NCBI GenBank assembly: GCA_030429765.1
Contig: JAUIER010000013.1
Location: 8,759-72,758 of the forward strand
From: a bacterium
GTDB lineage: Bacteria > Omnitrophota > Gorgyraeia > Zapsychrales > Zapsychraceae
Direction of reading: 5' to 3'
Length of the DNA: 64,000 bases
Shown here: positions 1 through 64,000 of the stretch, one piece after another
How the letters are laid out: each line of letters opens with the position of its first letter
Numbering within the stretch: position 1 is the first letter of the stretch
Program-made: the position numbers and the translations under genes
Notes under the pieces: generated by a model
Seen by the model: only the letters and a program-made list of their open reading frames with translations
What the model was told of the DNA's origin: nothing
Databases searched by the model: none

Positions 1-965
1 CCTATTTCGGAGGCACGCCATCACTCACGGCGACGTCAGGTCCGGGGCTGTCCTTGAAACAGGAGTTTATCGGTTACGCCTCTGCGGCCGAGATTCCATT
101 GGTCTTGGCTGACATTCAGCGATCCGGTCCATCAACGGGGATGCCGACTAAAACCGAGCAGTCAGATTTATTATCTTCTATTTACGGCGCGCATGGGGAC
201 AACACACAGGTCGTCATCGGTGTCGGAACGATGCTCGATTGCTTTTATGCGCCGCAGCTGGCGCGGTACTTTGCCGAGAAATTACGGTTGCCGGTATTCA
301 TCATGAGTGATTTTCAAATGGCCAACAGCTACAAGGTTATTCCCAAGCCCAAGACATTCAATCTGAAAAATGTCGAAGATATTTCGGATGAGGTGCTGAA
401 TCATTTTGATCTGGACCGATTGCCGCTGGATATCGAGATGGTGCGGGATGATCAGTCCAATCCCGGCGTTCCGGGACATATGCGCCGAGTCACGGGGCTG
501 AATACCGATAACGAGGGCAAGGTTAATTATTTTGCCAAAACCAATCAGCGCTCGCACGCGGTTCGTAATGAAAAAGTTCATCACGTACGGCGAAGCATGC
601 GTGAGCCGCAAATGTTTGGGGATTGCCGTGAAGGTGATGTCCTTGTCCTGGGCTGGGGAAGCACGCATGGAGCAATTTCCGAGGCGGTGGTGTCCTGTCA
701 GAAACAGGGGCTCAAGGTCGGCGGTTTGTGTTTCCGTATAATTTATCCGTTGCCGTTGATGCTGGCGGATGTGTTCAAACGATTTAAGAAGGTTGTCACC
801 GTCGAGGGGGCCTATGGTGATAAATACAAGCGAACGCCGTTGGCGATGTTTGTCCGCTCCAAGACACTGGTGGATGTGTATCCGATGATCTCCCGGGCGA
901 CGGGACGTCCGATCACGCCGAAGACAATCGAAAATCAAGTCAAAGAACTTCTCAAAAATCTATAA
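1..965 (+). CDS. korA: 2-oxoacid:ferredoxin oxidoreductase alpha subunit, C-terminal part; the 5' end lies upstream of the window
   Basis: The reading frame is open from position 3. The GPSTGMPTKTEQSDL motif is typical of KorA/OorA alpha subunits, and the gene sits immediately upstream of a TPP-binding beta subunit. Confidence 0.75.
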   Translation, partial: YFGGTPSLTATSGPGLSLKQEFIGYASAAEIPLVLADIQRSGPSTGMPTKTEQSDLLSSIYGAHGDNTQVVIGVGTMLDCFYAPQLARYFAEKLRLPVFIMSDFQMANSYKVIPKPKTFNLKNVEDISDEVLNHFDLDRLPLDIEMVRDDQSNPGVPGHMRRVTGLNTDNEGKVNYFAKTNQRSHAVRNEKVHHVRRSMREPQMFGDCREGDVLVLGWGSTHGAISEAVVSCQKQGLKVGGLCFRIIYPLPLMLADVFKRFKKVVTVEGAYGDKYKRTPLAMFVRSKTLVDVYPMISRATGRPITPKTIENQVKELLKNL

Positions 966-975
966 AGGATTACCT

Positions 976-1884
976 ATGTCGACGTCCACGGACTCTCCGA
1001 AAATCACAATCAAAGATCTCAATACGGAAAACCCGCGCTGGTGTGCCGGTTGCGGTGATTTCAGTATCATCATGGGCCTCAAACGCTTTATGGTGAATGA
1101 GCAATTAGCGCCGCACGACACGGTGAACGTGTCAGGTATCGGTTGTTCGGGGCGCGCACCGTTTTACGTGAACTCGTACGGCATTCACAGTATTCACGGA
1201 CGGGCCATTCCGGTGGCCCTGGGGTTGGCGTTAACGCGGCCTGAGCTGGACGTGTTTATTCATTCCGGTGACGGGGACGCGATCAGTATCGGCGGCAACC
1301 ATTTGATTCACGGGATCAACAAGAATTTTAACTGTGTCTTTATTCTCTATGATAACGAGCTCTACGCACTGACCAAGAGTCAGACATCACCGACGACGAG
1401 AAAAGGGCATAAAACCAACACGCAGCCGTCAGGGACTTATCTGGAACCCATCAAGGCGATCCGTCTGGTGTTGGGGATCGGCGCGTCGTTTGTGGCGAAT
1501 ACCGCCGACTGGATGCCGGACCACTTGACCAACACCTTAAGCGCGGCGTTCGCGCACAAAGGTTTTTCGTTTGTGCATGTGTCTCAGCGATGCCCGCATT
1601 TCGATCCATACAATTTCGAACACAAGTCGACCGACTGGTTCACGTTTCTCAAACACGAGAAAGGCATTGCACCGGACCGCCGGTTGGCTGACAAAACAGA
1701 GGTCCGCGAACATGATCCGTTTGATCTTAACGCGGCGTTTAATCTGTCGAATGAAGACCGCACGTATTTCGGCTTGATCTATCACAATCCGGACAAGCCA
1801 AGTTATGTGGATATAGTCCGTTCACAGCTTCCGGAATCACCGGCTGCGGATACATCCGAACTCTTCAAACCCTATGCCATCTAA
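976..1884 (+). CDS. korB: 2-oxoacid:ferredoxin oxidoreductase beta subunit (TPP-binding)
   Basis: Contains the CAGCGDF... GIGCSGR TPP-domain pattern. It follows korA after a 10-nt gap. Confidence 0.8.
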
Positions 1885-2824
1885 TACGGAAAATCTGATT
1901 ATTATCGGTTCCGGTCCGGCAGCGCACACAGCCGCGATATACGCGGCCCGGGCTGAACTCAATCCACTTATGTTTGAAGGCATGATGGCCGGCGGCGTGG
2001 CAGCCGGCGGACAGCTGACCACCACTACCGACGTGGAAAATTATCCAGGCTTTCCCGAGGGAATTATGGGGCCAGACCTGATGGTCCGTTTTCGGGAGCA
2101 ATCGGTTAAATGCGGTACACGCATTGAGACAGCGACTGTCGATCGCGTGGACCTGTCGTCCACGCCGTACAAAGTTATCGTCGGATCCAAAGAGATTGAG
2201 ACGCGTTCGATTGTGATCGCCACGGGCGCCACGGCCAAGCGATTGCGCGTACCGGGTGAGGAAAAATTGTGGCAGCGCGGCATATCGGCCTGCGCGGTGT
2301 GTGACGGCGCCTTACCGGTGTTCCGGAATAAAGTGTTGTTTGTGATCGGCGGCGGCGACACGGCCTGTGAGGAGGCGAGCTTCCTGACCAAATACGCCAG
2401 CAAGGTCGTGATGTGTGTCCGTCGGGATGAAATGCGGGCCTCCAAGGTCATGCAGGAGCGTGTGCGTAAGAACGACAAGATTGAGATCATGTGGAACACG
2501 GAACTGGTGGATGTGCTGGGCGACAAGATGCTTGAACAGGTCAAGCTGATCAACAACAAGACCGAAGAAGAGTCTACGGTCGCCGCGGGCGGATTGTTCT
2601 ACGCCATCGGTCACATTCCCAATACCTCGTTTCTGGGCGGTCAGGTCAAATGTGATGATTCCGGCTACATTATCACGCAGCCCGGGTCACCGCTGACCGA
2701 TGTGCCGGGTGTCTTTGCCTGCGGAGATGTGCAGGACAAGATCTATCGCCAGGCGATCACGGCCGCCGGATCCGGCTGTATGGCCGCGCTTGAGGCCGAA
2801 CGCTACCTCGCCGAACTCAACTGA
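1874..2824 (+). CDS. trxB: Thioredoxin-disulfide reductase
   Basis: N-terminal [13 protein letters not shown]-binding motif and the CAVCDG redox-active disulfide typical of low-Mr TrxR. Length is 316 aa. Confidence 0.85.
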
Positions 2825-2929
2825 TACGCTTTAAACAGCGGATTTCCCCCCGAAAGATTTTGAATTTCACGTAAATGTATGATACCATGCCCTTTTCCCG
2901 ACATCGGGAGTCTTCACAGGCGGTCATTT

Positions 2930-3658
2930 ATGGGTAATAATCCAGACAAAAAACTCACTGTTCCCAAGGGGCAATCCTGGCAGATGTTCAATACCATCTC
3001 AGCCCGGTATGATCTGTTAAACCGATTGCTGTCGCTGGGGCTTGACGTATCCTGGCGAAAGCGTTTGAGTCAATATGTACCCGAACGGCCCGGACTGCGT
3101 CTGCTGGATTTGGCCACCGGAACGGCGGATGTGCTGTTGACGTTGATCAAAGAACGCCCCAATATCGAGAGCGGGTTGGGACTGGATATGGCCGAGAAAA
3201 TGCTTGATGTCGGACGTGTCAAGATTCGTGAGCAGAAGCTCGACGACCGTTTAACGCTGGATGTCGGTGACGCCAATGCCATTCCCGTTGAGGACAGTAG
3301 TTATGACTGCACAACGATGTCCTTCGGCATTCGCAACGTAGAGGATCCGCGGATCGTCATGCGTGAAATGCATCGCGTGCTGAAACCCGGGGGACGGACA
3401 TTAATCCTGGAATTTTCAATGCCCAAGAATCCTGTTATTCGTCTGGGGCATATTTTTTATCTGCGGACGGTGGTCCCGTTGATCGGTTGGCTGGTCAGCG
3501 GTCAGTACAAGGCCTACAAATATCTCAATCAAACCATAGAAGAATTTCCCTACGGCGACGCATTTTGCCGATGGATGACGGACGCCGGGTTCGTTAACGT
3601 CAAGGCCAATCCGTTATTATTCGGGGTCGCCACGATCTATCAGGGAGACCGGGGATGA
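2930..3658 (+). CDS. ubiE: Demethylmenaquinone/ubiquinone C-methyltransferase (class I SAM MTase)
   Basis: UbiE/MenG-like N-terminus (FNTISARYDLLN), an LDLATGTAD SAM motif, and a position at the head of the men operon. Start chosen at the in-frame ATG at 2930. Confidence 0.8.
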   Translation: MGNNPDKKLTVPKGQSWQMFNTISARYDLLNRLLSLGLDVSWRKRLSQYVPERPGLRLLDLATGTADVLLTLIKERPNIESGLGLDMAEKMLDVGRVKIREQKLDDRLTLDVGDANAIPVEDSSYDCTTMSFGIRNVEDPRIVMREMHRVLKPGGRTLILEFSMPKNPVIRLGHIFYLRTVVPLIGWLVSGQYKAYKYLNQTIEEFPYGDAFCRWMTDAGFVNVKANPLLFGVATIYQGDRG

Positions 3659-5037
3659 TCACGGTATTCCGTGGTTCGCAGGTCTACGCGCTCAAGGATC
3701 TCAAGCCCGCGATGTTGACGCAGCTCAAGCAGCTGCCCCGGATGGTGTCCACAATCGGATCGCTCGAAACAATCTATCGGTTTGAGTATGACTGTGAACC
3801 GTTGAATATCCTAGCTTGGCTGCACAATCAATCCGCGGCCGACCGGGTTTACTGGTCGCATCGTGACGGTGATTTTGAGACGGCCGGTGTTCATCTGGCC
3901 GACGTGATCGAAGGCCGCGGGACGATTGACTACGCACAGGTTTTTAACCAGATCCAGGACCGCATCGGATCGGACAATCAACAGCTGCAGTATCTGGGCG
4001 GATTCTGTTTTGATACGGACTCCATGGGTGAGCAGTGGTCTGATTTCGGGAGCTATCGTTTCATTGTGCCTGAATTTGAGTGTACCCGTCGCAAGGACCG
4101 CACGTCGATTGCGTTTAACATTCGTGTTGACGAGATCAATGAGGACGCGATCGCGGCGGCGATACAGCATCTGGATGGCCTGTCATTTGAAGCAAGTACG
4201 CGCTACCGTAAAGTCCCCTGCATGACCAGCCGTGAGGATACGCCGGATCTTGCCAAGTGGACGAGTAATGTCCGGCAGGCACAGGAGTCGGCATTTGATA
4301 AACTGGTGCTGGCGCGCCGCTCAACATTCGGTTTTGACATGACAATCCGGCCGGACGCGCTAATCAAGTTTCTCAAAGACCGGACGCCGAATTGTTATCA
4401 CTTTAATTTTCAGCTCAGCGATTATCACGGATTCCTGGGGGCGTCGCCCGAACGACTGTGCCGTATTGAGGATGGGATGCTCAACACCGAGGCGGTGGCC
4501 GGAACCGTCGCTGCCGATGACGCGGCGCAGCAAAATCAGCAGCTCGAACAAGAGCTTCTTGATACTGACAAATTGAGGGATGAGCATCAGTTTGTGGTCG
4601 GCTATCTGGATGAGCAAATGCGGCAGTTGTGCCGTGAGTACAAGAAAGCCGATCGGCCGGGATTGATGAAGCTTAAAAATACAGTTCATCTAAGAACACC
4701 GTTTGAAGGACGGCTTCGCCCGGATTGCCCGATGGATGAAGTGCTATCCAAGCTGCATCCCACGCCCGCCGTCGGGGGATATCCAGCCAAGGGGGTTCCG
4801 TCAGCCATACGCTCGATTGAGGCGTTTGATCGCGGGTGGTATGCCGGACCGGTGGGATGTGTCGGGTATGACTGGTGTGAATTTGCCGTGGCGATTCGAT
4901 CGGGGCTGGTGCGTGACGATACATTGTCACTCTTCGCCGGTGCCGGGATTGTGAAAGATTCGGTTGCGTCGGATGAATGGGACGAAATTGAAAACAAGAT
5001 CAGCCGGTTTATGCGGGTTTTTGAACATGGGAAATAA
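3655..5037 (+). CDS. menF: Isochorismate synthase (chorismate-binding enzyme)
   Basis: C-terminal chorismate-binding core (PTPAVGGYP...GWYAGPVG...EFAVAIRS). Overlaps the ubiE stop by 4 nt. Confidence 0.8.
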   Translation: MITVFRGSQVYALKDLKPAMLTQLKQLPRMVSTIGSLETIYRFEYDCEPLNILAWLHNQSAADRVYWSHRDGDFETAGVHLADVIEGRGTIDYAQVFNQIQDRIGSDNQQLQYLGGFCFDTDSMGEQWSDFGSYRFIVPEFECTRRKDRTSIAFNIRVDEINEDAIAAAIQHLDGLSFEASTRYRKVPCMTSREDTPDLAKWTSNVRQAQESAFDKLVLARRSTFGFDMTIRPDALIKFLKDRTPNCYHFNFQLSDYHGFLGASPERLCRIEDGMLNTEAVAGTVAADDAAQQNQQLEQELLDTDKLRDEHQFVVGYLDEQMRQLCREYKKADRPGLMKLKNTVHLRTPFEGRLRPDCPMDEVLSKLHPTPAVGGYPAKGVPSAIRSIEAFDRGWYAGPVGCVGYDWCEFAVAIRSGLVRDDTLSLFAGAGIVKDSVASDEWDEIENKISRFMRVFEHGK

Positions 5038-6775
5038 CACTCAGACATCACATCAACTGATGTGGGGACAACTGATCATCGAAGAGTTGATTCGAAACGG
5101 CGTGACCTATTTTTGTCTGTCGCCGGGATCGCGGTCGACACCATTGACTGTGGCGGTGGCGCGTCATCCGCAGGCCCAAACCATGATTCACTTTGACGAG
5201 CGCGCCAGTGCGTTTCACGCCCTGGGATACGCCGCGGCCACGGGACGTCCGGTCGCGGTGATGACCACCTCGGGAACCGCCGTCGCTAATGTGCTGCCCG
5301 CCGTCGTTGAGGCCTCCAAGAAAAAGTTACCACTCATCATCCTCAGCGCTGATCGGCCGCCCGAGCTTCGATCCACCGGCGCGCACCAAACCATAGATCA
5401 GTGTCAGATATTTGGGTCGTATGTCCGCTTTTTTAAAGATGTGCCGGTGCCGACCTCAGATATCCCATCCAGCTATGTGTTAACCACGGTCGATCAGGCC
5501 GTTTTCCGCGCGACGGGAGAATTACGTGGTCCGGTGCATTTAAATTGTATGTATCGTGAGCCGTTGATTGATTCAAACACGCGCTCATCGCGGCAGGTGC
5601 TGGACGCGTCGATTGCCGGATGGTCCAAGACCGACGAACCGTTTACGACATATATCCGATCAGTCACGGCGTTTGATCCCGAAACGGTTAAACCAGTGGC
5701 TCAACGTATGGCCAAGATCAAATCCGGTGTGATTGTGGTTGGAAAGCTTCCAGATGAGGCCAGCGGCCAGGCCGTGATCACGCTGGGCCGGAAATTGGGC
5801 TGGCCGATTCTGCCGGACCTGACCTCGGGATTGCGTTTGAATGTGCGCGACGATCAGCTGATCCCGTATTTTCATCACGCGTTAAAGATGCACGCGCCGC
5901 GTTTTGACGGGGTTCTGCATCTGGGCGGACGTATCACGTCGAAGCATTGGTATCAATGTGCGCAGAAGAATCAGCCAAGCACCTATATCATGGTGTTAGG
6001 CCATCCGTTACGCAACGATCCGCTGCACAATGTGACGCATCGGATCCAGGCGCCGGTCCGTCCGTTTTGTGAAGCGCTGGTCGAACACGTCGATCAACGC
6101 AAAACGTCGATTGAGTGTCAGCGGTTGCAACGGATTAACCGCCGCATCGCGGATGAATTTCAGGAGGAGTTTGAGATCCTGCAGGACGTCACCGAACCAT
6201 CGGTCAGTCGGGCGGTGTCCCAATTGATCCCTGAGGATCACGCGCTGTTCTTGTCCAATAGTCTGCCCATCCGCGAATTCGAGCAATTCGCCGTCACCGA
6301 CGGTCCGAATGTGACTATCGGAGCGAACCGGGGGGCCAGCGGGATCGACGGGATTATTGCATCAGCCGCGGGATTTTCACGGGGGCTGGAGCAGCCGGTC
6401 ACATTGATGTTAGGGGATCTGGCCGGACTATACGATCTCAACGCGCTCGCCCAACTCAAGGCGCTTGATCAGCCGATGACGATTTGTCTGTTTAATAATG
6501 ATGGCGGCGGTATCTTTTCGTTTTTGCCGATTGCCGGGCGAGAAAAATCCTTCGAGAAGTTTTTTGGAACGCCGCATGGCCTGAGCTTTGACAAGGCGGC
6601 CGACATGTTCGGGCTTACGTATGCAGCGCCCCGGACCATGAATGAATTTTGTGAAGTGTATGCCGCGGCCGTGAGAGGCCGGAAGCATACACTGATTGAG
6701 ATCCGGACCAATCGTTCCGAGAATTTTAAATATCAAGAACATCTGTCCCGGCAGATTCAGATCAAAACCAAATAG
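5027..6775 (+). CDS. menD: 2-succinyl-5-enolpyruvyl-6-hydroxy-3-cyclohexene-1-carboxylate synthase (TPP-dependent)
   Basis: N-terminus [28 protein letters not shown] is diagnostic of MenD, and a TPP-binding [10 protein letters not shown] region is present. Start is the ATG at 5027, overlapping the menF end. Confidence 0.85.
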
Positions 6776-6788
6776 GAAGAGAGACTGT

Positions 6789-7616
6789 ATGAGCGAGAAA
6801 CCGATTCAGTGGAAGAAGGCCGGCGATTACTCGGATATCAAATATGACAAGGCCGAAGGCATCGCCAAGATCACCATCAACCGTCCCGAAGTGCGCAATG
6901 CGTTTCGTCCGCAAACAGTGCATCAGATGTCGTCCGCCCTGGCCGACGCCCGCGACGACGAATCCATCGGGGTGATTATCCTGACGGGTGAAGGCGAGCT
7001 GGCGTTTTGTTCCGGCGGTGATCAGAAGATCCGCGGTGAGGCCGGCTACAAAGACAGCGACGGGACCAATCGATTGAACGTGCTGGATTTTCAGCGTCAG
7101 ATGCGCACATGTCCCAAGCCGATCATCGCGATGGTGGCCGGTTACGCCATCGGCGGCGGTCACATCCTGCATATGATGTGTGACCTGACCATCGCCGCGG
7201 ACAACGCGCGGTTTGGTCAGACCGGTCCAAAGGTCGGATCGTTTGACGGCGGCTACGGCGCCAGTTACATGGCCCGGATCATCGGTCAGAAAAAGGCGCG
7301 TGAGATCTGGTTTCTGTGCCGGCAGTATGATGCGCAGCAGGCGCTTGATATGGGGCTGGTCAACACGGTCGTTCCTTACGCCGATCTGGAAAAGGAGACG
7401 GTGCAATGGTGCCGGGAGATCCTGCAGAATTCACCGATAGCGATACGCTGTTTGAAAGCGGCGCTGAATGCCGATTGTGACGGACAGGCCGGCTTGCAGG
7501 AGTTGGCCGGTAACGCGACGATGCTGTTTTATATGAGTGAAGAAGGTCAGGAAGGCCGCAATGCCTTTGTGGAAAAGCGCAAACCCGATTTTTCAAAGTT
7601 TCCCAAACGGCCCTAG
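6789..7616 (+). CDS. menB: 1,4-dihydroxy-2-naphthoyl-CoA synthase (crotonase fold)
   Basis: Strong MenB N-terminus ([28 protein letters not shown]) with AGGAAG RBS spaced before the ATG at 6789. Length is 276 aa. Confidence 0.9.
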
Positions 7617-7619
7617 TCT

Positions 7620-8507
7620 ATGTCGGAACAACCTACATTAAAACATTGGATGATGGCCTGCCGGCCCAAGACATTAACGGCAGCGGTGGCGCCGGTGATG
7701 ATCGGGACGGCGATGGCCTTCGGTGACGGATTGTGGCATTGGCCGTCGGCCCTGGTGTGTTTGTTCACCGCGTTGTGCGTGCAGATCGGCACCAACCTGG
7801 CCAATGATTACTTTGATTTTAAAAAAGGCGCGGACACCGAAGACCGTATCGGTCCGACACGGGTCACCCAGGCCGGGTTGATCAAACCCGAAACGGTCAA
7901 GACCGGTTTTATGCTGATGTTCGGATTAACCATGGCCGGATTTTTGATCCTGGTGTTGCGCGGCGGATGGCCCATTGCCGTTTTGGGGGTGGTGTCGATT
8001 TTATCGGGGCTGTTTTATACGGCTGGATCCAAACCTCTTGGCTATCTGGGATTGGGTGATATCTTTGTGCTGATCTTTTTCGGACCAGTCGCCGTGGCCG
8101 GGACTTATTTTGTGCAGGCGCTGGAATTGAATTACGCGATCATCCTCGCCGGAATCGCGCCGGGCCTGATCTCCGTCGCGATCCTCGCCGTGAACAATTA
8201 CCGCGATATTGACAGCGATCAACGCAGCGGCAAACGCACACTGGCGGTGCGTTATGGACGGACCTTCGCGCAGTACGAGTACGCGATCTCTGTATTGGCC
8301 GGCGCGCTGTTGCCTGTGTTGATTTATGTCTTGATCAGGGATCATATCTACATCTTATGGTGTTCGGTGATCTGCTTTTTGGCCTTGCCGGGCATTCACA
8401 CTGTTTTTTCCACCACAGAGGGGCCGCGTTTGAACAATACGCTGGGCTTTACCGGCAAGATCCTGTTAATCTACAGCATTATATTTTCCATCGGGTGGAT
8501 CCTGTGA
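7620..8507 (+). CDS. menA: 1,4-dihydroxy-2-naphthoate polyprenyltransferase (UbiA family)
   Basis: UbiA-family multi-TM protein with the NDYFD and NNYRDIDSD Asp-rich motifs. Operon context supports the call. Confidence 0.85.
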   Translation: MSEQPTLKHWMMACRPKTLTAAVAPVMIGTAMAFGDGLWHWPSALVCLFTALCVQIGTNLANDYFDFKKGADTEDRIGPTRVTQAGLIKPETVKTGFMLMFGLTMAGFLILVLRGGWPIAVLGVVSILSGLFYTAGSKPLGYLGLGDIFVLIFFGPVAVAGTYFVQALELNYAIILAGIAPGLISVAILAVNNYRDIDSDQRSGKRTLAVRYGRTFAQYEYAISVLAGALLPVLIYVLIRDHIYILWCSVICFLALPGIHTVFSTTEGPRLNNTLGFTGKILLIYSIIFSIGWIL

Positions 8508-9595
8508 CAATTTCGGATATCAAACTCTTTCGATATGATTTGGATTTGGTCACGCCTTTTATGGTGAAAGGACGGCCGCTGCCGCAACGTTCAGGATTTA
8601 TTCTTCAGCTGAGCGCTCAGGGTTGTGAAGGGTATGGTGAGATCGCTCCGTTGCCGGGCTTTAGTCCGGACACCCTGGATGAGGCGTTAATCCAGGTGCG
8701 TCTGCTCGCGTCTTTCCTCAAGTCTGATCCCGTTCCCGACGGGCTAGTCAAATTGGAAAATGGGTTTGACAATTGGTTGGGCAATCTCAATCTCAATCCC
8801 AGTGTGCAGTTCGGTATTGAAATGGCGATTCTCAATCTATGGGCCAACACGCAATCTGTTACGCTCAAGGAATTGGTGTCGGAAACCAGTCACACCCAGA
8901 TCCCCATCAGCGGTTTGCTGCAGGGACAGAGGGATCAAGTCGTCGAGCAGGCCCGATTTATGATCGAGGAAGGATTCACCGCGTTTAAACTCAAGGTGAC
9001 CGATCAAATCGACGCGGAAATCGAGACCGTCAAACAGGTGAGTGCCGTGACGAGCGGTAAGGCCTTGCTTCATCTGGATGCGAATAAGGCCTGGACGCTG
9101 GAACAGGCGATTGAATTCGGTGAGGCGGTGGGGCCGGCGGCCATTGATTACATCGAAGAACCGCTGCAGGATGTCACGGCGATCCCCGAATTTTTTCACC
9201 GCACGTTGATTCCCTCGGCGATCGATGAATCGCTGCAGACCGAGACATTTGACACCTTAAAGACGCTTGAGGGCGTGGACATCTTTGTGCTCAAACCCTC
9301 GATCCTCGGAAGTATTGAATTGACCTGGAAGATGATGCAGGAGTGCAAGCGTCTGGGTTTTGAAAGTCTGATCAGTTCCATCTTTGAATCATCGATCGGT
9401 CTGATTACCCTGGCTAACCTGGCGGGTTGTTCCTTCCGAAATACACCGGCGGGGCTGGATACGGACAAGTGGATGTCGCAATGCGTGCTCAATGAGCCGT
9501 TGGCGATTGAGCGCGGCCGCATGGACATCACAAATCGCCGGGTCAGCCATGCTGACATCAACTGGGATTTGTTAACCCCTATAGATTTATCATGA
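8504..9595 (+). CDS. menC: o-Succinylbenzoate synthase (enolase superfamily)
   Basis: Enolase-superfamily architecture (KLKV...DANKAW...IEEP). GTG start at 8504 overlaps the menA stop codon. Operon context supports the call. Confidence 0.75.
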   Translation: MTISDIKLFRYDLDLVTPFMVKGRPLPQRSGFILQLSAQGCEGYGEIAPLPGFSPDTLDEALIQVRLLASFLKSDPVPDGLVKLENGFDNWLGNLNLNPSVQFGIEMAILNLWANTQSVTLKELVSETSHTQIPISGLLQGQRDQVVEQARFMIEEGFTAFKLKVTDQIDAEIETVKQVSAVTSGKALLHLDANKAWTLEQAIEFGEAVGPAAIDYIEEPLQDVTAIPEFFHRTLIPSAIDESLQTETFDTLKTLEGVDIFVLKPSILGSIELTWKMMQECKRLGFESLISSIFESSIGLITLANLAGCSFRNTPAGLDTDKWMSQCVLNEPLAIERGRMDITNRRVSHADINWDLLTPIDLS

Positions 9596-11046
9596 CACCA
9601 ACGATTTCATGTCCGGTTTTTGCACGGGCCGATTCACGGGATAAAAACCGTCCGGCCATTCGGCAGGCGTCGCGTGTTCTATCCTATCTGGAGCTTGATC
9701 AGCTCATCTCTCAGTCAGTTCAACATTTAAAGTTTCAGAAAGTCCGCCGGCATCAGCGGGTGGCGTTGCTCGTCGAGCGTGAGGTGGATTTTATCGTGCT
9801 GTATTTTGCGTTGCTGCGTCTGGGCGCGACAGCGTGTCTGCTGAGCCCCCGGCTGCCGGGTGCTCGCATCCGTCAGGAATACGAACGGTTACGCTGCCGC
9901 GTGCTGGTCAGCCGTGAAAAGCGGCCGCGTCGCCTTTTAGGGATTCAATCATTCACCACTGATCAACTAGTGGATCGTGATCCGTCAACGGAGGCGAATC
10001 ATTCCGCAATTGAATATCAGTTAAATCAGACGTCAAATATCATGCTGACCTCCGGCAGCAGCGGCCAGCCCAAGGCGGTGGTGCATTCAGTGGGCAATCA
10101 CTACTACAGCGCGCTGGGTTCGAACATCCATATTCCGGTGACCCTGAATTCCATCTGGTTGCTGTCATTGCCGATTTATCATGTGTCGGGATTGAGTATT
10201 GTGTGGCGGATGTCTACGGCCGGCGGATCGGTATACATTCCGTCGAAGAATGAAGGTGTGCTGGATTGTGTGCGTGAGCAGCCGTTGACGAATCTGTCGC
10301 TTGTGGCAGCGCAGGTTCGCGAGCTGTTAAAGGACCGAAAGGCCAGGTCGCGGATGAAATCGATGCGCGGGATTCTGATCGGCGGCAGTGCCGTTCCCGA
10401 TGATCTCAAACAAAAAATCATACGATCCGGGATTCCAGCGTACTTAAGTTATGGTTTGACAGAGATGAGCTCTCAGGTGGCCACCACACGTTTGATCCGT
10501 TCGGAGCGGGATCTCAATTCGGCGGAGGTGCTCAAGTACCGACGCGTGCGCATTGACCAGACCGGTCGTGTGTGTGTGGGCGGTGAGACCTTGTTTAAAG
10601 GCTATGAAGTCAACGGACGGCTTAAACCGTCGGTCAGCAAGGATGGGTTTTTTCAGACCGGGGATCTGGGACGCTTTTCCTTGCTTAAATATCTGCGTAT
10701 TGTGGGGCGGGCGGATACGATGTTTATCTCGGGCGGAGAAAATATCTTTCCCGAGGAGATTGAACGATGTTTGCTCGAGATGCCGGAGATCGCATCGGCG
10801 CTGATCGTGCCGGTGTCGGATCGAACCTACGGATTTCGGCCGGCGGCCTTGATCGACGTCCGGTCAGGCCAAAAAATTTCACGGGTCAAACTGCAGCGTT
10901 TTCTCAAGAAGCGTCTGGAATCCTTCAAAGTGCCGGACGAATTTTACCGCATGCCGGTTCAGACGGTGTCCGGCATTAAGACCAGTCGTCATGACCTGGT
11001 CCGACAGGTGCAGCGTCAGCGGCACAAACTCCGCAAAATTCGTTAA
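9592..11046 (+). CDS. menE: o-Succinylbenzoate-CoA ligase (AMP-binding)
   Basis: AMP-binding motif LTSGSSGQPKAVVHS, with the start overlapping the menC stop. Final gene of the men operon. Confidence 0.8.
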   Translation: MTPTISCPVFARADSRDKNRPAIRQASRVLSYLELDQLISQSVQHLKFQKVRRHQRVALLVEREVDFIVLYFALLRLGATACLLSPRLPGARIRQEYERLRCRVLVSREKRPRRLLGIQSFTTDQLVDRDPSTEANHSAIEYQLNQTSNIMLTSGSSGQPKAVVHSVGNHYYSALGSNIHIPVTLNSIWLLSLPIYHVSGLSIVWRMSTAGGSVYIPSKNEGVLDCVREQPLTNLSLVAAQVRELLKDRKARSRMKSMRGILIGGSAVPDDLKQKIIRSGIPAYLSYGLTEMSSQVATTRLIRSERDLNSAEVLKYRRVRIDQTGRVCVGGETLFKGYEVNGRLKPSVSKDGFFQTGDLGRFSLLKYLRIVGRADTMFISGGENIFPEEIERCLLEMPEIASALIVPVSDRTYGFRPAALIDVRSGQKISRVKLQRFLKKRLESFKVPDEFYRMPVQTVSGIKTSRHDLVRQVQRQRHKLRKIR

Positions 11047-11456
11047 TTGTCTTCGTCGTAAAGGGCTTGTATGCGTTCGCGCATATCTTTGGGCAGGCTG
11101 ATCTTGCTTTGAGTGGCTTTGTCCATGGTCACATGAACCGTTCGGGCGGTTCCCACCACTTCCTGGCGGGCGTTGAGCAGGGTATAGGCAAAGGTGAAGG
11201 ATGTGTCACCGACCTTGACCACCCGCACTTGAATCTCAATCACATCACCGACAAACAACGGCCGTTTGTAATCACTTTCCGCGTGCACAATCGGTAAAAA
11301 ATACGGTTTGCTGTTCAACAGTTCCGCAAAGCCGAACCCCATCTGTTCGAGCCATAATTCGTAGGCGTCATGGATTAATTTGAACTGATTGGCGAAAAAA
11401 AGCAGGCCGGCGGCGTCGGTTTCATGCAGCTTGATGCGGGTTTGGTAAGTAAACAT
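11043..11456 (-). CDS. Hotdog-fold acyl-CoA thioesterase (YbgC/4HBT-like), candidate DHNA-CoA thioesterase
   Basis: 4HBT-like sequence (TRIKLHETDAAGLLFFANQF...). Convergent with menE, and the two stops overlap. Start set at the ATG preceded by an AAAGGA RBS; an alternative longer start is at 11492. Confidence 0.7.
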   Translation of the reverse strand: MFTYQTRIKLHETDAAGLLFFANQFKLIHDAYELWLEQMGFGFAELLNSKPYFLPIVHAESDYKRPLFVGDVIEIQVRVVKVGDTSFTFAYTLLNARQEVVGTARTVHVTMDKATQSKISLPKDMRERIQALYDEDN

Positions 11457-11846
11457 TCCGATCCTTTGTGGGTGTGATTGGTTTTTGTGCATTATAACAA
11501 AATTTTGTCCTCGAGCAAGCGTTTCGGTGCCGTATTTTCGTTGACAAAACTTATTATTTAAGTAAGATAATAAGACTTACCCAGCAGTAAATTTTTTAAC
11601 ACAAATCTTCCGAAAGGTTCACGTTGAACAGGTTATCATCACACTCGCACAATCATCGACGCAAGGCCGTTTTCTCGTCGAGAAACGCCTTTGGGGTGTT
11701 ATGCGCGGCCGCGATCGTCGCGTCGCTGACAGGCGTGTCAATGACAGGTCTTTTATGCGCCATGAGTGTGATCATGTGGGCCGTTATCAATGTGCCTAAA
11801 AAAGAGGCTGTGTTGGTCGTGAACCATACGTCACGTGGATGCAACT

Positions 11847-11872
11847 CGCGCTTAAGATCGCGCGGGTTTTTT
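11847..11872 (+). terminator. Terminator-like GC hairpin plus T6, 33 nt upstream of the tpx start
   Basis: CGCGC-ttaagatc-GCGCG stem-loop followed by TTTTTT. It could be an attenuator or the end of a leader/sRNA. Confidence 0.35.
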
Positions 11873-11904
11873 CAAATAATCGACTGTTTTGAAAGGAGTC
11901 AAAG

Positions 11905-12417
11905 ATGCCAGAAGTAACTGATGCGGTGACCATGAAGGGGAATGCCGTGACATTAATCGGAAATTCGGTGGAAGTCGGGTCCGACGCCCCGGATTGCACG
12001 CTGACAGCCAATGATTTGTCAGAATATAAACTGTCATCATTGAAGGGCAAGAAGGTTATTCTGTCGGTTGTTCCATCATTGGATACACCGATTTGTGATC
12101 TGCAAACCAAACGCTTCAACCAGGAAGCATCCGGATTGGGTGATGATGTTGTCGTGTTGACGATCAGCATGGATTTACCATTCGCCCAGAAACGCTGGTG
12201 CGGCGCGACAGGCAGCGGTCAGGTGGTGACATTGTCCGATCATCGAACAGCTGAGTTCGGTGAGGCCTATGGCCTGCTGGTCAAGGGATTGCGTTTGCTT
12301 GCCCGGGCCGTCTTTGTGGTCGATGCCAATGGAACCGTGCAGTACAAGCAATTGGTCCCGGAAATCACCAATGAGCCGAATTATGACGACGTCATCGCGG
12401 CCGTAAAGAACCTATAG
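11905..12417 (+). CDS. tpx: Thiol peroxidase (atypical 2-Cys peroxiredoxin)
   Basis: Tpx signature [21 protein letters not shown] and a GAAAGGAG RBS. Confidence 0.85.
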
Positions 12418-12479
12418 AACGACGCGACGCGTCATCAAACCGATATTACGAATCATCTAGCCAAGCAAAGGAGTTAAAC

Positions 12480-13100
12480 ATGGCTCACACATTACCTGAC
12501 CTACCATACGCGTTCGATGCACTGGAACCGCACATCGACGCGAAAACGATGGAAATCCATCACGGCAAACATCATGCCGGATATGTTGCGAAACTCAATG
12601 CCGCGATTGAAGGGACGGATCTGGCGTCCAAATCAATCGAGGACTTGATCAGTAACTTGTCGTCAGTGGATGAGGCCAAGCGCGGGGCCGTCCGTAACAA
12701 CGGAGGCGGTCATTACAATCACACGCTGTTCTGGCAAATCCTTTCACCAAAGGGCGGAGGCGAACCGTCGGGGGAACTCGCCGAGGCCATCAACGCCGCG
12801 TTCGGATCTTTCGCGGACTTCAAACAAAAATTCTCTGACGCAGCCGCCACACGCTTTGGCAGCGGTTGGGCCTGGCTTTGTGTCAAAGACGGCAAACTCT
12901 GTGTTTGCTCCACTCCTAATCAGGATAATCCGCTGATGGACATCGCGGAATGCCCTGGCACCCCCATCGCTGGACTTGATGTCTGGGAACACGCGTATTA
13001 TCTGAATTATCAGAATCGCCGACCCGATTATATAGCCGCATTTTTTAACGTCATCAACTGGGATAAAGTGGCGGAATTGTACGCCGCGGCCCGGGGCTAA
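12480..13100 (+). CDS. sod: Fe/Mn superoxide dismutase
   Basis: [28 protein letters not shown] and the C-terminal DVWEHAYY motif. Confidence 0.9.
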
Positions 13101-13132
13101 ACCGGTCCTAAATCCCTGAAAATACACACCGT

Positions 13133-13183
13133 CCCGGGAAGAATGCCGATTTTTCCCGGGGCGGGAATATTTTGATTTTTTGT
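13133..13183 (+). terminator. Probable rho-independent terminator after sod
   Basis: 8-bp stem CCCGGGAA/TTCCCGGG followed by T-rich runs. Confidence 0.45.
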
Positions 13184-13225
13184 CGCAAAAAAGTCGAAAT
13201 TTCGCTTGATTTCTGTTTAAATCGG

Positions 13226-13276
13226 AATACTATATATTGTATTGCTAGCGTCCATTTTCTCCACATATAGTGTTAT
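13226..13276. promoter_or_regulatory. Two candidate NrdR boxes upstream of nrdA
   Basis: Two AT-rich 16-bp partial palindromes (ATACTATATATTGTAT and CACATATAGTGTTATT) about three helical turns apart. They resemble the NrdR-box consensus acaCwAtATaTwGtgt. Confidence 0.4.
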
Positions 13277-13397
13277 TGAGCCAAAATCAGTAACCAATTG
13301 ATTTCAGACAATTTATAAAAAATTTGCCTGCCAAAACCGCAAATTTTTCATAGATTTGAGCAAATTTTTAACATTCAAAACGATAAAGGAGTCCTGA

Positions 13398-16300
13398 ATG
13401 TCCCATGAAACTTCAACAAGTTTGGAGATGAAAGTTTACAAACGAAATGGACAGGTGGTGGCCTTCAATGAAGCCCGCATCCAGAGCGCGATTGGCAATG
13501 CATTAAAAGAGCAGAAGAAGCTGCCGCGCGAGGCCGAGTTGTCCATTGTTGATGCCCACAACGCCAAGCACATCACGGATTGTGTGTTGTCGGTGCTGAC
13601 CGAGCGATGGTTGGAGAACGGTCAGTTAACGGTTGAAGAGATTCAGGACGAGGTGATCCGTCAGCTGTACGAGAACGGATTCAAGGAAGCGGCCGAACTG
13701 TACGCGAATTACCGCAAGCAGCATGCCGCGCGCCGGACATTATTTGAGTTGTATACGACGACCAAGCGCAACGGCAAGGTCGTATCATTCAAACCGGAAA
13801 AGATCACCATGGCCGTGTCGATGGCGTTTCGCGCGCACAATCACGGCATCCTTTCCCAGGACGTGCTTCAGCACGCCAAGAAGATTTCCGATATTGTCAT
13901 CAAAGAGATCCTCGAGAAGTGGCCGGAAGGCAAATGTGTGCATATCGAAGAGATCCAGGACATGGTCGAGAAAAACCTGATGACATCAGGTTTTCATGAA
14001 GTCGCCCGCAGTTATATCATCTACCGCGAGAAACGCAGCAAGGCCCGCCGCGCGCAGATCCTCGAAAAGACCGCGACCGAAACATTTGAATGGGCCAAGC
14101 ATCTCAAGTACAAGACCAACTCAGGCGAAGAAAAGCCGTTAAATCTCGAGGAGATCCGCTTTCAGATCGACACCTGCTGTCAGGGACTGGAAAATGTCGA
14201 GACCGACAAGATCCTCGAAGAGTCGCTCAAAAACTATTACAACGGCATCACCGAGGCCAAGATGGAGGCATCCAACATCATGGCCGCCAAATCCTTCCTC
14301 GAGCGCGAGCCGAATTACACCTACGCGGCATCGCGACTGTTACTCTTGAAACAATATCGTGAGGCCCTGAACCGGCCGGTGAGCTTTGAAGAGATCAAGA
14401 CCGAGTACTCAACCTATTTTGCCCGTTACATTCACCGGGCGGTGGATCTGGAATTATTGACACCGGATCTGCTTCAGTTTGATCTCAAGAAGCTTGGCGC
14501 GGCGATTCAGCCCAAACGTGATTTCAAGTTCCGTTATCTGGGATTGCAGACGCTGTATGACCGTTACTTTATCCACTGGGAAGAGGTTCGTCTAGAGCTT
14601 CCGCAGATCTTCTGGATGCGTGTGGCCATGGGCTTGGCGCAACGCGAAGGCGCCCGGAAGAACGAGCGCGCGATCGAGTTTTATAACATGCTATCAACCT
14701 TCCGATTTATGTCCTCGACGCCGACCTTGTTCAACGCCGGAACCCGCCATCCGCAATTGTCTTCGTGCTATCTGACCACCATCAATGACGATTTACAGCA
14801 CATCTTCAAGTGTATTCAGGACGACGCGATGCTGTCTAAATGGAGCGGCGGTCTGGGCAATGACTGGACCAATGTCCGTTCGATGGGATCGCGCATCAAG
14901 GGCACCAACGGCAAGAGCCAGGGGGTCATTCCATTCTTGAAGGTCGCCAATGATACGGCCCTCGCCGTCAATCAAGGTGGAAAACGTAAAGGCGCGATGT
15001 GTGCCTACCTTGAGGTATGGCATATGGATATCGAAGACTTTCTGGAGCTGTGGAAGAACACCGGTGATGATCGTCGGCGAACGCATGACATGCACACCGC
15101 CAGCTGGATCCCGGATCTGTTCATGAAGCGTCTTAAAGAAAACGGTAACTGGACGCTGTTCAGTCCCAACGAAGTGCCGGACCTGCATCACATTTACGGG
15201 CAGGAATTTGAACGCCGTTATGAAGAGTACGAGCGCCGGGCGCAGGCAGGCAAGATGAAGCAGTTCAAGACCATGCCGGCCGTGGATCTGTGGCGCAAAA
15301 TGCTCAACATGCTATTCGAAACAGGCCATCCATGGATCACCTGGAAGGACCCATCCAACGTGCGGTCACCTCAGAGTCATGTGGGAACAGTTCATAGCTC
15401 AAATCTGTGTACCGAAATTTTGCTGAACACGTCGTCAGAAGAGACAGCTGTATGTAACCTCGGATCAGTAAACCTGGCCGAGCACGTGTCGCTGGACGGC
15501 GGGATCAATCATCGCAAGCTGAAGTCCACGGTGCGAACGGCGGTCCGTATGCTGGATAATGTGATCGACATCAATTATTACCCGACATCCGAGGCCAAGC
15601 GCGCCAATCAGCGTCACCGCCCGATCGGGTTGGGGATTATGGGCTTCCAGGACGCGCTGTACATCCAGAACTGGAGCTATGCCTCGCGCGAAGCAGTGGA
15701 ATTTGCCGACGCGAGCATGGAGGCGGTATCCTACTATGCCATTCTGGCCTCGATCGAACTGGCCGCGGAAAAGGGCATTTACTCCTCGTACCGCGGGTCC
15801 AAATGGGATCAAGGGCTGCTGCCGATTGACACGCTGGCGCTATTGGAAAAAGAGCGCGGCGGTTATGTCAATATCGATCCCAAGACACGCATGGATTGGG
15901 ACGTCGTTCGCGGCGAACTCAAAAAGAAAGGCATCCGCAACAGTCTGGTGATGGCCATCGCCCCGACAGCGACCATCGGGAACATCGTCGGTGTCACGGC
16001 CTCCATCGAGCCGTTGTACAAGAATATCTTTGTGAAGAGTAATCTGTCCGGTGAGTTTACCGTGCTCAACGAATTTCTCGTCAATGACCTCAAGGCAGCC
16101 GGCCTGTGGGATCGGGAGATGATCGACGACTTGAAATACTTCGATGGAAGTATTCAGGAGATCGAGCGAATCCCCGAAGACCTCAAGCGCAAATACGCGA
16201 CGGCCTTTGAGATCGATTACGAATGGATCGTTGAATCCGCGGCCCGTCGTCAGAAGTGGATTGATATGGGACAATCACTCAATCTCTATCAGGCCAAACC

Positions 16301-16538
16301 CAGCGGCAAGAAGGTCAGCGATATGTATATGATGGCGTGGGAAAAAGGACTTAAGACCACGTATTACTTGAGGTCGATGGGCGCGACACGCATCGAGAAG
16401 AGCACGGTCGATGTCACACGCTACAACAACACCGTCGGACAACGCGAACGTGATGAATTCGGAAGAGTCACCGGCGCCGACGATCCCGACACAGCCCTAA
16501 GCATCGAGCCCAGCGAAGACTGCGAGGCTTGTCAGTAA
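13398..16538 (+). CDS. nrdA: Ribonucleoside-diphosphate reductase class Ia alpha subunit with N-terminal ATP-cone domains
   Basis: 1046 aa with repeated ATP-cone N-terminal segments, catalytic-core motifs (NLCTEI, SSCYL), and a C-terminal redox cysteine pair (CEAC). Confidence 0.9.
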   Translation: MSHETSTSLEMKVYKRNGQVVAFNEARIQSAIGNALKEQKKLPREAELSIVDAHNAKHITDCVLSVLTERWLENGQLTVEEIQDEVIRQLYENGFKEAAELYANYRKQHAARRTLFELYTTTKRNGKVVSFKPEKITMAVSMAFRAHNHGILSQDVLQHAKKISDIVIKEILEKWPEGKCVHIEEIQDMVEKNLMTSGFHEVARSYIIYREKRSKARRAQILEKTATETFEWAKHLKYKTNSGEEKPLNLEEIRFQIDTCCQGLENVETDKILEESLKNYYNGITEAKMEASNIMAAKSFLEREPNYTYAASRLLLLKQYREALNRPVSFEEIKTEYSTYFARYIHRAVDLELLTPDLLQFDLKKLGAAIQPKRDFKFRYLGLQTLYDRYFIHWEEVRLELPQIFWMRVAMGLAQREGARKNERAIEFYNMLSTFRFMSSTPTLFNAGTRHPQLSSCYLTTINDDLQHIFKCIQDDAMLSKWSGGLGNDWTNVRSMGSRIKGTNGKSQGVIPFLKVANDTALAVNQGGKRKGAMCAYLEVWHMDIEDFLELWKNTGDDRRRTHDMHTASWIPDLFMKRLKENGNWTLFSPNEVPDLHHIYGQEFERRYEEYERRAQAGKMKQFKTMPAVDLWRKMLNMLFETGHPWITWKDPSNVRSPQSHVGTVHSSNLCTEILLNTSSEETAVCNLGSVNLAEHVSLDGGINHRKLKSTVRTAVRMLDNVIDINYYPTSEAKRANQRHRPIGLGIMGFQDALYIQNWSYASREAVEFADASMEAVSYYAILASIELAAEKGIYSSYRGSKWDQGLLPIDTLALLEKERGGYVNIDPKTRMDWDVVRGELKKKGIRNSLVMAIAPTATIGNIVGVTASIEPLYKNIFVKSNLSGEFTVLNEFLVNDLKAAGLWDREMIDDLKYFDGSIQEIERIPEDLKRKYATAFEIDYEWIVESAARRQKWIDMGQSLNLYQAKPSGKKVSDMYMMAWEKGLKTTYYLRSMGATRIEKSTVDVTRYNNTVGQRERDEFGRVTGADDPDTALSIEPSEDCEACQ

Positions 16539-16876
16539 GGCGACACAAACCGTGTCGCCACCAGCGACACGAAGTGTCGCTGTGAGTGTTTCCGAAAGAG
16601 ATACGAAGTATCTCGAAAGGAAACACGGCAATATTACGAGATAGACGAAGTCTAAGAAGCTAGGCGACACAAACCGTGTCGCCACCAGTGCATCCCAGAA
16701 GGATGCACGTAAAAATAAGCATCCAAAGGATGTCGCCACCAGCGACACGAAGTGTCGCGTCGAGAGTTTTCGAAAGCGATATGAAATATCGTTAAAGAAT
16801 ACATGTAGCAAAGTCGCTCATACGAGTCCGACATGGTTTGTGTCGGACGAGGCGATTCAACCAGCGGCTGAATCGT
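16539..16876 (+). repeat. Dense array of at least 10 hairpins with duplicated units in the nrdA-nrdB spacer
   Basis: GGCGACAC-aaacc-GTGTCGCC appears twice (16539-16559 and 16663-16683). GCGACAC-gaa-GTGTCGC appears twice (16564-16580 and 16742-16758). There is a nested element GTGTTTCc-GAAAG-[GAGATAC-gaa-GTATCTC]-GAAAG-GAAACAC (16586-16626) with a degenerate copy at 16764-16800. Further hairpins are GTGCATCC-cagaa-GGATGCAC, GCATCC-aaa-GGATGt, GTCCGACA-tggtttg-TGTCGGAC and CGATTCA-N9-TGAATCG. The linker CCACCAGyG recurs three times. Confidence 0.6.
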
Positions 16877-16942
16877 CTACTTACCCGCCATGAGGTTAGG
16901 TAAAGTTTTCGGAATTAATTGTTCATCCCCAAGGAGTCGATC

Positions 16943-17989
16943 ATGTCAGAACCATGCATGAAAATGTCAAAACAGCGGGTCACCGCGGACGACAAAAAGA
17001 TCATTAACAACGACCGCACCGTCGACTGTAACCAGCTCGTGCCGATCAAGTACAAATGGGCCTGGAATTTTTATCTAGACGGCTGCGCCAATCACTGGAT
17101 GCCGCAGGAAGTCTCGATGCAGCGCGATATCGAGCAGTGGAAGAATCCCGACGGGTTCACCGATGCCGAGCGTCACGTGATCAAACGTACATTCGGTTTT
17201 TTTGCCACGGCCGAAACGCTGGTCGGCAACAACCTGGTGCTGGCGGTCTACAAGATCATCGACAACCCTGAAGCGCGTCAGTATCTGCTGCGTCAGGCCT
17301 TCGAGGAAGCGATTCATGTGCATGCGTTTCAGTACATCGTGCAGTCGCTGTCGCTGGATGAAGGGGAGATGTTCAATATGTACCGCGAGGTCGAGGCGAT
17401 CTACAATAAGGACGAGTACGCGATGAGCTGCACCGACGGGATCCTTGATCCGGACCTGGACACACGCAGCACCGAAGGTCTGCAGAAGTTTATCAAGAAC
17501 CTCGTGGGATTCTACGGGATCACCGAAGGGATCTTTTTCTACAGCGGGTTTGTAACGATGTTATCATTCGGACGACAGAACCGTCTGCCGGGGACATGCG
17601 AGCAGATCCAGTATATCCTGCGGGACGAAAGCATTCACATGAACTTCGGTCTGCAATTGATCAACGCGATCATCGACGAGAATCCGCAGGTCTGGACACA
17701 GGCGTTCAAGGATGAGATCGTTGAGTTTATCCGTAACGCCGTCGAGCTTGAGCACAAATACGCCGAAGAGTGTCTGCCGGACGGGATTCTGGGTCTGAAT
17801 ACAGATCTGCTCAAAGAATACATTCAGTACATCGCCGACCGCCGTTTCGAACGGCTTCGTCTGCCCAAACAATACGGCTCCGACAATCCATTCCCGTGGA
17901 TGAGCGAGATCATCGATCTCAAGAAAGAGAAGAACTTCTTCGAGACAAGGGTGACGGAGTATCAGACAGGTGGCGCGTTGGAGTGGTAA
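16943..17989 (+). CDS. nrdB: Ribonucleoside-diphosphate reductase beta subunit (di-iron/tyrosyl radical)
   Basis: R2 ferritin-like motifs (FFATAETLV, EEAIHVHAF, DESIHMNFG) and an AAGGAG RBS before the ATG at 16943. Confidence 0.9.
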   Translation: MSEPCMKMSKQRVTADDKKIINNDRTVDCNQLVPIKYKWAWNFYLDGCANHWMPQEVSMQRDIEQWKNPDGFTDAERHVIKRTFGFFATAETLVGNNLVLAVYKIIDNPEARQYLLRQAFEEAIHVHAFQYIVQSLSLDEGEMFNMYREVEAIYNKDEYAMSCTDGILDPDLDTRSTEGLQKFIKNLVGFYGITEGIFFYSGFVTMLSFGRQNRLPGTCEQIQYILRDESIHMNFGLQLINAIIDENPQVWTQAFKDEIVEFIRNAVELEHKYAEECLPDGILGLNTDLLKEYIQYIADRRFERLRLPKQYGSDNPFPWMSEIIDLKKEKNFFETRVTEYQTGGALEW

Positions 17990-18056
17990 AGAGTTAGTTT
18001 GTTTTTAGTGATTCGAGTTTCGAAGTAAATAGATAAAATGGAAACAGTTTTTAAAA

Positions 18057-18086
18057 GCCTCCGTGTCGATCGCGGAGGCTTTTTTC
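18057..18086 (+). terminator. Rho-independent terminator ending the nrdAB operon
   Basis: GCCTCCG-tgtcgatcg-CGGAGGC stem followed by TTTTTT. Confidence 0.7.
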
Positions 18087-18101
18087 CATGAGGAATCCAA
18101 C

Positions 18102-19160
18102 ATGATGTGTAAAAATTGTGGTTCGCAAAATGATACAAATAACAACCGGTGTGGTAATTGTGGAGAATCATTATCTTCTGATTCGAGAATTGATATTGAA
18201 AGAAAATTGGAAAGATTGCAGGATTTAGGTGATAGTATTGACAAGAGGATAAAATTTTTTGACAAGAACAAGGAACTTATAGAATTAAATATTGATGAAA
18301 GTTTTCGATCAATATTTAAGAAAAAGTATATAAATATAATTGGCCTTATTACTTTCATGTTCACAATTGGTGTCGTGATATTAACAATGTTTGGCTGGAA
18401 TAACTTTAAAAGTTGGTTAAGACTAGAGTCACAAGAATATATTAGACAGTTTGGTCGGGACGAAGTAGAAAAGCAGTTTGAAAGCAAAAATATTCGTGCT
18501 TTGGTAATTGAAGTCGCGGAAGATAAAATAACAAATGAGCTTAGTCCTTCGTTTGAAGATGTAAAAGGGCAGTTAGACGAGAAAGTAAAAGATTTTGACT
18601 TTGATATTAGGGAAGAATTAAGAACTACAAAGAATGATATCAGTAATCAGATTAGAATACTTAAAGAACGTAATGAAGTGGAGGCTTTAGTAGATTTAGC
18701 AATTGTTGAAGGTGACAGAGATGCTTATAATAAAATTAGTAAAGAGATAGAAAGATATTCGGATCACGCAGGTAGTACTACAAATTTCAAAAAGGTACGG
18801 CTTTATGGTTCTGCACTGACTAGAATAAAGTCATTTTATACGTCCGGGCATAGAAGACCTTACTTTAATTTAAATTTTGATCCAAATAGTATTACCGTAA
18901 AAGAATTACTGAAAATTGCTGGTAATGATACTGATTGGGTTAACAGAAGTGCTTCAGTCTATACCCTGGGATTTAAAAAAAATGAGGAAGTTGTTGAAAC
19001 TTTAATAAACGTTTGCAAGAAGGATGCTCGTCTGGATGTTGTTGAGGAGTCCATGACTTCACTGATGAGTTTACTTCAGGTGCAAATGGATGTGTTTGAT
19101 TGTGGCTGGGCTGAGTCATATTGGAGGTTAAATAGGGCGAAGGTTATCGAAAAATGGTAG
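18102..19160 (+). CDS. Hypothetical membrane protein: N-terminal Zn-ribbon (CxxC-X11-CxxC), one TM helix, long coiled-coil region, C-terminal HEAT/PBS-lyase-like repeats
   Basis: Strongly AT-rich gene unlike its flanks. N-terminus MMCKNCGSQNDTNNNRCGNCGE, a TM segment IIGLITFMFTIGVVILTMFGW, a charged coiled-coil, and a C-terminal DTDWVNRSASVYTLG...DARLDVVEESMTSL repeat. The start in the ORF track at 18063 lies inside the nrdB terminator, so the ATG at 18102 with a GAGGA RBS is preferred. Confidence 0.5.
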   Translation: MMCKNCGSQNDTNNNRCGNCGESLSSDSRIDIERKLERLQDLGDSIDKRIKFFDKNKELIELNIDESFRSIFKKKYINIIGLITFMFTIGVVILTMFGWNNFKSWLRLESQEYIRQFGRDEVEKQFESKNIRALVIEVAEDKITNELSPSFEDVKGQLDEKVKDFDFDIREELRTTKNDISNQIRILKERNEVEALVDLAIVEGDRDAYNKISKEIERYSDHAGSTTNFKKVRLYGSALTRIKSFYTSGHRRPYFNLNFDPNSITVKELLKIAGNDTDWVNRSASVYTLGFKKNEEVVETLINVCKKDARLDVVEESMTSLMSLLQVQMDVFDCGWAESYWRLNRAKVIEKW

Positions 19161-19663
19161 TTTTTACTGTCAGAATTATCGATATACTACTCATACAATG
19201 GGCTAAATTAATATGTTTGATTTATTTTCTAGCTCTATGTTTGGCTTTTTCTTCTCTGGCTCACGCCGATGTCAAAGAAGCCGAGCAGTTTTTTCTGAAG
19301 TACCAAGAGTTGTGGAATTCATTCGACATCGAAGCTGCTGATCTATATACGGATAATACTAAATTTTTGGGAAAACGTGTCTATCCTAACGGTGTTGTTC
19401 GATCTATAGATTTGCCAGCTCCGTATCTAAAGGACTTAATTCGAAACACGATGCCCCTGGCACGATTGAAAAATGATAGGACGGAGTATAGTAATGTAAA
19501 GTACGAGATTACAGAGTTAGGTGTCAAAATTTCTGCCGATCGCTATTCGACGATGAAATGCTTTACTGATCCAACATTCTATATCATTATCAAAAAAATT
19601 GATGGAGAGTACAAAATCGTCGAGTCATATGGAACGTCGCAACCGCAGTCGAATTGTCAGTAA
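19154..19663 (+). CDS. Hypothetical secreted protein, NTF2/SnoaL-like fold suspected
   Basis: Second AT-rich gene of the islet. It has a hydrophobic N-terminal signal ending AHA and a roughly 130-aa mature domain. The ATG overlaps the previous stop (ATGGTAG). Confidence 0.45.
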   Translation: MVVFTVRIIDILLIQWAKLICLIYFLALCLAFSSLAHADVKEAEQFFLKYQELWNSFDIEAADLYTDNTKFLGKRVYPNGVVRSIDLPAPYLKDLIRNTMPLARLKNDRTEYSNVKYEITELGVKISADRYSTMKCFTDPTFYIIIKKIDGEYKIVESYGTSQPQSNCQ

Positions 19664-19706
19664 CTGTAATCATTTCTTACAGGAACAGATCTGGTAAAAG
19701 TACAGC

Positions 19707-19871
19707 ATGCGAATCATTATTTATACTTTGCTAGCTATCTTAGCCTTCGTCGTGCTGATCACAGAATTATGGCACTACGATCCAGCAGAACCGGAGATAG
19801 GCGATAGTTATTCATCCGGCTACACCAATGTGATCAAACGGATGGCTCCGCTTGAGGACGAGGGATATTAG
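19707..19871 (+). CDS. Possible 54-aa single-TM micro-protein (missing from the ORF track because of its length)
   Basis: ATG at 19707, then MRIIIYTLLAILAFVVLITELW followed by an acidic tail. No homolog recognised. Confidence 0.25.
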   Translation: MRIIIYTLLAILAFVVLITELWHYDPAEPEIGDSYSSGYTNVIKRMAPLEDEGY

Positions 19872-19881
19872 AGGGCTCAAT

Positions 19882-20754
19882 GTGAAACGCCGCACGCGTA
19901 TTGTTATTTATGTAGGCATAGTACTGATGGTTTATGTCGGCCTGTTGCTGACCAATGTGATACCGTCGATGCTGTGGCGGGGGATTCGCGGGCCTCGGGG
20001 CGACGAACGGCGGATCGTGACGGTCCGGATCGAGTCGGACTATCAGCGTACACCTACCCGGATCAGGATTCTTGCCCCCAAGAATATGGAAGCAGGCCGG
20101 CGTTATCCGGTGTTGTATCTGTTGCCCTCAGTACCGCAGATCCTCGACCCGTGGTGGAACAGTCCGTTGATCGAGATCATCCGCTTCGATGTCGCCGATC
20201 GGCATCAGGTGATCTGTGTCGCGCCGACATACAGCGATATGCCGTGGTACGCCGATCATCCCACCGATCCCAAGATTCGTCAGGAAAGCTATCTGATCAA
20301 GGAGATTATTCCGTATATCGATGCCAATTATCCAACCATGGCCGAAGGGCGGGGGCGGTATCTGCTTGGGTACAGTAAATCCGGAACGGGCGCGTTCACT
20401 CTATTATTGCGGCATCCCGATCTGTTTTATCGGGCGCTCTCATGGGATGCCCCGATGTTCTTTCCGTTCAAGGAAATCCCCGGCTCTCAGCTCACCAAGA
20501 TCTACGGCACGCCGGAAAACTTCCGGCACTATCAATTACCCATCCTGTTCCGCCGGCGTTCTGCCGACTTTACAGGACCCGACCCGCGATTTATACTAAT
20601 GGGGTTCAGCGAGAATCCGATGGCGATCCATCGCGTGCACGAATACATGAACGCGTACAACATCACCCATAAATACGACAACACCACGCAAACCCGTCAC
20701 AACTGGCACAGCGGCTGGTTTGAGCGGGCGATCGGGCACTTATTTGACGAATGA
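19882..20754 (+). CDS. Putative esterase (alpha/beta hydrolase, esterase-D/enterochelin esterase-like), membrane-anchored or secreted
   Basis: PF00756-like pattern (YPVLYLLP ... RYLLGYSKSGTGAF ... SWDAPMF) and an N-terminal hydrophobic segment. The start is uncertain; the track ORF begins at a TTG at 19852. Confidence 0.55.
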   Translation: MKRRTRIVIYVGIVLMVYVGLLLTNVIPSMLWRGIRGPRGDERRIVTVRIESDYQRTPTRIRILAPKNMEAGRRYPVLYLLPSVPQILDPWWNSPLIEIIRFDVADRHQVICVAPTYSDMPWYADHPTDPKIRQESYLIKEIIPYIDANYPTMAEGRGRYLLGYSKSGTGAFTLLLRHPDLFYRALSWDAPMFFPFKEIPGSQLTKIYGTPENFRHYQLPILFRRRSADFTGPDPRFILMGFSENPMAIHRVHEYMNAYNITHKYDNTTQTRHNWHSGWFERAIGHLFDE

Positions 20755-21122
20755 TGGAATCCCAAAAATCACGATATAAGTTATCTATTTTTCTGATCCT
20801 TGGAATGATGACGCTTATACACCCGCAGCCAGCCAAGGCGGCCAATGAATGCATCCGCATCAATAAGAAAGAAAGTATGATCGCGGTGGTCGAGCGGATC
20901 AATCGTCAGCAGACCTGGTTGTATGTGATCAATGAGCAGACCGGCCGGCCGGAACGCTTTTACGCGCCGCGCGGGTATCTGAAAGAACTTGAGCCCGGCG
21001 ACCGTGTAAGGATCTATTACATCTGCGGCAGTCAGACCCTGCTGTCCGTCCGTCACATGACCCCGGTTGAGTTTGATGCCGAGGCGTCGAATCGGGGGTA
21101 TATCATGGGTGGACCCAAATAA
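20751..21122 (+). CDS. Hypothetical small secreted protein
   Basis: Signal-peptide-like N-terminus (LSIFLILGMMTLIHPQPAKA). The start overlaps the esterase stop. Confidence 0.4.
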   Translation: MMESQKSRYKLSIFLILGMMTLIHPQPAKAANECIRINKKESMIAVVERINRQQTWLYVINEQTGRPERFYAPRGYLKELEPGDRVRIYYICGSQTLLSVRHMTPVEFDAEASNRGYIMGGPK

Positions 21123-21150
21123 TGCTGTTAGTATGATATAAAATTAGTAA

Positions 21151-21367
21151 AAGGACCTGGCTTGAGTTAGGCGGAGTCGGGTTGAAGTATTAATTGGAAG
21201 CATAGAAAATAATCGTAGTCATCAATTATGGAAAGGAGGTCGGAGTCGCCTTGAAGCATGTCGACTTTAGCCTTCTAAGATTAACATGAATAAGGACTTT
21301 GCTTGAGATGGGCGGAGTCGCGTTGAGGCATCGCGACTCCTACTGGCGAAAAGCAGAGCTTTTCGCC
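21151..21367 (+). repeat. Three degenerate direct repeats at about 70-nt period (core GGAGTCG-N-TTGAAG/TTGAGG), ending in two adjacent perfect 9-bp-stem hairpins
   Basis: Repeat copies AAGGACcTgGCTTGAGtTaGGCGGAGTCGgGTTGAAG at 21151 and AAGGACtTTGCTTGAGaTgGGCGGAGTCGcGTTGAGG at 21292, with a shorter GGAGTCGCCTTGAAGCATGTCGAC between them. Hairpins GGAGTCGCG-ttgaggcat-CGCGACTCC (21314-21340) and GGCGAAAAG-cagag-CTTTTCGCC (21345-21367). Confidence 0.5.
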
Positions 21368-21433
21368 TTGGAACCTTCAAATATTTTAAAGATCAAGAGC
21401 CTGACGAGTGACTGGTATGACAAGGATATGGTC

Positions 21434-21688
21434 ATGCTGCACGCGTGTTTTCAATTGCTGGAGGACTGTGTCGAACAGGAGAACCTGCTCGACGGATTCA
21501 CCGACTGGGATCAGACCGAGGAGTTTCAGGAGGCCTACAAGGATCTCAAGGAGTTGTACGAGTGGTGGCAGATCCGTAAGCAGTTGATCACCATGGAAAA
21601 GTACGATGAGCTCGAAGAAGAAAACTACGACGAGGACACCCGCCGGCTGCAGCAGCTGATCCGCTGGCGGCATATGCTCTGGACTTAG
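21434..21688 (+). CDS. Hypothetical acidic protein (about 85 aa)
   Basis: An AAGGA RBS sits 7 nt before the ATG at 21434. The longer track ORF (from 21299) would translate through the two strong hairpins, so the shorter start is preferred. Confidence 0.4.
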   Translation: MLHACFQLLEDCVEQENLLDGFTDWDQTEEFQEAYKDLKELYEWWQIRKQLITMEKYDELEEENYDEDTRRLQQLIRWRHMLWT

Positions 21689-21696
21689 TTACAATA

Positions 21697-22218
21697 ATGA
21701 AATCAGATCTAAAGACACAGATCATTGCAATATTTGAAGAACATCGCGAAAAGCCCGAAGACGATTACAATCCCGGGCATTTCCTGGATTTTCTGATGCC
21801 GGACCCGCCAGCGCGGCGGGCGGTGATGAATTCCTTTGCGGGACTCAGACGTTACAATGCCTTTGTCGATGCCGTGCAGGAAGAACGCGGCGTGTATTTT
21901 TCGCAAAAGGACCGCGACGCGCATTACAGTCTGGATGCCTTTTGTGAGCGCGTTAAGGCCCTGCAGAATTCCCCCAAGTCATCCCTTCAATCGCTCAACA
22001 ACGCCCTCAAGCGCCGGCCCAACTGGAATTTTATGATCCTGGTCAATGTGATTGCTCTCAGTATTATCGTCGCCCTACGGCAGCATCCGTTCGTCGCCGC
22101 CGTGCTGGGCCTGATCCTGACCTTTTTCAATTATCGGCTGTACCGGTTTCACCGGCATGAACGTGACTATCTGGTCCGGCTCAATGAACAGATCAAGGCC
22201 GCCGCATCCGGCACATGA
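21697..22218 (+). CDS. Hypothetical membrane protein (two C-terminal TM helices)
   Basis: Hydrophilic N-terminal domain followed by FMILVNVIALSIIVAL and FVAAVLGLILTFF TM segments. Confidence 0.45.
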   Translation: MKSDLKTQIIAIFEEHREKPEDDYNPGHFLDFLMPDPPARRAVMNSFAGLRRYNAFVDAVQEERGVYFSQKDRDAHYSLDAFCERVKALQNSPKSSLQSLNNALKRRPNWNFMILVNVIALSIIVALRQHPFVAAVLGLILTFFNYRLYRFHRHERDYLVRLNEQIKAAASGT

Positions 22219-22315
22219 TTACAAATCTAATTGGGTTTTGTAATTAACAATCCCCCCGCCATCCAGTATAATCAAGAGAAACCAAGTCTGAGACCAATTA
22301 ATCAAAGGAGATCGT

Positions 22316-22630
22316 ATGATCACAACGAGTATTGAATCGGTTCCGGGACGCAAGATCGTGGAACAGTACGGGATCGTGCAGGGAAGTACCGTACGGGCCA
22401 AAAACGTCGGGGTGGACTGTGTGGCCGGCTGTCAGAATACGTTTGGGGGCGAGCTCAAGGGATATTCACAGCTGCTCGAAGAATCGCGGGCCGAGGCGCT
22501 TGATCGCATGATCCAGCAGGCCGAGCAAAAAGGGGCGAATGCGGTGATCAATGTCCGCTTCGGAACGTCAACCATCACCCAGGGCGCGTCCGAGATCCTG
22601 GCCTATGGAACGGCCGTTCTCGTACAATAG
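22316..22630 (+). CDS. YbjQ/UPF0145 (DUF74) family protein
   Basis: 104 aa. SVPGRKIVEQYGIVQGSTVRAKNVG...ANAVINVRF is characteristic of YbjQ. Confidence 0.8.
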   Translation: MITTSIESVPGRKIVEQYGIVQGSTVRAKNVGVDCVAGCQNTFGGELKGYSQLLEESRAEALDRMIQQAEQKGANAVINVRFGTSTITQGASEILAYGTAVLVQ

Positions 22631-22639
22631 GAGGTCCGG

Positions 22640-23104
22640 ATGGAAAATTTAATTGGACTGATTTTCACCGTCGGGCTGATCGTTGTCGCATACTTTGTGG
22701 GCAAGACGATTGAGAACCGGCACTTTGAGGCGCTGAAGGCGCGCGAGCGTGAATTTCTGGATCTGCCGAGCCTCACGACGCAGCATTCGTATGACGAGGA
22801 AGGCATACAGGACTGCCGTCTGGTCTACGGGAATGTGGTGATCTCCGGCGACTATTTCAAAATGGTGCTCGCGGCGCTGTTGAAATTTTTTGGCGGGCGC
22901 ATTGTTGGATATGAATCGTTGATTGACCGGGCCCGTCGGGAGGCGATCCTGCGCATGCAGGCGGAGGCCAGGCAGTTCGGCGCGGACGCGGTGATCAACA
23001 CCCGTTTTGAGATGAGCAAACTCGATGCCATGACGCAGAATCAGGGAACCGGCATGTTTGAGATCCTGGTGTACGGCACGGCGATTAAGGTCAATCATGG
23101 CTAA
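22640..23104 (+). CDS. YbjQ/UPF0145-like protein with N-terminal TM anchor
   Basis: TM segment LIGLIFTVGLIVVAYFV followed by a YbjQ-like core (ADAVINTRFE...ILVYGTAIKV). Confidence 0.7.
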   Translation: MENLIGLIFTVGLIVVAYFVGKTIENRHFEALKAREREFLDLPSLTTQHSYDEEGIQDCRLVYGNVVISGDYFKMVLAALLKFFGGRIVGYESLIDRARREAILRMQAEARQFGADAVINTRFEMSKLDAMTQNQGTGMFEILVYGTAIKVNHG

Positions 23105-23996
23105 GTATGTCCCCCGCGAGACAACCGATAATGTCAACGTGTCGCGTGACAATCCGCTCGGTGTTTTTATCAAGGCCCTGATCGGGTTATCCGCGCTGAT
23201 GGCGATCACCTTTGTGGTGCTGGTGACATTGTCGGAGGTGTTTATCCGGTTTATGCCGGAGCGGGTCAATTTTGCCCTGGCCAAGATTATCTCTGAGAGA
23301 ATCGATACGCCGGAGCATCTCGAGGCGGAGCGTGAACGCATTCAGCAGATCCTCAATCAGGCGCTGGCGCAGACACGCTTCGAGGGCGATGAGTTCCGGC
23401 TGGAAATCCTTGAGACCGACGAGAAAAACGCGATGGCCTTTCCCGGGCGGACGATCGCGATCACCACGGAATTGCTCAAAGAATTAAAGTATGAAAACGA
23501 ATTGGTGATGATCCTCGGGCATGAGATCGGTCATTATCACAACAATGATCATCTGCGCTCCATGAGCCGGGCCGGCATCCTGATGGGGCTGGTGGGGTTG
23601 CTTGAGATCGGCGGGGCGGGCAGCGCGTCGAGTGTGATCAGCGGCACGACCAATCTGTTTTTCGGCCAGTATTCCCGGCATCAGGAGACCATGGCCGATG
23701 AATTTGGTCTGACGGTGCTGGATCAATACTACGGTCATGTCGACGGCGCCGTCAATACGTTTGAGGTGTTACGACAGGCCAACGAAAAAATGCTGACGCT
23801 GAACGGAATCCTGTCGACGCATCCGATCACCGATCAGCGGATGGAGCATTTAGAAAAATTGATTACGCAAATGGAATTGACGGATGAATCCGACGGATTG
23901 ATCCCGTTTGAGTTTAACCCCGAACCGCCTGACGATGAGGAGCCGGAAGATGACAGCGACGATGAAGAGCGTTCAGCCGACGATCAAACCGCTTAA
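23097..23996 (+). CDS. M48-family Zn metallopeptidase (HtpX/Ste24-like), membrane-anchored, acidic C-terminal tail
   Basis: HEIGH motif (LGHEIGHYHNND), a downstream ETMADEFG, and one N-terminal TM segment. The start overlaps the YbjQ-2 stop by 8 nt. Confidence 0.8.
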   Translation: MAKYVPRETTDNVNVSRDNPLGVFIKALIGLSALMAITFVVLVTLSEVFIRFMPERVNFALAKIISERIDTPEHLEAERERIQQILNQALAQTRFEGDEFRLEILETDEKNAMAFPGRTIAITTELLKELKYENELVMILGHEIGHYHNNDHLRSMSRAGILMGLVGLLEIGGAGSASSVISGTTNLFFGQYSRHQETMADEFGLTVLDQYYGHVDGAVNTFEVLRQANEKMLTLNGILSTHPITDQRMEHLEKLITQMELTDESDGLIPFEFNPEPPDDEEPEDDSDDEERSADDQTA

Positions 23997-24015
23997 TCCG
24001 CTTAAGGCGTGGTGG

Positions 24016-24576
24016 ATGGAGCGGGTGCTGTGGTGGCGCAGTTTTTGGCCGGTGATGTTCGCGCACAAACCTTTATGCGATCGATTTCACACGCATACGA
24101 TCCGCGTTGGACGGACCCATGTGTGCCGCAGCTGCGCGATTTTGTATGTATCGATGGCCTTATCTGTCATGTTCTTTGTGGTGTTGATGCAAGGACATAC
24201 TCTCCCTATCGAGGGAATGGTCGGGATAGCGGGGCTGACCATGGTTTTATCCTTTCCACCACTATATAAAAATCTGCCGCGAATCATTAAGGATGGAGTT
24301 CGCGCGTTGTTGGGTGTGTCAATCGCGGGAACGATCATGCTGGCGGTTGACGGTCAATGGCCATGGGCCGCGGGCATGGCGGTGGGGCTGTGGGGCGCCA
24401 AGTTGTTGTTTCAGATGTTTCGCGCGCGGCGTTCGGCCTCGGCCTGCGACAGCTGTCCGGAGTATCGGCAAAATCAGATCTGTTCAGGGTATCGTCTTAA
24501 GGCCCGACGGATGAGGATCTATGAACGCGTCCTGACACAGAAGATCCTGCGGTATCAAAGGTTCAGCGAGTCCTGA
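24016..24576 (+). CDS. DUF2085-like Cys-rich membrane protein
   Basis: HKPLCDRF...VCRSCAILY matches the DUF2085 pattern (HxxPxRsf...vCaRCtGiy). Multiple TM helices, with a C-terminal CDSCPE...ICSG motif. An alternative start is at 23959. Confidence 0.5.
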   Translation: MERVLWWRSFWPVMFAHKPLCDRFHTHTIRVGRTHVCRSCAILYVSMALSVMFFVVLMQGHTLPIEGMVGIAGLTMVLSFPPLYKNLPRIIKDGVRALLGVSIAGTIMLAVDGQWPWAAGMAVGLWGAKLLFQMFRARRSASACDSCPEYRQNQICSGYRLKARRMRIYERVLTQKILRYQRFSES

Positions 24577-24602
24577 TTTTTTTTTGACGTTGTTCGTCGA
24601 TT

Positions 24603-24631
24603 TTGACAATGTCGCCTGATTCACCTATACT
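24603..24631 (+). promoter_or_regulatory. Near-consensus sigma70 promoter (TTGACA-N17-TATACT)
   Basis: Hexamers and spacing read directly from the sequence. It lies about 40 nt upstream of the 24670 gene. Confidence 0.45.
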
Positions 24632-24669
24632 AAAGATCGTTATTCACATCACCATCGGGAGGCGCATCT

Positions 24670-25365
24670 ATGATCACGCAGCGAATCAAATTCTTGCTTT
24701 TTATCGGCATGGCCGTCATGTCGATTCATCCATCCGTCGTTGAGGCGAAGATCGGCGATTCGGCCTTTCGGCTGGTCGACAATCCCTTTATTCAACAATA
24801 CAACTTTAGACGTACCACCGACGAGAAACGCCTGGATGGCGAAGAGGTGCTGCTCTACACGGCCCGCGGGAGTATGCTGGAGATCATCATCGATGCCAAC
24901 CGCACTATCCGTCAGCAATCGCTCACGACGATTTATAAATTCGCGGACAATACCATCCCGCCGATGATCGTCAGCTATATCGACGACGCCCGGGGCTTTG
25001 CCGATGGCAAGACGGAGCCGGTGGCTGAGCTGCTTGAGAAAGTGCAAAATCATCAGCGCGCGCGGATGCGGATTTCAGAACTTCATCGGCTTGAGGCGGA
25101 ATTGGAGACAGGCGCTGAGTACGCGGCCAACAGCGGTCTGCTCACGTTAACGGTGTATCCGGCCGAGGGGGTAAAGTTGGGCGTCCATAAGAAGGCGTCT
25201 TCGTCCCCGCTGATCCGTACCGGCGTCAGGACCATTTATCTACAGAACGGACGGACCTTGACCGGCGAGATCCTTGAAGAGAGCGCGACGCATTACACGG
25301 TCAACGCCTTTGACGGCACCATCCAGATGAGCTTCGACAAGTCCGAAGTCCTCCGCATCGAATAA
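24670..25365 (+). CDS. Hypothetical secreted protein
   Basis: Signal peptide (FLLFIGMAVMSIHPSVVEA) followed by a roughly 200-aa domain of unknown function. Confidence 0.5.
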   Translation: MITQRIKFLLFIGMAVMSIHPSVVEAKIGDSAFRLVDNPFIQQYNFRRTTDEKRLDGEEVLLYTARGSMLEIIIDANRTIRQQSLTTIYKFADNTIPPMIVSYIDDARGFADGKTEPVAELLEKVQNHQRARMRISELHRLEAELETGAEYAANSGLLTLTVYPAEGVKLGVHKKASSSPLIRTGVRTIYLQNGRTLTGEILEESATHYTVNAFDGTIQMSFDKSEVLRIE

Positions 25366-25508
25366 TTGGTGTCAGAACTCCCCAAACCGAATATTTGCAG
25401 ACATTTACAAATAAATTCCTGCGCCGAGATTTTTTGAGTCTAGATCATAAAATGAATTATAGCTTAAGTGATTGGTATATATAGTTTTAGCGAGTTCTGA
25501 CACCAATT
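25364..25508. mobile_element. MITE-like element: perfect 17-bp terminal inverted repeats (AATTGGTGTCAGAACTC) flanking a 111-bp AT-rich core
   Basis: The left arm is 25364-25380 and overlaps the upstream stop codon. The right arm is 25492-25508 and is its exact reverse complement. Alternatively this is a long-range terminator stem. Confidence 0.35.
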
Positions 25509-25535
25509 GTTTAAAAAGGCGGGGTTGTTTTTGAC

Positions 25536-25564
25536 ATCGGGGGATATCGGTTCTAGAATCAGGT
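25536..25564 (+). promoter_or_regulatory. Near-consensus sigma70 promoter (TTGACA-N17-TAGAAT) for the PLDc_N micro-protein gene
   Basis: Read directly from the sequence. Confidence 0.45.
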
Positions 25565-25596
25565 ATAGTGATGTCATTTAACCAAGGAGGGAAGCG

Positions 25597-25761
25597 ATGG
25601 GTTTTATTTTAGGTCCGGTTGTTTTTATTTTAGATATTCTCGCGCTGGTGGATTGCTGGAAGAGTGGGATGGATCAGAACAAGAAGATCTTGTGGACGAT
25701 TCTCATCTTGATTCTGCCATTGGTCGGATTGATCCTGTATTATCTGGTGGGAAAAAAGTAA
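25597..25761 (+). CDS. PLDc_N-family small membrane protein (54 aa)
   Basis: MGFILGPVVFILDILALVDCWKSG...KILWTILILILPLVGLILYYLVGKK matches the phospholipase-D-nuclease N-terminal micro-protein family. AAGGAGG RBS. The gene is below the ORF-track length cutoff. Confidence 0.55.
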   Translation: MGFILGPVVFILDILALVDCWKSGMDQNKKILWTILILILPLVGLILYYLVGKK

Positions 25762-25782
25762 CACGCGCTGAATTGATTGACA

Positions 25783-25812
25783 GGGCCTCCAGGGATGGAG
25801 GCCCTTTTTTGT
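25783..25812 (+). terminator. Rho-independent terminator
   Basis: GGGCCTCC-agggat-GGAGGCCC followed by TTTTTT. Confidence 0.75.
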
Positions 25813-25900
25813 TGCGTTAGCTGACGCAAAATATTTCGCATTCGAGCGCGTTTCGTGTATACTAGCTGGACTGACACAACAAACAAGAGGAGAACACACG

Positions 25901-26326
25901 ATGCCGTGCAGCGACAGCTCATCCAGTATGGTAATCCAGCTGGATCATGAGGAAAAATTTGTCGGTTTTGAATACGCGAAGATCACCTGCGGCCGGGAGA
26001 TCACCGGATCCACCGGTCTCAATGAATATTTTAAGGGATGGGAATTATCGCGCATTATCGATTGTCCTTACAATCAAATCTGCACCGCTCTGGATGTTCA
26101 GGAAGAAGAGAATCAATATATCCTGTATCTGGAATGGGACGTGCTTCGCGCTGGACTCGCGCTGTATCTGGGAATCGACGATCCGCACATCGACACCGAC
26201 CGATGTTTAATCACCTCTATTGAACACGCCGATAAGGGCATTGAGATCGCTCAGGTGGTCTTGCCCCCTAAAGAAATGCCCAAAATCCTGCCATGCAGTC
26301 TCGGTGATACCGATCCGAATCAGTAA
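25901..26326 (+). CDS. Hypothetical protein
   Basis: An ORF with an upstream TATACT -10 element. No family recognised. Confidence 0.35.
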   Translation: MPCSDSSSSMVIQLDHEEKFVGFEYAKITCGREITGSTGLNEYFKGWELSRIIDCPYNQICTALDVQEEENQYILYLEWDVLRAGLALYLGIDDPHIDTDRCLITSIEHADKGIEIAQVVLPPKEMPKILPCSLGDTDPNQ

Positions 26327-26360
26327 ACAAATAGAAAAGTAGGGAAGGCGAGACAGGTGT

Positions 26361-26861
26361 TTAGGTCTCGTCGCGGCCTTTGGCCATGACCAGTTTACCT
26401 GAACGGACCATCTCGATGATCTTGTATTCCTTGAGTTTGTCTTCCATTTTATCCAACTCGAACGTGGTGCCGGATTGTCCGATAATCAGGAATCCCTCGC
26501 TGGAATCTTCGATGTGGGCCTTGCCGCGGATGATCTTCTGAATCGCGGTTTTTTGCGCCGCTGTTTTGCAGCGCACTTTGAACAGCGCGTATTCGCGGTC
26601 GACCGAGTCCAGGCCGGTATGCTCTTCGGCATGAACGACGTCGATCAGCTTGGCGGACTGTTTGATGATCTGCTCAAGTGTTTCGGGATCTCCCTGGGCG
26701 GTGATGGTCATGCGGGAGAATTTTTCGTTAACGGCCGGTGATACGACCAAAGAATCGATATTGAATCCTCGTCGGGCAAAGATCTGCGCGCAGCGAATCA
26801 AAACCCCAGGCTTGTTCGCAACAAGTAAACTAATCGTGTGGATGTTGTTTTTATTGTTCAT
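26361..26861 (-). CDS. ilvN: Acetolactate synthase small (regulatory, ACT-domain) subunit
   Basis: TISLLVANKPGVLIRCAQIFARRGFNIDSL is an ACT-domain motif of IlvH/IlvN. The stop overlaps the ilvB start by 1 nt. Confidence 0.85.
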   Translation of the reverse strand: MNNKNNIHTISLLVANKPGVLIRCAQIFARRGFNIDSLVVSPAVNEKFSRMTITAQGDPETLEQIIKQSAKLIDVVHAEEHTGLDSVDREYALFKVRCKTAAQKTAIQKIIRGKAHIEDSSEGFLIIGQSGTTFELDKMEDKLKEYKIIEMVRSGKLVMAKGRDET

Positions 26862-28645
26862 TATGTGCTTCCTGTCGGTTTTTCAAGTTTAGTGTCTTTG
26901 CTCGGTGCTTCAATAATCATGTCATACGCGGATTTGCCCGCGGGGATCATCGGGAAGACATTGTCTTCTTTGATGACCTCAGCGTGGATCAGCGCCGGGC
27001 CTTTGTATTCCATGGCCTCTTTCAGGCGCTGGTGGCAATGTGAAACCTTGTCTATATGAAAACCTTTAATGCCGTAGGCCTCGGCCAATTTGATAAAGTC
27101 CGGATTACCTTCGAGATCAACACCGCTGTAACGGTTGTCAAAGAAGAGTTCCTGCCATTGGCGAACCATGCCCAGATATTTATTATCGACGACCAGGATC
27201 TTTACCGGCAATTTGTGGATGAAGATGGTCGACAACTCAAACAGGGTCATCTGAAAACCGCCGTCACCGCAGACCGCGACAACCAGGTCGTCGGGGCAGC
27301 CGAATTGCGCGCCGATCGCCGCCGGAAATCCAAATCCCATGGTTCCCGCGCCGCCGGAAGACAGCCATTTTTCACCTTTTAACGTCAGGTTAAACTGCGC
27401 GGACCACATCTGGTGCTGACCAACGTCCGTTGAGATAATGGCATTGCCCTTGGTGATATCCTGCAGATCCGCCAGTACGCGCTGGGCGGTTAACCCGTCG
27501 CTGTCGGAAAATTTAAGTGGAAAGTCGCGTTTGTACCCGTCGACCTCTTTTTTCCATTCGGAATGATCGGCCTTGTCGACGTGCTTGATCAGTTCTTCCA
27601 CGATCGAACGCGCGTCACCGGTGGCGGAGGCGTCACATTTAACGATCTTGCCCATCTCCGCCGGATCGATATCGATATGAATCTTTTTGGCGCCGATACA
27701 AAACTCATCGTTCTTACCGTTGATCCGGTCATCGAAACGTGAACCGATTGAACAGATCAGGTCGCAACGGGTCAGGGCCTTGTTGGCGTACGCCGTTCCG
27801 TGCATGCCCAGCATCCCGACGGATAGCGGGTCATTCTCCGGAAAACAGCCCTTACCTAGCAGGGTGTTGGTGACCGGTGAATCAATCTTCCGGGCTAGTT
27901 TTTTGATGGCCTCGGAGGCCTGGGCGATAATCGCACCGTGTCCGACGAGCAGTAGAGGACGTTCTGACTTATTGAAAAGCTTGGCGATCTTTTTGATATC
28001 GGAAACTTTCCCTTTGGATGGAACCTTGTAACCGGGCAGGTCCATCTTGGGGTCCAATGTCTTGCCGGTAAACGGCGCCGAGGTGATGTCTTTCGGCAGG
28101 TCAATGTGGACCGGTCCGGGCCGTCCCGTGTTGGTGATATGGAAAGATTCTTTAACAATACGCGGAATGTCATTGGTCTCACGGACCAGATAGCTGTGCT
28201 TGACGACGGGCATGGTGATGCCGAAGATGTCGGCTTCCTGAAACGCGTCTTTACCCAACATCGGGCTGATGGTCTGTCCGGTTAAGACGATCATCGGAAC
28301 AGAGTCCATGTGCGCGGTCATGATTCCCGTGACGGTATTGGTTGCGCCGGGACCGCTGGTCACAAGGACAACACCTGGTTTACCGGTCGCGCGGGCATAA
28401 CCGTCGGCGATGTGCGCGGCACCTTGTTCGTGGCGAACAAGGATTAATTTTATTTTAGATCCGACCAAGGCGTCGAAGATAGGAATGGCAGCACCGCCTG
28501 ATAGACCCCAGATGTATTCAACACCGTGATCTTCCAGACATTTGATCAGTGCTTCGGCTCCGGTCATTTGTTGTTGTGGCGCTTTGGCGGATGAATTCTT
28601 TGTCTTAGTGGATTTGCTCTTTGAAGTGCTCGATTTTTTTGTCAT
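26861..28645 (-). CDS. ilvB: Acetolactate synthase large subunit (TPP/FAD)
   Basis: Full-length ALS with TPP motifs (GDGGFQM...NNKYLGMV). The N-terminus is Lys/Ser-rich. An AGGAAA RBS precedes the 28645 start. Confidence 0.9.
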   Translation of the reverse strand: MTKKSSTSKSKSTKTKNSSAKAPQQQMTGAEALIKCLEDHGVEYIWGLSGGAAIPIFDALVGSKIKLILVRHEQGAAHIADGYARATGKPGVVLVTSGPGATNTVTGIMTAHMDSVPMIVLTGQTISPMLGKDAFQEADIFGITMPVVKHSYLVRETNDIPRIVKESFHITNTGRPGPVHIDLPKDITSAPFTGKTLDPKMDLPGYKVPSKGKVSDIKKIAKLFNKSERPLLLVGHGAIIAQASEAIKKLARKIDSPVTNTLLGKGCFPENDPLSVGMLGMHGTAYANKALTRCDLICSIGSRFDDRINGKNDEFCIGAKKIHIDIDPAEMGKIVKCDASATGDARSIVEELIKHVDKADHSEWKKEVDGYKRDFPLKFSDSDGLTAQRVLADLQDITKGNAIISTDVGQHQMWSAQFNLTLKGEKWLSSGGAGTMGFGFPAAIGAQFGCPDDLVVAVCGDGGFQMTLFELSTIFIHKLPVKILVVDNKYLGMVRQWQELFFDNRYSGVDLEGNPDFIKLAEAYGIKGFHIDKVSHCHQRLKEAMEYKGPALIHAEVIKEDNVFPMIPAGKSAYDMIIEAPSKDTKLEKPTGST

Positions 28646-28755
28646 ACGGGTTTCCTAGTCAAATGAAATGCGATTAAGGCCTTCTGGCGTAACTCTCACA
28701 ATTGGTTAGGTTTAGCCGAAGGATTGACTGAACATCTTAGCAAAAACTCATTTTC

Positions 28756-28780
28756 AATGCAAGGAATTTATCCTTGCATT
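28756..28780. promoter_or_regulatory. Perfect 10-bp inverted repeat (AATGCAAGGA-attta-TCCTTGCATT), candidate operator in the divergent ilvBN / PP-loop promoter region
   Basis: Read directly. It overlaps a TTGCAT -35-like hexamer of the minus-strand ilvB promoter (TTGCAT-N17-TAAGAT). Confidence 0.35.
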
Positions 28781-28826
28781 AAATGGCATAATTGGCTAGT
28801 ATTGGAGGGTTATCAGGCAAATTAAC

Positions 28827-29843
28827 ATGATTCAGTCCACGCACAAATCTCATCAGCTCAAGGCGGTCGGGATGATTTCCGGCGGTCTGGACAGCATTCT
28901 GGCGGCCAAGATCGTCAAAGACCTCGGGGTTGAGGTCCATGGCCTGTTTATGAAGATGCCCTGGGGCTGTTGCGACCAGGCCCACGCCCAGCAGGCCGCC
29001 GACAGTATTGGTATCCCATTGATTATTTTACAGCTCGACGAACGTTATCTGGAGACGGTCCGTAATCCGCGGCACGGGCGAGGGACCGCCATGAATCCCT
29101 GTGTGGATTGCCGTGTCCATATGTTCCGCCGTGCAGCCCGGTATATGGAGCACATCGGTGCGGATTTTGTCTTTACCGGCGAAGTAGTGGGGCAGCGGAT
29201 GATGTCCCAAAAAAAGCAGTCGATGGCCCTGATCGCCCGGCAGAGCGGTCTGGAAGGACGCTTGTTGCGTCCATTGTGCGCGGGAATTCTGGAGCCGACT
29301 GTCATGGAAGAGGCCGGTCAGATCGATCGGCAACGCATGATGCGTATTACGGGGCGCTCCCGTAAACCTCAGTATTTGCTGGCCAAACGCTATAGTGTTG
29401 AAGGCTATAGCGCGCCGGCCGGTGGATGTTTGTTAACGGATCAAAAATTTTCGCGGCGGATCAAAGATGTCTTCGAGCACGGTTATCGAAATTTCAGAGA
29501 GACGATTTCATTGAAGTGGGGACGTCACTACCGATTGTCGCCTGAATTCAAATGCATACTGGGGCGCAACATGGACGAGAATATGGCCCTGATTCGTTAC
29601 GCCCATCCCGACGATATCATTATGCAACTGCCGGACAATCACGGCCCAACATTAATCTTAAAAGGGATCAATCCGTCTCCCCAAATCCTTGCCACAGCCG
29701 CGGGAATTCTTCAACATTTTTCCAAACACAAAGGACAGGCGTCTATAGCTATGAAATACTGGCCTGTGAAGCAGCGGAATCTGGTTCAGCCGATCCAGGC
29801 TCAGGAACTGTCCGCGGATGATCTCAACCCCATGAAGGTATAA
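28827..29843 (+). CDS. PP-loop ATP pyrophosphatase, divergent MnmA/ThiI-like tRNA thiolation enzyme
   Basis: PP-loop KAVGMISGGLDS, then NPCVDCR...IGADFVFTGE, which resembles MnmA NPCxxCN...lGADxxATGH. Not a canonical MnmA. Confidence 0.5.
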   Translation: MIQSTHKSHQLKAVGMISGGLDSILAAKIVKDLGVEVHGLFMKMPWGCCDQAHAQQAADSIGIPLIILQLDERYLETVRNPRHGRGTAMNPCVDCRVHMFRRAARYMEHIGADFVFTGEVVGQRMMSQKKQSMALIARQSGLEGRLLRPLCAGILEPTVMEEAGQIDRQRMMRITGRSRKPQYLLAKRYSVEGYSAPAGGCLLTDQKFSRRIKDVFEHGYRNFRETISLKWGRHYRLSPEFKCILGRNMDENMALIRYAHPDDIIMQLPDNHGPTLILKGINPSPQILATAAGILQHFSKHKGQASIAMKYWPVKQRNLVQPIQAQELSADDLNPMKV

Positions 29844-29844
29844 T

Positions 29845-31155
29845 ATGGTTACGATTCAAAAGACTTTAAACGCGTTACGCGAAGTGATGCATCCGTCGAG
29901 CACACGCAACATTGTCGACGAAGGCCTGGTGCGAAATGTGGTGATCGAAGAGGGCAAGGTTACATTTGATTTGATGGTACATTCGTCCGCGCCGTCGATC
30001 GTGCATGAGATTGAAATGCGCGCCCGCCAGGCGGTGGAGGCGCTGGACTCGGTCGAGCAAGTGGTGTGTCAGGTCAAGACGTCAGCGCAGCCGGCTCAAA
30101 ACGCTCGGCCCCAGGTTCAATCTCCGATCAATCAGGTTAAAAATATTATTGCGGTCTCTTCCGCCAAGGGAGGCGTCGGCAAGTCCACGATGGCCGCGCA
30201 TCTGGCGCGGGAGCTCAAACAACAGGGCTACAACGTCGGTCTCGTCGACGTGGATATCTACGGCCCATCATTGCCGACGCTGTTTAATTTGCCCAAGGTC
30301 GACATTTATATGAACGAACAGAAGCTGTTGATGCCGGTCGAACAGGACGGGCTTAAGCTGATGTCGTTTGGTTTTTTGTTAGGCGACAAGCCCGCGGTGA
30401 TGCGCGGGCCGGTGGTGACCCGCTACGTCCAGCAAATTCTCCTGAATACAGATTGGGGGGCGCTGGATTATCTGCTGATTGATATGCCGCCGGGCACCGG
30501 CGATGTGCAGTTGACGATCACGCAATCGATCCGGCTCACGGGCGCGGTGATCATTACGACGCCGCACACATTGTCACTGATTGATGTGGCGCGCGGTATT
30601 TTGATGTTTGAAAAAGTCGAGGTCCCGATCGTCGGGGTGATTGAAAATATGAGCTATCTGCAAACCGGCGAGGACAGGCATTATGTGTTTGGACAGTCGT
30701 CGGTCCAGGGATTGTCCGAGCGATTTGGAGTTGAGATCCTTGGTGAGATTCCGATCCTTCCGGAGCTGAGCGGCGTAGCCGGTCCTTCTCAATCGACGCC
30801 GGCGATTCAGTCGGCGGTCAAACAAATGATCCGGAGTGTCGACACAGTTCGATCGAGTTCGCAGGATATTCCAACCATCAAATTTGACGAGCGAAAAGTT
30901 CAGTTGTCATGGAAAAACGGGGAGCACTGGTCGGTCAATAATTTCGATCTAAGAATGATTTCGCAGGACGCGCTGAGTGTCAATGAGATAACCGGTCAGC
31001 GTATTTTGAAGGAAGCGGATGTGCCCAAAGACATTGCGGCCGAGGAGATCACGCCGCTGGGCAATTACGGGATCGGGATTGCGTGGAATGACGGACATTC
31101 CGCGGCGATCTACACCTACAAGAATATCCGTCAAATTGCCACGATAACGACATAA
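29845..31155 (+). CDS. apbC: Fe-S cluster carrier ATPase of the Mrp/NBP35/ApbC family with N-terminal DUF59 (MIP18-like) and C-terminal DUF971 domains
   Basis: Deviant Walker A box (SAKGGVGKST) and a ParA-like core. The N-terminal MIP18-like domain contains LREVMHPSSTRNIVDEGLV. The C-terminal WNDGHSAAIYTY resembles DUF971. Confidence 0.85.
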   Translation: MVTIQKTLNALREVMHPSSTRNIVDEGLVRNVVIEEGKVTFDLMVHSSAPSIVHEIEMRARQAVEALDSVEQVVCQVKTSAQPAQNARPQVQSPINQVKNIIAVSSAKGGVGKSTMAAHLARELKQQGYNVGLVDVDIYGPSLPTLFNLPKVDIYMNEQKLLMPVEQDGLKLMSFGFLLGDKPAVMRGPVVTRYVQQILLNTDWGALDYLLIDMPPGTGDVQLTITQSIRLTGAVIITTPHTLSLIDVARGILMFEKVEVPIVGVIENMSYLQTGEDRHYVFGQSSVQGLSERFGVEILGEIPILPELSGVAGPSQSTPAIQSAVKQMIRSVDTVRSSSQDIPTIKFDERKVQLSWKNGEHWSVNNFDLRMISQDALSVNEITGQRILKEADVPKDIAAEEITPLGNYGIGIAWNDGHSAAIYTYKNIRQIATITT

Positions 31156-31157
31156 AT

Positions 31158-31472
31158 CTACGAATTTAACAGCTGTTCCAATTCACCGTTGGTGTGCATT
31201 TCGGTGATGATATCGCATCCGCCGATAAATTCTCCCTTGACATACAATTGAGGGATCGTCGGCCAGTCTGAATATTCTTTGATGCCCGCGCGGATTTCAT
31301 CATCTTCCAAGACATTTGACGATTTAAAATCGGCATTATAGTGCTGCAGCAGATTGACGGCCTGAGAAGAAAAACCGCACATCGGCATTTCAGGCGTGCC
31401 TTTCATATACAAAAAGATCTTGTTATTCTTCACATCATTGTCGATACGTTGACGAATTTCCTCGTTCATCAC
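31158..31472 (-). CDS. grxD: Monothiol (CGFS) glutaredoxin, Grx4 family
   Basis: Contains the PMCGFSSQ active-site motif. Length is 104 aa. Confidence 0.85.
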   Translation of the reverse strand: MMNEEIRQRIDNDVKNNKIFLYMKGTPEMPMCGFSSQAVNLLQHYNADFKSSNVLEDDEIRAGIKEYSDWPTIPQLYVKGEFIGGCDIITEMHTNGELEQLLNS

Positions 31473-31512
31473 TTTCTCCTTACCGTTGATTATTTCCTTT
31501 AAATTCTTTGGA

Positions 31513-31773
31513 TTAAAAACCGAACTGGGCGCGGTTTTCTTCCCACTTAGCGGGCGTAAACGTTTTCAGGCCCAGGGCGTGCACACTGCTGGCGAAGGCC
31601 TCTTTGAGCGGCTGCATCACCATCTTGTGCTGTTTGACCAGCATCATGCCTTCAAACGTCGACGAGATGACGAAGGCCTGCAGATGTTCGCCGTCATTCA
31701 TCGGATCGAGGACGATGGCCTCGGAATCCGGGATATTTGATTCGATGATTTTTTTGATGTCGTCGAGTGTCAT
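31513..31773 (-). CDS. bolA: BolA family protein
   Basis: 86 aa with a BolA-like class II KH fold signature (VISSTFEGMMLVKQHKMV). It is adjacent to the CGFS glutaredoxin. Confidence 0.7.
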   Translation of the reverse strand: MTLDDIKKIIESNIPDSEAIVLDPMNDGEHLQAFVISSTFEGMMLVKQHKMVMQPLKEAFASSVHALGLKTFTPAKWEENRAQFGF

Positions 31774-32009
31774 GGTGTGGGGTTATCCTTTAACCAGTTG
31801 ATGATATCATCGGATTCATACATGATCGTTCCGTCGATGTCGAGCGCCGGGACCTGTGTTTTTCCTCCGGCCTCCAGAAGTTCATCGCGAAAGCGGGGAT
31901 TATCCAGTACATTCTTGAGATCGAGGGTGATTTCATTGTCATGCATAAATCCCAAAACTTTTTGGCAATAGGGACATGTTTCCATGTAGTAAAGCGTTAA
32001 ATTTGGCAT
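31770..32009 (-). CDS. Dithiol glutaredoxin (CPYC)
   Basis: 79 aa with LTLYYMETCPYCQKV. Confidence 0.75.
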   Translation of the reverse strand: MPNLTLYYMETCPYCQKVLGFMHDNEITLDLKNVLDNPRFRDELLEAGGKTQVPALDIDGTIMYESDDIINWLKDNPTP

Positions 32010-32027
32010 ATGCGGGATCCTTTCAGC

Positions 32028-32984
32028 TCATATTTTACCCGGGACACGTTGCCGGTCAATAAGTTTTTCGGCGAAGTCGATCACCTGATCCTCTAACTGG
32101 ACGTTCTGCAGCGAGTTGATCTCCTGCACACAGGTCGGCGAGGTGACATTGATCTCAGTCAGGTAATCGCCCAGCATATCGATTCCGACAAAATACAGGC
32201 CCATCTCCTGCAGGTAGGGCTTGAGCCGCGCGCAGACATCCAAATCGCGTTCAGTGATTTCCGTGGGCTGGGCCGAGCCGCCGGCCATAAAGTTATTGCG
32301 AAAGTCGTCCTGACCGTGCACCCGCAACACGGCACCGATGGGTTCACCGTTAAGGAGCAGGATGCGTTTATCACCGATTTCCGCTTCTTTGATGTATTGC
32401 TGAACAATGATCTCGGTCCGCCATTTGTTGGTCAATTTCGATAGGCTCTCAATGACGTAATTGGTGTTTGAAAGTTTGATGATCCCTTGGCCGCCGAAGC
32501 CATTCGCCGGTTTGGCGACGACCATTTTGTATTCATCGATAAATTTGACAATCTCCTCGCGCTGGGAACTCACCAGCGTCGGAGGGAGAAGGTCGGTAAA
32601 TTGGGTGGCCCAGATCTTTTCATTACATTGACGGATGCCGGCCGGTTCATTGATGACCGGGATGTGTTTGGGTAACAAGTCCAGCAGCCACGTCTGCATC
32701 AGATAGGCCTCATCAAACGGCGGATCGGTTCGAATGAACACGATATCGATATCATTCTCTGTGAGAATCACGGATTGCTCATCAGTGAATGGTTTGTCGG
32801 GATTCATCTGTGCGGTGACCCGGGTCGCACTCATCAGCACCTGACCGTTTTTGCGTGTCGTGCCGCCTTCATGCAGCAGATGCACGGTGTGGCCGCGACG
32901 CTGGGCGCCTATCATGAAGATAAAAGATGTATCTTTGTGAACGTTCCACGTGTCGTACTTGTCAACCAGAAAGACAAAGTTCAT
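32028..32984 (-). CDS. gshB: Glutathione synthetase (ATP-grasp)
   Basis: Prokaryotic GshB N-domain plus ATP-grasp core. The start is set at MNFVFL, where an AGGAAA RBS is present. Length is 318 aa. Confidence 0.85.
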   Translation of the reverse strand: MNFVFLVDKYDTWNVHKDTSFIFMIGAQRRGHTVHLLHEGGTTRKNGQVLMSATRVTAQMNPDKPFTDEQSVILTENDIDIVFIRTDPPFDEAYLMQTWLLDLLPKHIPVINEPAGIRQCNEKIWATQFTDLLPPTLVSSQREEIVKFIDEYKMVVAKPANGFGGQGIIKLSNTNYVIESLSKLTNKWRTEIIVQQYIKEAEIGDKRILLLNGEPIGAVLRVHGQDDFRNNFMAGGSAQPTEITERDLDVCARLKPYLQEMGLYFVGIDMLGDYLTEINVTSPTCVQEINSLQNVQLEDQVIDFAEKLIDRQRVPGKI

Positions 32985-33009
32985 GGGATTTTCCTTGTGA
33001 AATGTTGGA

Positions 33010-34290
33010 CTACGAGGCCGCTTCCAGCTGGATGATTTCCCGGTGCGCGGAGATGCCCGCGATCCGGGCGAGGATGCGGTACACATCAAATATATTGATA
33101 TCCGGATGAGCGACGCAATCGCCGTACTTGCTTGAATGAGGGCAGATGGTCTGAAAGGTCATGCCCTTGGAATTCAAATTATCACGTTGCCCCTTGGATC
33201 CGTGCATCCGGTAAAATCCGCCGACGAGCTTGTTTTCGATCTGATAGATCACCACTTCGCTGACCTGATCAGCCACGTTGTAGATGGTCGGGACACCTTC
33301 CTGCAGCAGGTAACGGGTGATCGACTGAGAACTTTTACCGACGGACAGCGCGTTCCGTTTCTTTCGATTGAGATTGAGGATGTCGTCCGGTGATTCGATG
33401 CTCATGACGCCCATGCCATACGTGCCGGAATCACTCTTGAGAACCACATAGGGTTTTTCGGTGATGCCGTGTTCGTCATACTTGGTCTGAATGGATTTGA
33501 GCAGATCGGCGGTGGCATCCGCCAGTTTTTGCCGCTCGGCCTGATCATTGACATCGGAATTCTCAATCACCCGGAACTGACAGCTCAACAGCCATGGATC
33601 GACGTCAATCAGCCGGGCAAAATCGGCCATCACATCTTCAGTGTGCGCGAAATGATGCGACTTAAGCCGTGAATGCCATCCGGCCGCGATCGACGGATAG
33701 ATCGGAACTCGGGCCGATTTCAAGATATCGGGAATGCCCGTGGTGAGGTCATTGTTGAGTATGATCAGACAAAATTTTTCACGTCCGGCTTCGTAGTCGT
33801 CGAGAATTTTTTTAAAGCAGTGCAGGCGCACCGGTTGGCCGGTGGCGGTTTCCAGTTCGACAAATCGTGTTTTTTCACAGAAGTCGGGTTGAATCGTGAG
33901 GAAGGTCGCGATCTTGACATTGAAGCCGGCCTTCTCGGCGATATTCTGCAGGATGCGGATGTTTTCCAGATACCACGTGTTACGCGTGTGTTCTTCGGCG
34001 ATGATCAGGATGTTCCGGCAGCCGGAGACGCGCCGCTGAATCGCTTCACGCATAAAGGTGACGGCGTCATCCAAACCATGCTCACAGAGATTGTTAAAGC
34101 CGGCTGGAAAGATATTGGTATCGACCACGGACATCTTGAAGCCCGAGTCGCGAATGTCGACCGACGAATAGATCGGCAGCTCATTGGCGCCCTCCATCGA
34201 GGTCAGCCAATTATGGATCTGTTCCTGATTGGTCTTGATGTGATCAATCAGGGTATTCATGGTTGGTGATTGGGAATGAATAGGATTCAT
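33010..34290 (-). CDS. Putative glutamate-cysteine ligase of the divergent (Acidithiobacillus-type) family
   Basis: 426 aa located immediately upstream of gshB in the same orientation. It is not E. coli-type GshA. The assignment rests on context plus a resemblance to the non-canonical bacterial GCL family. Confidence 0.45.
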   Translation of the reverse strand: MNPIHSQSPTMNTLIDHIKTNQEQIHNWLTSMEGANELPIYSSVDIRDSGFKMSVVDTNIFPAGFNNLCEHGLDDAVTFMREAIQRRVSGCRNILIIAEEHTRNTWYLENIRILQNIAEKAGFNVKIATFLTIQPDFCEKTRFVELETATGQPVRLHCFKKILDDYEAGREKFCLIILNNDLTTGIPDILKSARVPIYPSIAAGWHSRLKSHHFAHTEDVMADFARLIDVDPWLLSCQFRVIENSDVNDQAERQKLADATADLLKSIQTKYDEHGITEKPYVVLKSDSGTYGMGVMSIESPDDILNLNRKKRNALSVGKSSQSITRYLLQEGVPTIYNVADQVSEVVIYQIENKLVGGFYRMHGSKGQRDNLNSKGMTFQTICPHSSKYGDCVAHPDINIFDVYRILARIAGISAHREIIQLEAAS

Positions 34291-34355
34291 GATTTAAATA
34301 TGTTTATATACACTTAAATGGCTATTATGCCGAAAACCCGACGGATTGTCCAGCA

Positions 34356-35591
34356 TTATCTTTGCTTTCGAGTCTGATAGTCAACGATCAAGGTGCCGAT
34401 GGTGTCGCCTTTGACGTTGATCATGGTGCGCACGGCATCCAGCAAGCGGTCAATGGGATACAGGATCGCGATGGCCTCGGCCGGTAGTCCCACCGATTGT
34501 AACACCATCACCATGGTCACCATCCCGGCACTGGGGATGCCCGGCGCGCCGATCGAGGCCAGGATCGACATCGTGAACACGATCAGCTGCTGGGCGAGAT
34601 TTAATTCAATACCCACCAGATTGGCGATAAAGATGGCGGCGATGGCCTCGTACAGCGCCGTCCCGTCCATGTTGATCGTCGCTCCGAGCGGGAGCACAAA
34701 ACCGGCGATGTCTTTATCGGCCTCGAGATTCTCCTCGAGACAACGGTAGGTGATCGGCAATGTCGCCGCCGACGAACTCGTAGAGAAGGCGGTGATCAGC
34801 GCCTGACGCACGCCGCGGTAATATCGGAACAGCGACGTGTCGGAAAATGTCTTGAGGATGACCGGCAGGGTCACAAAGCCGTGAAACAGTGTCGCCCCGA
34901 CAACGACCAGGATAAATTTTCCCAGCGCGGCAAACAGCGATACATCCTGGGTCGCGACCAGACCCGTGAGCAGACAGAACAGGCCCAACGGCAAGAGCGC
35001 CATGATCCACTGCACAATCAGCATGATCAGCTCGAAGATCTCATTGAGGACATTGAGCGTGGTTTGCGCCCGGCCGCCCATGACGACCAATCCGATGCCG
35101 AGGAAAATCGCAAACATGATCGTCGGAAGGATTTGGCCTTGGGCCATCGAGGCCACCGGGTTCATAAACAGATTGGTCAGGAAGTTTTCGATAAACTCCA
35201 ACGGTGACATGTGTTGGACCGTCATGGTCGTCATCGAGTCCTTGAACATATCCATCTGCAGTCCGACGCCCGGTTGAAACAGATTCACGACGGTGAGTCC
35301 CAGAAAGACCGCCAGCATGGTCGTCGAGATATAGTACAGGAGCGTCATCCGCCAGACGCTGGACATCTGGGCGTGGGCCCGCAGGTTGGCAATACCCACC
35401 GTGATGGATGTAAAGACCAGCGGGATCAGGATCATCTTCAGCAAGCTGATAAAGATCTTGGCGATCACCCCGAACAGATGCAGGGCGTGCTTGATCACGG
35501 GGGCATCCGTCCCGACGAAGGCAAAGACAAGGCCCGTGACAATCCCGAGCACCGTCCCGATCAGGATTTGAGTGTTGTAGGTTAGTCGCAT
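34356..35591 (-). CDS. Dicarboxylate/amino acid:cation symporter (DAACS family)
   Basis: 411-aa multi-TM protein with the GltP/SstT-like DAACS signature (AAIFIANL... PSAGMVTM). Confidence 0.8.
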   Translation of the reverse strand: MRLTYNTQILIGTVLGIVTGLVFAFVGTDAPVIKHALHLFGVIAKIFISLLKMILIPLVFTSITVGIANLRAHAQMSSVWRMTLLYYISTTMLAVFLGLTVVNLFQPGVGLQMDMFKDSMTTMTVQHMSPLEFIENFLTNLFMNPVASMAQGQILPTIMFAIFLGIGLVVMGGRAQTTLNVLNEIFELIMLIVQWIMALLPLGLFCLLTGLVATQDVSLFAALGKFILVVVGATLFHGFVTLPVILKTFSDTSLFRYYRGVRQALITAFSTSSSAATLPITYRCLEENLEADKDIAGFVLPLGATINMDGTALYEAIAAIFIANLVGIELNLAQQLIVFTMSILASIGAPGIPSAGMVTMVMVLQSVGLPAEAIAILYPIDRLLDAVRTMINVKGDTIGTLIVDYQTRKQR

Positions 35592-35706
35592 ACAATCTCA
35601 ATTATTCGTTGACGGTTGAGCAAATCAATCTATGATCTATGTTACACCATTTAGGACGTTGACCGAAGAATTAATCCATGATTGTGAGCACAAGCGGAGG
35701 TCTAAG

Positions 35707-35973
35707 ATGACAGACAAAATTCGTGAATTAATCGCTGCGCATATCAATGTGAGCCATTTTGAAATTATGGACGACTCGCATAAGCACGCGCATCACGCCG
35801 GCGCGAGGGAATCCGGCGGCGGGCATTACCTGGTGCTGGTGGTCAGTGATGATTTTGAGGGCGTGTCACGTGTCCGTCGTCATCGGATGATCTACGAGGC
35901 GCTTAAATCCATCAAAGACCATATTCACGCCTTGGGAATCCGCGCTTACACATCTGACGAATACCAGCGTTAA
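35707..35973 (+). CDS. BolA-family protein (IbaG/YrbA-like)
   Basis: 88 aa with a GGGHY...V.S..F core and a GGAGG RBS. Confidence 0.6.
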   Translation: MTDKIRELIAAHINVSHFEIMDDSHKHAHHAGARESGGGHYLVLVVSDDFEGVSRVRRHRMIYEALKSIKDHIHALGIRAYTSDEYQR

Positions 35974-36740
35974 GTCCGCAGTTTATAGCCGATCTTGAAG
36001 AGGAATACCGCGACATTGAAGAAAACCGCCGCCATGACCAGTGTCACCAGCGCGCTGATGACGATGCTGATATCTGAGACGCCGGTCACACTGTAACGAA
36101 TGCCCTGGACCAGATAAAACATCGGATTGAACAGCGAGATGTCCTGTACGATTTGCGGTAAGAGATGAACAGGATGAAAGACTCCGCCCAAAAGCACCAA
36201 CGGGATGATCAAGTAGATGTTCCACATGTTGAGCATGTTGAAGTCTTCCGCCCATAACGCGGCGAGCATGCCGATGCACGAAAAGATCACGGAAACCATC
36301 ACCATAAAATAAAGCAGATACAACGGATGCAGCGCGGGAAAGTTGCCGAACATCAGCGAGACCAGATATATGCCGGTGCAGACCACCACGCCGCGCATCA
36401 CGCCGCCCGCTAACAATCCCAGCACCATTTCAAAATACGACAACGGCGATAACAAAAGTTCCTGAATGTGATTGTGCCAGCGGCCCAGAAATAGCGAGAA
36501 GGACGTGTTTTCATACGAAGTTGAAATCAGATGCATGGTCATCAGTCCGGGGACAATAAAGCTAAAGTAGGACACCTGGGCGGATGTAAAATCAATGCGG
36601 TTGCCGATCGCGACGCCGAAGATAAACATAAACAGCGACGCGCTAAGGATGGCCGGGAAAACGGTTTGGGTCGCGACCGATAAAAAACGAAAGATCTCGC
36701 GCTTGGCGAGCGAGGCTGTGCCGATGGGATTTGTGATCAT
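35970..36740 (-). CDS. ABC-2 type transporter permease
   Basis: Six-TM ABC-2 permease. Its start overlaps the upstream ATPase gene by 4 nt. Confidence 0.7.
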   Translation of the reverse strand: MITNPIGTASLAKREIFRFLSVATQTVFPAILSASLFMFIFGVAIGNRIDFTSAQVSYFSFIVPGLMTMHLISTSYENTSFSLFLGRWHNHIQELLLSPLSYFEMVLGLLAGGVMRGVVVCTGIYLVSLMFGNFPALHPLYLLYFMVMVSVIFSCIGMLAALWAEDFNMLNMWNIYLIIPLVLLGGVFHPVHLLPQIVQDISLFNPMFYLVQGIRYSVTGVSDISIVISALVTLVMAAVFFNVAVFLFKIGYKLRT

Positions 36741-37465
36741 TCGAGTCCTGTGACTTCAATAAAGACGTCTTGAAGTGATTTGTCCTGTAAGATTTGACTT
36801 TTTTCGCCGATGCGGACAATATTTCCGCTATTGATAATACCGATGGTCTTGCAGAGTTTTTCGGCTTCCTCCATGTAATGTGTGGTCAGAAAGATGGTCT
36901 TGCCTTCCTGATTTAATTCCTTGAGATAGTTCCAGATCTGAAATTTGAGTTCGAGATCACAACCCGCGGTAGGCTCATCGAGAATGATGATCTCCGGCTC
37001 ATGGATCAACGCCCGGCATAATAGCAGACGTTTTTTCATCCCGCCGCTGAGCGTGCGGTGTTTGGCATTGCGTTTTTCGTACAATCCAAAGCGCTCCAGC
37101 AACTCATCGGCGCGGCGCTTGGCCTTAGGCGGGAGGATGCCGAAGTATCCGGCCTGAAAGACCAGCAGATTCCGGATCGTCAGGAACGGATCGAAATTAA
37201 ATTCCTGGGCGCACAGTCCGACCAGCCGGCGGGCCTGAATGTAGTCTTTGGTGGTGCTGTATCCGAAGATGCGCACATCTCCTGACTGATAATTAGATAG
37301 TCCGGTCAGGACATTGATGGTGGTGGTTTTACCGGCGCCGTTGGGTCCCAGAAACGCGAAGAAGTCACCGCGTTTGACCTGAAACGAAACATCCTTCAGG
37401 GCCGCTAGATTGCCGTAATATTTGGACAGATTTTTGATCTCAATTGCGAATTTTGAATCGCGCAT
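36737..37465 (-). CDS. ABC transporter ATP-binding protein
   Basis: Walker A GPNGAGKTT, signature LSGGMKKRL, and Walker B IIILDEPT. Confidence 0.85.
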   Translation of the reverse strand: MRDSKFAIEIKNLSKYYGNLAALKDVSFQVKRGDFFAFLGPNGAGKTTTINVLTGLSNYQSGDVRIFGYSTTKDYIQARRLVGLCAQEFNFDPFLTIRNLLVFQAGYFGILPPKAKRRADELLERFGLYEKRNAKHRTLSGGMKKRLLLCRALIHEPEIIILDEPTAGCDLELKFQIWNYLKELNQEGKTIFLTTHYMEEAEKLCKTIGIINSGNIVRIGEKSQILQDKSLQDVFIEVTGLE

Positions 37466-37484
37466 TCAATCAACCTCGTTGATA

Positions 37485-38885
37485 TTAGGCCGCCGCTGAA
37501 GCCGTGGCCCGTGCCGTAAATTCGGCCTGGGCCCGTCGGGCCGCGTTGCGGACTATCTCCGGCAGGGCCGGATGGATATAAATCATATTGAGCAGATCAT
37601 CGAGCGTGCCGTCCTTGTTCATAAACGCGATGATCATATGGATCATATTGGACGCCTCGGGGCCGACAATATGCGCGCCGAGGATCCGCCGCGTCTTCGC
37701 GCAGATCAGGATCTTACAAAAGCCGTGATCGGAAAGCAGGGCCATGCCCATCGCGCTCTTGGCGTAGGGATTGACACCGCTGATGTAATCGACACCTTCG
37801 GCCTTGAGTTCATCTTCGGTTTTTCCAACACCCGCCACCTGCGGATTGGAAAAAATCGCATGCGGCACCGGCGGATACTGGATGGGCCGGTCGTGCGGAT
37901 TGGCGAAGGCCGATTCAAACAGATATTCACCTTCAAAATTAACGCTGTGCCGGAAGAAATACCGGCCGATGCAGTCGCCCAGCGCGTAAACACCGTCGAC
38001 ACTGGTTCGCAGGTGATCATCGACGTCAATGAATCCTTTGGATGTCACTTTAATGTCGGTGTTTTCCAGTTTAAGGGTGTCACTGTTGGGAACTACGCCG
38101 GTGGCGATCAGTAAGGCGTCACACTGTATGGTTTTTGATTCTTCATGTTGTTTGTAGGTGATGCGGAAAATGCCATTGCGGTAATCGACCTTGGTTGGAC
38201 AGGCCTTGATGTGACAACTGTACTTTTCAGAGAAGACACGCGTAAACTCCTGGGCGACCTGTGAATCTTCCCCGCGTAGGAATCTGGACCGGACCATAAA
38301 TTGAACGTCACACCCGAGCGCCGCGTATGCGTGTCCTAATTCAACGGCGATGTAACTGGCCCCGACAACCACCATTTTCTGCGGGAGTTTGGTCAGGCGC
38401 AATGCTTCGGTGCTGGTCATGAACGGGGTGTCTTTGAGTCCCGGGATGTCCGGAATGTGCGGCCGGGCCCCTACGCCAATCACGATGCGTTCGGCGGTTA
38501 ATTGTTCGCCGTTGACCTCAACAACCTTGTTGGTCAGGAAGCTGGCGGTTCCGTGATAGTAATCAATATTGGGATTTTTGGAATAACCGACGACGATACT
38601 GTCGGAATCATGATCGACCGTGCTGGAGATACGTGTCACCAGCTTTTGAAAATCGACTGAAAAGTGCGGATTGTTATGAATATCAAACTTAGAGGCCTCG
38701 CGGATCTCTTGAGCCACATCGGCCGGATGAATTAACATCTTGGAGGGGATGCATCCGCGATTCAGACATGTCCCGCCAAGGCGGTCTTTTTCGATGACGG
38801 CGACTTTTAAGCCCATCCGAGCCGCCGGTGAGGTGATTTTAGATCCGCCGCCGGACCCGATGACGATGACATCGTAATTTTTCAT
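37485..38885 (-). CDS. Class I pyridine nucleotide-disulfide oxidoreductase of the dihydrolipoyl dehydrogenase/glutathione reductase family
   Basis: GGTCLNRGCIPSK redox-active disulfide, N-terminal FAD motif VIVIGSGGG, and C-terminal HPALPE dimer-interface His-Pro. Confidence 0.8.
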   Translation of the reverse strand: MKNYDVIVIGSGGGSKITSPAARMGLKVAVIEKDRLGGTCLNRGCIPSKMLIHPADVAQEIREASKFDIHNNPHFSVDFQKLVTRISSTVDHDSDSIVVGYSKNPNIDYYHGTASFLTNKVVEVNGEQLTAERIVIGVGARPHIPDIPGLKDTPFMTSTEALRLTKLPQKMVVVGASYIAVELGHAYAALGCDVQFMVRSRFLRGEDSQVAQEFTRVFSEKYSCHIKACPTKVDYRNGIFRITYKQHEESKTIQCDALLIATGVVPNSDTLKLENTDIKVTSKGFIDVDDHLRTSVDGVYALGDCIGRYFFRHSVNFEGEYLFESAFANPHDRPIQYPPVPHAIFSNPQVAGVGKTEDELKAEGVDYISGVNPYAKSAMGMALLSDHGFCKILICAKTRRILGAHIVGPEASNMIHMIIAFMNKDGTLDDLLNMIYIHPALPEIVRNAARRAQAEFTARATASAAA

Positions 38886-38967
38886 ATGTATGCGATCGTT
38901 TGCAAGTAATTGGTTGATTAGGTGGCTATTTTATCAACGCGTCTAGTAAATGCAACAAAAATCATTC

Positions 38968-39948
38968 TTAGCTGCAGGTCTGATTCCGGTTTTGATCGAC
39001 AAAATCATAGAGCCGCTGGACGATCTCATCAAAATCCAGCATCGGCATTAAATCTTTACGTAACTGGGCCACGTTAGGGACGCCTTTGAGATAGCCGGTG
39101 TAAAATTTACGAAACGGAATCAAACCGCGGCGGATGTCTTTGGTCTCGACAGACATGCGTAAGTGATCAATGCATACGTCGACCCGTTCTTTCAGTGTCG
39201 GCGGCGGCAGTTCCTGGCCGGTCTTAAGCAAGTGCTGGACCTGAGCAAAGATCCACGGATTACCGATGGCGGCGCGGCCGATCATGACGCCGTCACAGCC
39301 AGTCTCCAGCATTTGTTTGGCATCCTGTGCGGTGCGAACATCGCCATTGCCGAAGACCGGGATGGAGACCACTTTTTTGATGCGCTCCAGCCAGCTCCAG
39401 TCCGCCGGGGCCTTGTCATGTCCCTGAGAGCGGGTGCGGCAGTGGACGGTGAGTCCCTGGGCGCCCACATCTTCGATCATGCGGGCCACATCGAGGATCA
39501 CGATATTATCCTCATCCCAGCCCAGTCGTGTTTTGACAGTGACAGGGAGAGATGTTCCCTTGACGGTCGAGGCAACGATCTTTTTAAAGCGGGGCAGGTC
39601 TTTGAGGAGTGCCGCGCCTTGACCGCGGGCCACGTGATTCTTTACCCAGCAACCGCAGTTGATGTCGATAAAGTCAGGGTTGAGGCTTTCGGCCATGGTG
39701 GCGGCATCGAACATGCATTCTTCTTCGCCGCCAAAAATCTGGATCGCAACCGGACGTTCCTCGTCACAGACCTCAATCTTGTTGATCGCCTTGGGGATGT
39801 TGCGGATGATCGCGTCACTGCTGGTAAATTCCGTGTAGACGATGTCCGCGCCCATCTTGCGACAGATCCGGCGAAACGCCATGTCGGTGACATCTTCCAT
39901 CGGAGCCAGCGAAATCGGGGTGTCAATGTCAATCGAGCCAATCTTCAT
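38968..39948 (-). CDS. dus: tRNA-dihydrouridine synthase
   Basis: LAPMEDVTDMAFRRICRKMGADIVYTEF and a TIM-barrel Dus core. Confidence 0.85.
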   Translation of the reverse strand: MKIGSIDIDTPISLAPMEDVTDMAFRRICRKMGADIVYTEFTSSDAIIRNIPKAINKIEVCDEERPVAIQIFGGEEECMFDAATMAESLNPDFIDINCGCWVKNHVARGQGAALLKDLPRFKKIVASTVKGTSLPVTVKTRLGWDEDNIVILDVARMIEDVGAQGLTVHCRTRSQGHDKAPADWSWLERIKKVVSIPVFGNGDVRTAQDAKQMLETGCDGVMIGRAAIGNPWIFAQVQHLLKTGQELPPPTLKERVDVCIDHLRMSVETKDIRRGLIPFRKFYTGYLKGVPNVAQLRKDLMPMLDFDEIVQRLYDFVDQNRNQTCS

Positions 39949-39949
39949 T

Positions 39950-40180
39950 CTAATTGCCTACAATAAAATCCTTTACAATATTAAGCATGTTGCCGATCGT
40001 GTCGCCGTTGACCAGGCGATAGAGGACCACAATCACTACCAAAAAAAGTATCGACGAAATTTTCTCTCCAAAATTCTTTTGTTCGCCGATGCAAAACCAG
40101 GCGAACAGACACAAACCAACGATGAGGATGATGAGCCCCGAAGGCATGTTTGCGATCATAGAGCGCTCCTTGATAACCAT
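39950..40180 (-). CDS. Hypothetical small membrane protein
   Basis: 76 aa with two hydrophobic helices. Weakly supported. Confidence 0.3.
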   Translation of the reverse strand: MVIKERSMIANMPSGLIILIVGLCLFAWFCIGEQKNFGEKISSILFLVVIVVLYRLVNGDTIGNMLNIVKDFIVGN

Positions 40181-40255
40181 TTGCGTAAAACCATCCCGGC
40201 GGGTTGATATTTACGAGTACTCTAAGTATACTACATAGATTAAGTGTAATTATAC

Positions 40256-41545
40256 ATGGAAAATCAAATGGATCAAACACTGAATAGTCGCATTTGCGCA
40301 GTCCAGCAGGGAATCAAGATAGTCGGCGTGGGTAAAAAGGGCAGCCGTGAGCTGCCGGACGAGCTGATCGAGGCTATAGCGGACGAATTGGCGCGGCAGG
40401 ATGCGCCGGACATTGCCGTCGGCGCCCTATTGGCCGGCCTGTGGATGAAAGGCGTTTCAGCTGATGAGCAGCGCATTGGCGCTGTTTGCTCACCGTCATT
40501 TTTTGAATCCGCTGAATGTTTGATCGACTATATTTGTCATGATATCAATTATGAGATCCGTCAGCTGATGGATATTCTGGCGGATCGCCGATCGTTGAAC
40601 CAAGCGCAGGCAGAACGGTTGGGCGCATTTTTATTGGGCAATGTGCCCGGTGATCGCGCACGCGGATTTGCGGCGTCACTCTTACGCGTTCGATACGAAA
40701 CAGACGATGAGTATGCCGGGCTGCTAAGAGCGATGGAAGCGACGTTCAATGAGCCGTTTAAACGTCCGCTCCCGGCGGGAAAGCCGGTGCTCACGCTGGC
40801 TGAACCGTTTGACGGCGTTGACCGTTCGAACATGATCACCCCGCTGGTGGCCGATCAATGTCAGCAGCTGGGATTTCGGGTAGTCACATTGGCCGGACGC
40901 AACAGCGGTCCCAAGTTTGGCAATAACGTATGCGATATCCATCGCCAGCTGGGATCGCGCTTTCTGACATCCAGTGATCAACTGACCGATGACATCATCC
41001 CTTATGGACATGTGCTGGATCAGGCGGATTTGTCGACAGCCCTTGACCGCTGGGTGGATTATCGGCACACGATTATCAAGCGTCCCTTTCTGGCGACCCT
41101 GGAACGTTTTGTCGATCCGTTTTCAAGTGATCTACTGGTGGCCTCGGCGTTTCATCCGCCGTACGGAGAGAAGATGCTGCGTATTTGTGAGCGGGCCGGT
41201 TTTTCAGGGGCGGTGATTGTGCGCAATGGAATGGAGGGGACCATGGCCTTTCCGTTGATGCGGGCGGCCAAGGTATTATGTAGTGCGGTACAAGCCGACG
41301 GCAGCTATCGGCGGCATGAATTCGAGGTCAACGCGCGGGATTTTGGCATTCCGTCATTCCAGGTCGAGGAACGGATCGAACAGCCGGATCTGGGAAAAAA
41401 TGTTGATCTGATACAGCGCTATTATAAGGAAGGTCAAACCGGATATGATTTGTTTGATTCACGTGTAAAAGTTACTTGTGCCGGTCTGCAAAAGGCTATA
41501 AAATGGGTTTTGGATCACCGGGTCAAGCCGGACAAAATCTCCTAA
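40256..41545 (+). CDS. TrpD-like (glycosyltransferase family 3 / anthranilate phosphoribosyltransferase-like) paralog lacking the canonical GTGGD motif
   Basis: The N-terminal helical domain resembles TrpD (IAVGALLAGLWMKGVSADE). The core has DGVDRSNMITPL where TrpD has GTGGD. Confidence 0.55.
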   Translation: MENQMDQTLNSRICAVQQGIKIVGVGKKGSRELPDELIEAIADELARQDAPDIAVGALLAGLWMKGVSADEQRIGAVCSPSFFESAECLIDYICHDINYEIRQLMDILADRRSLNQAQAERLGAFLLGNVPGDRARGFAASLLRVRYETDDEYAGLLRAMEATFNEPFKRPLPAGKPVLTLAEPFDGVDRSNMITPLVADQCQQLGFRVVTLAGRNSGPKFGNNVCDIHRQLGSRFLTSSDQLTDDIIPYGHVLDQADLSTALDRWVDYRHTIIKRPFLATLERFVDPFSSDLLVASAFHPPYGEKMLRICERAGFSGAVIVRNGMEGTMAFPLMRAAKVLCSAVQADGSYRRHEFEVNARDFGIPSFQVEERIEQPDLGKNVDLIQRYYKEGQTGYDLFDSRVKVTCAGLQKAIKWVLDHRVKPDKIS

Positions 41546-41559
41546 AGGGCTTGTGTTAA

Positions 41560-41928
41560 ATGATTTGGATTAGATTAGCCAGTTTTTTTATGCTGAGCGG
41601 CGTCGCTCTGGGAGCGATGGGCGCGCACGCGCTTAAAAAGCGTCTGACCGCGGACAGCCTGGCCAGTTTTGAGACCGGGGTCATGTATCAGATTATTCAC
41701 GCGTTGGCCCTGTTTGTCATTGCCTGGTTGATCACACAGAGCTCAGATCCCAAGGTCTCGATCGCCGGCGCTGTGATCACGGCTGGTATTGTGCTATTCA
41801 GTGGATCCATTTATGTGCTGGCATTAACCAATATCAAGTGGGTTTGGCCATTGACCCCGTTGGGCGGAATCGCATTTATGATCGGATGGGGCATTTTATT
41901 ATTGAGTCAATATGATAAGTTCGGATAA
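41560..41928 (+). CDS. DUF423 (YgdD-like) membrane protein
   Basis: LSGVALGAMGAHAL...YQIIHALAL is typical of DUF423. Confidence 0.7.
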   Translation: MIWIRLASFFMLSGVALGAMGAHALKKRLTADSLASFETGVMYQIIHALALFVIAWLITQSSDPKVSIAGAVITAGIVLFSGSIYVLALTNIKWVWPLTPLGGIAFMIGWGILLLSQYDKFG

Positions 41929-43213
41929 TCAAACAACAGTTTCCTTCTATACCCTTGGCTGTCGATTGAATCAAAGCGAGACGGCCTCAATTGAGCAGAG
42001 TTTCGCCAAGGACGGGTTTCGGATCGTTGATTTCAAGCAACCGGCGGATGTGGTTATTATCAACACGTGTACGGTCACGGAAAACGGCGACGCGGACACA
42101 CGCCGCCTGGTCAACAAGGTCAATCGTATAAATCCAGCGGCCCGCATCGCTTTGATCGGATGCCAGGCGCAGGTCCAGAAATCCAAACTCACCGAGTTGC
42201 CGAATGTCGCGTGGGTCGTCGGCAATCAACGCAAGATGGACATCGCCGAGATCGTCGCGCAGCTGCCGCAGCCGGCTGAACCGACAGTGATCGCACCGAC
42301 CATCACCCGCGATCCGTTTACCATTCCAACTGCCAGTATAGACTCCCGGCACACACGGGCCAACATCAAGATCCAGGATGGATGTGATTTTTTCTGTTCG
42401 TTTTGCGAGATTCCTTACGCGCGGGGACGGGCGCGCTCCCGGGTGTTCGACGATATTCTGACGGAAGCCCGCGCGCTGACCGCGGCCGGACATCAGGAGT
42501 TGGTGATCACCGGGATCAATGTCGGCACCTATCAATACCAAGGTTACGGATTTATGGATGTCATCGACGCGCTTGAGCAGATTGACGAGCTTAAACGTAT
42601 TCGTATTTCGTCGATCGAGCCCACGACCATTCCATTCGCACTTTTTGAGCGGATGTCAAAAACATCCAAGTTATGCCGACACCTGCATATTCCGTTGCAA
42701 AGCGGGGATGACGCAGTGCTCGCGGCCATGAAGCGCAAATACACCACCCGGGAATTCCTGGATTTTATTCAGCACGTGGAGGACACGGTTGATGAGGTTT
42801 GCATCGGCACAGACGTTATCGTCGGATTTCCGGGAGAGAGTGAAACGCAATTTCAGGCCACCGAGGATTTTCTGCGTGAAGCGCCGGTAGATTATTTTCA
42901 TGTCTTCAGCTATTCCCGACGCTATCTGGCCAAGAGTCAGGACATGGCCGGCGAACAGACACCCCCGATTATTCAGGAGCGCAGTCGACGGCTGAGAGAG
43001 TTGGGGCAACGCAAGCGGCGTATGTTTCATGAATCGCTGGTCGCGACGGATCAGCTGGTGCTGTTTGAGCAGCTGAAAAATGGACGCCTGACCGGTATCA
43101 CGGACAATTATGTCCGGGTGGCCGTGGATGAAACGGAAGCTTTGTGTAATCATTTCCGCGCAGTCAATCTACAGTCGATTGAAGGGGACGTTATTTTCGG
43201 AAAAATCAAATAA
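41912..43213 (+). CDS. mtaB: Radical-SAM methylthiotransferase of the MiaB/RimO/MtaB family, MtaB-like
   Basis: MTTase N-domain (FYTLGCRLNQSE...VIINTCTV), a radical-SAM CDFFCSFC motif, and a C-terminal TRAM domain. Confidence 0.75.
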   Translation: MISSDNQTTVSFYTLGCRLNQSETASIEQSFAKDGFRIVDFKQPADVVIINTCTVTENGDADTRRLVNKVNRINPAARIALIGCQAQVQKSKLTELPNVAWVVGNQRKMDIAEIVAQLPQPAEPTVIAPTITRDPFTIPTASIDSRHTRANIKIQDGCDFFCSFCEIPYARGRARSRVFDDILTEARALTAAGHQELVITGINVGTYQYQGYGFMDVIDALEQIDELKRIRISSIEPTTIPFALFERMSKTSKLCRHLHIPLQSGDDAVLAAMKRKYTTREFLDFIQHVEDTVDEVCIGTDVIVGFPGESETQFQATEDFLREAPVDYFHVFSYSRRYLAKSQDMAGEQTPPIIQERSRRLRELGQRKRRMFHESLVATDQLVLFEQLKNGRLTGITDNYVRVAVDETEALCNHFRAVNLQSIEGDVIFGKIK

Positions 43214-43231
43214 ACTGATAATTTGTTTGTT

Positions 43232-43840
43232 ATGAGTAATGATCAGAAACATTCAGAGGACAGAGAGCAGCGGCTAAGACAGATCGTCATGGCCACCCGA
43301 AATTTGAATTTTCGCGACAAGGCGGCCCTGGATCAACATCTCGCCCATGTCAAATCAGAAATAGCCGCTATATGCGGGGAAGATTCGCATCCCCTGAAGT
43401 TTGTGAACCGGATACAGTTCGCTCCCGAGTCGTTCTATTCAAGTGCGAATGAATACGAACGGGCCTGGTATGGCGGGCTCAATGAAATTATCAATTTGTG
43501 TAATGTCCTTCTCGAGGATTGTCCCGGGGCCCAACCCGAGGCCTTGCTTGAACTTCCGCCGGAGGAACCATCGGAGGACGACAATCTTCACTTTGACTCT
43601 GTTATCGATGATGACGGATCAGCGCAGGGAGAGCCGGCCGAACCCGAGATCCCCGAAGAAGGGCATGAATTCGACAAGGTCGAGGAGGTCATCGACACTA
43701 TCACATCCAAGGTTGAAGATGTGTTGTCTGAGATCGATGATCCCGAACAGGGCAAGGCCCGAGGATTTTTCAACTATGTCAAAAAGAAGATCAAGAAGAG
43801 CATGGAGTACAAACCGCGCGACGACGAAAACCCTACCTGA
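43232..43840 (+). CDS. Hypothetical acidic protein
   Basis: ORF with a highly acidic C-terminal half. No family recognised. Confidence 0.4.
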   Translation: MSNDQKHSEDREQRLRQIVMATRNLNFRDKAALDQHLAHVKSEIAAICGEDSHPLKFVNRIQFAPESFYSSANEYERAWYGGLNEIINLCNVLLEDCPGAQPEALLELPPEEPSEDDNLHFDSVIDDDGSAQGEPAEPEIPEEGHEFDKVEEVIDTITSKVEDVLSEIDDPEQGKARGFFNYVKKKIKKSMEYKPRDDENPT

Positions 43841-44600
43841 TCCCAAACCCGTCATCCTGATCCTGCTGGCTATACTTGCAGTCTGGTGCTTCATCTTGGT
43901 GTCCCAGGCACATGCCGAGCGTACCGATGGATCGGCGCCTTTCGCATTGGTCGAGCTTTACACATCGGAGGGCTGTTCAAGCTGTCCGCCGGCCGATCGG
44001 ATCCTACAGCAACTAACCCGCGAGGCGCGGGACAAGGATTTACGAGTATTCACGTTGAGTTTTCATGTCGATTACTGGAACTATCTGGGCTGGAGAGATC
44101 CGTTTAGCCAGGCCAGTTTTTCAGATCGTCAACGGCGGTTTGCCCAAATCACCCGCTCGAGCACGGTCTACACACCGCAAATGATCGTCAATGGCGAGCA
44201 TGGTTTTGGCGGTTATCGGGCCGATCAGGCGGAGCAGTTTATCCAGCAGGCCTTAAGCGAACCCACTGGAGTAACGGTAGATGTCGCTGTCAACGATCAG
44301 GGTGGTGATTCCATCGTGATTACTTATTCCACTTCAGGGGCCCGTGCCGGACAGGTGATCAATTTTGCGGTGGTCGAACGCGGACTGGCCGTCGATGTCA
44401 GCCGGGGCGAAAATGCCGGACGGCGTATTGAGCATGAAAATGTCGTCCGGGTATTTGAAACGTTTGAGGTGAAGGATAAGGCCGAGGCGGTGGTGCTCAA
44501 GCTTCCCGCGGCCATGGATCGATCGAACAGCAGTGTGATTGCCTACGTGCAGGATCCGGCGACGTTTGACGTGCTGGGGGTTGACGCAGTCGATCTGTAA
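43776..44600 (+). CDS. DUF1223 family secreted thioredoxin-like protein
   Basis: After a signal peptide, ELYTSEGCSSCPPAD...HVDYWNYLGWRDPF...YTPQMIVNG is diagnostic of DUF1223. The chosen ATG overlaps the upstream ORF by 65 nt, so the start is uncertain. Confidence 0.6.
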   Translation: MSKRRSRRAWSTNRATTKTLPDPKPVILILLAILAVWCFILVSQAHAERTDGSAPFALVELYTSEGCSSCPPADRILQQLTREARDKDLRVFTLSFHVDYWNYLGWRDPFSQASFSDRQRRFAQITRSSTVYTPQMIVNGEHGFGGYRADQAEQFIQQALSEPTGVTVDVAVNDQGGDSIVITYSTSGARAGQVINFAVVERGLAVDVSRGENAGRRIEHENVVRVFETFEVKDKAEAVVLKLPAAMDRSNSSVIAYVQDPATFDVLGVDAVDL

Positions 44601-44660
44601 GCCATGATAAAATTTCAAAAAAGATCTTTCCTTCCGTTAATTTCATGTTATCCTACAAAT

Positions 44661-45050
44661 ATGAAACGCACTCGCAGTGGATTTACCCTAGTGGAAATTA
44701 TGGTTGTGGTTCTGATTATTGCCATTCTCGCGGCCATCGCCATACCCAATTTGATCAGGGCCCGTGTCACGGCTAATGAATCAGCCGCCAAGGCGACGCT
44801 GAAATCGATCAGCACGGCGCTCGAAAATTACTACAGCATCAACAGCCAATATCCCACCAACACCACCGCCTTGATCGGTGATGTTCCGCCGTATCTCAGT
44901 ACCGATTACTTCGCCAGCGCGCATCAGGGGTACACCTTCGCCGCGACATTGAATCCTTACACGTATTCCGTAATCGCCGTGCCGGTCAGCACCAGCACGG
45001 GGTCGGCCAGCTATACAATCAATACGCAGGGCGTTCTGACCCAAAACTAG
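44661..45050 (+). CDS. Type IV pilin / T2SS pseudopilin with prepilin N-terminal methylation motif
   Basis: GFTLVEIMVVVLIIAILAAIAIP is a class III signal peptide. Confidence 0.7.
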   Translation: MKRTRSGFTLVEIMVVVLIIAILAAIAIPNLIRARVTANESAAKATLKSISTALENYYSINSQYPTNTTALIGDVPPYLSTDYFASAHQGYTFAATLNPYTYSVIAVPVSTSTGSASYTINTQGVLTQN

Positions 45051-45151
45051 CGTATCTTTCCTATCTAATTTATTCCGAAAAGTTTATGTGATTTTTGTGC
45101 AATTGTGCTATACTTGCAATTGTTTAGAGGGAAACTGTACCAAGAACGGTT

Positions 45152-46840
45152 ATGATAAAACATTTTAAGTTCGATCAACTGTTTATCTTCACTTTACTCC
45201 TGACTACCTGGAGTGTCACACCCCGGGTTCATGCCCAGGAGCTTACACCGATTACCTCGCCTAATTGCAATCAGTTTGTTTTTGATGCCAGTGAATCATC
45301 TGATCCCGACAACGAAAAGATTACCTATGATTGGGATTTCGGGGACGGCAATACCGCGGGCGGTATGGTTGTTAATCATACGTATCAGTCTTCGGGGGAG
45401 TATTTTGTCAATCTGACGATTACCGACAATTCCGGGATTGAATGCAGCACGGACAGCATCACTGAACATGTATTGGTCAATATTCCGCCATTCGCCGATT
45501 TTACGGCTCAAAGCCGTGTGTGTGTCAATGATCCGATCTTCATGGATGCGTCGGCCAGTTACGCGGACAGCGGTCAGCCATTAGTGTATGCCTGGGATTT
45601 CGGCGACGGGACGGGTCAAGAAAATGTCAGCCAGGTGACCAAGGTCTACACACGAGGCGGGTCGTACGAGATCACGCTGTTGGTGGATGATCCGGCCAAT
45701 CAGGTGTGTTCATCGGCGGTGGCCAAACGGGCCATCTATGTCAATGAACCGCCGATCGTCGATGTGGGATCCAAGGATATGTTTAAGTGCATCACTACTC
45801 CGGATGATCTCGTGGTGAAATTTGACGCGTCGAATACCAAGGATATCAACAATGACACGCTCAAGTACACCTGGGATTTTGGTGACGGCGAAAGCGGGAC
45901 GGGATCGGTGATCCAGCACCAGTATGATCGAAGCGGAATTTACAGTGTCAAACTGATTGTCGACGATAATTCAGAGCTGGTTTGCTCGTCGAGTGTTAGC
46001 TTTATTAATCTGCGACTCACACAAACACCCAAAGCGCATGCCGGCGACGATGTGATCGGATGTGTGGGTGAGGAAATTCCGTTTGACGGCACGCAATCTG
46101 TCTCGGAAACGCCGGGAACCTTGTCGGCTGTGTGGAATTTCGGTGACGGTCAGTCCAGCGAAGGCGTTGTCACCAGTTATGCTTACCCAAGTCCCGGGCA
46201 GTATCAGGCGATTTTGACGGTGACCGATCAGCTCAATCCGATGTGTCCATCATCAAGCGATATCAAAAATGTCGTGATCAATGCCACACCGACGGTGGCG
46301 ATTAAGTCGCAGCCGCTGGGCTGTCTGGGTGAAGAGATCCAGTTTGACGCCACCTCCGCGCTGGACCCGGATGGAGATGAACTCGAATTCTACTGGACCT
46401 TCGGGGATGGTCAGATCCTCAAGGGTGGTCCGGTTGTCAAACATCAGTATCAGCAGGGCGGTGAGTACCGCGTTACTGTCATTGTCGATGACGGTCAGGC
46501 GTCGAGTTGTTCGACCGCGACGGCCGAAACAGTCGTCAGGATCAATACACCTCCGCAGGCCGATGCCGGTCCGAACATGACCTGTTGCGCTGGAGTTCAG
46601 GCTGAATTTAACGCGACCGCGTCGATTGATGCGGACAATGATCCGCTGATCTACACCTGGGATTTCGGGGATGGCAATACGCAAGAGGGGGCGGTGGTCA
46701 ACCATGCCTACGCCAAAAGCGGATCCTACAATGTCGTGCTGACCGTCGATGATAACTCCCGAACACAATGCAGTAAATCCAGCGTTAATTTTGTCGCCGA
46801 GGTCAATGCGCAGCCGGTGGCGACCTTCAAAGTTCGATAG
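45152..46840 (+). CDS. Secreted protein with six tandem PKD domains
   Basis: Signal peptide, then six repeats each containing WDFGDG...Y/V...TVTD-like PKD motifs. Confidence 0.8.
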   Translation: MIKHFKFDQLFIFTLLLTTWSVTPRVHAQELTPITSPNCNQFVFDASESSDPDNEKITYDWDFGDGNTAGGMVVNHTYQSSGEYFVNLTITDNSGIECSTDSITEHVLVNIPPFADFTAQSRVCVNDPIFMDASASYADSGQPLVYAWDFGDGTGQENVSQVTKVYTRGGSYEITLLVDDPANQVCSSAVAKRAIYVNEPPIVDVGSKDMFKCITTPDDLVVKFDASNTKDINNDTLKYTWDFGDGESGTGSVIQHQYDRSGIYSVKLIVDDNSELVCSSSVSFINLRLTQTPKAHAGDDVIGCVGEEIPFDGTQSVSETPGTLSAVWNFGDGQSSEGVVTSYAYPSPGQYQAILTVTDQLNPMCPSSSDIKNVVINATPTVAIKSQPLGCLGEEIQFDATSALDPDGDELEFYWTFGDGQILKGGPVVKHQYQQGGEYRVTVIVDDGQASSCSTATAETVVRINTPPQADAGPNMTCCAGVQAEFNATASIDADNDPLIYTWDFGDGNTQEGAVVNHAYAKSGSYNVVLTVDDNSRTQCSKSSVNFVAEVNAQPVATFKVR

Positions 46841-46869
46841 CATATCCATTCCATCAGACAGGAGAAACA

Positions 46870-47934
46870 ATGAACGCCGAATCAAAAAAATTTCTCACAC
46901 AACTTTTAGCTCAATGCGGTCCATCCGGATTTGAAGAATCCGCTCAATCGGTTTGGCTGAAACGAACAAAATCATTTGCCGATAAATCGTATAAGGATAT
47001 CCACGGCAACGCGTACGCGGTCCTCAACCCGCAGGCCGATTTTCGAATCATGCTTGCCGGGCATTGTGATGAGATCGGATTTGTGGTTTCGAGTATTTCG
47101 GAAGAAGGATATCTGTACGTCAATCCGATCGGCGGGATCGACGCCGGGGTATTGCCCGGAAGTCAGGTCAAGGTTCAGACCGCCAAGGGGTGGGTCGACG
47201 GGGTGATCGGGAAAAAGGCCATTCATCTGATGACCGCCGATGAACGCAAAAAAGTTTTTCCGCTCAAAGATATGTGGGTGGATATCGGTGCCAAGGATCA
47301 GGCCGATGCTAAAAAAATCGCGGCCGTCGGCGATCCCGTGTCCTTTGCTCCGAATTTCATTGAGCTCAAGAATAATAATTTTTCATCCAAAGGGTGTGAC
47401 GACAAGACCGGCGCGTTTGTGGTCTCTGAGGTTATCAAGATTTTGAGTGAATCGAAATTACGAAAAGACGTTGGTGTATATTCGGTGGCCACGGTTCAGG
47501 AAGAGGTTGGATTGCGCGGGGCGATCACCAGTTCATATGGGGTCAATCCCAAAGCGGCTATTGCCGTTGATGTTGGGCACACATCGGATCTGCCCGACGT
47601 CGACAAGCGTCACGTCGGAGAGATCACGCTCGGCAAAGGACCGTTGCTCCACAATGGTCCGGTGATCAACAAGGTCTTGGGACAACTGCTGATCAGCACG
47701 GCCAAGTCCAAAAAAATTCCCTATCAGTTCGCACCATTAGGTCGGCCCGGCGGAACAGATACCGCCATGATTCAGGTCAGCCGGGAAGGTGTGGCGACCG
47801 CCTTGATTGGTGTCCCGACACGTTACATGCATACGATGGTGGAGACGTGTAATTTTATGGATGTGAAACATACCGCCCAGTTGATCGCGGAGACCATTCT
47901 CAAGATTACACCAAAAACAGATTTTATCCCTTGA
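46870..47934 (+). CDS. M42 family metallo-aminopeptidase (FrvX/YsdC-like)
   Basis: HCDEIGF, QEEVGLRGA and a C-terminal TRYMH are M42 hallmarks. Confidence 0.85.
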   Translation: MNAESKKFLTQLLAQCGPSGFEESAQSVWLKRTKSFADKSYKDIHGNAYAVLNPQADFRIMLAGHCDEIGFVVSSISEEGYLYVNPIGGIDAGVLPGSQVKVQTAKGWVDGVIGKKAIHLMTADERKKVFPLKDMWVDIGAKDQADAKKIAAVGDPVSFAPNFIELKNNNFSSKGCDDKTGAFVVSEVIKILSESKLRKDVGVYSVATVQEEVGLRGAITSSYGVNPKAAIAVDVGHTSDLPDVDKRHVGEITLGKGPLLHNGPVINKVLGQLLISTAKSKKIPYQFAPLGRPGGTDTAMIQVSREGVATALIGVPTRYMHTMVETCNFMDVKHTAQLIAETILKITPKTDFIP

Positions 47935-47941
47935 TCCCGTC

Positions 47942-48451
47942 ATGCGAGACTACATCGCAAAATTACCACTGGTTCAGTGTTTTACCGTCCAGGGACGACG
48001 GACACCCGGATTCTATGCGATCACGCTGGCCCTCGGGCTGGCCCTTGTCCTTCAGTGTCTCAAGCTGATCCATCCCGCGACACAACAATCATTTCTCAAG
48101 CAATTTCATTGTCAAACCCGATCGTTCGCCGTGTGGAGTCTGCGTCAGACAGTGCCGAGTATGTACAGTTTCGAAAATCAGGTCTGGTGGAGCCGGGCGC
48201 CGTTGGATGGTCGGCCGACGTTTACCCAGTCGGATCTTGACGCGGGACGCTACCACGTATGGCTCAATCACTTTCCGTTGCACTTCGTGACGTATAATTT
48301 TTACCGTGATCTGTTTTTTATGGAGAGTGACGAAAGTTACCTGCATCTGGAATCGAGTTTTCAGCATCAAAACCTGAGTTCTTCCTACAAACTCGAGCGC
48401 GATCATGACGTGGTCCGTATCATCCCAATGAGAGGGGCGGGGGATGAGTAA
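47942..48451 (+). CDS. Hypothetical protein
   Basis: ORF translationally coupled to the downstream membrane-protein gene. No family recognised. Confidence 0.35.
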   Translation: MRDYIAKLPLVQCFTVQGRRTPGFYAITLALGLALVLQCLKLIHPATQQSFLKQFHCQTRSFAVWSLRQTVPSMYSFENQVWWSRAPLDGRPTFTQSDLDAGRYHVWLNHFPLHFVTYNFYRDLFFMESDESYLHLESSFQHQNLSSSYKLERDHDVVRIIPMRGAGDE

Positions 48452-49235
48452 GATTGAGTTTACGAATCTGCAGATTTTGCGCGTGGCCATGGGCGCGTGG
48501 TTTTTCGGCTGGTTCATCCGGTTTCAGTATTTTAAGACGTATTTGTTCACTTTTATTGAACGCTATCCGATCACCTTTGATTTCTTCCCCGGTTTTTTAC
48601 AACAAGGGGAGGTGTCGATGGTCGTGTTTTTTCTGCCAATCCTGATTGTGCCCGCTCTGCAGATCCCGTCGCAACGGCGTATGATTGTGGCCAGTATGAC
48701 TTTGCTGGTTACAGCGACGATCTCCATGCTGCACCTTGATACCTATAATGATGCCACCAATGTCACCTGTTTCTGGTCCGCGATATGGCTGCTGTGGTTT
48801 TCGGTGAATTGTCATCGGACGGACGTGGCCTTTCGCACGCAGGCCCGCTTCCTGGTGCAGTTGATTGTCACGGTGATCTTTGTGGGCGGATTTGTCGGAA
48901 AGATCACGCCGGCTTATCTTAGTGGGCAGGCATGGTTTGAAATGTTTATGTCGAAGGATTCTTATTTCTTCGGATCCGTTCTGCGCGGTCTGATTGACGC
49001 GGATCCGCGGCTGCTCAGCCGATATCTGAGCTGGGGGATGATTTTTGCCGAGGGCTGTATGGGATTGATGATCCTCGTGCCGTACCGCTTGGGCGCCATC
49101 TGCGCGTCGGTGCTGATGCTGCTCATGTTATTGATGTCGAATACCGTCTTGATCCTCTCGGTGCTGGGCTGTTTGATCGGCATGATGTTATCGTTACTGA
49201 TGTGGCGGGACATTGATCTTGAGGGTGATCGATGA
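48444..49235 (+). CDS. Hypothetical polytopic membrane protein (HTTM-like?)
   Basis: Multiple TM helices. The N-terminus LRVAMGAWFFGWFIRF loosely resembles HTTM-domain proteins. It overlaps the genes on both sides. Confidence 0.4.
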   Translation: MSKIEFTNLQILRVAMGAWFFGWFIRFQYFKTYLFTFIERYPITFDFFPGFLQQGEVSMVVFFLPILIVPALQIPSQRRMIVASMTLLVTATISMLHLDTYNDATNVTCFWSAIWLLWFSVNCHRTDVAFRTQARFLVQLIVTVIFVGGFVGKITPAYLSGQAWFEMFMSKDSYFFGSVLRGLIDADPRLLSRYLSWGMIFAEGCMGLMILVPYRLGAICASVLMLLMLLMSNTVLILSVLGCLIGMMLSLLMWRDIDLEGDR

Positions 49236-50857
49236 TAGTCTCACTCATCGGCTTGGTTGTGGTTGGGCTGGGTCTGCGAATCCTTTATATCCTCGCCCTT
49301 CACGGGCATCCGTTGCTGGAATTGTCGGTGCAGTCGAACGTGTTTGACCAGGCGCGTTTTATGGAGCTGGCCCGCGTGTTTGCGTCGGGGCAATGGTTGG
49401 GGACCATCACCGAAGGACATTTTGCATCGGCTTATTCATATATCATCGCGATTTGTTTGAGTGTTTTTCAGCAGGATATGTACGGTGTTTTTTTCCTGCA
49501 GGCAATCATCGGCGGCGCGGCCATTCTGGTGATGTATCGACTGGGAGTTGAACTCTTTGACAACAAGGTCGCGGCCTTTGCCGCTGCGGCGATACTCACC
49601 TTTTATGGACCGCTGATTTTTTTTGAAGGCGCGTTGTTACGGGCGTCTCTGTTGGCCTACGTCAATCTGTTTGCCTTTTATGCCATTGTAAAGGCGATCA
49701 AAGGTGGTCGACTGCGGTTGTACTTTATCGGTGGACTTTGGCTAGCGCTCTCGCATGCCATCCGGCCTGGAGTACTCATTCCCATGGTGGGGCTCTATTT
49801 GATCATCGCTGCGTTACGATCAGCCAAGCGATGGAAGGCGGTCGCGGTATTTGCGCTGGCTGTTGTTACGGTGCTGGTGCCGATGAAGGTTCGAGATCAT
49901 CTGGCCCGGGCGGACCAAACCATTGAGTCGCAAAACATGTCGATCTTCTGGATCGGTAACACGCACGACTCGTCGGGGATTGGTTTGTGGCGTTCACCGC
50001 TGCGTATGCAATTGACGCGTGAAGCCGGAGGCTCGAAACTGGCCACCGCCGGTATACTGTGGCGGGAAATCAAGGCCCATCCCGGGGATTATGCCGCGTT
50101 GTACTATCGAAAATTTCGAATGTTTCTCAATGGCTATGAGATCCCGGGAAATATCAACTATTATCATTTTCAGGAATTATTTCCCGTCCTGAAATTAGGC
50201 TGGATAAATTTTACACCGATGTTCCCATTTTTTTGTATGGGTCTTGTGTGTGCGATTCGAAAACGCGAGCAAATCGGTCTATTGATGGTTTTTTTGCTGA
50301 CGCTTTCGTTGAGCGTGATCGTCTTTCATGTTCAGGCCCGTTATCGGATCCCAAGCATTCCGTTTTATATCCTGATCGCCGGTCGCGGTGTGAGCGGTTT
50401 GGTGGATGCGATTCGTTTGTCCCATCGAAAGGCCCTGATCGGCTATTTGGTGTTGTCCGGTCTTGCAATGATATGGGCCTTACCGGATCAGTCGATGATT
50501 CAACGCTACTTTGGTTCGATGGTCCGACCGATTGACTATGTCAATGAGGCCGTGGCCTGGCATGTTTCCTCAATACAAAATCCGTCTGATGGGAGGGTAA
50601 ATAGTCATATCATCGAGGCGTTTCAAAAGGCCTATGATAAGACGCCGGTCAAGGCCTCCGGACTCCGTACGGATTGTCTGCTGAATATCGCTGTGTTTCA
50701 AAAACAGGGCGGTCAATTTAATGAATCCAAACAAACACTTCAACAGGCGATTGATGTAAGTCATCGCCCGGCCGCGGAGCTGCGTCAAAATATCATCGAG
50801 CGCGACGTGCAGCTTCAAACCAACCCCGCCGAGTACCAGTATCTCTATTACTTTTAA
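49232..50857 (+). CDS. ArnT/PMT-like (GT39/GT83) membrane glycosyltransferase with a C-terminal soluble domain
   Basis: N-terminal polytopic region typical of dolichyl-phosphate-mannose / 4-amino-arabinose transferase-like enzymes, plus a C-terminal non-membrane extension. Confidence 0.55.
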   Translation: MIVSLIGLVVVGLGLRILYILALHGHPLLELSVQSNVFDQARFMELARVFASGQWLGTITEGHFASAYSYIIAICLSVFQQDMYGVFFLQAIIGGAAILVMYRLGVELFDNKVAAFAAAAILTFYGPLIFFEGALLRASLLAYVNLFAFYAIVKAIKGGRLRLYFIGGLWLALSHAIRPGVLIPMVGLYLIIAALRSAKRWKAVAVFALAVVTVLVPMKVRDHLARADQTIESQNMSIFWIGNTHDSSGIGLWRSPLRMQLTREAGGSKLATAGILWREIKAHPGDYAALYYRKFRMFLNGYEIPGNINYYHFQELFPVLKLGWINFTPMFPFFCMGLVCAIRKREQIGLLMVFLLTLSLSVIVFHVQARYRIPSIPFYILIAGRGVSGLVDAIRLSHRKALIGYLVLSGLAMIWALPDQSMIQRYFGSMVRPIDYVNEAVAWHVSSIQNPSDGRVNSHIIEAFQKAYDKTPVKASGLRTDCLLNIAVFQKQGGQFNESKQTLQQAIDVSHRPAAELRQNIIERDVQLQTNPAEYQYLYYF

Positions 50858-50861
50858 CAGT

Positions 50862-52778
50862 TTATTGAAGGACGAATGGTCCGACTAGATAAACGCTTGA
50901 TCCCTGATCCGCGCTTTGGACATTGAATAAAAATTCACTGGGCGTGTCGTGTGCCACGCGCGGATCGATGGCGTACATTTGATACGAGTAGCCATAGTCC
51001 TGTTTGAGTTGATAGGATTGCCCCGCGACGGTGATATCAAATTCACTGCCGCCTTTGACAAAAAACAGGATTTGCGCCTCACGGGATAATGAAGGCAGCT
51101 GCTGTTTCAGGGAGGTTTGCGATTCCTTGGAAAAAACGCGCGCGTGAAAATAATGGTCCGGATAGACGCCTTTGAGTTGAGTCAGATCATACAATTGTCC
51201 CGACGGTGTGTCATAGAAAGCTTGAGCCAGGTGTAATTCTTCCACCGCCGTCGCGTGGCGTAAATTATCATATGAGACGATGGCTTGACCGGATTCAATG
51301 GCCTTGAGGTATTTGATCGGGATGATCCGTCCATAGAACGGTGACGGGCTTGCAAAGCGATCGTACCCCAGCGTCGGTAAATGTCCGGTCGGGAAGGCCA
51401 GATAGGTCGGGGTATTATCGGAGGCAGATACAACATCGCCGATCTGTTTGATGTGACGGACTTGACGCTGAATCTCCGGACTATTCCACCCAAACATCTT
51501 GAGGGCATCGGACGGTCCGCATTTCAGATGAATCGCATGGCTGATGCTGATCAGCGAAACGGCCACGGCTAAAATAGCCGTCTGGATTGAACGGAATGAC
51601 ATGCTCGGCCACAGGCATCCCAGGATCAGTGTAACGATGACGGCCTCGGCATACGGGTAGTAATAGCTGAAAAACAGCAGACTCGGGAACACTGTCCCTT
51701 GAGGCATGATCGTGTCATGTACGCCGCTATCGTGCGGCATGACCATAGTCTTGACGACAAAGAGTCCCGCTAACAGACCGGCTATCCCGAATTGCTTGGA
51801 GCGGCAACGGATCATACACATTCCAAGTATGCCTAAAAATCCAATCGTTCCGAGCAGGCCGGCGGGCGATGCAGACCAATAGCCGAAATTACGACGCATA
51901 AAAAACAAGCCGAACGCTGATGCCATATCCGAGTAGGTGTGCGGATTGCCCCAATAAGACACGTATTTGGCCAGGATCTGCGGATGACGGAAGGACAGCG
52001 CGGCATTGGGATCGTCGGGGACCGGGCTGATCGTGTAAGCAAAGATGGCGAAGCCGACGAAAGCCGTCAGCAAGGTTGAAATGAAGAGAATCGTCCGTCG
52101 TGACCAAAGTAGTTGACGGCGTTGGGCGAATCCGATGTAAAGCCACAATCCGGGGATCAGGAAGTAGGCGGTTTCATCCGTGATCATCGCGCAAAACGCC
52201 GCGATCCATACCAGACACAGGGAACGGCCCGGGATCCGGTCAAAATGGCGTTGGGGTCGTGAAAGAATGATCCAGGCCAACAGCCAAAAGGTCACAACGA
52301 GCAGTTTGGCATTTCGAAAGGGATACATCAGTGTGGCCATTGCGATCCCGGAATTAAGGAAGGTCAGCGCGGCAAGTGTCGCAAGGGTTCGATTTTGTCG
52401 CCACTGGTGGATTAATTTACCCACGAGCAGGCTGTTGATGATGTGAATGAGGATCAGTCCCCAGTTACGTAAATAGACGGCGCCGAACAGCTGGCCAAAC
52501 TTAAATGTCAGCATTTCGATCAGGTAAGACAGATGCCGGACTCGGAAGATGCCATCGACGAAGTAGTAATCAAATATCTTCGCCCAATCGCTGAACCACA
52601 GGCCGGTGTGATAGGCCGTGTCCTGATGGGAATTCAATGACCAGAACAATCCATGGTACACGATCTCACCGTTGGTCCATGCCACTGGCTGGGCATGAAT
52701 CCAGACGAACGTCGCGATAGGCAGGAACACGCCAAGCCATGGTCCGAAGGCAATAATGACACGTAAAAATTTATTCAT
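50862..52778 (-). CDS. Large polytopic membrane protein, hypothetical (glycosyltransferase-like?)
   Basis: About 12 or more TM helices in the N-terminal two-thirds and a roughly 200-aa C-terminal soluble domain. The start is set at MNKFL. Confidence 0.45.
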   Translation of the reverse strand: MNKFLRVIIAFGPWLGVFLPIATFVWIHAQPVAWTNGEIVYHGLFWSLNSHQDTAYHTGLWFSDWAKIFDYYFVDGIFRVRHLSYLIEMLTFKFGQLFGAVYLRNWGLILIHIINSLLVGKLIHQWRQNRTLATLAALTFLNSGIAMATLMYPFRNAKLLVVTFWLLAWIILSRPQRHFDRIPGRSLCLVWIAAFCAMITDETAYFLIPGLWLYIGFAQRRQLLWSRRTILFISTLLTAFVGFAIFAYTISPVPDDPNAALSFRHPQILAKYVSYWGNPHTYSDMASAFGLFFMRRNFGYWSASPAGLLGTIGFLGILGMCMIRCRSKQFGIAGLLAGLFVVKTMVMPHDSGVHDTIMPQGTVFPSLLFFSYYYPYAEAVIVTLILGCLWPSMSFRSIQTAILAVAVSLISISHAIHLKCGPSDALKMFGWNSPEIQRQVRHIKQIGDVVSASDNTPTYLAFPTGHLPTLGYDRFASPSPFYGRIIPIKYLKAIESGQAIVSYDNLRHATAVEELHLAQAFYDTPSGQLYDLTQLKGVYPDHYFHARVFSKESQTSLKQQLPSLSREAQILFFVKGGSEFDITVAGQSYQLKQDYGYSYQMYAIDPRVAHDTPSEFLFNVQSADQGSSVYLVGPFVLQ

Positions 52779-52952
52779 AGGTCGATGATCTGAATTTATT
52801 CGGCTCGCCGTCAGTATATCACCGATAACACCGGTTGCGGAAAAAATCAAAGCTGATATAATTGAAGACTACGCCGTTCGGGCGACGTTCAAATCAACAT
52901 CAAATCCGGAATAGTCTAAATGATATCAACCCACTTTGGAAAGGAGCGAAGG

Positions 52953-53552
52953 ATGAAGCGAATTCTCCCAATCTTATTTCTGTGTCTAGGTATGGCGACG
53001 ATGTACACGGTTTCGGCCGATGCCGGCGCGTGTCATAAAGGCGGATGCAAGGGATCGTCATGCAGTCAAGGCAAGGCAAGCAAATGCAAGATCACCAAGC
53101 TTAAAAAAATGACCAAGATGCTGTACTGGCACAAAGATGCTCTGGAAATCACCGATGACCAAATGGATCAGATCAAGTCGGTTAAACATACCGCGATTAA
53201 GACTTTGATCAAACTTCGTGCTGATAAAGATATAGTTAAAGTGGATCTCAAATCGGAGATGTGGGAAGACATGATTGATGTGGATCGGGTCAATGATCTG
53301 ATCGATCAGAAGTATGCCATCAAGACGTCGGCCAGCAAGGTCTACGTCAAGGCCATCGCCGATATTCTAAAAATCCTCAACGAAGACCAGCGTAAGATGG
53401 TCAAAAAGATCGCCAAGCACAAGAAAATGGGTAAAAGCTGCGGAACGTCCAGCTGTTGCGGAAAATGCGGTTCAGGTGGGGCCGGCAAGGTTTGTCCGAT
53501 TACCGGTAAGCCGCTTGATGGCAAAGGATCGATGAAGGGATCCATGAAGTAG
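52953..53552 (+). CDS. Periplasmic CpxP/Spy/ZraP-like (LTXXQ-motif) protein with Cys-rich N- and C-terminal tails
   Basis: Signal peptide, then CHKGGCKGSSCSQGKASKC, a helical core with ITDDQ and LNEDQ motifs, and a C-terminal SCGTSSCCGKCGSGG...CPITGKP. Confidence 0.5.
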   Translation: MKRILPILFLCLGMATMYTVSADAGACHKGGCKGSSCSQGKASKCKITKLKKMTKMLYWHKDALEITDDQMDQIKSVKHTAIKTLIKLRADKDIVKVDLKSEMWEDMIDVDRVNDLIDQKYAIKTSASKVYVKAIADILKILNEDQRKMVKKIAKHKKMGKSCGTSSCCGKCGSGGAGKVCPITGKPLDGKGSMKGSMK

Positions 53553-53567
53553 TTCACACACATTATC

Positions 53568-53594
53568 TGACAGCCGTCGCCCAAGGGCGGCGGC
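53568..53594 (+). terminator. Terminator-like 12-bp hairpin with a weak U-tract
   Basis: CAGCCGTCGCCC-aag-GGCGGCGGCTG followed by GTTTAATT. Confidence 0.3.
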
Positions 53595-53614
53595 TGGTTT
53601 AATTAAGGAAAGTT

Positions 53615-54067
53615 ATGCTGAAAAAAAATGTGTACCTTGTGTTAAGTTTCGCCATGCTGTTGCTGATCGGGCCGGGGGTGGCGGAATCCTCTCTGACGCC
53701 TAATCAACTCAAACGTGTCAAGGTGGCCCGGAGTCTTTTGGGATCGGCCGAGACCAGTTCACTTCAACAATTAACGGATGATATCACGCAGTCCCCGGCG
53801 CCTGAAGGCGCGCTTCAGATCCTCGAGGCCGTCGCCAAGGTATACCGAAAGATGGCCAATGAGTATGAAATCATCAATCCAGCCGATCAACAACGTTTGC
53901 TGGGAAAGATCAGGATGAATATGGCCTACTTTCAGCTAGGCGGGCCGGATGTGGAACGTGACGGGGAGGGACTCTTGAACATTGTCATTCGGCGAGAACT
54001 CAAGGCGACCCTGTCACCCAAGGTGTTTCAAGATCGACGATTATTCTATTCGCTGACCGATCAGTAA
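53615..54067 (+). CDS. Hypothetical secreted protein
   Basis: Signal peptide (VLSFAMLLLIGPGVAES) followed by a helical roughly 125-aa domain. Confidence 0.4.
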   Translation: MLKKNVYLVLSFAMLLLIGPGVAESSLTPNQLKRVKVARSLLGSAETSSLQQLTDDITQSPAPEGALQILEAVAKVYRKMANEYEIINPADQQRLLGKIRMNMAYFQLGGPDVERDGEGLLNIVIRRELKATLSPKVFQDRRLFYSLTDQ

Positions 54068-54081
54068 CATTCAGGGGGAGT

Positions 54082-55260
54082 GTGATCGGTATGCGAAAAA
54101 TTTTGTTTCCAATCGTTTTGCTCATTCTTGTCTGGGGATCCATCGAAGTTTTAAGCTGGGCCGGCCTGGCGGCGTTCAAGCATTTCAAGTCCGTAGAGTT
54201 CGCGCCATTCTCCTCTGAATTTCTCTACGATCATCAGAAAGAAATCATCCGAAAATTATTGGCCGGGGAAAATCAATACACCGATTATCATGCGGTGTTA
54301 GGATGGACGGTCAAGCCTTCTGCTGGCTCAGAACCTTATCAGTCCAATTCACAGGGCGTTCGCTCCGTCAGAGAATACACCTCTCAACCAGCCACGGGAA
54401 AAACCCGGATCGTCGCGTATGGCGATTCTTTTACCCACGGCGATGAAATCCCCAACGATCAGACGTGGACACATTATCTGGAGCAGGGCGACACCACCAT
54501 CGATGCGTTAAACCTCGGCGTCGGCGGTTACGGACTCGATCAGGCATATTTGCGGTATCAACTGCATGAAAATCAATTTTCGGCCGATATCGTCTTGATT
54601 GGTTACATGGTCAATAATGTCGAACGGACGGTGAATACTTTTCGTCCGTTTTACACGGAGAAGTCCGGGCTGCCGCTCACCAAGCCGCGGTTTACTCTCG
54701 AGGAGGGGCGTCTCAAACTCATCCCGAATCCTATTCAGGATCTATCCGAATACCGGGCGTTGCTGAACGAAGACCCTGCCATGATCCGACGGATCAGTGA
54801 ACACGATTTTTATTACAAGAAAAAATATTTTGCCGGTCCTTTTGATACATTGCCGAGTGTACGCCTGGTCAAGGTTCTTAAGCGGGAATACCGTCAGTTG
54901 ATTAATGAGCGTGAAAAGCAATTGGCCTTTGATATCAATGAACAGATTTTTGTTGAGTTTGCGGACCTGGCCCAACGTTATGGATCACGGCCGATTGTGC
55001 TGATTTTTCCAACCAAATACGATTTTTACCGTAAACGTTTGGGACATGAGTGCCGCTATCAGAATGTGATCGATACGCTTGAGGTCAATCAATTAGAGTA
55101 TATCGATATGATTGAGGCCTTTGATCTGACGAACCCAGAGTTTCCCATTGAAGACATGTTTGCGCCGTACAAACACTATTCGGGGCAGGCGAATCAGCGC
55201 ATCGCCCGTTATATTCTGTCCTATTTAAAAACGACTGGCACGACAGTTAAACCAAATTGA
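54082..55260 (+). CDS. Membrane-anchored SGNH/GDSL-like hydrolase (DltD/AlgX-like fold)
   Basis: N-terminal TM segment, a GDSF block I (RIVAYGDSFTHGDE), a Gly-rich block II (NLGVGGYGLDQ), and GYMVNN. Confidence 0.55.
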   Translation: MIGMRKILFPIVLLILVWGSIEVLSWAGLAAFKHFKSVEFAPFSSEFLYDHQKEIIRKLLAGENQYTDYHAVLGWTVKPSAGSEPYQSNSQGVRSVREYTSQPATGKTRIVAYGDSFTHGDEIPNDQTWTHYLEQGDTTIDALNLGVGGYGLDQAYLRYQLHENQFSADIVLIGYMVNNVERTVNTFRPFYTEKSGLPLTKPRFTLEEGRLKLIPNPIQDLSEYRALLNEDPAMIRRISEHDFYYKKKYFAGPFDTLPSVRLVKVLKREYRQLINEREKQLAFDINEQIFVEFADLAQRYGSRPIVLIFPTKYDFYRKRLGHECRYQNVIDTLEVNQLEYIDMIEAFDLTNPEFPIEDMFAPYKHYSGQANQRIARYILSYLKTTGTTVKPN

Positions 55261-55297
55261 CATCGGCAGCGCCGGAAAGATTTAGTATAATACGTGT

Positions 55298-55993
55298 ATG
55301 AAAACACTAGGATTGATCGGCGGGATGAGCTGGACGTCGACCGAACATTATTACCGGGGACTAAATGAATTGGTTCAGCAGCGGCTGGGGGCCAAGCATT
55401 CCGCGCAACTCCTGCTGTACAGTGTGGATTTTGCACAGATAGCGCAGTGGCAACGCCGTCATGATTGGGCCTGTGTGGCCGAGTATCTCACAGATATTGC
55501 GCGCCGGCTTGAACTCGCGGGTTGCGATTTATTGGGATTGTGTTCCAACACCATTCATCAGGTTGCCGATGATATCGCGGCGAAAATCGATGTCCCTGTC
55601 GTACAGATCACATCAAGTGTCGCCGAAAAAATTTCAGATCTCAAGCTTAAGCGGGTCGCCGTGCTGGGCACGCGATATGTCATGGCAGAGGGATTCTATC
55701 GTCAGCGAATCGAGACATCCAGTGCCTGTGAATCCGTTGTTCCTTCCGTACCCGATCAGGAGTGGATCCATTCCACGATTTTTGACGAGTTATGTCATGG
55801 AACAGTGAATTCATCCATCCGCCGACGATTCCGACAGATGATCGGGCAGTTGTGTGACACCTCGATAGATGGAGTTTTATTGGCCTGTACGGAACTGGGA
55901 TTGGCCATTGATATCAATGCCCATGAAAAGCCCGTTCTTGACTCCACGCAAATCCACATCCAAGCCCTGGGGGAGGCGATGCTGAATGACTAA
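55298..55993 (+). CDS. Aspartate/glutamate racemase family protein
   Basis: MKTLGLIGGMSWTST N-terminus, a second conserved Cys region (LACTELG), and a length of 231 aa typical of aspartate racemase. Confidence 0.8.
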   Translation: MKTLGLIGGMSWTSTEHYYRGLNELVQQRLGAKHSAQLLLYSVDFAQIAQWQRRHDWACVAEYLTDIARRLELAGCDLLGLCSNTIHQVADDIAAKIDVPVVQITSSVAEKISDLKLKRVAVLGTRYVMAEGFYRQRIETSSACESVVPSVPDQEWIHSTIFDELCHGTVNSSIRRRFRQMIGQLCDTSIDGVLLACTELGLAIDINAHEKPVLDSTQIHIQALGEAMLND

Positions 55994-57137
55994 GCGGTCG
56001 AACCGTTCAAACAGATTATTTGTGCTCTTGACCATTCTGTTGATGCTGGGTGTGACGGCGGTCATCGGTGAAATCTATTTGCGCGTGTTTGCCGCGGACA
56101 AGGTCTGGACGCCGGAACAATTGAAGCAGGATTCCTGGCAGCTGGATCCGGCGGTGTTTGCGCAACATGTCTTTCCGCTGCGCGAACAACTATTCATCGA
56201 CAAACAGTGGGCCAAACCCGGTGAAGGTTATCTCAAGCGATATGTGAACAAACTTGGTTACCGCGGGGCGGAATTTTCACCGGTGAAACCTCAAGGGGTG
56301 ACACGGATTCTCATCTATGGCGGATCGTTTGTCTTTGATATTTATGCATCACTCAATCAGGATTGGCCCAACCAGATTCAAATGTTGCTTCATGAGCGCG
56401 GCTACACCAACGTGGAGGTGATCAATGCGGGAATCCCCGGACATCGTTCATCCGACTCGGTGGGGCGATTATTCACCGAGGGCCATCGATTTGATCCAGA
56501 CTTCGTGGTGCTATGTAATACATTTAATGATATTAAATTTTTTGATCTGAAAAAACCGTTCCTGCGGGAAGTGGTTCCGTACCAGCCGGAAAATAATCCG
56601 ATGACCAATTACCACGGGGAAATTGACCGCTTATTAAGTGAATCATCCCGACTCTACACGTTTATCCGCCAGGAGTATTATCAGCGCAAATACAAGGTCG
56701 GCCTGGAAGGTGCCCGGCGGCGGGGGCATAATCACAACTACTATGAAGCCCGGCAGATGTTTCCGGCCGCAGTCGGTCAGTTTGAGCTGAATGTCGAATT
56801 ATTTGTGGACGCCGCCAAAAATATCGGGGCCGTACCCGTCGTGATGTCTCAGCCGCGCCTGGTGACGGCTGATAATGCTGAGTTGGAGGAGCACAAATTA
56901 CGCAACTTCCGGCCGATGTTTCGACATCAGGATTATGTGGTGGATTGTTTTAAGGCGGCGGATCAAATTATTCAGCGGGTGGCCCGTGAAAAATCGGCCG
57001 TTTTTATCCATGCCGCGGCTCAATTTACCGGCGACGGGGATATGTTTGTGGACCATATTCATCTGTCTGAGTCGGGATCGCGTCGACTGGCTGCGTATGT
57101 GGCGGATCAATTAATCCCCTTATTACCCAAGCCATAA
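55986..57137 (+). CDS. Membrane-anchored SGNH-like hydrolase paralog
   Basis: N-terminal TM segment, block I ILIYGGSFVFD (Ser retained), block II NAGIPGH, block III CNTFNDI, and block V VDHIHLS (DxxH). The start overlaps the racemase stop by 8 nt. Confidence 0.55.
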   Translation: MTKRSNRSNRLFVLLTILLMLGVTAVIGEIYLRVFAADKVWTPEQLKQDSWQLDPAVFAQHVFPLREQLFIDKQWAKPGEGYLKRYVNKLGYRGAEFSPVKPQGVTRILIYGGSFVFDIYASLNQDWPNQIQMLLHERGYTNVEVINAGIPGHRSSDSVGRLFTEGHRFDPDFVVLCNTFNDIKFFDLKKPFLREVVPYQPENNPMTNYHGEIDRLLSESSRLYTFIRQEYYQRKYKVGLEGARRRGHNHNYYEARQMFPAAVGQFELNVELFVDAAKNIGAVPVVMSQPRLVTADNAELEEHKLRNFRPMFRHQDYVVDCFKAADQIIQRVAREKSAVFIHAAAQFTGDGDMFVDHIHLSESGSRRLAAYVADQLIPLLPKP

Positions 57138-57238
57138 TCCGGCGAATGGGAAGATTAATCCAAGGGAAAATTTGATTTTGATCGGCCCGATGCGTATAAT
57201 CGAACATTTAAACAAACCGATGAGGTTGATTTCAATTC

Positions 57239-59551
57239 ATGGATAAGTGTATTTTACGCAAAATATTACTGATCACGATCGCCTGTGTTTTGGTGACCGG
57301 TGTGCTTTGGCCCTGGTCGGCCGGCGCTCTGAATCAGAATTATTACAACTCTGAGACACCCATATTCGGGGCCTCCAAACTCACCGATCATCTCAAGAAT
57401 TCAGGGTTCAGTCCGCAGTACAGTATCGGTAACTTTAAACAGGTATATTCCCGCAACACTCGTCGAATCTATTGGTTCGGCCAGACCGGATTGCACGATC
57501 GTCCCTACGATATTCACGGGCATTGGATTACGCCCAGTGGTGAATTGTTTCATCAGGACAGGGCCGAACGCAATAGTGACGGCTATTATTCGGCGAAACT
57601 CAAACTACCGCGCCGCCGCAGCAAGGTCGAGACCGGTCAATGGAGCTTTGAATTGCGCGATGGTGAGGGACATTTAATCCTAAGGGAATACTTTTATATC
57701 GGGACCGATTCGGGCAATACCACGGTCGATCTCGATGCCATATGGACTGATCCGGAATACAATATCCATGAGGCGGATGCGGTTATTTTTGATCACATCA
57801 TTGATATCGACGTTGATGACGACTATGTGGTGACCCGCACCATTCACAAACGGATGAAAATTTTGACGGAAAAAGGCGCGCGTATGTCCCAGCTGTACGA
57901 GCCGTACCGCGAAGCTCACGAGTCCGCCCGCATTACATTGATGAACACGATCAAACCCAACGGTGAGATTGTGCGCATTCCGCAACAGCTGGTCGGGCAG
58001 GTCACCGAGTATCATCCGGAGTACACATCCTCGAAGGCCGTTGTTTTTGCCTTTCCGGAAGTTGAGGTGGGATCCGTCCTGGAATATGAGATCACGTTCA
58101 AGGGGAATAAGCCTGTATCCCGGGATTTGTTCTATCATCAGTTCCGGTTTTCAGAAAGTATCCCGGTGGCCAATGTGCGCTACACGGTAACCGTGCCGCA
58201 AAGTTTTGGGTTACGATACCTGAATGTTAATCATGATTACGAGCCTGAGATTGAGGTGCTCGACAAATCACGTGAGAACCGTATTCGCTGGACGATCAAA
58301 AATACACCTCCATTAACGTTTGAGAAACACATGCCGCCGTATCGCGAAGTGGGACGATCGGTGGTTGTCAGTACGACGGCCCATTGGGGACCGGTGGCCA
58401 AATGGTGGCTGCAGGAATCGCGACGCAAGCGGATCCTGAGCGACAAGATGAAGGAATTCGTCGACCAGGCGGTTAAGGACGAGACCCATCCACAACGCAA
58501 GCTGGCCCGCATTTTTGCGGCCTTCAGGGCGAAGTTTACCGTTCTACCGGAGGAGTTGGGGCGTGTGTCGTATGAACCGATTCCAACAGATGAGGTCTTC
58601 CGGCGGGAGGCCGGCAATAGCCGTGATCTTTCGCATACCCTTGAAGTCCTATTAGAGTATGCCGGCATTGAGGCGTTCCCGACCTTCGTCCGCACGCGTC
58701 CTTTGGGGGATTTAGCCCCGAATGTCACCGGCCTGGGTGAATTCAATCACATGATCCTCACGGTAGAGTTTGAGCCGAATGCTCCCCAGTTTCTGGATCC
58801 ACGCGCCACACATTTCCAAAAAGGCACGTTCAAGTCGGATCTTTTTGGGGCTGAGCTGATGGTCGTCAAGGGGGACGTCATTGATATGATCACCCTGCCG
58901 ATACCCGGACCGACGGTCAGCGGGCAGACGCTTGATGTGGATGCCGTGGTGCATTCGGATTTTTCAATGACCGGAACGATGACGATGGAATACTTCGGTA
59001 CGGCGGACGGGGAGATCAAGGCCCGGCTCAATGGCATGAAGAACCGTGATTTTCAATTGTTTATCCAGAGTCTGGTCACCCGCATCTTTCCCAACGGGCG
59101 TTTTGAACGTTGTGAGACCTTTAACCAGAAAAAATTTACCCGTAATGCCCGGCTGGTCATCACATTTTCTGTGCCGAACGTGATCCAGGAAAAGGCCGGA
59201 GGCTACGCCATTCGAATGGTCGGGACGCCGATCAATGTGCCGGAGCATGTTAAACCGGAGCGGGTCAATCCGATATACAAACCCACTTATGGATTCAGCA
59301 AGACCAGTATGTTTATCCAGCTGCCGGAGGGGCTACGTGCCGCCAATGTGCCGTCGCGGCAGACGGTGGATACCGATATGGTGGCGTACTACACGGAGTT
59401 TTCGGCGGTGGATAATTCCATCCGATTGGATGATTCAATCACTGATAAACGTCTGGAAGTGGGTCTTGATGAGTACGAACGGTATTTCGGATTTTTTGAC
59501 GCCTATCGTCAGGGGGTTCAGGTGGATATTCCGCTGGAACTCGTGCCTTAA
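57239..59551 (+). CDS. Large secreted protein (770 aa), DUF3857/transglutaminase-like architecture suspected
   Basis: Signal peptide. The overall size and sequence character resemble DUF3857-containing proteins, but the family call is weak. Confidence 0.4.
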   Translation: MDKCILRKILLITIACVLVTGVLWPWSAGALNQNYYNSETPIFGASKLTDHLKNSGFSPQYSIGNFKQVYSRNTRRIYWFGQTGLHDRPYDIHGHWITPSGELFHQDRAERNSDGYYSAKLKLPRRRSKVETGQWSFELRDGEGHLILREYFYIGTDSGNTTVDLDAIWTDPEYNIHEADAVIFDHIIDIDVDDDYVVTRTIHKRMKILTEKGARMSQLYEPYREAHESARITLMNTIKPNGEIVRIPQQLVGQVTEYHPEYTSSKAVVFAFPEVEVGSVLEYEITFKGNKPVSRDLFYHQFRFSESIPVANVRYTVTVPQSFGLRYLNVNHDYEPEIEVLDKSRENRIRWTIKNTPPLTFEKHMPPYREVGRSVVVSTTAHWGPVAKWWLQESRRKRILSDKMKEFVDQAVKDETHPQRKLARIFAAFRAKFTVLPEELGRVSYEPIPTDEVFRREAGNSRDLSHTLEVLLEYAGIEAFPTFVRTRPLGDLAPNVTGLGEFNHMILTVEFEPNAPQFLDPRATHFQKGTFKSDLFGAELMVVKGDVIDMITLPIPGPTVSGQTLDVDAVVHSDFSMTGTMTMEYFGTADGEIKARLNGMKNRDFQLFIQSLVTRIFPNGRFERCETFNQKKFTRNARLVITFSVPNVIQEKAGGYAIRMVGTPINVPEHVKPERVNPIYKPTYGFSKTSMFIQLPEGLRAANVPSRQTVDTDMVAYYTEFSAVDNSIRLDDSITDKRLEVGLDEYERYFGFFDAYRQGVQVDIPLELVP

Positions 59552-59656
59552 TTTCATCATTTTCGGAAGAAACTTGCCAAGTCATCGGCTTTTGGCTAAA
59601 ATATGGTCGTGAATGGCCGTTCGGTCACGACTAATTTCCAATTTAAGGAGTCACGC

Positions 59657-60217
59657 ATGGATCTAATGAAGCTTATCACTAAAAATCCTGACCTGGTCGG
59701 TCAAATCGCCAAGCAATTTCAATTAACCGGAGATCAGGCCAAGTCCGCGCTTTCGGCCTTGACCAAAGCCGTCGCCGGAGGTATTAAAAAGAACACGCAG
59801 TCGGCCGATGGTATCAGCGGATTGATGTCAGCCTTGAAAGGCGGCAGTCATGAACGCTACATCGAGAATCCGCAGGAATTGACGCGTGAAGAGAATATTC
59901 GTGAAGGCAATGGCATCCTGTCGCACATTTTCGGTAATAAAGAAACCAGCCGTCAGGTGGCCCAACAGGCGTCAGCCGCCAGCGGTGTAGATGTCGGGAT
60001 TCTCAAAAAGATGTTGCCGTTAGTCGCCGGTATGACCATGGGCGGCCTGAAAAAGCAGACGTCCTCGTCCGGTATGCTCAGCGGGTTGATGTCAAAGGGC
60101 GGATCGGCCCCGGATCGAGACGCACTGGGAGGCCTGACGAAATTTCTGGATAGTGACGGCGACGGATCGGTCAAAGATGACTTGATGGGATTGGCCGGAA
60201 AATTTTTCGGGAAGTAA
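59657..60217 (+). CDS. DUF937 (YidB-like) family protein
   Basis: Gly/Leu/Met-rich low-complexity repeats (GLMSALKGG...GMLSGLMSKGG) typical of DUF937, and an AGGAG RBS. Confidence 0.55.
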   Translation: MDLMKLITKNPDLVGQIAKQFQLTGDQAKSALSALTKAVAGGIKKNTQSADGISGLMSALKGGSHERYIENPQELTREENIREGNGILSHIFGNKETSRQVAQQASAASGVDVGILKKMLPLVAGMTMGGLKKQTSSSGMLSGLMSKGGSAPDRDALGGLTKFLDSDGDGSVKDDLMGLAGKFFGK

Positions 60218-60243
60218 ACGACAAAGCGGGGAACAGCTAAGTT

Positions 60244-60570
60244 ATGGCAAATACTAGCAATCGTCGACGGGCTAATCGGATTAAATCCAGTCTGCCCATC
60301 GAACTGCAGATCGATCAGCAAATCACTGTTCAGGGACGCCTCAAGGATATCACGGTCAAGAGTGCCTTTGTCCTGATGAAAAGCAGTGTTTACATGGAAG
60401 TCAATGACGAGTTTCGTTTCTACATCCGAAGTGTGACCAATGCGGAAGACGAGGCCTTAACCGGTATCGCGCGGGTATCCCGTATCGCTCCCGGTGAAGG
60501 GATTGCGATCTACTTTACAGACATGGACACCTCGGCAACGAACCGTTTAGCTGAAATGCTGAATTCATAG
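60244..60570 (+). CDS. Putative PilZ-domain protein
   Basis: RRRANRIK (RxxxR) near the N-terminus and a beta-barrel-sized 108-aa protein. The DxSxxG half-motif is imperfect. Confidence 0.35.
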   Translation: MANTSNRRRANRIKSSLPIELQIDQQITVQGRLKDITVKSAFVLMKSSVYMEVNDEFRFYIRSVTNAEDEALTGIARVSRIAPGEGIAIYFTDMDTSATNRLAEMLNS

Positions 60571-60591
60571 GGTCGGAACGAGCGGAGCAGG

Positions 60592-60990
60592 ATGGATACA
60601 CAAATTCTCAATACAATTCAGACGTGGTTTAGCGGTTCAACGAATCTTCCCAATTGGGCGTTGGTCCTGATGGGCGCAATTTGCGTCTGGTTCGTGTTGG
60701 GTAAGCTGCTTGGCGGACGAACCGCTTATAATCCACGCCGAAAACACAAACGCATTCCCAAGCCCGAAGAACAGATCATGCTGTTTCTCACCAAGCGGGA
60801 TGGAAAACCCATGCCGTCATATGTCGTTAAGGACGGTTTTCCTGACATCAGTCCGACCAAGCTGCTGCATCACATCAGTGAATTAAAAAGTTATCGCTAT
60901 ATCGGCGGCAATACGAACCTGGAATTGACCAAGTTCGGCCGCGCCTACCTCGTCAAACACAATCTCGTTGAAGAAACCACAGCCTCATAG
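60592..60990 (+). CDS. Hypothetical protein with one TM helix
   Basis: An ORF containing WALVLMGAICVWFVLG. Its stop abuts the convergent gene. Confidence 0.35.
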   Translation: MDTQILNTIQTWFSGSTNLPNWALVLMGAICVWFVLGKLLGGRTAYNPRRKHKRIPKPEEQIMLFLTKRDGKPMPSYVVKDGFPDISPTKLLHHISELKSYRYIGGNTNLELTKFGRAYLVKHNLVEETTAS

Positions 60991-62613
60991 TTATTGGGCC
61001 CGACGCCGTAAAATCTTCACGGCACAGGTGTCCGTCCACTGGTAGTCTTTATCCCAATCCCCGATGGTTTTGACCAGTTCAAAATGATCATCAAGATAGC
61101 GCTTGATTAAGCGCGAGTGAGATGTTCCGAATATTCCCTCACCACGATCGTCGGAATGGATCCGGTTGGAGAGGACGATCCATTGCGTTCGACTCTCGTT
61201 TAATTCTCTAATGATATCCTGCTGTTGAGTGTCCGGGATCGCCGTGAATTCAAAAAATACAAGCTGCCGGGTCGGACTGTCACGATCGAGCAGGAAATAA
61301 TACAACGGATCATATGGCGCAAACAATATGGCCTCGTCAGGGGGAATGTGATCATTCACAAACTTGATGGTGTTGAGGACCGTATACATCCAGCGCGGAT
61401 TGTTTTTGATGGTGACATCGGCGCGGTCAAACTTTAGGCGCTGCCAGGGCTTCCGCAGATGTTTAACCTCCAGATGGGTGATAAACAGCTGGGCGGCCGC
61501 GGCCGCGATCAGCCCGCCGACCACGGTTCGACGCAGATAGGCCGGTGCTCGCTGAGCCATAAATCCGATGCTTAATCCCAGCAGGATCATATAAAACGGT
61601 TCACTGAAAAATGACCGGAAGTATACACCGCTGAGTATAAATTCATGGCATTGCCCGACGAGGAATATCGCGGTGATCAACCACGCACACCAAATACTAT
61701 TTCTGTTAGGGTGATGATGATTGGATGTTGATCGCTGCCCAATCATCTGCGCGATGACCAGGATCAGGATCCCGCCGGCCACAACAAGTGTGATCCATTC
61801 CAGTTGAAGCCGGCCACTGATCTCACGTACCAAAAATATGATATTCTCCGGAATAGAGGGATACTCATCGACCGTGGCGTCATTACCGAAATACTGATAG
61901 CATTGGCGGATCACATGGAACGGCAGTCCACGTACGGTCAGCCAGCTCAGCCCCATGATAAGCAATGGAACCGATACGATTCCGTGGATATAAAGAATGA
62001 TGTTGTCCTTGCTGAACGCTTGTCGATGGACCAGAAGTTGAGCGATCAAGACGCTCAGGATCAATTCCAGCGACATCACAATGCCGAAATTCAGCTTGAT
62101 CAGCCCCGCCAATACCGCGCAAATCAACCCTCCGTACACGTACCGCCGACGCGGGGTGTCGATATACGAAACGCATAGATAAAAGAGGATCGCGGACAAT
62201 GCCACAATCCCGATATGATTATAGGTATAGAAGAAGGTCTTGCCATACAGCCAAAAACAGGCGGCGGCAAAAAATCCGATGGCCGGTCTAACAAATCGGG
62301 CCAGGGACTGATAAAGCATCGTGCCAGTGACAATACTCAAGAGTGTTTGCCCCATCAGGACGCTGGACAGATGAATCCCCAACCATTTCATCCACAGGGC
62401 ATAATAGTAAAGCATCAACGGGCCGTAAAAATAGTGAAAATCGTGATATGGGCGCTGACCCTCCAGAATTTTTTCAGCTCCATACAGGACGAGGCCGTGA
62501 TCACCGGTGGCCAGCCAGGCCTGAAAGTTGAGATGGATGGTGTGATAGGCGCATCCAAACGCGATGGTTAGAAAGAGAAAAAACTTCTTTGAAAAGGAGG
62601 GTGAGTTGGACAT
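60991..62613 (-). CDS. Polytopic membrane protein, GT87/DUF2029-like putative glycosyl (mannosyl) transferase
   Basis: About 12 TM helices and an N-terminal GDHGLVLYGAEKILEGQRPYHDFHYFYGP, reminiscent of the PimE/DUF2029 family. Confidence 0.4.
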   Translation of the reverse strand: MSNSPSFSKKFFLFLTIAFGCAYHTIHLNFQAWLATGDHGLVLYGAEKILEGQRPYHDFHYFYGPLMLYYYALWMKWLGIHLSSVLMGQTLLSIVTGTMLYQSLARFVRPAIGFFAAACFWLYGKTFFYTYNHIGIVALSAILFYLCVSYIDTPRRRYVYGGLICAVLAGLIKLNFGIVMSLELILSVLIAQLLVHRQAFSKDNIILYIHGIVSVPLLIMGLSWLTVRGLPFHVIRQCYQYFGNDATVDEYPSIPENIIFLVREISGRLQLEWITLVVAGGILILVIAQMIGQRSTSNHHHPNRNSIWCAWLITAIFLVGQCHEFILSGVYFRSFFSEPFYMILLGLSIGFMAQRAPAYLRRTVVGGLIAAAAAQLFITHLEVKHLRKPWQRLKFDRADVTIKNNPRWMYTVLNTIKFVNDHIPPDEAILFAPYDPLYYFLLDRDSPTRQLVFFEFTAIPDTQQQDIIRELNESRTQWIVLSNRIHSDDRGEGIFGTSHSRLIKRYLDDHFELVKTIGDWDKDYQWTDTCAVKILRRRAQ

Positions 62614-62710
62614 AATGATTTAACTTATTATTTGCTAACATCTTATCAAAAAAGAGCTTGTCCAGCCACAGGCTTTTAAGTTTATCACGGCTGTGATAGA
62701 ATAGGCTGCT

Positions 62711-63457
62711 ATGAATCTTGTATCTGTCATTATCCCTGCCAAAAACGAAGTTCAAAACATAGAATCAACTGTTCACGCCATCCGTAAGGCCTTTCGCGAC
62801 GCGCAGATCGAGTACGATATCATCGTCGTCAATGACGGCAGCACAGATGGGACGGGTAAAAAGATCAAGGCCCTGGCCGAGATCGATCCGGCTGTCCGGC
62901 TGATTCGAAATCGACCGCCCTACGGATTCGGATACGCCATACGAAAAGGGCTTAACAATTACAAAGGTGATATCGTGATGATCGTGATGGCGGATGCCTC
63001 GGATGATCCCCTGGATATGGTCAAGTACGTACGTGAGGTTCAGGCCGGTGCGGACTGCTGCTTTGGCACGCGTTGGCATAAGGAAGCCAAGGTCGATAAT
63101 TATCCCAAGGTCAAATATTTTCTGAATCGGTGGGTGAATGGATGGATCAATTTCTTTTTCGGGCTGGGCTACAATGATACGACCAATGCGTTTAAGTGTT
63201 ATTCCAAGGAATGTATTGAAGGGATCAAGCCGATTATGTCGCGTCATTTTAATATCACCGTCGAGATGCCGCTGAAGGCCGTCGTCCGCGGTTATAATTA
63301 TTCTGTGGTGCCGACGAACTGGTATGATCGGACCAAAGGGACGTCCAAGCTCAAGCTCAAGGAGATGGGTAGCCGATATTTATTTATTGTGATCTATGTG
63401 TTTCTTGAACGTCTGTTGTGCGGTAATGATTACAAGAAGGGTCAGAAAATCAGATAA
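62711..63457 (+). CDS. GT2 family glycosyltransferase (polyprenol-phosphate sugar synthase-like)
   Basis: VSVIIPAKNE...VVNDGSTDGT...DAD GT-A fold motifs. Confidence 0.8.
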   Translation: MNLVSVIIPAKNEVQNIESTVHAIRKAFRDAQIEYDIIVVNDGSTDGTGKKIKALAEIDPAVRLIRNRPPYGFGYAIRKGLNNYKGDIVMIVMADASDDPLDMVKYVREVQAGADCCFGTRWHKEAKVDNYPKVKYFLNRWVNGWINFFFGLGYNDTTNAFKCYSKECIEGIKPIMSRHFNITVEMPLKAVVRGYNYSVVPTNWYDRTKGTSKLKLKEMGSRYLFIVIYVFLERLLCGNDYKKGQKIR

Positions 63458-63463
63458 GACAGC

Positions 63464-64000
63464 ATGCTTTCAGTTATCATTCCAACTAAAAACGAGGCCG
63501 AGCACCTGCCGAATACGTTGCGGGCCCTGCGTGAGTATGCGACGGCCAATCAATCCCTCGAAATCATCGTCGTGGACACAGGCTCCTCGGACAACACCGT
63601 CAAACTGGCGAGGGAGCTCGGCGTTCGTGTGATCGAATGTCCGGACGCCACGCCCGGACGGGCCAGTCCGTTGAACACAGGAGCTCGGGAGTCCAGTGCC
63701 GATGTGCTCCTGTTTCTCGACGCGGACTCGATTGTTCCGATGGGATATGATGCCCATATATTTGAAACCTTGGCTGACAAAGCTATCGTCGCGGGCGCTT
63801 TTGAATTTAAACTCGACGGTCCTGAATTTGGATTGCGGGTTGTCGAGTGGATTAACCGTACACGTTATCGCATCTGGAAGCGTTACTACGGAGATCAGGG
63901 CTTATTTGTCCGGCGGGACATATTCCATAAGGCCGGCGGATTTCCAGCGGTGCGGCTTATGGAGTCCTCGGATCTGTGTATCAAACTGGCGAAATTCGGA
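63464..64000 (+). CDS. GT2 family glycosyltransferase, 5' portion; continues beyond the window
   Basis: LSVIIPTKNE...IIVVDTGSSDNT...DADS. There is no stop codon before the window end. Confidence 0.75.
   Translation, partial: MLSVIIPTKNEAEHLPNTLRALREYATANQSLEIIVVDTGSSDNTVKLARELGVRVIECPDATPGRASPLNTGARESSADVLLFLDADSIVPMGYDAHIFETLADKAIVAGAFEFKLDGPEFGLRVVEWINRTRYRIWKRYYGDQGLFVRRDIFHKAGGFPAVRLMESSDLCIKLAKFG

What the first reader, a model, noticed from the sequence alone, without database searches (positions are those of the whole stretch)
16539..16876. The nrdA-nrdB spacer is a 340-nt mosaic of about ten hairpins, including exact duplications and a nested cruciform
This spacer is far longer and more structured than an ordinary intercistronic gap. 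Immediately after the nrdA stop there are at least ten stem-loops. Two pairs are exact duplicates: GGCGACAC-aaacc-GTGTCGCC twice and GCGACAC-gaa-GTGTCGC twice, each followed by the linker CCACCAGyG, which occurs three times in total. One element is a nested structure with symmetric GAAAG internal loops around an inner GAGATAC-gaa-GTATCTC hairpin, and a degenerate second copy lies about 180 nt downstream. Loops are short and purine-rich (GAA, GAAA, CAGAA). This could be a REP-like repeat cluster or a structured cis-RNA that sets the NrdA:NrdB ratio or mRNA stability. It could also be an undescribed small RNA or protein-binding array embedded in an essential operon.
Basis: seen in the sequence. 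Interest (0 to 1): 0.7.

Follow-up and report, generated by a model that had tools for sequence, protein, structure and literature searches.

The report
Hairpin array between nrdA and nrdB
The 404-base gap between the two ribonucleotide-reductase genes of an uncultured Omnitrophota bacterium really is a stack of eleven hairpins built by local duplication; it most likely tunes expression of the two subunits, as the REP cluster at the same place in E. coli does, and is not a new kind of element.

Summary
The nrdA-nrdB spacer (16539-16942, 404 nt) carries 11 stem-loops. It has exact 27- and 28-nt duplications and an 80-nt unit repeated 178 nt downstream. Its fold z-score is about -10 to -13, against -4.6 to +2.8 for the window's other intergenic gaps.

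The units are not dispersed in what I could sample. There is no other copy in the 64-kb window or in about 640 kb of fetched loci, and no transposase gene in the window. No Rfam family matches.

The array is young. Omnitrophota relatives with NrdB at or below 92% identity have spacers of -4 to 114 nt. Only the window, L082 (258 nt) and L083 (294 nt) have long, hairpin-rich ones.

Between the window and L082, unconstrained DNA is randomised (4-fold sites about 50% identical). Even so, the nested hairpin keeps a 39-nt identical core. Hairpin H11 keeps 92% pairing at 55% identity, and eight base pairs show double compensatory changes. In all three genomes a stable hairpin abuts or covers the nrdA stop codon.

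Best reading: a transcribed, locus-specific intercistronic hairpin array acting post-transcriptionally, analogous to the E. coli nrdAB REP cluster but failing REP membership. Function is inferred, and genome-wide copy number could not be tested.

The parts
13227..13273 (+). Operon control region upstream of nrdA. It has two NrdR-box-like 16-mers (13227-13242 and 13258-13273, 31 bp apart) overlapping a promoter-like TTGCTA-18-TATAGT (13242-13271).
   Evidence: The same 31-bp pair occurs in L084. The NrdR-box consensus is from my own knowledge (Rodionov and Gelfand 2005). This places the promoter upstream of nrdA, so the spacer would be transcribed as part of the nrdAB mRNA.
13398..16538 (+). 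nrdA, class I RNR large subunit, 1046 aa, stop codon TAA at 16536-16538.
   Evidence: Pfam ATP-cone (2 stretches), Ribonuc_red_lgN and Ribonuc_red_lgC (E 4.6e-191).
16539..16559 (+). H1 (A1): GGCGACAC-AAACC-GTGTCGCC, 8 bp, -13.8 kcal/mol. It starts on the first base after the nrdA stop codon.
   Evidence: It is part of the exact 27-nt duplicate 16538-16564 = 16662-16688.
16562..16582 (+). H2 (B1): CAGCGACAC-GAA-GTGTCGCTG, 9 bp, -13.5 kcal/mol. It uses the same stem sequence as H1, so an alternative hairpin (16551-16571, -12.4) can form between H1's 3' arm and H2's 5' arm.
   Evidence: Exact 28-nt duplicate 16553-16580 = 16731-16758. The orthologue in L082 carries a C-G to U-A double change.
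16586..16626 (+). H3 (C1): two-tier hairpin with an 8-bp outer stem, a symmetric GAAA/GAAA internal loop, a 7-bp inner stem and a GAA loop, -19.8 kcal/mol. The 39-nt core 16587-16625 is identical in L082.
   Evidence: The closing pair covaries: G-C here, A-U in L082.
16642..16654 (+). H4: TAGAC-GAA-GTCTA, 5 bp, weak (about -1 kcal/mol).
16663..16683 (+). H5 (A2): exact copy of H1.
16688..16708 (+). H6: GTGCATCC-CAGAA-GGATGCAC, 8 bp, -11.9 kcal/mol. It shares its stem sequence with H7.
   Evidence: The covariance model of the B-C unit gives a weak hit on 16660-16709 (23.5 bits).
16719..16733 (+). H7 (A3): GCATCC-AAA-GGATGT, 6 bp with a closing G-U, -5.8 kcal/mol. It is followed by the third CCACCAGCG linker.
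16742..16758 (+). H8 (B2): GCGACAC-GAA-GTGTCGC, an exact copy of the H2 core.
16764..16804 (+). H9 (C2): diverged paralogue of H3. Both tiers are kept through compensatory changes (A-U to C-G and C-G to U-A in the inner stem, C-G to U-A in the outer stem), and two outer pairs are broken. -9.3 kcal/mol.
16826..16848 (+). H10: GTCCGACAT-GGTTT-GTGTCGGAC, 9 bp, -14.4 kcal/mol. It is H1-like with the loop inverted.
   Evidence: (inverted repeats I3 and I4, 94% complementary to H1 and H5).
16850..16878 (+). H11: AGGCGATTCAACC-AGC-GGCTGAATCGTCT, 13 pairs, -13.6 kcal/mol. It is orthologous to the last hairpin of the L082 spacer.
   Evidence: 16 of 29 bases identical, yet 92% of cells paired, with 3 pairs changed on both sides.
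16878..16942 (+). Poorly structured nrdB leader. Blocks conserved with L082 are TACTTACCC (16878-16886) and GTTCATCCCCAAGGAGT (16921-16937), the latter including the Shine-Dalgarno AAGGAG (16931-16936).
   Evidence: 23 of 26 identical next to the ATG.
16943..17989 (+). nrdB, class I RNR small subunit, 348 aa.
   Evidence: Pfam Ribonuc_red_sm (E 3.1e-90). 100% identity and coverage to the 348-aa P0001.
18057..18085 (+). Intrinsic terminator of the nrdAB operon: GCCTCCG...CGGAGGC followed by a T-run.
   Evidence: A stem plus T-run is present at the same place in five related genomes, with different stem sequences.

Best explanation
The spacer is a transcribed, locus-specific array of stable RNA hairpins inside the nrdAB mRNA of an uncultured Omnitrophota bacterium.

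**How it arose (read from the sequence).** The ancestral short spacer of a small sub-lineage expanded. Hairpin modules then multiplied by local direct duplication (178-nt and 124-nt periods), re-use of the same stem, and loop inversion. These are the kinds of changes that template switching and slippage at palindromes produce.

**How it most likely works (inferred, not shown).** The array acts after transcription to set the relative output of NrdA and NrdB.
1. The hairpin that begins at the first base after the nrdA stop codon lies within ribosome reach. It would hinder termination or ribosome release and so lower NrdA yield, as reported for REP elements within 15 nt of a stop codon, with E. 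coli nrdAB as the reported case.
2. The stack of hairpins would block 3'-to-5' exonucleases and uncouple nrdB translation from nrdA. nrdB then starts from its own unstructured, conserved Shine-Dalgarno region.
3. The invariant two-tier hairpin C may be a recognition or cleavage site for a protein, for example a double-strand-specific RNase. This is the most speculative step.
For: **Transcribed within the operon**
- A promoter-like site and an NrdR-box pair lie upstream of nrdA.
- No promoter-like or terminator-like site lies on the + strand in the spacer.
- The intrinsic terminator lies after nrdB.

**Exceptional structure**
- The fold z-score is -10.4 to -12.7, against -4.6 to +2.8 for 13 other gaps of the window (15 stretches folded).

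**Locus-specific**
- No other copies appear in any sampled DNA.

**Constraint**
- Window against L082, 4-fold degenerate sites are 47-51% identical, and DNA beyond the terminator is 9 of 34 identical.
- Even so, hairpin C has a 39-nt identical run. The longest runs in nrdA and nrdB are 38 and 27 nt.
- H11 keeps 92% pairing at 55% identity.
- Five pairs in B-C and three in H11 changed on both sides.
- The unpaired B-C linker has diverged.
- No recombination tract explains this: flanking coding identity is a uniform 0.73-0.93 per 60 nt.

**Stop-adjacent hairpin in all three long-spacer genomes**
- It starts at +1 in the window and L082, and the stem includes the TAG stop in L083. The stems have unrelated sequences.

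**Precedent**
- The E. coli nrdA-nrdB spacer is itself a cluster of REP-type palindromes starting 10 nt after the stop (z -7.4).
- PMC12306157 reports that REPs at or within 15 nt of a stop codon stall ribosomes and names the nrdAB transcript as the published example.
Against: - No expression data exist, so every functional step is inference.
- The array is missing from all relatives with NrdB at or below 92% identity (spacers -4 to 114 nt). It is therefore dispensable for nrdAB function.
- Hairpin content turns over quickly. L083 shares only four collinear 8-11-mers with the window, and the alignment z-score is 1.5.
- Plus- and minus-strand RNA folds are about equally stable. The G-U against A-C count (4-5 against 1) is not significant. 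Structure in single-stranded DNA is therefore not excluded.
- Compensatory changes in palindromes can arise by template switching without selection (PMC8794818).
- Across 58 nrdAB spacers of at least 60 nt, stop-proximal hairpins are only weakly enriched over shuffles: 18 against 16.6 at -8 kcal/mol, and 7 against 3.2 at -15.
- Covariation rests on only 2-3 sequences.
Confidence: 0.5

Rival explanations
1. Neutral by-product. A permissive spacer became a nursery of palindromes through replication slippage and template switching. The hairpins fold when transcribed but have no selected function.
For: - The array is absent in most relatives, so it is dispensable.
- Length and content vary among the three carriers, at 404, 258 and 294 nt.
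- It shows the marks of DNA-level palindrome mutagenesis: exact 27- and 28-nt duplicates, re-used stems, and an inverted loop in H10.
- Template switching is documented to create hairpins, apparent compensatory changes and loop inversions (PMC8794818).
Against: - The 39-nt identical core of hairpin C and the retained pairing of H11 persist although neutral sites between the window and L082 are randomised.
- The unpaired linker next to hairpin C has diverged.
- A hairpin has stayed at the stop codon in three genomes with three different stem sequences.
Confidence: 0.25
2. The spacer is a local cluster of a genome-wide REP, BIME or MITE-like family, mobilised by a RAYT or IS200/IS605-type transposase encoded elsewhere in the genome.
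For: - It is made of short palindromes clustered in both orientations in a transcribed extragenic site, as in BIMEs. The E. coli nrdAB spacer is exactly such a cluster.
- The nested hairpin has GAAA on both sides of the inner hairpin, which could be read as a target duplication.
- A 39-nt identity between diverged genomes could also reflect recent insertion of a mobile unit.
Against: - There is no further copy in the 64-kb window at up to 3 mismatches.
- There is none in 705 kb of window plus fetched loci or by covariance model in 260 kb.
- No other hairpin cluster exists in the window or in relatives.
- No conserved GTAG-type head precedes the palindromes.
- No transposase domain was found in the window's 66 ORFs.
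- The units are absent from IMG/VR viral contigs.
- With 100 or more copies in a genome of about 2 Mb (an assumed size, not measured), about 3 extra copies would be expected in 64 kb.
Confidence: 0.12
3. The palindromes are double-stranded DNA operators for a dimeric regulator such as NrdR, or for another protein bound as an array.
For: The arms are palindromic (GCGACAC/GTGTCGC) and repeated four times. Hairpin C is conserved in sequence as well as in structure.
Against: - Half-site spacing varies (3 against 5 nt) for the same arms, and different hairpins use unrelated arms.
- Substitutions preserve pairing, not sequence.
- The NrdR-like boxes are upstream of nrdA, with none in the spacer.
- The site lies between two cistrons with no promoter-like sequence to regulate.
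Confidence: 0.04
4. The spacer encodes something of its own: a small protein (for example the 104-aa minus-strand ORF 16497-16811) or an independent small RNA gene.
For: ORFs of 20-104 aa can be drawn on both strands. Two weak terminator-like sites lie on the minus strand.
Against: - The 104-aa ORF has no Pfam match.
- It is not preserved in L082, where only unrelated ORFs of 25-55 aa occur.
- Its internal repeats simply mirror the palindromes.
- No promoter-like site lies in the spacer on the + strand.
- No Rfam family reaches threshold. The best sub-threshold hit is osmY RNA, 20.4 bits against a gathering score of 46.9.
Confidence: 0.05

Closest known systems
REP/BIME cluster in the E. coli nrdA-nrdB spacer (translation-modulating REPs; Liang, Rudd and Deutscher 2015, as summarised in PMC12306157)
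   Same: - Same operon and same position: a 233-nt spacer made of several stable palindromes (z -7.4).
- The first palindrome starts within 15 nt of the nrdA stop codon.
- It lies inside the polycistronic mRNA.
- The reported effect is ribosome stalling and lower expression of the upstream gene.
   Different: - E. coli REPs belong to a family of hundreds of dispersed copies with a conserved head and a cognate RAYT. The units here were found only at this locus and share no sequence with REPs.
- The hairpin here starts at +1, not +10.
- The array contains a two-tier hairpin under strong sequence conservation.
Intercistronic stem-loops that set differential mRNA stability within operons (malE-malF REPs, Rhodobacter puf operon hairpins). 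Cited from my own knowledge: Newbury et al. 1987; Klug and Belasco work.
   Same: Stable hairpins between two cistrons of one transcript. They are expected to block 3'-to-5' exonucleases and protect the upstream segment.
   Different: Those cases use one to a few hairpins, whereas this array has eleven with internal duplications. No decay data exist here.
Phage T4 nrdA-nrdB intergenic insertion (mobE with an internal weak terminator)
   Same: It is an accessory insertion between nrdA and nrdB. It is proposed to modulate read-through and so coordinate NrdB with NrdA synthesis (PMC2988022).
   Different: T4 carries a homing-endonuclease gene with a U-tract terminator and a separate nrdB promoter. 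The spacer here has no ORF, no U-tract and no promoter-like site.
RNase III processing hairpins between cistrons (phage T7 early mRNA). Cited from my own knowledge.
   Same: Hairpin C is an irregular stem of about 19 stacked positions in two tiers, separated by an internal loop, and it sits between two cistrons.
   Different: This is a resemblance of shape only. No cleavage data exist, and I could not check whether the genome has RNase III.
Hairpins created and maintained by template-switch mutations (PMC8794818)
   Same: Perfect stems, re-used arms, an inverted loop (H10 against H1) and paired double changes all fit that mutational mechanism.
   Different: That is a mechanism of origin, not a function. 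It does not explain the 39-nt identity across randomised neutral sites.

Membership tests
REP/BIME (repetitive extragenic palindromes) | Imperfect palindromes of 20-40 nt in transcribed extragenic DNA, often clustered in alternating orientation. | tested here: met
   Eleven palindromes of 13-41 nt lie in the nrdA-nrdB spacer, and H10 is inverted relative to H1 and H5.
REP/BIME (repetitive extragenic palindromes) | Many dispersed copies at other intergenic sites of the same genome. | tested here: not met
   There are no extra copies in the 64-kb window at up to 3 mismatches, none in 705 kb of window plus fetched loci, and none by covariance model in 260 kb. Caveat: only a small part of the source genome could be examined (its size is unknown, assumed about 2 Mb). 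The genome is not in the GTDB-representative collection, where only 6 chance-level hits in unrelated taxa were found.
REP/BIME (repetitive extragenic palindromes) | Conserved GT[AG]G-type head next to the palindrome (RAYT recognition). The feature definition is from my own knowledge. | tested here: not met
   The hairpins are preceded by TAAG, ACCA, GCTA or similar. The only shared flank is the 3' CCACCAGYG linker.
REP/BIME (repetitive extragenic palindromes) | Cognate RAYT or Y1 transposase gene in the genome. | not testable with these tools
   None of the window's 66 ORFs has a transposase domain. The rest of the genome is not available.
Stop-codon-proximal translation-modulating hairpin (functional class of the E. 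coli nrdAB REP) | Stable hairpin beginning within 15 nt of the stop codon of the upstream cistron. | tested here: met
   H1 starts at +1 (-13.8 kcal/mol). The L082 hairpin starts at +1 (-14.0). The L083 stem includes the TAG stop (-16.5). The criterion is taken from PMC12306157.
Stop-codon-proximal translation-modulating hairpin (functional class of the E. coli nrdAB REP) | Lies within a read-through polycistronic transcript. | tested here: inconclusive
   Prediction only. The promoter-like site and NrdR-like boxes are upstream of nrdA, none is in the spacer, and the terminator is after nrdB. No RNA data exist.
Stop-codon-proximal translation-modulating hairpin (functional class of the E. coli nrdAB REP) | Lowers upstream protein yield through ribosome stalling or trans-translation, or changes mRNA half-life. 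| not testable with these tools
   This needs reporters or RNA and protein measurements.
Any curated RNA family (Rfam 15) | Score at or above the family's gathering threshold. | tested here: not met
   There are 0 hits in the whole window. The permissive scan gives only sub-threshold chance-level hits.
NrdR operator | 16-bp palindrome close to acaCwAtATaTwGtgt, in tandem pairs 31-32 bp apart (consensus from my own knowledge). | tested here: not met
   Matches with 4 or fewer mismatches occur at 13227 and 13258 upstream of nrdA, but not in the spacer.
MITE or IS200/IS605-derived palindromic element | Defined ends with terminal or subterminal repeats, target duplication, and multiple copies. | tested here: inconclusive
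   No additional copies were found. GAAA flanks the inner hairpin of C on both sides, but this is equally a symmetric internal loop. No element boundaries can be defined by comparison with empty sites, because the short spacers of relatives cannot be aligned.

The most novel reading that the evidence does not exclude
Two novel readings remain open.

1. The array is a palindromic-repeat family caught at birth. Hairpin modules are being generated and amplified at a single locus by template switching and duplication, and some are already under selection, before any genome-wide spread.
2. Alternatively, or in addition, the invariant 41-nt two-tier hairpin C is the specific binding or cleavage site of an Omnitrophota RNA-binding protein or RNase that sets RNR subunit stoichiometry.

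Either reading would make this an independent, convergent invention of the device that E. coli builds from REPs at the same position of the same operon.
Probability: 0.15. Interest if true: 0.6.

Novelty: new variant of a known kind. Interest (0 to 1): 0.35.

Why it matters
- Ribonucleotide reductase needs balanced large and small subunits. How bacteria set that balance within one operon is known in only a few models.
- An unrelated, locally built hairpin array sits at the very place where E. coli carries translation-modulating REPs. This suggests recurrent selection for a structured brake right after the nrdA stop codon.
- The locus also shows hairpins being made by duplication, stem re-use and loop inversion, with some then held by selection. 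That bears on how REP-like families and structured mRNA elements originate.
- The practical impact is modest. The element is confined to two or three uncultured genomes, and its function is untested.

Tried and rejected
- **Rfam.** The gathering-threshold scan of the whole window and the permissive scan of 16450-18150 gave nothing usable.
- **Phage DNA.** A distant search and two IMG/VR pattern scans for hairpin C found no match.
- **Genome-wide dispersal.** The GTDB-representative scan with GCGACACN{3,5}GTGTCGCCACCAG returned only six single hits in unrelated taxa. It did not return the source locus, so the source genome is not in that collection and the test could not be completed.
- **Retrieving the source MAG.** Exact-protein look-ups returned only an 11-kb Logan contig identical to the window.
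- **Closer relatives.** A search with the NrdA C-terminus found nothing above 81% identity.
- **Coding potential of the spacer.** Rejected. The ORFs have no Pfam match and are not conserved in L082.
- **CsrA-type GGA-loop sponge.** Rejected on reading the sequence. By my own count, GGA occurs about 6 times in 404 nt, near the roughly 6 expected by chance. Where it occurs in hairpins it lies in stems, not loops.
- **NrdR operators in the spacer.** Rejected.
- **Internal promoter or intrinsic terminator on the + strand.** None predicted.
- **Strand asymmetry of folding.** Tried as a way to separate RNA-level from DNA-level structure. It was uninformative: -141.5 against -137.4 kcal/mol.
- **Homology of the L083 spacer to the window spacer.** Only four collinear 8-11-mers are shared, which is not significant.
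- **General enrichment of stop-proximal hairpins in nrdAB spacers across phyla.** Weak at best.
- **Liang et al. 2015 and Liang and Deutscher 2016.** Neither could be read, as they are not held. That mechanism is cited through PMC12306157 and from my own knowledge.
Full report
**What is there**

ORF 13398-16538 (1046 aa) has two ATP-cone stretches plus the RNR large-subunit N-terminal and barrel domains. The ORF ending at 17989 is an RNR small subunit. NrdB starts at ATG 16943: the 348-aa product is 100% identical over its full length to database protein P0001, and AAGGAG lies 6 nt upstream. The spacer is therefore 16539-16942, or 404 nt. NrdB relatives that carry a source name are all labelled Candidatus Omnitrophota or Omnitrophica MAGs.

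The spacer contains 11 stem-loops, H1 to H11.

- A 27-nt stretch is duplicated exactly (16538-16564 = 16662-16688).
- A 28-nt stretch is duplicated exactly (16553-16580 = 16731-16758).
- An 80-nt unit (16546-16625) recurs 178 nt downstream at 80% identity.
- H1 and H2 use the same stem sequence with different loops, as do H6 and H7. H10 is an H1-like hairpin with the loop inverted.

The RNA fold is far more stable than shuffled sequence. The z-score is -10.4, and -11.1 and -12.7. Thirteen other intergenic gaps of the window (15 stretches folded) score between -4.6 and +2.8. Eight of the window's 25 perfect hairpins of at least 7 bp lie in these 310 nt. An independent Logan assembly (L001) has an identical spacer.

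**Is it a dispersed repeat?**

Not in anything I could sample.

- The 21-mer, the 17-mer and the linker have no other match in the window, even with mismatches allowed.
- blastn-short of the three long spacers against the window plus all fetched loci (705 kb) finds them only in nrdAB spacers.
- A covariance model of the B-C unit finds only its training sequences and the related H5-H6 segment in 260 kb of Omnitrophota DNA.
- None of the window's 66 ORFs carries a transposase domain.
- No Rfam family matches, and no phage or viral contig carries the units.

The one scan of GTDB representative genomes returned six single, chance-level hits in unrelated taxa and did not return the source locus. 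The source genome is therefore not in that collection. Genome-wide copy number remains the main open point.

**Comparative picture**

In Omnitrophota relatives with NrdB 74-92% identical, nrdA and nrdB are separated by only -4 to 114 nt. These short spacers are mostly unstructured.

Only three genomes have long, hairpin-rich spacers:

| Genome | NrdB identity to window | Spacer length | Fold z-score |
|---|---|---|---|
| window | 100% | 404 nt | -10.4 to -12.7 |
| L082 | 98% | 258 nt | -8.1 to -8.3 |
| L083 | 93% | 294 nt | -6.0 to -7.3 |

By NrdA identity these three form the innermost group, so one expansion in their common ancestor is the simplest history.

- L082 carries a single A-B-C unit followed by three other hairpins and an orthologue of H11.
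- L083 has different hairpins. It shares only four collinear 8-11-mers with the window, which is not significant.

**Evidence for constraint**

The window and L082 are far apart at unconstrained sites.

- Four-fold degenerate sites are 47-51% identical.
- GC3 of nrdB differs, at 0.72 against 0.54.
- DNA beyond the operon terminator is 9 of 34 identical.
- Coding identity around the spacer is a uniform 0.73-0.93 per 60 nt, so there is no recent recombination tract.

Against that background:

- Hairpin C has a 39-nt identical core. The longest identical runs in nrdA and nrdB are 38 and 27 nt. Its closing pair covaries, G-C against A-U.
- The 7-nt linker next to hairpin C has diverged.
- B differs by one C-G to U-A double change.
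- The paralogue C2 keeps both tiers through three double changes (22 pairs, 97% of cells paired, 5 pairs changed on both sides, 4 of 500 shuffles as high).
- H11 is only 16 of 29 identical, yet 92% of cells are paired and 3 pairs changed on both sides.

These counts rest on two or three sequences. Template switching at palindromes can also mimic compensation (PMC8794818). I therefore treat them as supportive, not conclusive.

Folding of the two strands is equally stable, so RNA-level and single-stranded-DNA-level structure are not separated by computation.

**Context in the operon**

- A strong intrinsic terminator follows sod (13129-13164).
- A promoter-like site overlapped by two NrdR-box-like 16-mers, 31 bp apart, lies upstream of nrdA. 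The same pair occurs in L084.
- No promoter-like or terminator-like site lies on the + strand within the spacer.
- A conserved intrinsic terminator follows nrdB.

The array is therefore predicted to sit inside the nrdAB mRNA.

In all three long-spacer genomes a stable hairpin abuts or includes the nrdA stop codon. The three stems have unrelated sequences. The last 65 nt before nrdB are weakly structured and include a conserved Shine-Dalgarno block.

**Closest known case**

The E. coli K-12 nrdA-nrdB spacer (233 nt) is itself a cluster of REP-type palindromes (z -7.4), the first starting 10 nt after the stop. PMC12306157 summarises Liang, Rudd and Deutscher (2015). In that work, REPs within 15 nt of a stop codon stall ribosomes and down-regulate translation, with nrdAB as the reported transcript. 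I could not read the original paper.

In phage T4 the same spacer holds mobE. Its internal terminator has been proposed to coordinate NrdB with NrdA synthesis (PMC2988022).

Across 58 nrdAB spacers of at least 60 nt from diverse metagenomes, stop-proximal hairpins are only weakly enriched over shuffles: 18 against 16.6 at -8 kcal/mol, and 7 against 3.2 at -15. I therefore do not claim a general rule.

**Verdict**

The feature is real and statistically extreme. It works most plausibly like the E. coli nrdAB REP cluster, that is, as a brake on termination of the upstream cistron, an exonuclease barrier, and a translational uncoupler. This reading has confidence about 0.5 and its steps are inferred.

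It fails the tested REP membership criteria. It shows no dispersal in sampled DNA and no conserved head, and a RAYT gene could not be assessed genome-wide.

The main rivals are:
- a neutral palindrome nursery (0.25);
- an unsampled dispersed family (0.12).

I rate it a new variant of a known kind, of moderate-to-low interest. Its value lies in the convergence with E. coli and in the visible mode of hairpin birth.

Noticed in passing
window 13227-13273 (also L084 6629-6675): Two NrdR-box-like 16-mers (ATACTATATATTGTAT and TCTCCACATATAGTGT) lie 31 bp apart. They overlap a promoter-like TTGCTA-18-TATAGT upstream of nrdA. The same spacing occurs in L084, and single boxes occur in L083 and L085.
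   Followed up: partly
window 17990-18085: The nrdB 3' UTR is 60 of 73 identical between the window and L082, although DNA after the terminator is random (9 of 34). The intrinsic terminator 18057-18085 is kept with different stems in five genomes. The mechanically listed ORF 18063-19160 (GTG start) overlaps this terminator, so its real start is probably further downstream.
   Followed up: partly
window about 18090-25900: About 7.8 kb lies between the nrdB terminator and the 141-aa ORF 25901-26326. That ORF's orthologue (73% identical) directly follows nrdB in L084, and ORFs of 137-142 aa sit in the same position in L085, L094 and L095. The inserted stretch encodes a Zn-ribbon/HEAT protein, an esterase, two YbjQ proteins and an M48 peptidase. 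The gene after nrdB in L082 is unrelated to the window's, and L083 carries a 211-aa ORF there that was not compared, so this looks like a variable islet next to nrdAB.
   Followed up: partly
L063 2465-2515 (distant nrdAB locus): A tandem heptamer repeat (GTCCGAT)n begins right after the nrdA stop codon.
   Followed up: no
L096 3152-3384 (E. coli K-12 nrdA-nrdB spacer): The spacer is visibly made of about five REP-type palindromes (z -7.4), yet the feature table returned for this stretch lists no repeat feature there. It lists only the tiny ORF yoaM.
   Followed up: partly
nrdB genes of window, L082-L085: GC3 of nrdB ranges from 0.34 to 0.72 among relatives with 91-98% identical NrdB. This indicates rapid compositional drift in this Omnitrophota group.
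   Followed up: no
window 11493-11904, against L084 4573-5304 and L085 4669-5337: An aquaporin (MIP) gene lies between the thioesterase and AhpC genes in L084 and L085. It is absent in the window, L001 and L083.
   Followed up: no
window 31473-33009: My crude ORF map shows a 1.5-kb apparent gap here. Relatives carry BolA, glutaredoxin/GST and glutathione synthetase genes between the glutaredoxin and GshA genes. The gap is probably missed genes, not non-coding DNA.
   Followed up: no
L005 451-540: A more distant Omnitrophota relative has a single, very stable two-tier hairpin (-33 kcal/mol) starting 6 nt after the nrdA stop in a 90-nt spacer.
   Followed up: no

What the first reader, a model, noticed from the sequence alone, without database searches (positions are those of the whole stretch)
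18057..19700. AT-rich two-gene islet inserted right after the nrdAB terminator: Zn-ribbon/TM/coiled-coil/HEAT-like protein plus secreted NTF2-like protein
About 1.6 kb here has visibly much lower G+C than everything around it (roughly one-third G+C by eye versus more than half elsewhere) and Lys/Asn/Ile-rich codon usage, which suggests recent horizontal acquisition. It encodes two overlapping genes (ATGGTAG junction) with no recognisable enzymatic domain. The first protein has a double CxxC zinc ribbon, a single TM helix, a long charged coiled-coil and C-terminal HEAT/PBS-like repeats. The second is a small secreted protein. No integrase, tRNA or obvious direct repeats flank the islet. Compact foreign two-gene cassettes of this architecture (membrane sensor-like protein plus a small partner) are the kind of locus where uncharacterised defence, abortive-infection or toxin/immunity modules are found.
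Basis: partly seen in the sequence, partly recalled or inferred. Interest (0 to 1): 0.65.

Follow-up and report, generated by a model that had tools for sequence, protein, structure and literature searches.

The report
AT-rich foreign two-gene envelope-protein islet
A 1.7-kb stretch of clearly foreign, AT-rich DNA just behind the ribonucleotide-reductase genes encodes a membrane-anchored HEAT-repeat protein from a rare, unnamed, horizontally moving family plus an exported protein with no detectable relatives; its function is unknown, and a protective (anti-phage or anti-toxin) role is plausible but unproven.

Summary
Window 17990-19706 has GC 0.31-0.39 against 0.51 overall. Its two genes have GC3 of 0.28 and 0.38, against 0.51-0.78 for every other ORF of at least 150 aa; it is the only such stretch in 64 kb. 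Gene 1 (18102-19160) encodes a CxxC-X10-CxxC zinc ribbon, one TM helix, a helical stalk and a C-terminal helical-repeat domain holding two PBS-lyase-type HEAT-like repeats. It is not an orphan: exhaustive HMMER finds 138 distant relatives (22-34% identity) with the same architecture, matched by no curated family model beyond the generic HEAT_2 repeat. Wherever host context is visible, these relatives are AT-rich, non-syntenic, mostly solo genes. Four of about eleven contexts lie within three genes of PADLOC hits. Gene 2 (19154-19663), coupled by the ATGGTAG overlap, is an exported protein with no detectable relative; its NTF2-like fold could not be tested. The closest related genome joins nrdB directly to the gene found here at 25.9 kb, so the site is a variable hotspot. 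Horizontal acquisition is well supported. A defence role remains guilt by association: nothing in this window matches a defence system, and gene 2 is not a conserved partner. Interest is moderate.

The parts
18053..18085 (+). nrdB intrinsic terminator: hairpin AAAAGCCTCCG-N9-CGGAGGCTTTT followed by a T-run. Native in position, and marks the left edge of the foreign coding DNA.
   Evidence: Inverted repeat I9; stem of 12-13 pairs ending 18 nt before the gene-1 ATG; analogous hairpin plus T-run after nrdB in L004 and L007. The consensus scanner missed it because the loop is 9 nt.
17990..19706 (.). AT-rich islet (GC about 0.31-0.41), running from the nrdB stop codon to just before the small ORF at 19707.
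   Evidence: fine profile; the ORF at 19707-19873 already has GC3 0.53.
18102..19160 (+). Gene 1 (P1, 352 aa): Zn-ribbon, TM helix, helical stalk and a HEAT-like C-terminal domain. A divergent member of an unnamed family. SD GAGGA at 18090-18094.
18108..18161 (+). CxxC-X10-CxxC zinc-ribbon motif (residues 3-20), predicted cytoplasmic.
   Evidence: Sequence; Pfam Zn_Ribbon_1 E 2.9e-4 and DZR E 1.6e-3, both below the gathering score; 39 of 113 TM-bearing family members have at least two CxxC motifs before the TM segment.
18330..18398 (+). Single transmembrane helix (residues about 77-99).
   Evidence: Kyte-Doolittle 19-residue maximum of 2.52 starting at residue 79. K+R count is 4 on the N side and 2 on the C side here, and across the family the N side exceeds the C side in 74 members against 20, predicting N-in/C-out.
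18399..18716 (+). Long charged helical stalk (residues about 100-205), probably a coiled coil.
   Evidence: AF2 helices 26-127, 129-146 and 148-203; aligned with the variable-length helical region of the family.
18717..19157 (+). Conserved C-terminal helical-repeat domain (residues about 206-352). It contains two PBS-lyase-type HEAT-like repeats (Pfam HEAT_2 at residues 267-322) and the family's terminal W-W helix.
19154..19663 (+). Gene 2 (P2, 169 aa): exported protein with no detectable relatives, translationally coupled to gene 1 (ATGGTAG overlap). N-terminal hydrophobic signal ending in ...SSLAHA/DV (residues 1-38); the mature part is about 131 aa with two Cys.
   Evidence: sequence; no relatives; only Pfam DUF6438 at E 0.012. 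The signal peptide and cleavage site are read from the sequence, not predicted with a dedicated tool.
17990..25900 (.). Wider lineage-variable segment between nrdB and the conserved 'MPCSDSS...' gene / ilvN-ilvB block. The islet is its first 1.7 kb.
   Evidence: L004 has nrdB, about 95 nt, then the ortholog of window 25901-26326, then ilvN/ilvB. L006 carries an HNH gene at this site, and L007 an unrelated AT-rich gene.

Best explanation
The islet is horizontally acquired accessory DNA, lodged directly behind the nrdAB terminator at a position that varies among related genomes.

Gene 1 makes a non-enzymatic, bitopic inner-membrane protein. A small zinc ribbon sits in the cytoplasm, one helix spans the membrane, and a long helical stalk holds a HEAT-like protein-binding domain in the periplasm. 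Gene 2, translated in step with gene 1, delivers a small protein to the same compartment.

The most likely function is a binding-based envelope guard used in biological conflict. The stalk-mounted HEAT domain, alone or with P2, would capture a foreign protein arriving in the envelope, most probably part of a phage's entry machinery, and so block or report the invasion. The cytoplasmic ribbon (an FHA domain in one relative) would be the anchoring or signalling end.

Shown: foreign composition, absence from the nearest relative, domain architecture, the existence and scattered AT-rich distribution of the family, and defence-type neighbours of some homologs.

Inferred: topology, co-localisation of P1 and P2, expression by read-through of the nrdB terminator, and the protective function itself.

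My sub-probabilities: horizontal acquisition of an accessory cassette about 0.9; architecture as described about 0.85; any conflict-related role about 0.45; specifically anti-phage about 0.3.
For: - Foreign origin: GC3 0.28 and 0.38 against 0.51-0.78 elsewhere, the only such stretch in 64 kb. nrdB is directly adjacent to the ortholog of window 25901-26326 in the closest relative L004, and different inserts occupy the same site in L006 and L007.
- Architecture.
- Family behaviour: 138 relatives at 22-34% identity. All ten 90%-identity clusters examined hold only one or two sequences, from Omnitrophota and Nitrospirota MAGs as well as this Planctomycetales-like lineage.
- Family composition: the gene is AT-rich relative to its flanks in every locus with host context. 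P0019 has GC3 0.35 against 0.70-0.81; P0020 0.30 against 0.71-0.79; P0014 GC 0.32 against 0.47-0.52; P0006 0.27 against 0.48; P0011 0.27 against about 0.39; P0010 0.63 against 0.72-0.79.
- Family neighbours: positions are non-syntenic, often a solo gene wedged between housekeeping genes. Four of about eleven contexts have a PADLOC hit within one to three genes: PDC-S32 at E 2e-90, PDC-M30A/B at E 3e-113, a TIR-like effector domain at E 1e-7, and PD-Lambda-2_B at E 2.5e-35 next to a HigB-like gene. PD-lambda-2 is experimentally validated (PMC9519451). Another context has a phage-integrase fragment.
- No catalytic domain appears in any library, so action by binding is the parsimonious reading.
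- An FHA-TM-stalk-HEAT variant and a thioredoxin-fused variant fit a cytoplasmic adaptor end and an extracytoplasmic C-terminus.
- Both products carry export or anchor signals, and the genes overlap.
Against: - No functional data exist.
- Neither protein, none of the ten family members tested, and none of the ten neighbouring genes in this window convincingly matches a known or candidate defence model.
- At least four contexts, this one included, show no recognised defence or mobile-element gene nearby.
- The family was not found on phage, plasmid or IMG/VR viral contigs, so its vehicle is unknown.
- P2 is unique to this locus, so a P1-P2 partnership has no comparative support.
- Topology rests only on the positive-inside rule.
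- With the start codon 17 nt after a terminator and no promoter-like site upstream, the cassette may be poorly expressed.
Confidence: 0.35

Rival explanations
1. Orphan immunity genes against periplasm-acting interbacterial toxins. P1 would be a membrane-tethered HEAT-type immunity protein, and P2 a small exported immunity protein (NTF2-like if the first reader is right). They would be kept without the cognate toxin and protect against the T6SS, CDI or Rhs effectors of neighbouring bacteria by stoichiometric binding.
For: HEAT-repeat ('Imm-HEAT') and NTF2-fold ('Imm-NTF2', 'Imm-NTF2-2') proteins are catalogued immunity domains of polymorphic toxin systems, with HEAT-repeat immunity proteins recorded in planctomycetes (PMC3482391). 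Both products are predicted to be extracytoplasmic. Non-enzymatic binders, AT-rich composition, rapid divergence and scattered distribution are also typical of orphan immunity genes.
Against: No toxin, Rhs, T6SS or CDI gene lies next to any of the about eleven family contexts. P2 gives no Pfam hit to Imm-NTF2 or any NTF2/SnoaL family at E <= 1, and its fold is untested. The Imm-HEAT examples in the paper are linked to Tox-REase-7, a nuclease-type toxin by its name (and so presumably cytoplasmic), and to Ntox34, an all-alpha toxin whose activity the passages retrieved do not give. A conserved long stalk plus a cytoplasmic Zn-ribbon or FHA module is unnecessary for a simple immunity protein.
Confidence: 0.12
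2. An ordinary, non-conflict accessory envelope protein. This would be a horizontally spread membrane scaffold or signalling adaptor (cytoplasmic Zn-ribbon or FHA, TM helix, periplasmic HEAT domain) that organises some envelope process such as secretion, adhesion, redox or cell-wall work, with P2 as incidental lineage-specific cargo.
For: FHA-TM-periplasmic-domain and Zn-ribbon-TM architectures are common in signalling and envelope scaffolds (established knowledge). One relative has an FHA domain and another a thioredoxin-like domain. At least four contexts show no recognised defence or mobile-element gene nearby. There is no match to defence models.
Against: No conserved partner or operon would define such a process: every context differs. 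Singleton clusters, low identity, AT-rich composition in all hosts, and adjacency to defence or TA genes in four or five contexts fit conflict or accessory dynamics better than a physiological scaffold.
Confidence: 0.3
3. Functionally inert foreign DNA: a recently acquired, poorly expressed or silenced fragment that persists by chance behind the nrdAB terminator and contributes nothing to the host.
For: The start codon lies 17 nt after an intrinsic terminator, with no promoter-like site upstream. The composition is unameliorated. P1 deviates from several family-conserved motifs, for example SLMSLLQ in place of SFxxxTG. P2 has no relatives.
Against: Both ORFs are intact, which is very unlikely by chance in this composition (5e-7 and 8e-14). 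They have Shine-Dalgarno-like sequences and a coupling overlap. P1 keeps the invariant family residues, and its C-terminal domain models with pLDDT above 90. The identical sequence was assembled independently from run SRR24442552.
Confidence: 0.13
4. Native genes with unusual composition (no horizontal transfer), for instance AT-richness imposed by the Lys/Asn/Ile/Glu-rich coiled-coil protein sequence.
For: P1 is rich in K, N, I and E, which lowers GC at codon positions 1 and 2.
Against: The drop is largest at synonymous third positions (GC3 0.28 and 0.38 against 0.51-0.78), and it also covers gene 2 and the intergenic DNA. The region is absent from the nearest relative. Homologs are non-syntenic.
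Confidence: 0.03

Closest known systems
PBS-lyase-type HEAT-like repeat proteins (Pfam HEAT_2/HEAT_PBS: CpcE/F bilin lyases, E. coli YibA, deoxyhypusine hydroxylase, the designed alphaRep scaffolds)
   Different: Only about 60 of the roughly 170 conserved C-terminal residues are canonical repeats; the flanking LKxRN...LAD...GDR helices and the terminal WW..NK helix are family-specific. The known members named here are soluble proteins. This protein is membrane-anchored on a long stalk, with a predicted extracytoplasmic location and an N-terminal Zn ribbon. No lyase or hydroxylase active site is implied.
Imm-HEAT and Imm-NTF2 immunity proteins of polymorphic toxin systems (Zhang et al. 2012, PMC3482391)
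   Same: They are non-enzymatic binders built from HEAT repeats or an NTF2 fold, rapidly evolving and horizontally scattered, with HEAT-repeat immunity proteins recorded in planctomycetes.
   Different: No adjacent toxin occurs in any context. P2 shows no sequence match to the Imm-NTF2 families. P1 has a TM helix, stalk and Zn ribbon, none of which the retrieved Imm-HEAT table entries (fold given only as all-alpha) mention.
Single-gene membrane-anchored phage-exclusion or abortive-infection proteins, and PADLOC 'phage defence candidates' (PDC; Payne et al. preprint 10.1101/2024.01.29.577857)
   Same: A small accessory gene without an enzymatic domain, membrane-located, AT-rich, scattered, and in four homolog contexts adjacent to PDC-S32, PDC-M30, a TIR-like gene or a PD-Lambda-2-like pair.
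   Different: No sequence similarity to any PADLOC model. The family is not on phage or prophage records searched. No phenotype is known. The resemblance is by context and general character only.
Zn-finger/TM anti-sigma factors (zf-HC2 type) and other Zn-ribbon-TM signalling proteins
   Same: An N-terminal cytoplasmic Cys-rich metal-binding module, a single TM helix and an extracytoplasmic C-terminal domain.
   Different: The motif is CxxC-X10-CxxC, a ribbon, not the HxxxCxxC of zf-HC2. There is no Pfam zf-HC2 hit and no sigma-factor gene adjacent, here or in any homolog context. Most family members lack the ribbon altogether.

Membership tests
Unnamed [Zn-ribbon/FHA]-TM-stalk-HEAT family (defined here hits) | Significant full-database sequence similarity across the stalk and C-terminal domain | tested here: met
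   phmmer against 1.84 billion representatives: 138 hits at E <= 1e-3 and 15 at E <= 1e-10, aligned over query residues about 110-350.
Unnamed [Zn-ribbon/FHA]-TM-stalk-HEAT family (defined here hits) | Shared architecture: N-proximal TM helix, helical stalk, conserved C-terminal domain ending in the WW..NK helix | tested here: met
   Alignment A1, with invariant L269, L289, V313 and W341 and a near-invariant RN...D...W..R. 113 of 138 members have a TM segment and 39 have at least two CxxC motifs before it. P1 deviates at the SFxxxTG motif.
Pfam HEAT_2 (PF13646) repeat | Score at or above the gathering threshold (27.7 bits) | tested here: not met
   P1 scores 20 bits (E 8.4e-4), below the cut-off. 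The best family member reaches E 1.1e-10, and structure supports the repeat. So it is HEAT-like by profile and fold, but not a formal Pfam member on its own score.
Pfam zinc-ribbon families (Zn_Ribbon_1, DZR) | Score at or above the gathering threshold; four Cys in a CxxC...CxxC arrangement | tested here: inconclusive
   The motif C3-x2-C6-x10-C17-x2-C20 is present. Scores of 21 and 19 bits fall below the cut-offs of 25 and 27.3. AF2 pLDDT is only 55-60 over these residues. Metal binding was not tested.
Known or candidate anti-phage defence systems (PADLOC-DB v2) | Match of the proteins to a system's component models | tested here: not met
   P1 gives only HEAT-ARM_XIII at E 0.02; P2 gives none. 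Ten family members give only weak partial hits over the helical stalk/TM region (best PDC-M38B at E 6e-6).
Known or candidate anti-phage defence systems (PADLOC-DB v2) | Location in a defence island (defence genes among near neighbours) | tested here: not met
   The ten neighbouring genes at 19.9-26.3 kb give no PADLOC hit. Upstream are tpx, sod and nrdAB. Four of about eleven homolog contexts do have such neighbours.
NTF2-like / SnoaL superfamily (claimed for P2) | Sequence match to an NTF2-like family model | tested here: not met
   No NTF2, SnoaL, DUF4440 or Imm-NTF2 hit at E <= 1 in Pfam; only DUF6438 at E 0.012. Nothing in NCBIfam, PHROGs or PDB sequences.
NTF2-like / SnoaL superfamily (claimed for P2) | Alpha+beta cone fold (three helices packed on a curved sheet) | not tested
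With no homologs, a single-sequence model would in any case be weak.
Polymorphic-toxin immunity loci | Adjacent toxin gene or polyimmunity array | tested here: not met
   No toxin-domain hit among the neighbours here or in homolog contexts (and the Pfam columns).
Integrative mobile element (genomic island sensu stricto) | Integrase or transposase, tRNA target, flanking direct repeats | tested here: not met
   No tRNA in 64 kb. No integrase domain in the ORFs at 18-26 kb. Repeats are no better than chance. The inverted repeat at 25361-25511 has no mate at the left junction.
Group II intron or other terminator-targeting structured element | Rfam-detectable RNA or a reverse transcriptase | tested here: not met
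   No Rfam match at E <= 1 in 17500-26500. A hairpin directly upstream of the gene start is not seen in the ten other family loci examined.

The most novel reading that the evidence does not exclude
The [Zn-ribbon/FHA]-TM-stalk-HEAT family is a new, single-gene, envelope-level anti-phage (or anti-effector) system. It spreads between phyla as a naked AT-rich gene without any recognisable vehicle. It would sense or block invaders in the periplasm through a stalk-mounted HEAT domain, and in this genome it has recruited a lineage-specific exported co-factor (P2).
Probability: 0.2. Interest if true: 0.7.

Novelty: new variant of a known kind. Interest (0 to 1): 0.38.

Why it matters
If the family proved protective, it would add a non-enzymatic, periplasm-facing, single-gene module to the known defence repertoire. 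It comes from poorly studied environmental phyla (Planctomycetota-like, Omnitrophota, Nitrospirota), where almost no defence biology has been tested. It would also illustrate how solo genes with no integrase reach sites between housekeeping genes.

As things stand, the finding is a clean example of a compositionally foreign islet at a variable post-terminator site, and it defines a previously unnamed protein family of at least 138 clusters. That is useful for annotation and as a candidate for screens, but it is not in itself surprising, because AT-rich islets of hypothetical genes are common.

Tried and rejected
1. K-mer-seeded homology searches for P1, P2 and the family alignment returned essentially only self-hits. 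The family became visible only with exhaustive HMMER.
2. Single-sequence AF2 of P1 was uninformative (pLDDT 43). It used one of the two structure jobs, which left none for P2.
3. The afdb50 Foldseek library was unavailable. The PDB and BFVD Foldseek searches gave nothing at E <= 1e-3.
4. The search for related loci with the full family alignment failed for lack of a conserved stretch. With the tighter alignment A2 it found no viral contig.
5. Metagenome scans with P2 and with the downstream esterase found no relatives, so no same-species empty site could be recovered. The empty-site argument rests on L004 at 86% NrdB identity.
6. tblastn of P1 and P0018 against the phage and plasmid collections gave no match.
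7. Flanking direct repeats: the best candidates (D1 at 19705/19892, D5 at 17801/19685) are at chance level. The idea that the small ORF at 19707 is a duplicated 5' end of the esterase gene is rejected.
8. Terminator-targeted insertion as a family-wide signature is rejected: none of the ten other family loci examined has a hairpin directly upstream.
9. Group II intron or another structured RNA: no Rfam hit.
10. A P2-like partner next to homologs: none.
11. The 26-nt inverted repeat at 25361-25511 as an element end: there is no copy at the left junction.
Full report
OBSERVATION. The compositional anomaly is real and sharp. In 400-nt windows GC falls from about 0.52 to 0.31-0.40 between 18000 and 19799 and then returns to 0.55. 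Across the whole 64 kb (mean 0.513, sd 0.041 for 500-nt windows) this is the only extended run below 0.42; the other two are short intergenic stretches at 13.0-13.6 and 25.4-25.9 kb. The effect is strongest at synonymous sites. GC3 is 0.28 for gene 1 and 0.38 for gene 2, against 0.51-0.78 for every other ATG-ORF of at least 150 aa, so it is not merely a by-product of the Lys/Asn/Ile/Glu-rich protein. The two ORFs (18063/18102-19160 and 19154-19663) overlap by ATGGTAG. They are far longer than chance would leave open in such DNA (5e-7 and 8e-14).

One correction concerns the start of gene 1. The GTG at 18063 lies inside the nrdB terminator hairpin (18053-18083, followed by a T-run to 18085). 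The real start is almost certainly ATG 18102, behind GAGGA at 18090-18094, which gives the 352-aa product held in the public protein collection. An identical 2.7-kb contig was assembled independently from run SRR24442552.

GENE 1. Curated libraries give only sub-threshold hits: Zn-ribbon at E 3e-4 and HEAT_2 at E 8e-4 in Pfam, and nothing in NCBIfam, PHROGs or PADLOC. Word-seeded homology search finds only the protein itself. An exhaustive phmmer run against 1.84 billion cluster representatives, however, finds 138 relatives at E <= 1e-3 (15 at E <= 1e-10). They share 22-34% identity, are mostly 300-370 aa long, and align over residues about 110-350.

The alignment (A1) defines a coherent architecture. 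There is a short N-terminus, sometimes carrying a CxxC...CxxC ribbon, then one TM helix. A conserved 'F.EP.I...VA' segment follows, then a variable helical stalk, then a conserved C-terminal domain (LKxRN..LAD.AI..GDR ... W..RA.AA..L..RKEK.VPEALL ... D..L.V.K.A..SF...TG...DVF ... WW..NK).

Of the 138 members, 113 have a clear TM segment (median start at residue 51) and 39 have at least two CxxC motifs before it. Lys+Arg is higher on the N side than on the C side of the TM segment in 74 members against 20, which predicts an N-in/C-out orientation. One longer relative replaces the ribbon with an FHA domain, and another adds a thioredoxin-like domain after the HEAT module.

About two-thirds of the conserved C-terminal domain, however, is family-specific. 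No catalytic domain is detectable.

GENE 2. The product starts with a 38-residue hydrophobic N-terminus ending in ...SSLAHA/DV, which I read as a signal peptide or signal anchor from the sequence alone. The mature part is about 131 residues and contains two Cys. No relative was found by any search: the 5.8-billion-protein collection, PDB sequences at E <= 10, metagenome and viral contig scans, and the ORFs of all loci carrying gene-1 homologs or nrdB relatives. Pfam gives only DUF6438 at E 0.012. The NTF2-like fold is therefore unverified.

CONTEXT IN THIS LINEAGE. NrdB's best matches (73-86% identity) are MAGs labelled uncultured Planctomycetales, plus one labelled Omnitrophota. The upstream block tpx-sod-nrdA-nrdB is syntenic in L005-L007. 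Downstream, the closest relative L004 has nrdB, about 95 nt with a terminator-like hairpin, and then the ortholog of the window gene at 25901-26326 ('MPCSDSSS...'), followed by ilvN/ilvB. That is the window's arrangement from 25.9 kb onward.

Hence 17990-25900 (7.9 kb) is missing in L004, and only its first 1.7 kb is AT-rich. At the same position L006 carries an HNH endonuclease gene. L007 carries an unrelated AT-rich multi-TM gene (GC3 0.26) that also starts within about 30 nt of the terminator. The post-nrdB site is therefore a lineage-variable hotspot.

No tRNA, integrase domain, Rfam element or above-chance flanking repeat marks the islet. None of the ten downstream genes matches PADLOC. 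A same-species empty site could not be found, because the lineage is too thinly sampled.

CONTEXT OF THE FAMILY. Eleven neighbourhoods were recovered. Wherever host genes are visible, the family gene is AT-richer than its flanks:
- P0019: GC3 0.35 against 0.70-0.81. A solo gene between ffh-rpsP-KH and a metallophosphatase.
- P0020: 0.30 against 0.71-0.79. A solo gene between a BamD-like gene and siroheme synthase/lpxC.
- P0014: GC 0.32 against 0.47-0.52.
- P0006: 0.27 against 0.48.
- P0011: 0.27 against about 0.39.
- P0010: 0.63 against 0.72-0.79.

Positions are never syntenic. All ten 90%-identity clusters examined contain one or two sequences, and the named sources include Omnitrophota and Nitrospirota MAGs.

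Four contexts have PADLOC hits within one to three genes:
- PDC-S32 (E 2e-90) beside P0018.
- PDC-M30A/B (E 7e-14 and 3e-113) beside P0017.
- A TIR/deoxyribosyltransferase-like 111-aa protein (E 1e-7), in a six-gene same-strand cluster whose last, overlapping gene is P0004.
- A HigB-like gene plus an HTH-M78 peptidase matching PD-Lambda-2_B (E 2.5e-35), 137 nt downstream of P0014.

PD-lambda-2 is an experimentally validated abortive-infection system (PMC9519451). The PDC entries are untested candidates (10.1101/2024.01.29.577857). P0010 lies near a phage-integrase fragment. The family itself matches no PADLOC model and was not found on phage, plasmid or IMG/VR records.

INTERPRETATION. Horizontal acquisition is well supported by composition, by absence from the nearest relative, and by the behaviour of the family.

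What the cassette does is not established. The anatomy is a cytoplasmic adaptor-like ribbon, a TM helix, a stalk and a predicted periplasmic HEAT binding domain, plus a co-translated exported small protein and no enzyme. That points to action by binding in the envelope. Scattered, fast-diverging, AT-rich solo genes that repeatedly sit next to defence or TA genes are most often conflict genes. I therefore favour an envelope-level guard, most likely against phage entry. My estimates are about 0.3 for anti-phage specifically and about 0.45 for any conflict role.

The main rivals are as follows:
- A non-conflict envelope scaffold or signalling adaptor (0.30).
- Inert foreign DNA (0.13). The start codon sits 17 nt behind a terminator with no promoter-like site upstream, so expression would depend on read-through from nrdAB.
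- Orphan immunity proteins against periplasm-acting toxins (0.12). HEAT and NTF2 folds are both catalogued immunity domains, with HEAT-repeat immunity proteins recorded in planctomycetes (PMC3482391).
- Native origin, which is effectively excluded.

The two-gene unit has no comparative support, because gene 2 is unique to this locus.

NOVELTY AND SCORE. The islet is an ordinary kind of object: a small foreign insert of hypothetical genes. Gene 1, however, reveals an uncatalogued domain architecture and family with suggestive conflict-type genomics. I rate it a new variant of a known kind, with interest 0.38. The most novel reading still open is a new single-gene periplasmic anti-phage family that spreads as naked AT-rich DNA across phyla. 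I give that about 0.2 probability, and it would merit about 0.7 if true.

Noticed in passing
window 17990-25900: The whole 7.9-kb segment between nrdB and the 'MPCSDSSS...' gene (25901-26326) is absent from the closest relative L004. Its normal-GC part (19.7-25.4 kb) holds a 54-aa TM ORF, an esterase (19882-20754), several unknown ORFs, two tandem YbjQ-family genes (22316-22630 and 22640-23104) and an M48 peptidase (23097-23996). None hits PADLOC.
   Followed up: partly
window 25361-25511: A 26-nt inverted repeat (88% complementary) encloses a 99-nt AT-rich spacer, immediately after the stop of ORF 24670-25365 and near the right edge of the variable segment. The core 17-mer occurs only at these two places in the window and not at the left junction. 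It could be a MITE-like relic or a regulatory palindrome.
   Followed up: partly
window 25598-25812: A small ORF (MGFILGPVVFILDILALVDCWKSG...GKK, about 54 aa) that looks by eye like a PLD-N-type small membrane protein, followed by a GC-rich hairpin plus T-run (about 25784-25812), just upstream of the conserved 25901 gene.
   Followed up: no
L006:11269-12075 and L007:7715-8563: Related genomes carry different cargo at the same post-nrdB site. L006 has an HNH_2 endonuclease gene. L007 has an AT-rich (GC3 0.26) multi-TM gene starting about 25 nt after the nrdB terminator. Together they suggest a recurrent insertion hotspot.
   Followed up: partly
L089:78-4839: A six-gene same-strand cluster ends with the P1-family member P0004, whose start overlaps the upstream gene. 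The cluster includes a 111-aa TIR/nucleoside-deoxyribosyltransferase-like protein (PADLOC TIR effector E 1e-7) and four proteins without any family match. It may be an uncharacterised multi-gene system.
   Followed up: partly
L084:8001-10613: The family member P0014 lies 137 nt upstream of a HigB-like gene plus an HTH-M78 peptidase that matches PD-Lambda-2_B nearly full-length (E 2.5e-35). No PD-Lambda-2 C component was identified. A subtilase and a Gp49/HTH pair follow.
   Followed up: partly
L094:4957-5724: A 255-aa gene with no family match and GC3 0.25 sits directly upstream of the family member P0011 (GC3 0.27), in a host with GC3 of about 0.39. The same pair occurs on a second contig (L095). 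This may be a local two-gene unit different from the P1-P2 pair.
   Followed up: no
P0107, P0043, P0037, P0090 (family relatives): Some relatives are much longer. P0107 has an N-terminal FHA domain before the TM-stalk-HEAT module. P0043 has a thioredoxin-like domain after it. P0037 (1182 aa) and P0090 (1883 aa) carry the module at the end of very long, mostly helical proteins.
   Followed up: partly
window 13000-13400: A low-GC (0.39-0.41) intergenic region lies upstream of nrdA. No Rfam family (for example a riboswitch) is detected there or anywhere else in the 64 kb.
   Followed up: partly

What the first reader, a model, noticed from the sequence alone, without database searches (positions are those of the whole stretch)
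21123..21433. 300-nt leader with three roughly 70-nt-periodic direct repeats ending in twin perfect 9-bp hairpins
Between a small secreted-protein gene and a short acidic-protein gene there are three copies of a motif centred on GGAGTCG(N)(C/G)TTGA(A/G)G at a spacing of about 69 and 72 nt. The first and third copies share a roughly 37-nt block at about 85% identity. The third copy itself forms GGAGTCGCG-N9-CGCGACTCC and is followed 4 nt later by GGCGAAAAG-cagag-CTTTTCGCC. Neither hairpin is followed by a U-tract, so they are unlikely to be simple intrinsic terminators. The annotated long ORF would have to be translated through both stems, which argues the region is untranslated RNA, such as an sRNA, a riboswitch-like or protein-binding leader, or iterated operator sites.
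Basis: seen in the sequence. Interest (0 to 1): 0.55.

Follow-up and report, generated by a model that had tools for sequence, protein, structure and literature searches.

The report
Triplicated hairpin leader before cassette-type gene
The three repeats and two hairpins are real, but they are a local triplication of one short structured mRNA leader whose constant core looks like a hidden ribosome-binding site plus start codon, seen in only two genomes, so it is a modest curiosity.

Summary
The core CGGAGTC-N3-TTGARG-YAT occurs at 21172, 21241 and 21313 (spacing 69 and 72 nt). A 40-nt block is shared by copies 1 and 3 at 83% identity. Perfect hairpins lie at 21314-21340 and 21345-21367, neither followed by a U-tract.

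The repeats occur only here. There is no Rfam match, no other copy in the window, and no real match in species-representative genomes, JGI metagenomes or IMG/VR.

The one close relative (L003, syntenic) has a single unit, so copies 1 and 2 are lineage-specific duplications. The proximal unit is 80% identical against 64% at four-fold sites. Its substitutions keep pairing only on the + strand.

The downstream gene belongs to a family found as integron cassettes. By homology it starts at TTG 21368, with no Shine-Dalgarno sequence, so the 129-aa ORF from 21299 is over-extended.

The invariant core is GGAG, 5 nt, then UUG, the SD-to-start spacing this genome uses. In every copy a local hairpin buries the GGAG. 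Copy 3's UUG is in frame with the gene. In L003 the short ORF ends in a UUGA overlap with an in-frame start.

Best reading (about 0.4): a masked leader initiation site feeds an SD-less gene, analogous to attI1 ORF-11. Interest is low to moderate.

The parts
21110..21137 (+). Weak sigma-70-like promoter (TGGACC-16-TATGAT) overlapping the stop codon of the upstream gene. It would place a transcription start just before copy 1.
   Evidence: 9 of 12 matches. This is a consensus match only, and L003 has no scoring counterpart.
21151..21190 (+). Repeat unit 1 (U1). It contains GGAG at 21173-21176 and UUG at 21182-21184. A local hairpin pairs 21154-21163 with 21174-21183. The short frame reads M-K-Y-stop.
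   Evidence: -12.7 kcal/mol, z -2.75. Absent from relative L003.
21234..21276 (+). Repeat unit 2 (U2). It carries a strong SD, AGGAGG (21234-21239), plus GGAG (21242-21245) and UUG (21251-21253). Both SDs are paired with pyrimidine-rich GCCUUCU and CGACUUU in a 14-bp hairpin. The short frame encodes 12 codons ending at TGA 21287.
   Evidence: -17.7 kcal/mol, z -2.45. Absent from L003.
21292..21331 (+). Repeat unit 3 (U3), the only copy with an orthologue in L003. It contains GGAG at 21314-21317 and UUG at 21323-21325, in frame with the downstream gene.
21314..21340 (+). Hairpin P2 (GGAGUCGCG / CGCGACUCC). The 5' arm is the SD, the 3' arm CUCC resembles an anti-SD, and the UUG sits in the loop. 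The lower 6 bp are kept in U2 and L003 through G.U changes.
21345..21367 (+). Hairpin P3 (10 bp, 3-nt loop), ending 1 nt before TTG 21368. It is only weakly preserved in L003: 7 of 9 comparable pairs, three of them G.U and one compensatory.
21297..21358 (+). Alternative long-range helix P1 (21297-21304 with 21351-21358). It encloses P2 and excludes P3. It is the preferred fold in L003.
   Evidence: (window -36.3 with P1 against -39.5 with P3; L003 -25.4 against -17.2).
21368..21688 (+). Downstream gene as defined by homology: 106 aa, TTG start, no SD in the 18 nt upstream. It is a three-helix-bundle protein of unknown function, from a family found in integron cassettes and next to HEPN/AAA_15 genes.
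20751..21122 (+). Upstream 123-aa gene with a signal-peptide-like N-terminus. It is syntenic in L003 but only 63% identical at the DNA level.

Best explanation
The region is the transcribed 5' leader (or intercistronic spacer) of the mRNA for a small, cassette-type gene whose own start (TTG 21368, GTG in the relative) has no Shine-Dalgarno sequence.

The functional unit is one roughly 75-nt module. Its invariant core is a miniature translation-initiation region, GGAG, 5 nt, then UUG, and its GGAG is masked by pairing with a CUCC-type anti-SD mimic (hairpin P2, extended by P1). When that hairpin opens, ribosomes load at this upstream site and are delivered to the SD-less gene. In this genome delivery is by in-frame read-through from UUG 21323, giving a 15-residue N-terminal extension. 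In the relative it is by a 7-codon leader ORF whose stop overlaps an in-frame UUG (UUGA), 24 nt upstream of the GTG.

Copies 1 and 2 are lineage-specific tandem duplications of the core, each again folded so that its GGAG is buried. They may add ribosome-loading or decoy sites, or they may be neutral.

Shown: the repeats, the hairpins, the single copy in the relative, above-neutral conservation of the proximal unit, + strand-compatible substitutions, SD usage and spacing in this genome, and the reading-frame relations. Inferred: transcription, use of the UUGs, coupling, and any regulatory trigger.
For: 1. The columns invariant across all four copies (three here plus L003) are exactly CGGAGTC, TTGA, G and AT, while the 3-nt spacer varies.
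2. This genome uses SDs: 22 of 52 first-ATG starts carry an SD core against a 9.5% background, and GGAG-to-start spacing is 5-8 nt.
3. The main start has no SD and is TTG here and GTG in L003, whereas other family members use ATG.
4. UUG 21323 is in frame with the gene and no stop intervenes. In L003 the ORF from UUG 936 ends at TGA 957-959, overlapping the in-frame TTG 956.
5. Each unit folds locally and buries its GGAG.
6. The lower 6 bp of P2, which is the SD:anti-SD pairing, are kept in U2, U3 and L003 through C-to-U changes that give G.U pairs on the + strand only. There is also one compensatory flip.
7. The P1-P2 core is 80% identical between the two genomes against 64% at pooled four-fold sites (P about 0.007) and 45-50% in the two adjacent genes.
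8. There is a precedent: short ORFs with a GGAG initiation region (ORF-11, -17 and -18 in attI1) drive translation of cassette genes that lack an initiation region, and there the peptide sequence is unimportant (PMC8876359). This gene's family is cassette-borne.
Against: Only two genomes carry the element, so all comparative statistics are weak. The shuffle controls for covariation are not significant (170/500 and 92/500).

The delivery mechanism differs between the two genomes (fusion against stop-start overlap). That could equally mean neither is selected.

The leader peptide is not conserved, and the substitutions are not enriched at third codon positions.

P2 is very stable (-18 kcal/mol), so the masked site might simply be inactive. 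The perfect hairpin P3 has no role in this model. No transcript, ribosome or protein data exist. The SD-plus-start reading was noticed post hoc.
Confidence: 0.4

Rival explanations
1. An untranslated structured leader (riboregulator). P1 and P3 are mutually exclusive helices. P3 occludes the region immediately 5' of the SD-less start TTG 21368, and some trigger (temperature, a protein or a ligand) shifts the balance towards P1. On this view the GGAG-UUG coincidence has no meaning.
For: P3 ends 1 nt before the start codon, and the 18 nt upstream of the start are predicted to be almost fully paired apart from the 3-nt loop. The P1 alternative is only 3.2 kcal/mol above the minimum free energy here and is the preferred fold in L003. 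Both helices can be drawn in both genomes, with G.U changes and one compensatory change. The leader frame is broken in L003.
Against: The balance is opposite in the two genomes: P3 is strongly favoured here and P1 strongly favoured in L003, so a conserved switch is doubtful. The P3 segment is no more conserved than neutral sites (64%). There is no Rfam match. This model does not explain why the SD-like GGAG and the UUG are the invariant positions in all copies.
Confidence: 0.25
2. Functionless by-product. Replication slippage duplicated a piece of intergenic DNA, and the hairpins and motifs are incidental.
For: Two of the three copies are missing from the only close relative. The element occurs nowhere else. 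The locus evolves quickly, with the upstream gene only 63% identical.
Against: The proximal unit is more conserved than four-fold degenerate sites. Stem substitutions are biased towards changes that keep pairing on one strand. The duplicated cores are recognisable while the sequence between them is not.
Confidence: 0.15
3. DNA-level sites. The 9-N9-9 palindrome and its half-site copies are operators for a dimeric regulator, that is, iterated operator sites.
For: There are perfect palindromes just upstream of a gene, and the half-site GGAGTCG is repeated three times.
Against: The relative has one copy, and its palindrome is degraded in a way that keeps RNA G.U pairing but breaks DNA symmetry. 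The 69- and 72-bp spacings are not helically phased. No further sites exist in 64 kb. No regulator gene is adjacent.
Confidence: 0.1
4. A relic of mobile-element or array DNA, either a degenerate integron attC site or a decayed CRISPR-like mini-array.
For: The gene family is cassette-borne, with true attC sites directly upstream of homologues. The 69-72-nt period and 29-40-nt repeats are CRISPR-like in size.
Against: No R'' (RYYYAAC) or R' (GTTRRRY) boxes flank the palindromes, and there is no attC after the gene: only 8 nt separate it from the next ORF. The repeats are only 83% alike. The relative has a single copy. The neighbours are housekeeping and hypothetical genes with no cas or integrase among those scanned.
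Confidence: 0.05
5. An independent small RNA (for example a CsrA-sponge type), or a terminator for the upstream gene.
For: There are nine GGA triplets in 258 nt, and the region is structured.
Against: The GGA excess is modest (9 against 5.2 expected), and most triplets lie in stems rather than loops. There is no U-tract terminator, although the genome uses canonical ones. Rfam is negative.
Confidence: 0.05

Closest known systems
attI1 leader ORFs (ORF-11, ORF-17, ORF-18) of class 1 integrons, which act by translational coupling on cassette genes that lack an initiation region (review PMC8876359)
   Same: A very short ORF with a canonical GGAG initiation region lies a few to a few tens of nt upstream of a gene with no SD of its own, or fused to it. 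What matters is the initiation region rather than the peptide. The downstream gene here belongs to a family that is itself cassette-borne.
   Different: This element is not in an attI site or any integron. The start codon is UUG rather than AUG. The SD is buried in a stable hairpin. The module is triplicated. Use of the ORF is untested.
SD-sequestering leaders: translation-attenuation leaders of erm, cat and aac/aad genes, and RNA thermometers of the ROSE or fourU type
   Same: A hairpin pairs a GGAG with a pyrimidine-rich anti-SD mimic, a short leader frame is present, and alternative helices (P1 and P3) can be drawn.
   Different: The main gene has no SD to sequester. There is no recognisable stalling peptide and no ROSE or fourU motif. 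No Rfam model matches. The preferred fold differs between the two genomes.
Integron attC sites
   Same: They are imperfect palindromes immediately upstream of homologues of this gene (L001, L010), and they are known to affect translation of the next cassette.
   Different: The R'' and R' core boxes are absent. There is no array and no attC downstream of the gene. The repeats are direct copies of a half-structure.
GGA-repeat sponge RNAs (CsrB, RsmY, RsmZ)
   Same: They carry repeated GGA-containing hairpins.
   Different: Here the GGA triplets sit in stems, there is no terminator, no Rfam model matches, and the relative has a single unit.

Membership tests
Any Rfam 15 family (riboswitches, thermometers, sRNAs, leaders) | Covariance-model score at or above the family's gathering threshold | tested here: not met
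   There are no hits in the whole window at gathering thresholds. In 20900-21700 at E up to 10, the only hits are two chance matches outside the repeats.
Integron attC site | Inverse core R'' (RYYYAAC) and core R' (GTTRRRY) flanking an imperfect palindrome with paired L'' and L' | tested here: not met
   No AAC...GTT boxes flank any of the hairpins in the window or in L003. Genuine attC sites in L001 and L010 show what is expected.
Integron attC site | One site at the 3' end of each cassette, within an array of co-oriented ORFs | tested here: not met
   Only 8 nt separate the gene from the next ORF. The spacer at 22219-22315 has no such repeat. No repeat family is shared between the local intergenic regions.
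Integron attC site | Integron integrase (IntI) in the vicinity | not tested
   Only the ORFs between 8357 and 25362 were scanned against Pfam, and none is an integrase. The rest of the window and the rest of the genome were not examined.
Intrinsic (Rho-independent) terminator | G+C-rich stem-loop followed directly by a U-tract | tested here: not met
   The terminator scan does not report 21314-21367. Canonical examples occur at 18058-18090, 13129-13164 and 25782-25805.
CsrB/RsmY/RsmZ-type sponge RNA | Many GGA motifs exposed in hairpin loops or single-stranded linkers, ending in a terminator | tested here: not met
   There are 9 GGA triplets against 5.2 expected. The repeated ones lie in stems. 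There is no terminator and no Rfam hit.
CRISPR array | Near-identical repeats separated by unique spacers, usually with cas genes | tested here: not met
   The repeats are 83% identical. The close relative has one copy. The neighbours are RNR, SOD, redoxin, esterase, YbjQ and M48 genes.
Leader-ORF translational coupling element (analogous to attI1 ORF-11) | Canonical initiation region (SD, 5-9 nt, start codon) upstream of a gene that lacks one | tested here: met
   GGAG-5 nt-TTG is present in all three copies and in L003. The spacing matches this genome's own usage. There is no SD before TTG 21368 or GTG L003:980.
Leader-ORF translational coupling element (analogous to attI1 ORF-11) | The short ORF ends at or near the main start, or is fused to it | tested here: met
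   In the window, UUG 21323 is in frame with the gene and no stop intervenes. In L003, TGA 957-959 overlaps the in-frame TTG 956, 24 nt before the GTG.
Leader-ORF translational coupling element (analogous to attI1 ORF-11) | Translation of the short ORF is required for expression of the downstream gene | not testable with these tools
   This needs reporter fusions, toeprinting or ribosome profiling.
attI1 ORF-11 itself | Located in the attI1 site of a class 1 integron | tested here: not met
   The chromosomal context shows no integron features. The resemblance is a functional analogy only.

The most novel reading that the evidence does not exclude
A previously undescribed kind of translational control module. 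On this reading, tandem hairpin-masked SD-UUG units act as graded ribosome-loading or decoy sites, possibly chained by NUGA stop-start overlaps. The module would have evolved to express a promoterless integron-cassette gene with no initiation region of its own, after that gene became fixed in a chromosome.
Probability: 0.12. Interest if true: 0.45.

Novelty: new member of a known kind. Interest (0 to 1): 0.3.

Why it matters
If the masked GGAG-UUG module really drives the SD-less gene, it would show how a cassette-type gene acquires its own expression signals once it is outside an integron. It would also be a natural example of copy-number change in a leader element between close relatives. 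In practical terms, it corrects the annotated start of the gene: the 126- and 129-aa models are not supported by homology. Because the element is confined to two metagenome-derived genomes and has no experimental data, its wider importance is limited.

Tried and rejected
- **Rfam.** Gathering thresholds on the whole window and a permissive local scan found nothing relevant.
- **Dispersed repeat or regulon site.** No further copies occur in the 64-kb window.
- **Public collections.** Two degenerate patterns gave 0 hits in 185,579 species-representative genomes and 0 in IMG/VR. JGI metagenomes gave 1 hit, inside a DEAD-box helicase coding region, which is chance.
- **CcrM/GANTC methylation cluster.** GANTC is not depleted genome-wide (252 observed, 249 expected), so this was rejected.
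- **CsrA sponge.** The GGA excess is weak and the triplets lie in stems.
- **attC relic and CRISPR mini-array.** The defining features are absent.
- **Coding on either strand.** The minus-strand ORFs put the copies in different frames. The plus-strand frame is interrupted by stops between copies and is broken in L003.
- **Alternative sigma-factor promoters (sigma-54, sigma-32, ECF).** Inspected by eye only; no consistent spacing or -10 element across the copies.
- **Synteny in more distant relatives.** The esterase homologues in Omnitrophica-labelled genomes (54-56% identity) have different neighbours.
- **Function of the 106-aa protein.** There are no Pfam, NCBIfam, PADLOC or PHROGs hits. The AlphaFold model is a generic three-helix bundle (pLDDT 83) with no specific PDB neighbour. 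The afdb50 library was unavailable.
- **Organism name.** The window's own proteins are singletons without a source name.

Full report
**1.
The 245-nt spacer between the stop of the 123-aa gene (21122) and TTG 21368 contains three + strand copies of CGGAGTC-N3-TTGARG-YAT, at 21172-21190, 21241-21259 and 21313-21331. Their spacing is 69 and 72 nt. An 18-nt consensus with up to 3 mismatches finds 4 sites in 64 kb against 0.45 expected, and three of them are here.

Copies 1 and 3 share a 40-nt block at 83% identity. Copies 2 and 3 share 29 nt at 83%. Copy 3 forms GGAGTCGCG-N9-CGCGACTCC (21314-21340, -18.1 kcal/mol). Four nt later lies a perfect 10-bp hairpin (21345-21367, -15.5 kcal/mol). Neither hairpin has a U-tract.

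Copies 1 and 2 also fold into local hairpins, at -12.7 and -17.7 kcal/mol. The whole leader folds better than shuffled sequence on both strands, with z -2.5 on + and -3.0 on -.

**2. What it is not.**
- Rfam gives nothing, either at gathering thresholds for the whole window or permissively for the region.
- The motif is not dispersed within the window.
- Degenerate patterns that cover the window and the relative's copies found nothing in the species-representative genome collection or in IMG/VR. The single hit in JGI metagenomes lies inside a DEAD-box helicase coding region, so it is chance.
- GANTC is not depleted in this genome, which rules out a methylation-site cluster.
- The GGA excess is small (9 against 5.2 expected).
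- The neighbouring genes encode RNR, SOD, redoxin, an esterase, two YbjQ paralogues and an M48 peptidase. None is a cas gene or an integrase.
- The genome has good sigma-70-type promoters and canonical T-tract terminators elsewhere, so the twin hairpins are not this organism's kind of terminator.

**3. The downstream gene and its true start.**
The 129-aa ORF from 21299 has 30 homologues. All but the two nearly identical entries are 92-123 aa long and cover only about 80% of the query. They begin M-E/K/D-P-x-N-I/L-L-K-I, which aligns with TTG 21368. The homology-defined protein is therefore 106 aa (21368-21688), and hairpin P3 ends one base before its start.

The family has no Pfam, NCBIfam, PADLOC or PHROGs match. 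The AlphaFold model (pLDDT 83) is a generic three-helix bundle.

The genomic contexts of the homologues are those of mobile small genes:
- an unmistakable integron cassette array with more than 10 attC sites in L001
- attC-flanked cassettes in Alcanivorax sediminis, L010
- a position next to an integrase fragment in L011
- a conserved position between a HEPN gene and AAA_15/21 ATPase genes in L002, L004 and L005

None of these loci has the window's leader.

**4. The only close relative has one unit.**
L003 is a 1,527-nt Logan contig that is syntenic with the window: esterase 3' end, small secreted protein, spacer, 106-aa gene (94% amino-acid identity), then the 173-aa gene. Its spacer is 101 nt, against 245 nt here, and holds a single unit that aligns with copy 3.

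Copy 1 is closer to copy 3 (83%) than L003's unit is (about 75%). Copies 1 and 2 therefore arose by duplication in the window's lineage after the split, or they have been homogenised since.

**5. The proximal unit is under constraint, and the constraint looks RNA-like on the + strand.**
Between the two genomes the P1-P2 core is 80% identical (47 of 59 positions). Four-fold degenerate sites pooled over three flanking genes are 64% identical (P about 0.007). In the two genes immediately downstream of the leader the figure is 45-50%. The P3 segment is not above the neutral level (64%).

I counted pairs across U2, U3 and L003. About 90% of cells pair, against 35-55% when the partners are slid. Seven one-sided changes give G.U or U.G pairs that exist only on the + strand, two changes are compensatory, and six cells are broken. 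With three sequences the shuffle controls are not significant (170/500 and 92/500), so this is supportive evidence and not proof.

The fold is not identical in the two genomes. L003 prefers one long hairpin, P1+P2 (-22 to -25 kcal/mol). The window prefers P2+P3, with the P1 alternative 3.2 kcal/mol higher.

**6. The invariant core reads as a masked initiation site.**
Across all four copies the invariant columns are CGGAGTC, TTGA, G and AT, and the three bases between them vary. This amounts to GGAG, a 5-nt spacer and UUG.

The genome uses Shine-Dalgarno sequences: 22 of 52 first-ATG starts have an SD core against a 9.5% background, and GGAG-to-start spacing is 5-8 nt. An example is GGAGATCGT-ATG at 22316. 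The homology-defined start has no SD and is TTG here and GTG in L003, whereas the other family members examined use ATG.

In every copy the GGAG is paired with a pyrimidine-rich segment:
- CUCC in U3
- CUUU plus CCUUCU in U2, which also carries a full AGGAGG
- GGCUU in U1

The conserved lower six base pairs of P2 are exactly this SD:anti-SD pairing.

All three copies lie in one reading frame. U1 encodes M-K-Y-stop and U2 encodes 12 codons. U3's UUG 21323 runs without a stop into the gene, adding a 15-residue extension. In L003 the corresponding UUG 936 opens a 7-codon frame. Its stop, TGA 957-959, overlaps an in-frame TTG 956 (UUGA), 24 nt upstream of the GTG.

In both genomes, then, ribosomes loaded at the repeat's SD can reach the SD-less gene, by different routes. 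The peptide is not conserved. That matches the integron precedent, in which the attI1 leader ORFs (ORF-11, -17 and -18) enhance translation of cassettes that lack an initiation region, and in which the initiation region rather than the peptide sequence is what matters (PMC8876359).

**7. Verdict.**
My best explanation (about 0.4) is a cis-acting structured leader whose unit is a hairpin-masked SD-UUG module serving an SD-less, cassette-derived gene. The module has been triplicated in this lineage.

The main rival (about 0.25) is an untranslated P1/P3 switch. The remaining probability goes to neutral duplication, DNA operators, a mobile-element relic, and an sRNA or terminator.

The two leading models make opposite predictions for point mutants at 21314-21325 and at 21368, and for the N-terminus of the protein. 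I cannot file the element under any named family. It is an analogue, not a member, of the attI1 leader-ORF system.

The element is real and probably functional, but it is confined to two genomes, so interest is low to moderate.

Noticed in passing
window 18000-19870: A low-GC island (32-42% GC against about 52% elsewhere, GC skew 0.33) sits directly after the canonical terminator of the RNR operon (18058-18090). It encodes a 365-aa protein with weak, sub-threshold zinc-ribbon and HEAT-repeat matches, a 169-aa secreted protein and a 54-aa ORF. It is probably horizontally acquired.
   Followed up: partly
window 21251-21326: There is a relay of -1 overlapping stop-start signals (NTGA). The U2 frame (TTG 21251) stops at TGA 21287, overlapping ATG 21286. 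That frame stops at TGA 21304, overlapping TTG 21303. That frame in turn stops at TGA 21324, overlapping the U3 start TTG 21323. Chains this deep occur at about 0.5% of start triplets in the window. The chain is not conserved in L003.
   Followed up: partly
window 21299-21315 and 23598-23614: A 17-nt stretch of the leader (TTGCTTGAGATGGGCGG) recurs with 16 of 17 matches inside the M48 peptidase gene. Similarity fades beyond this stretch. It may be chance or a trace of the leader's origin.
   Followed up: partly
window 21375-21394 and 21720-21739: A 20-nt inverted repeat (85% complementary) links the first codons of the 106-aa gene with the first codons of the next gene (173 aa). This could be a long-range RNA pairing between the two start regions.
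   Followed up: no
whole window: GATC is about 2.7-fold over-represented: 676 sites against roughly 250 expected from composition. CTNAG and AGNCT are strongly depleted, at 85 and 77 sites.
   Followed up: no
L001 1-8324: This locus is part of a 750-kb metagenomic contig and carries a large sedentary integron array with at least 13 attC sites of one family. It includes a 300-nt stretch present twice at 100% identity (2975-3274 and 6583-6882) and cassettes for Barstar, DUF4262 and DUF7674 proteins.
   Followed up: partly
L002 2821-5077; L004 1347-4134; L005 43-2830: In three unrelated contigs the 106-aa family member sits in the same place, between a HEPN (MAE_28990/RiboL-PSP) gene and AAA_15/AAA_21 ATPase genes. 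In L002 this is next to GmrSD genes. The arrangement suggests the protein is an accessory part of a defence-type module.
   Followed up: no
L006 3-466; L007 3-466; L008 1-467: In these contigs the family member overlaps the stop of an upstream 47-48-aa ORF (ATGA) and lies beside haem-biosynthesis genes. This is another case where the gene seems to rely on translational coupling rather than its own SD.
   Followed up: no
window 22316-23104: Two YbjQ-family paralogues lie in tandem, followed by an M48 peptidase gene. They are preceded by the best sigma-70-like promoter in the area (TTAACA-17-TATAAT, 22244-22272) and a strong SD.
   Followed up: no
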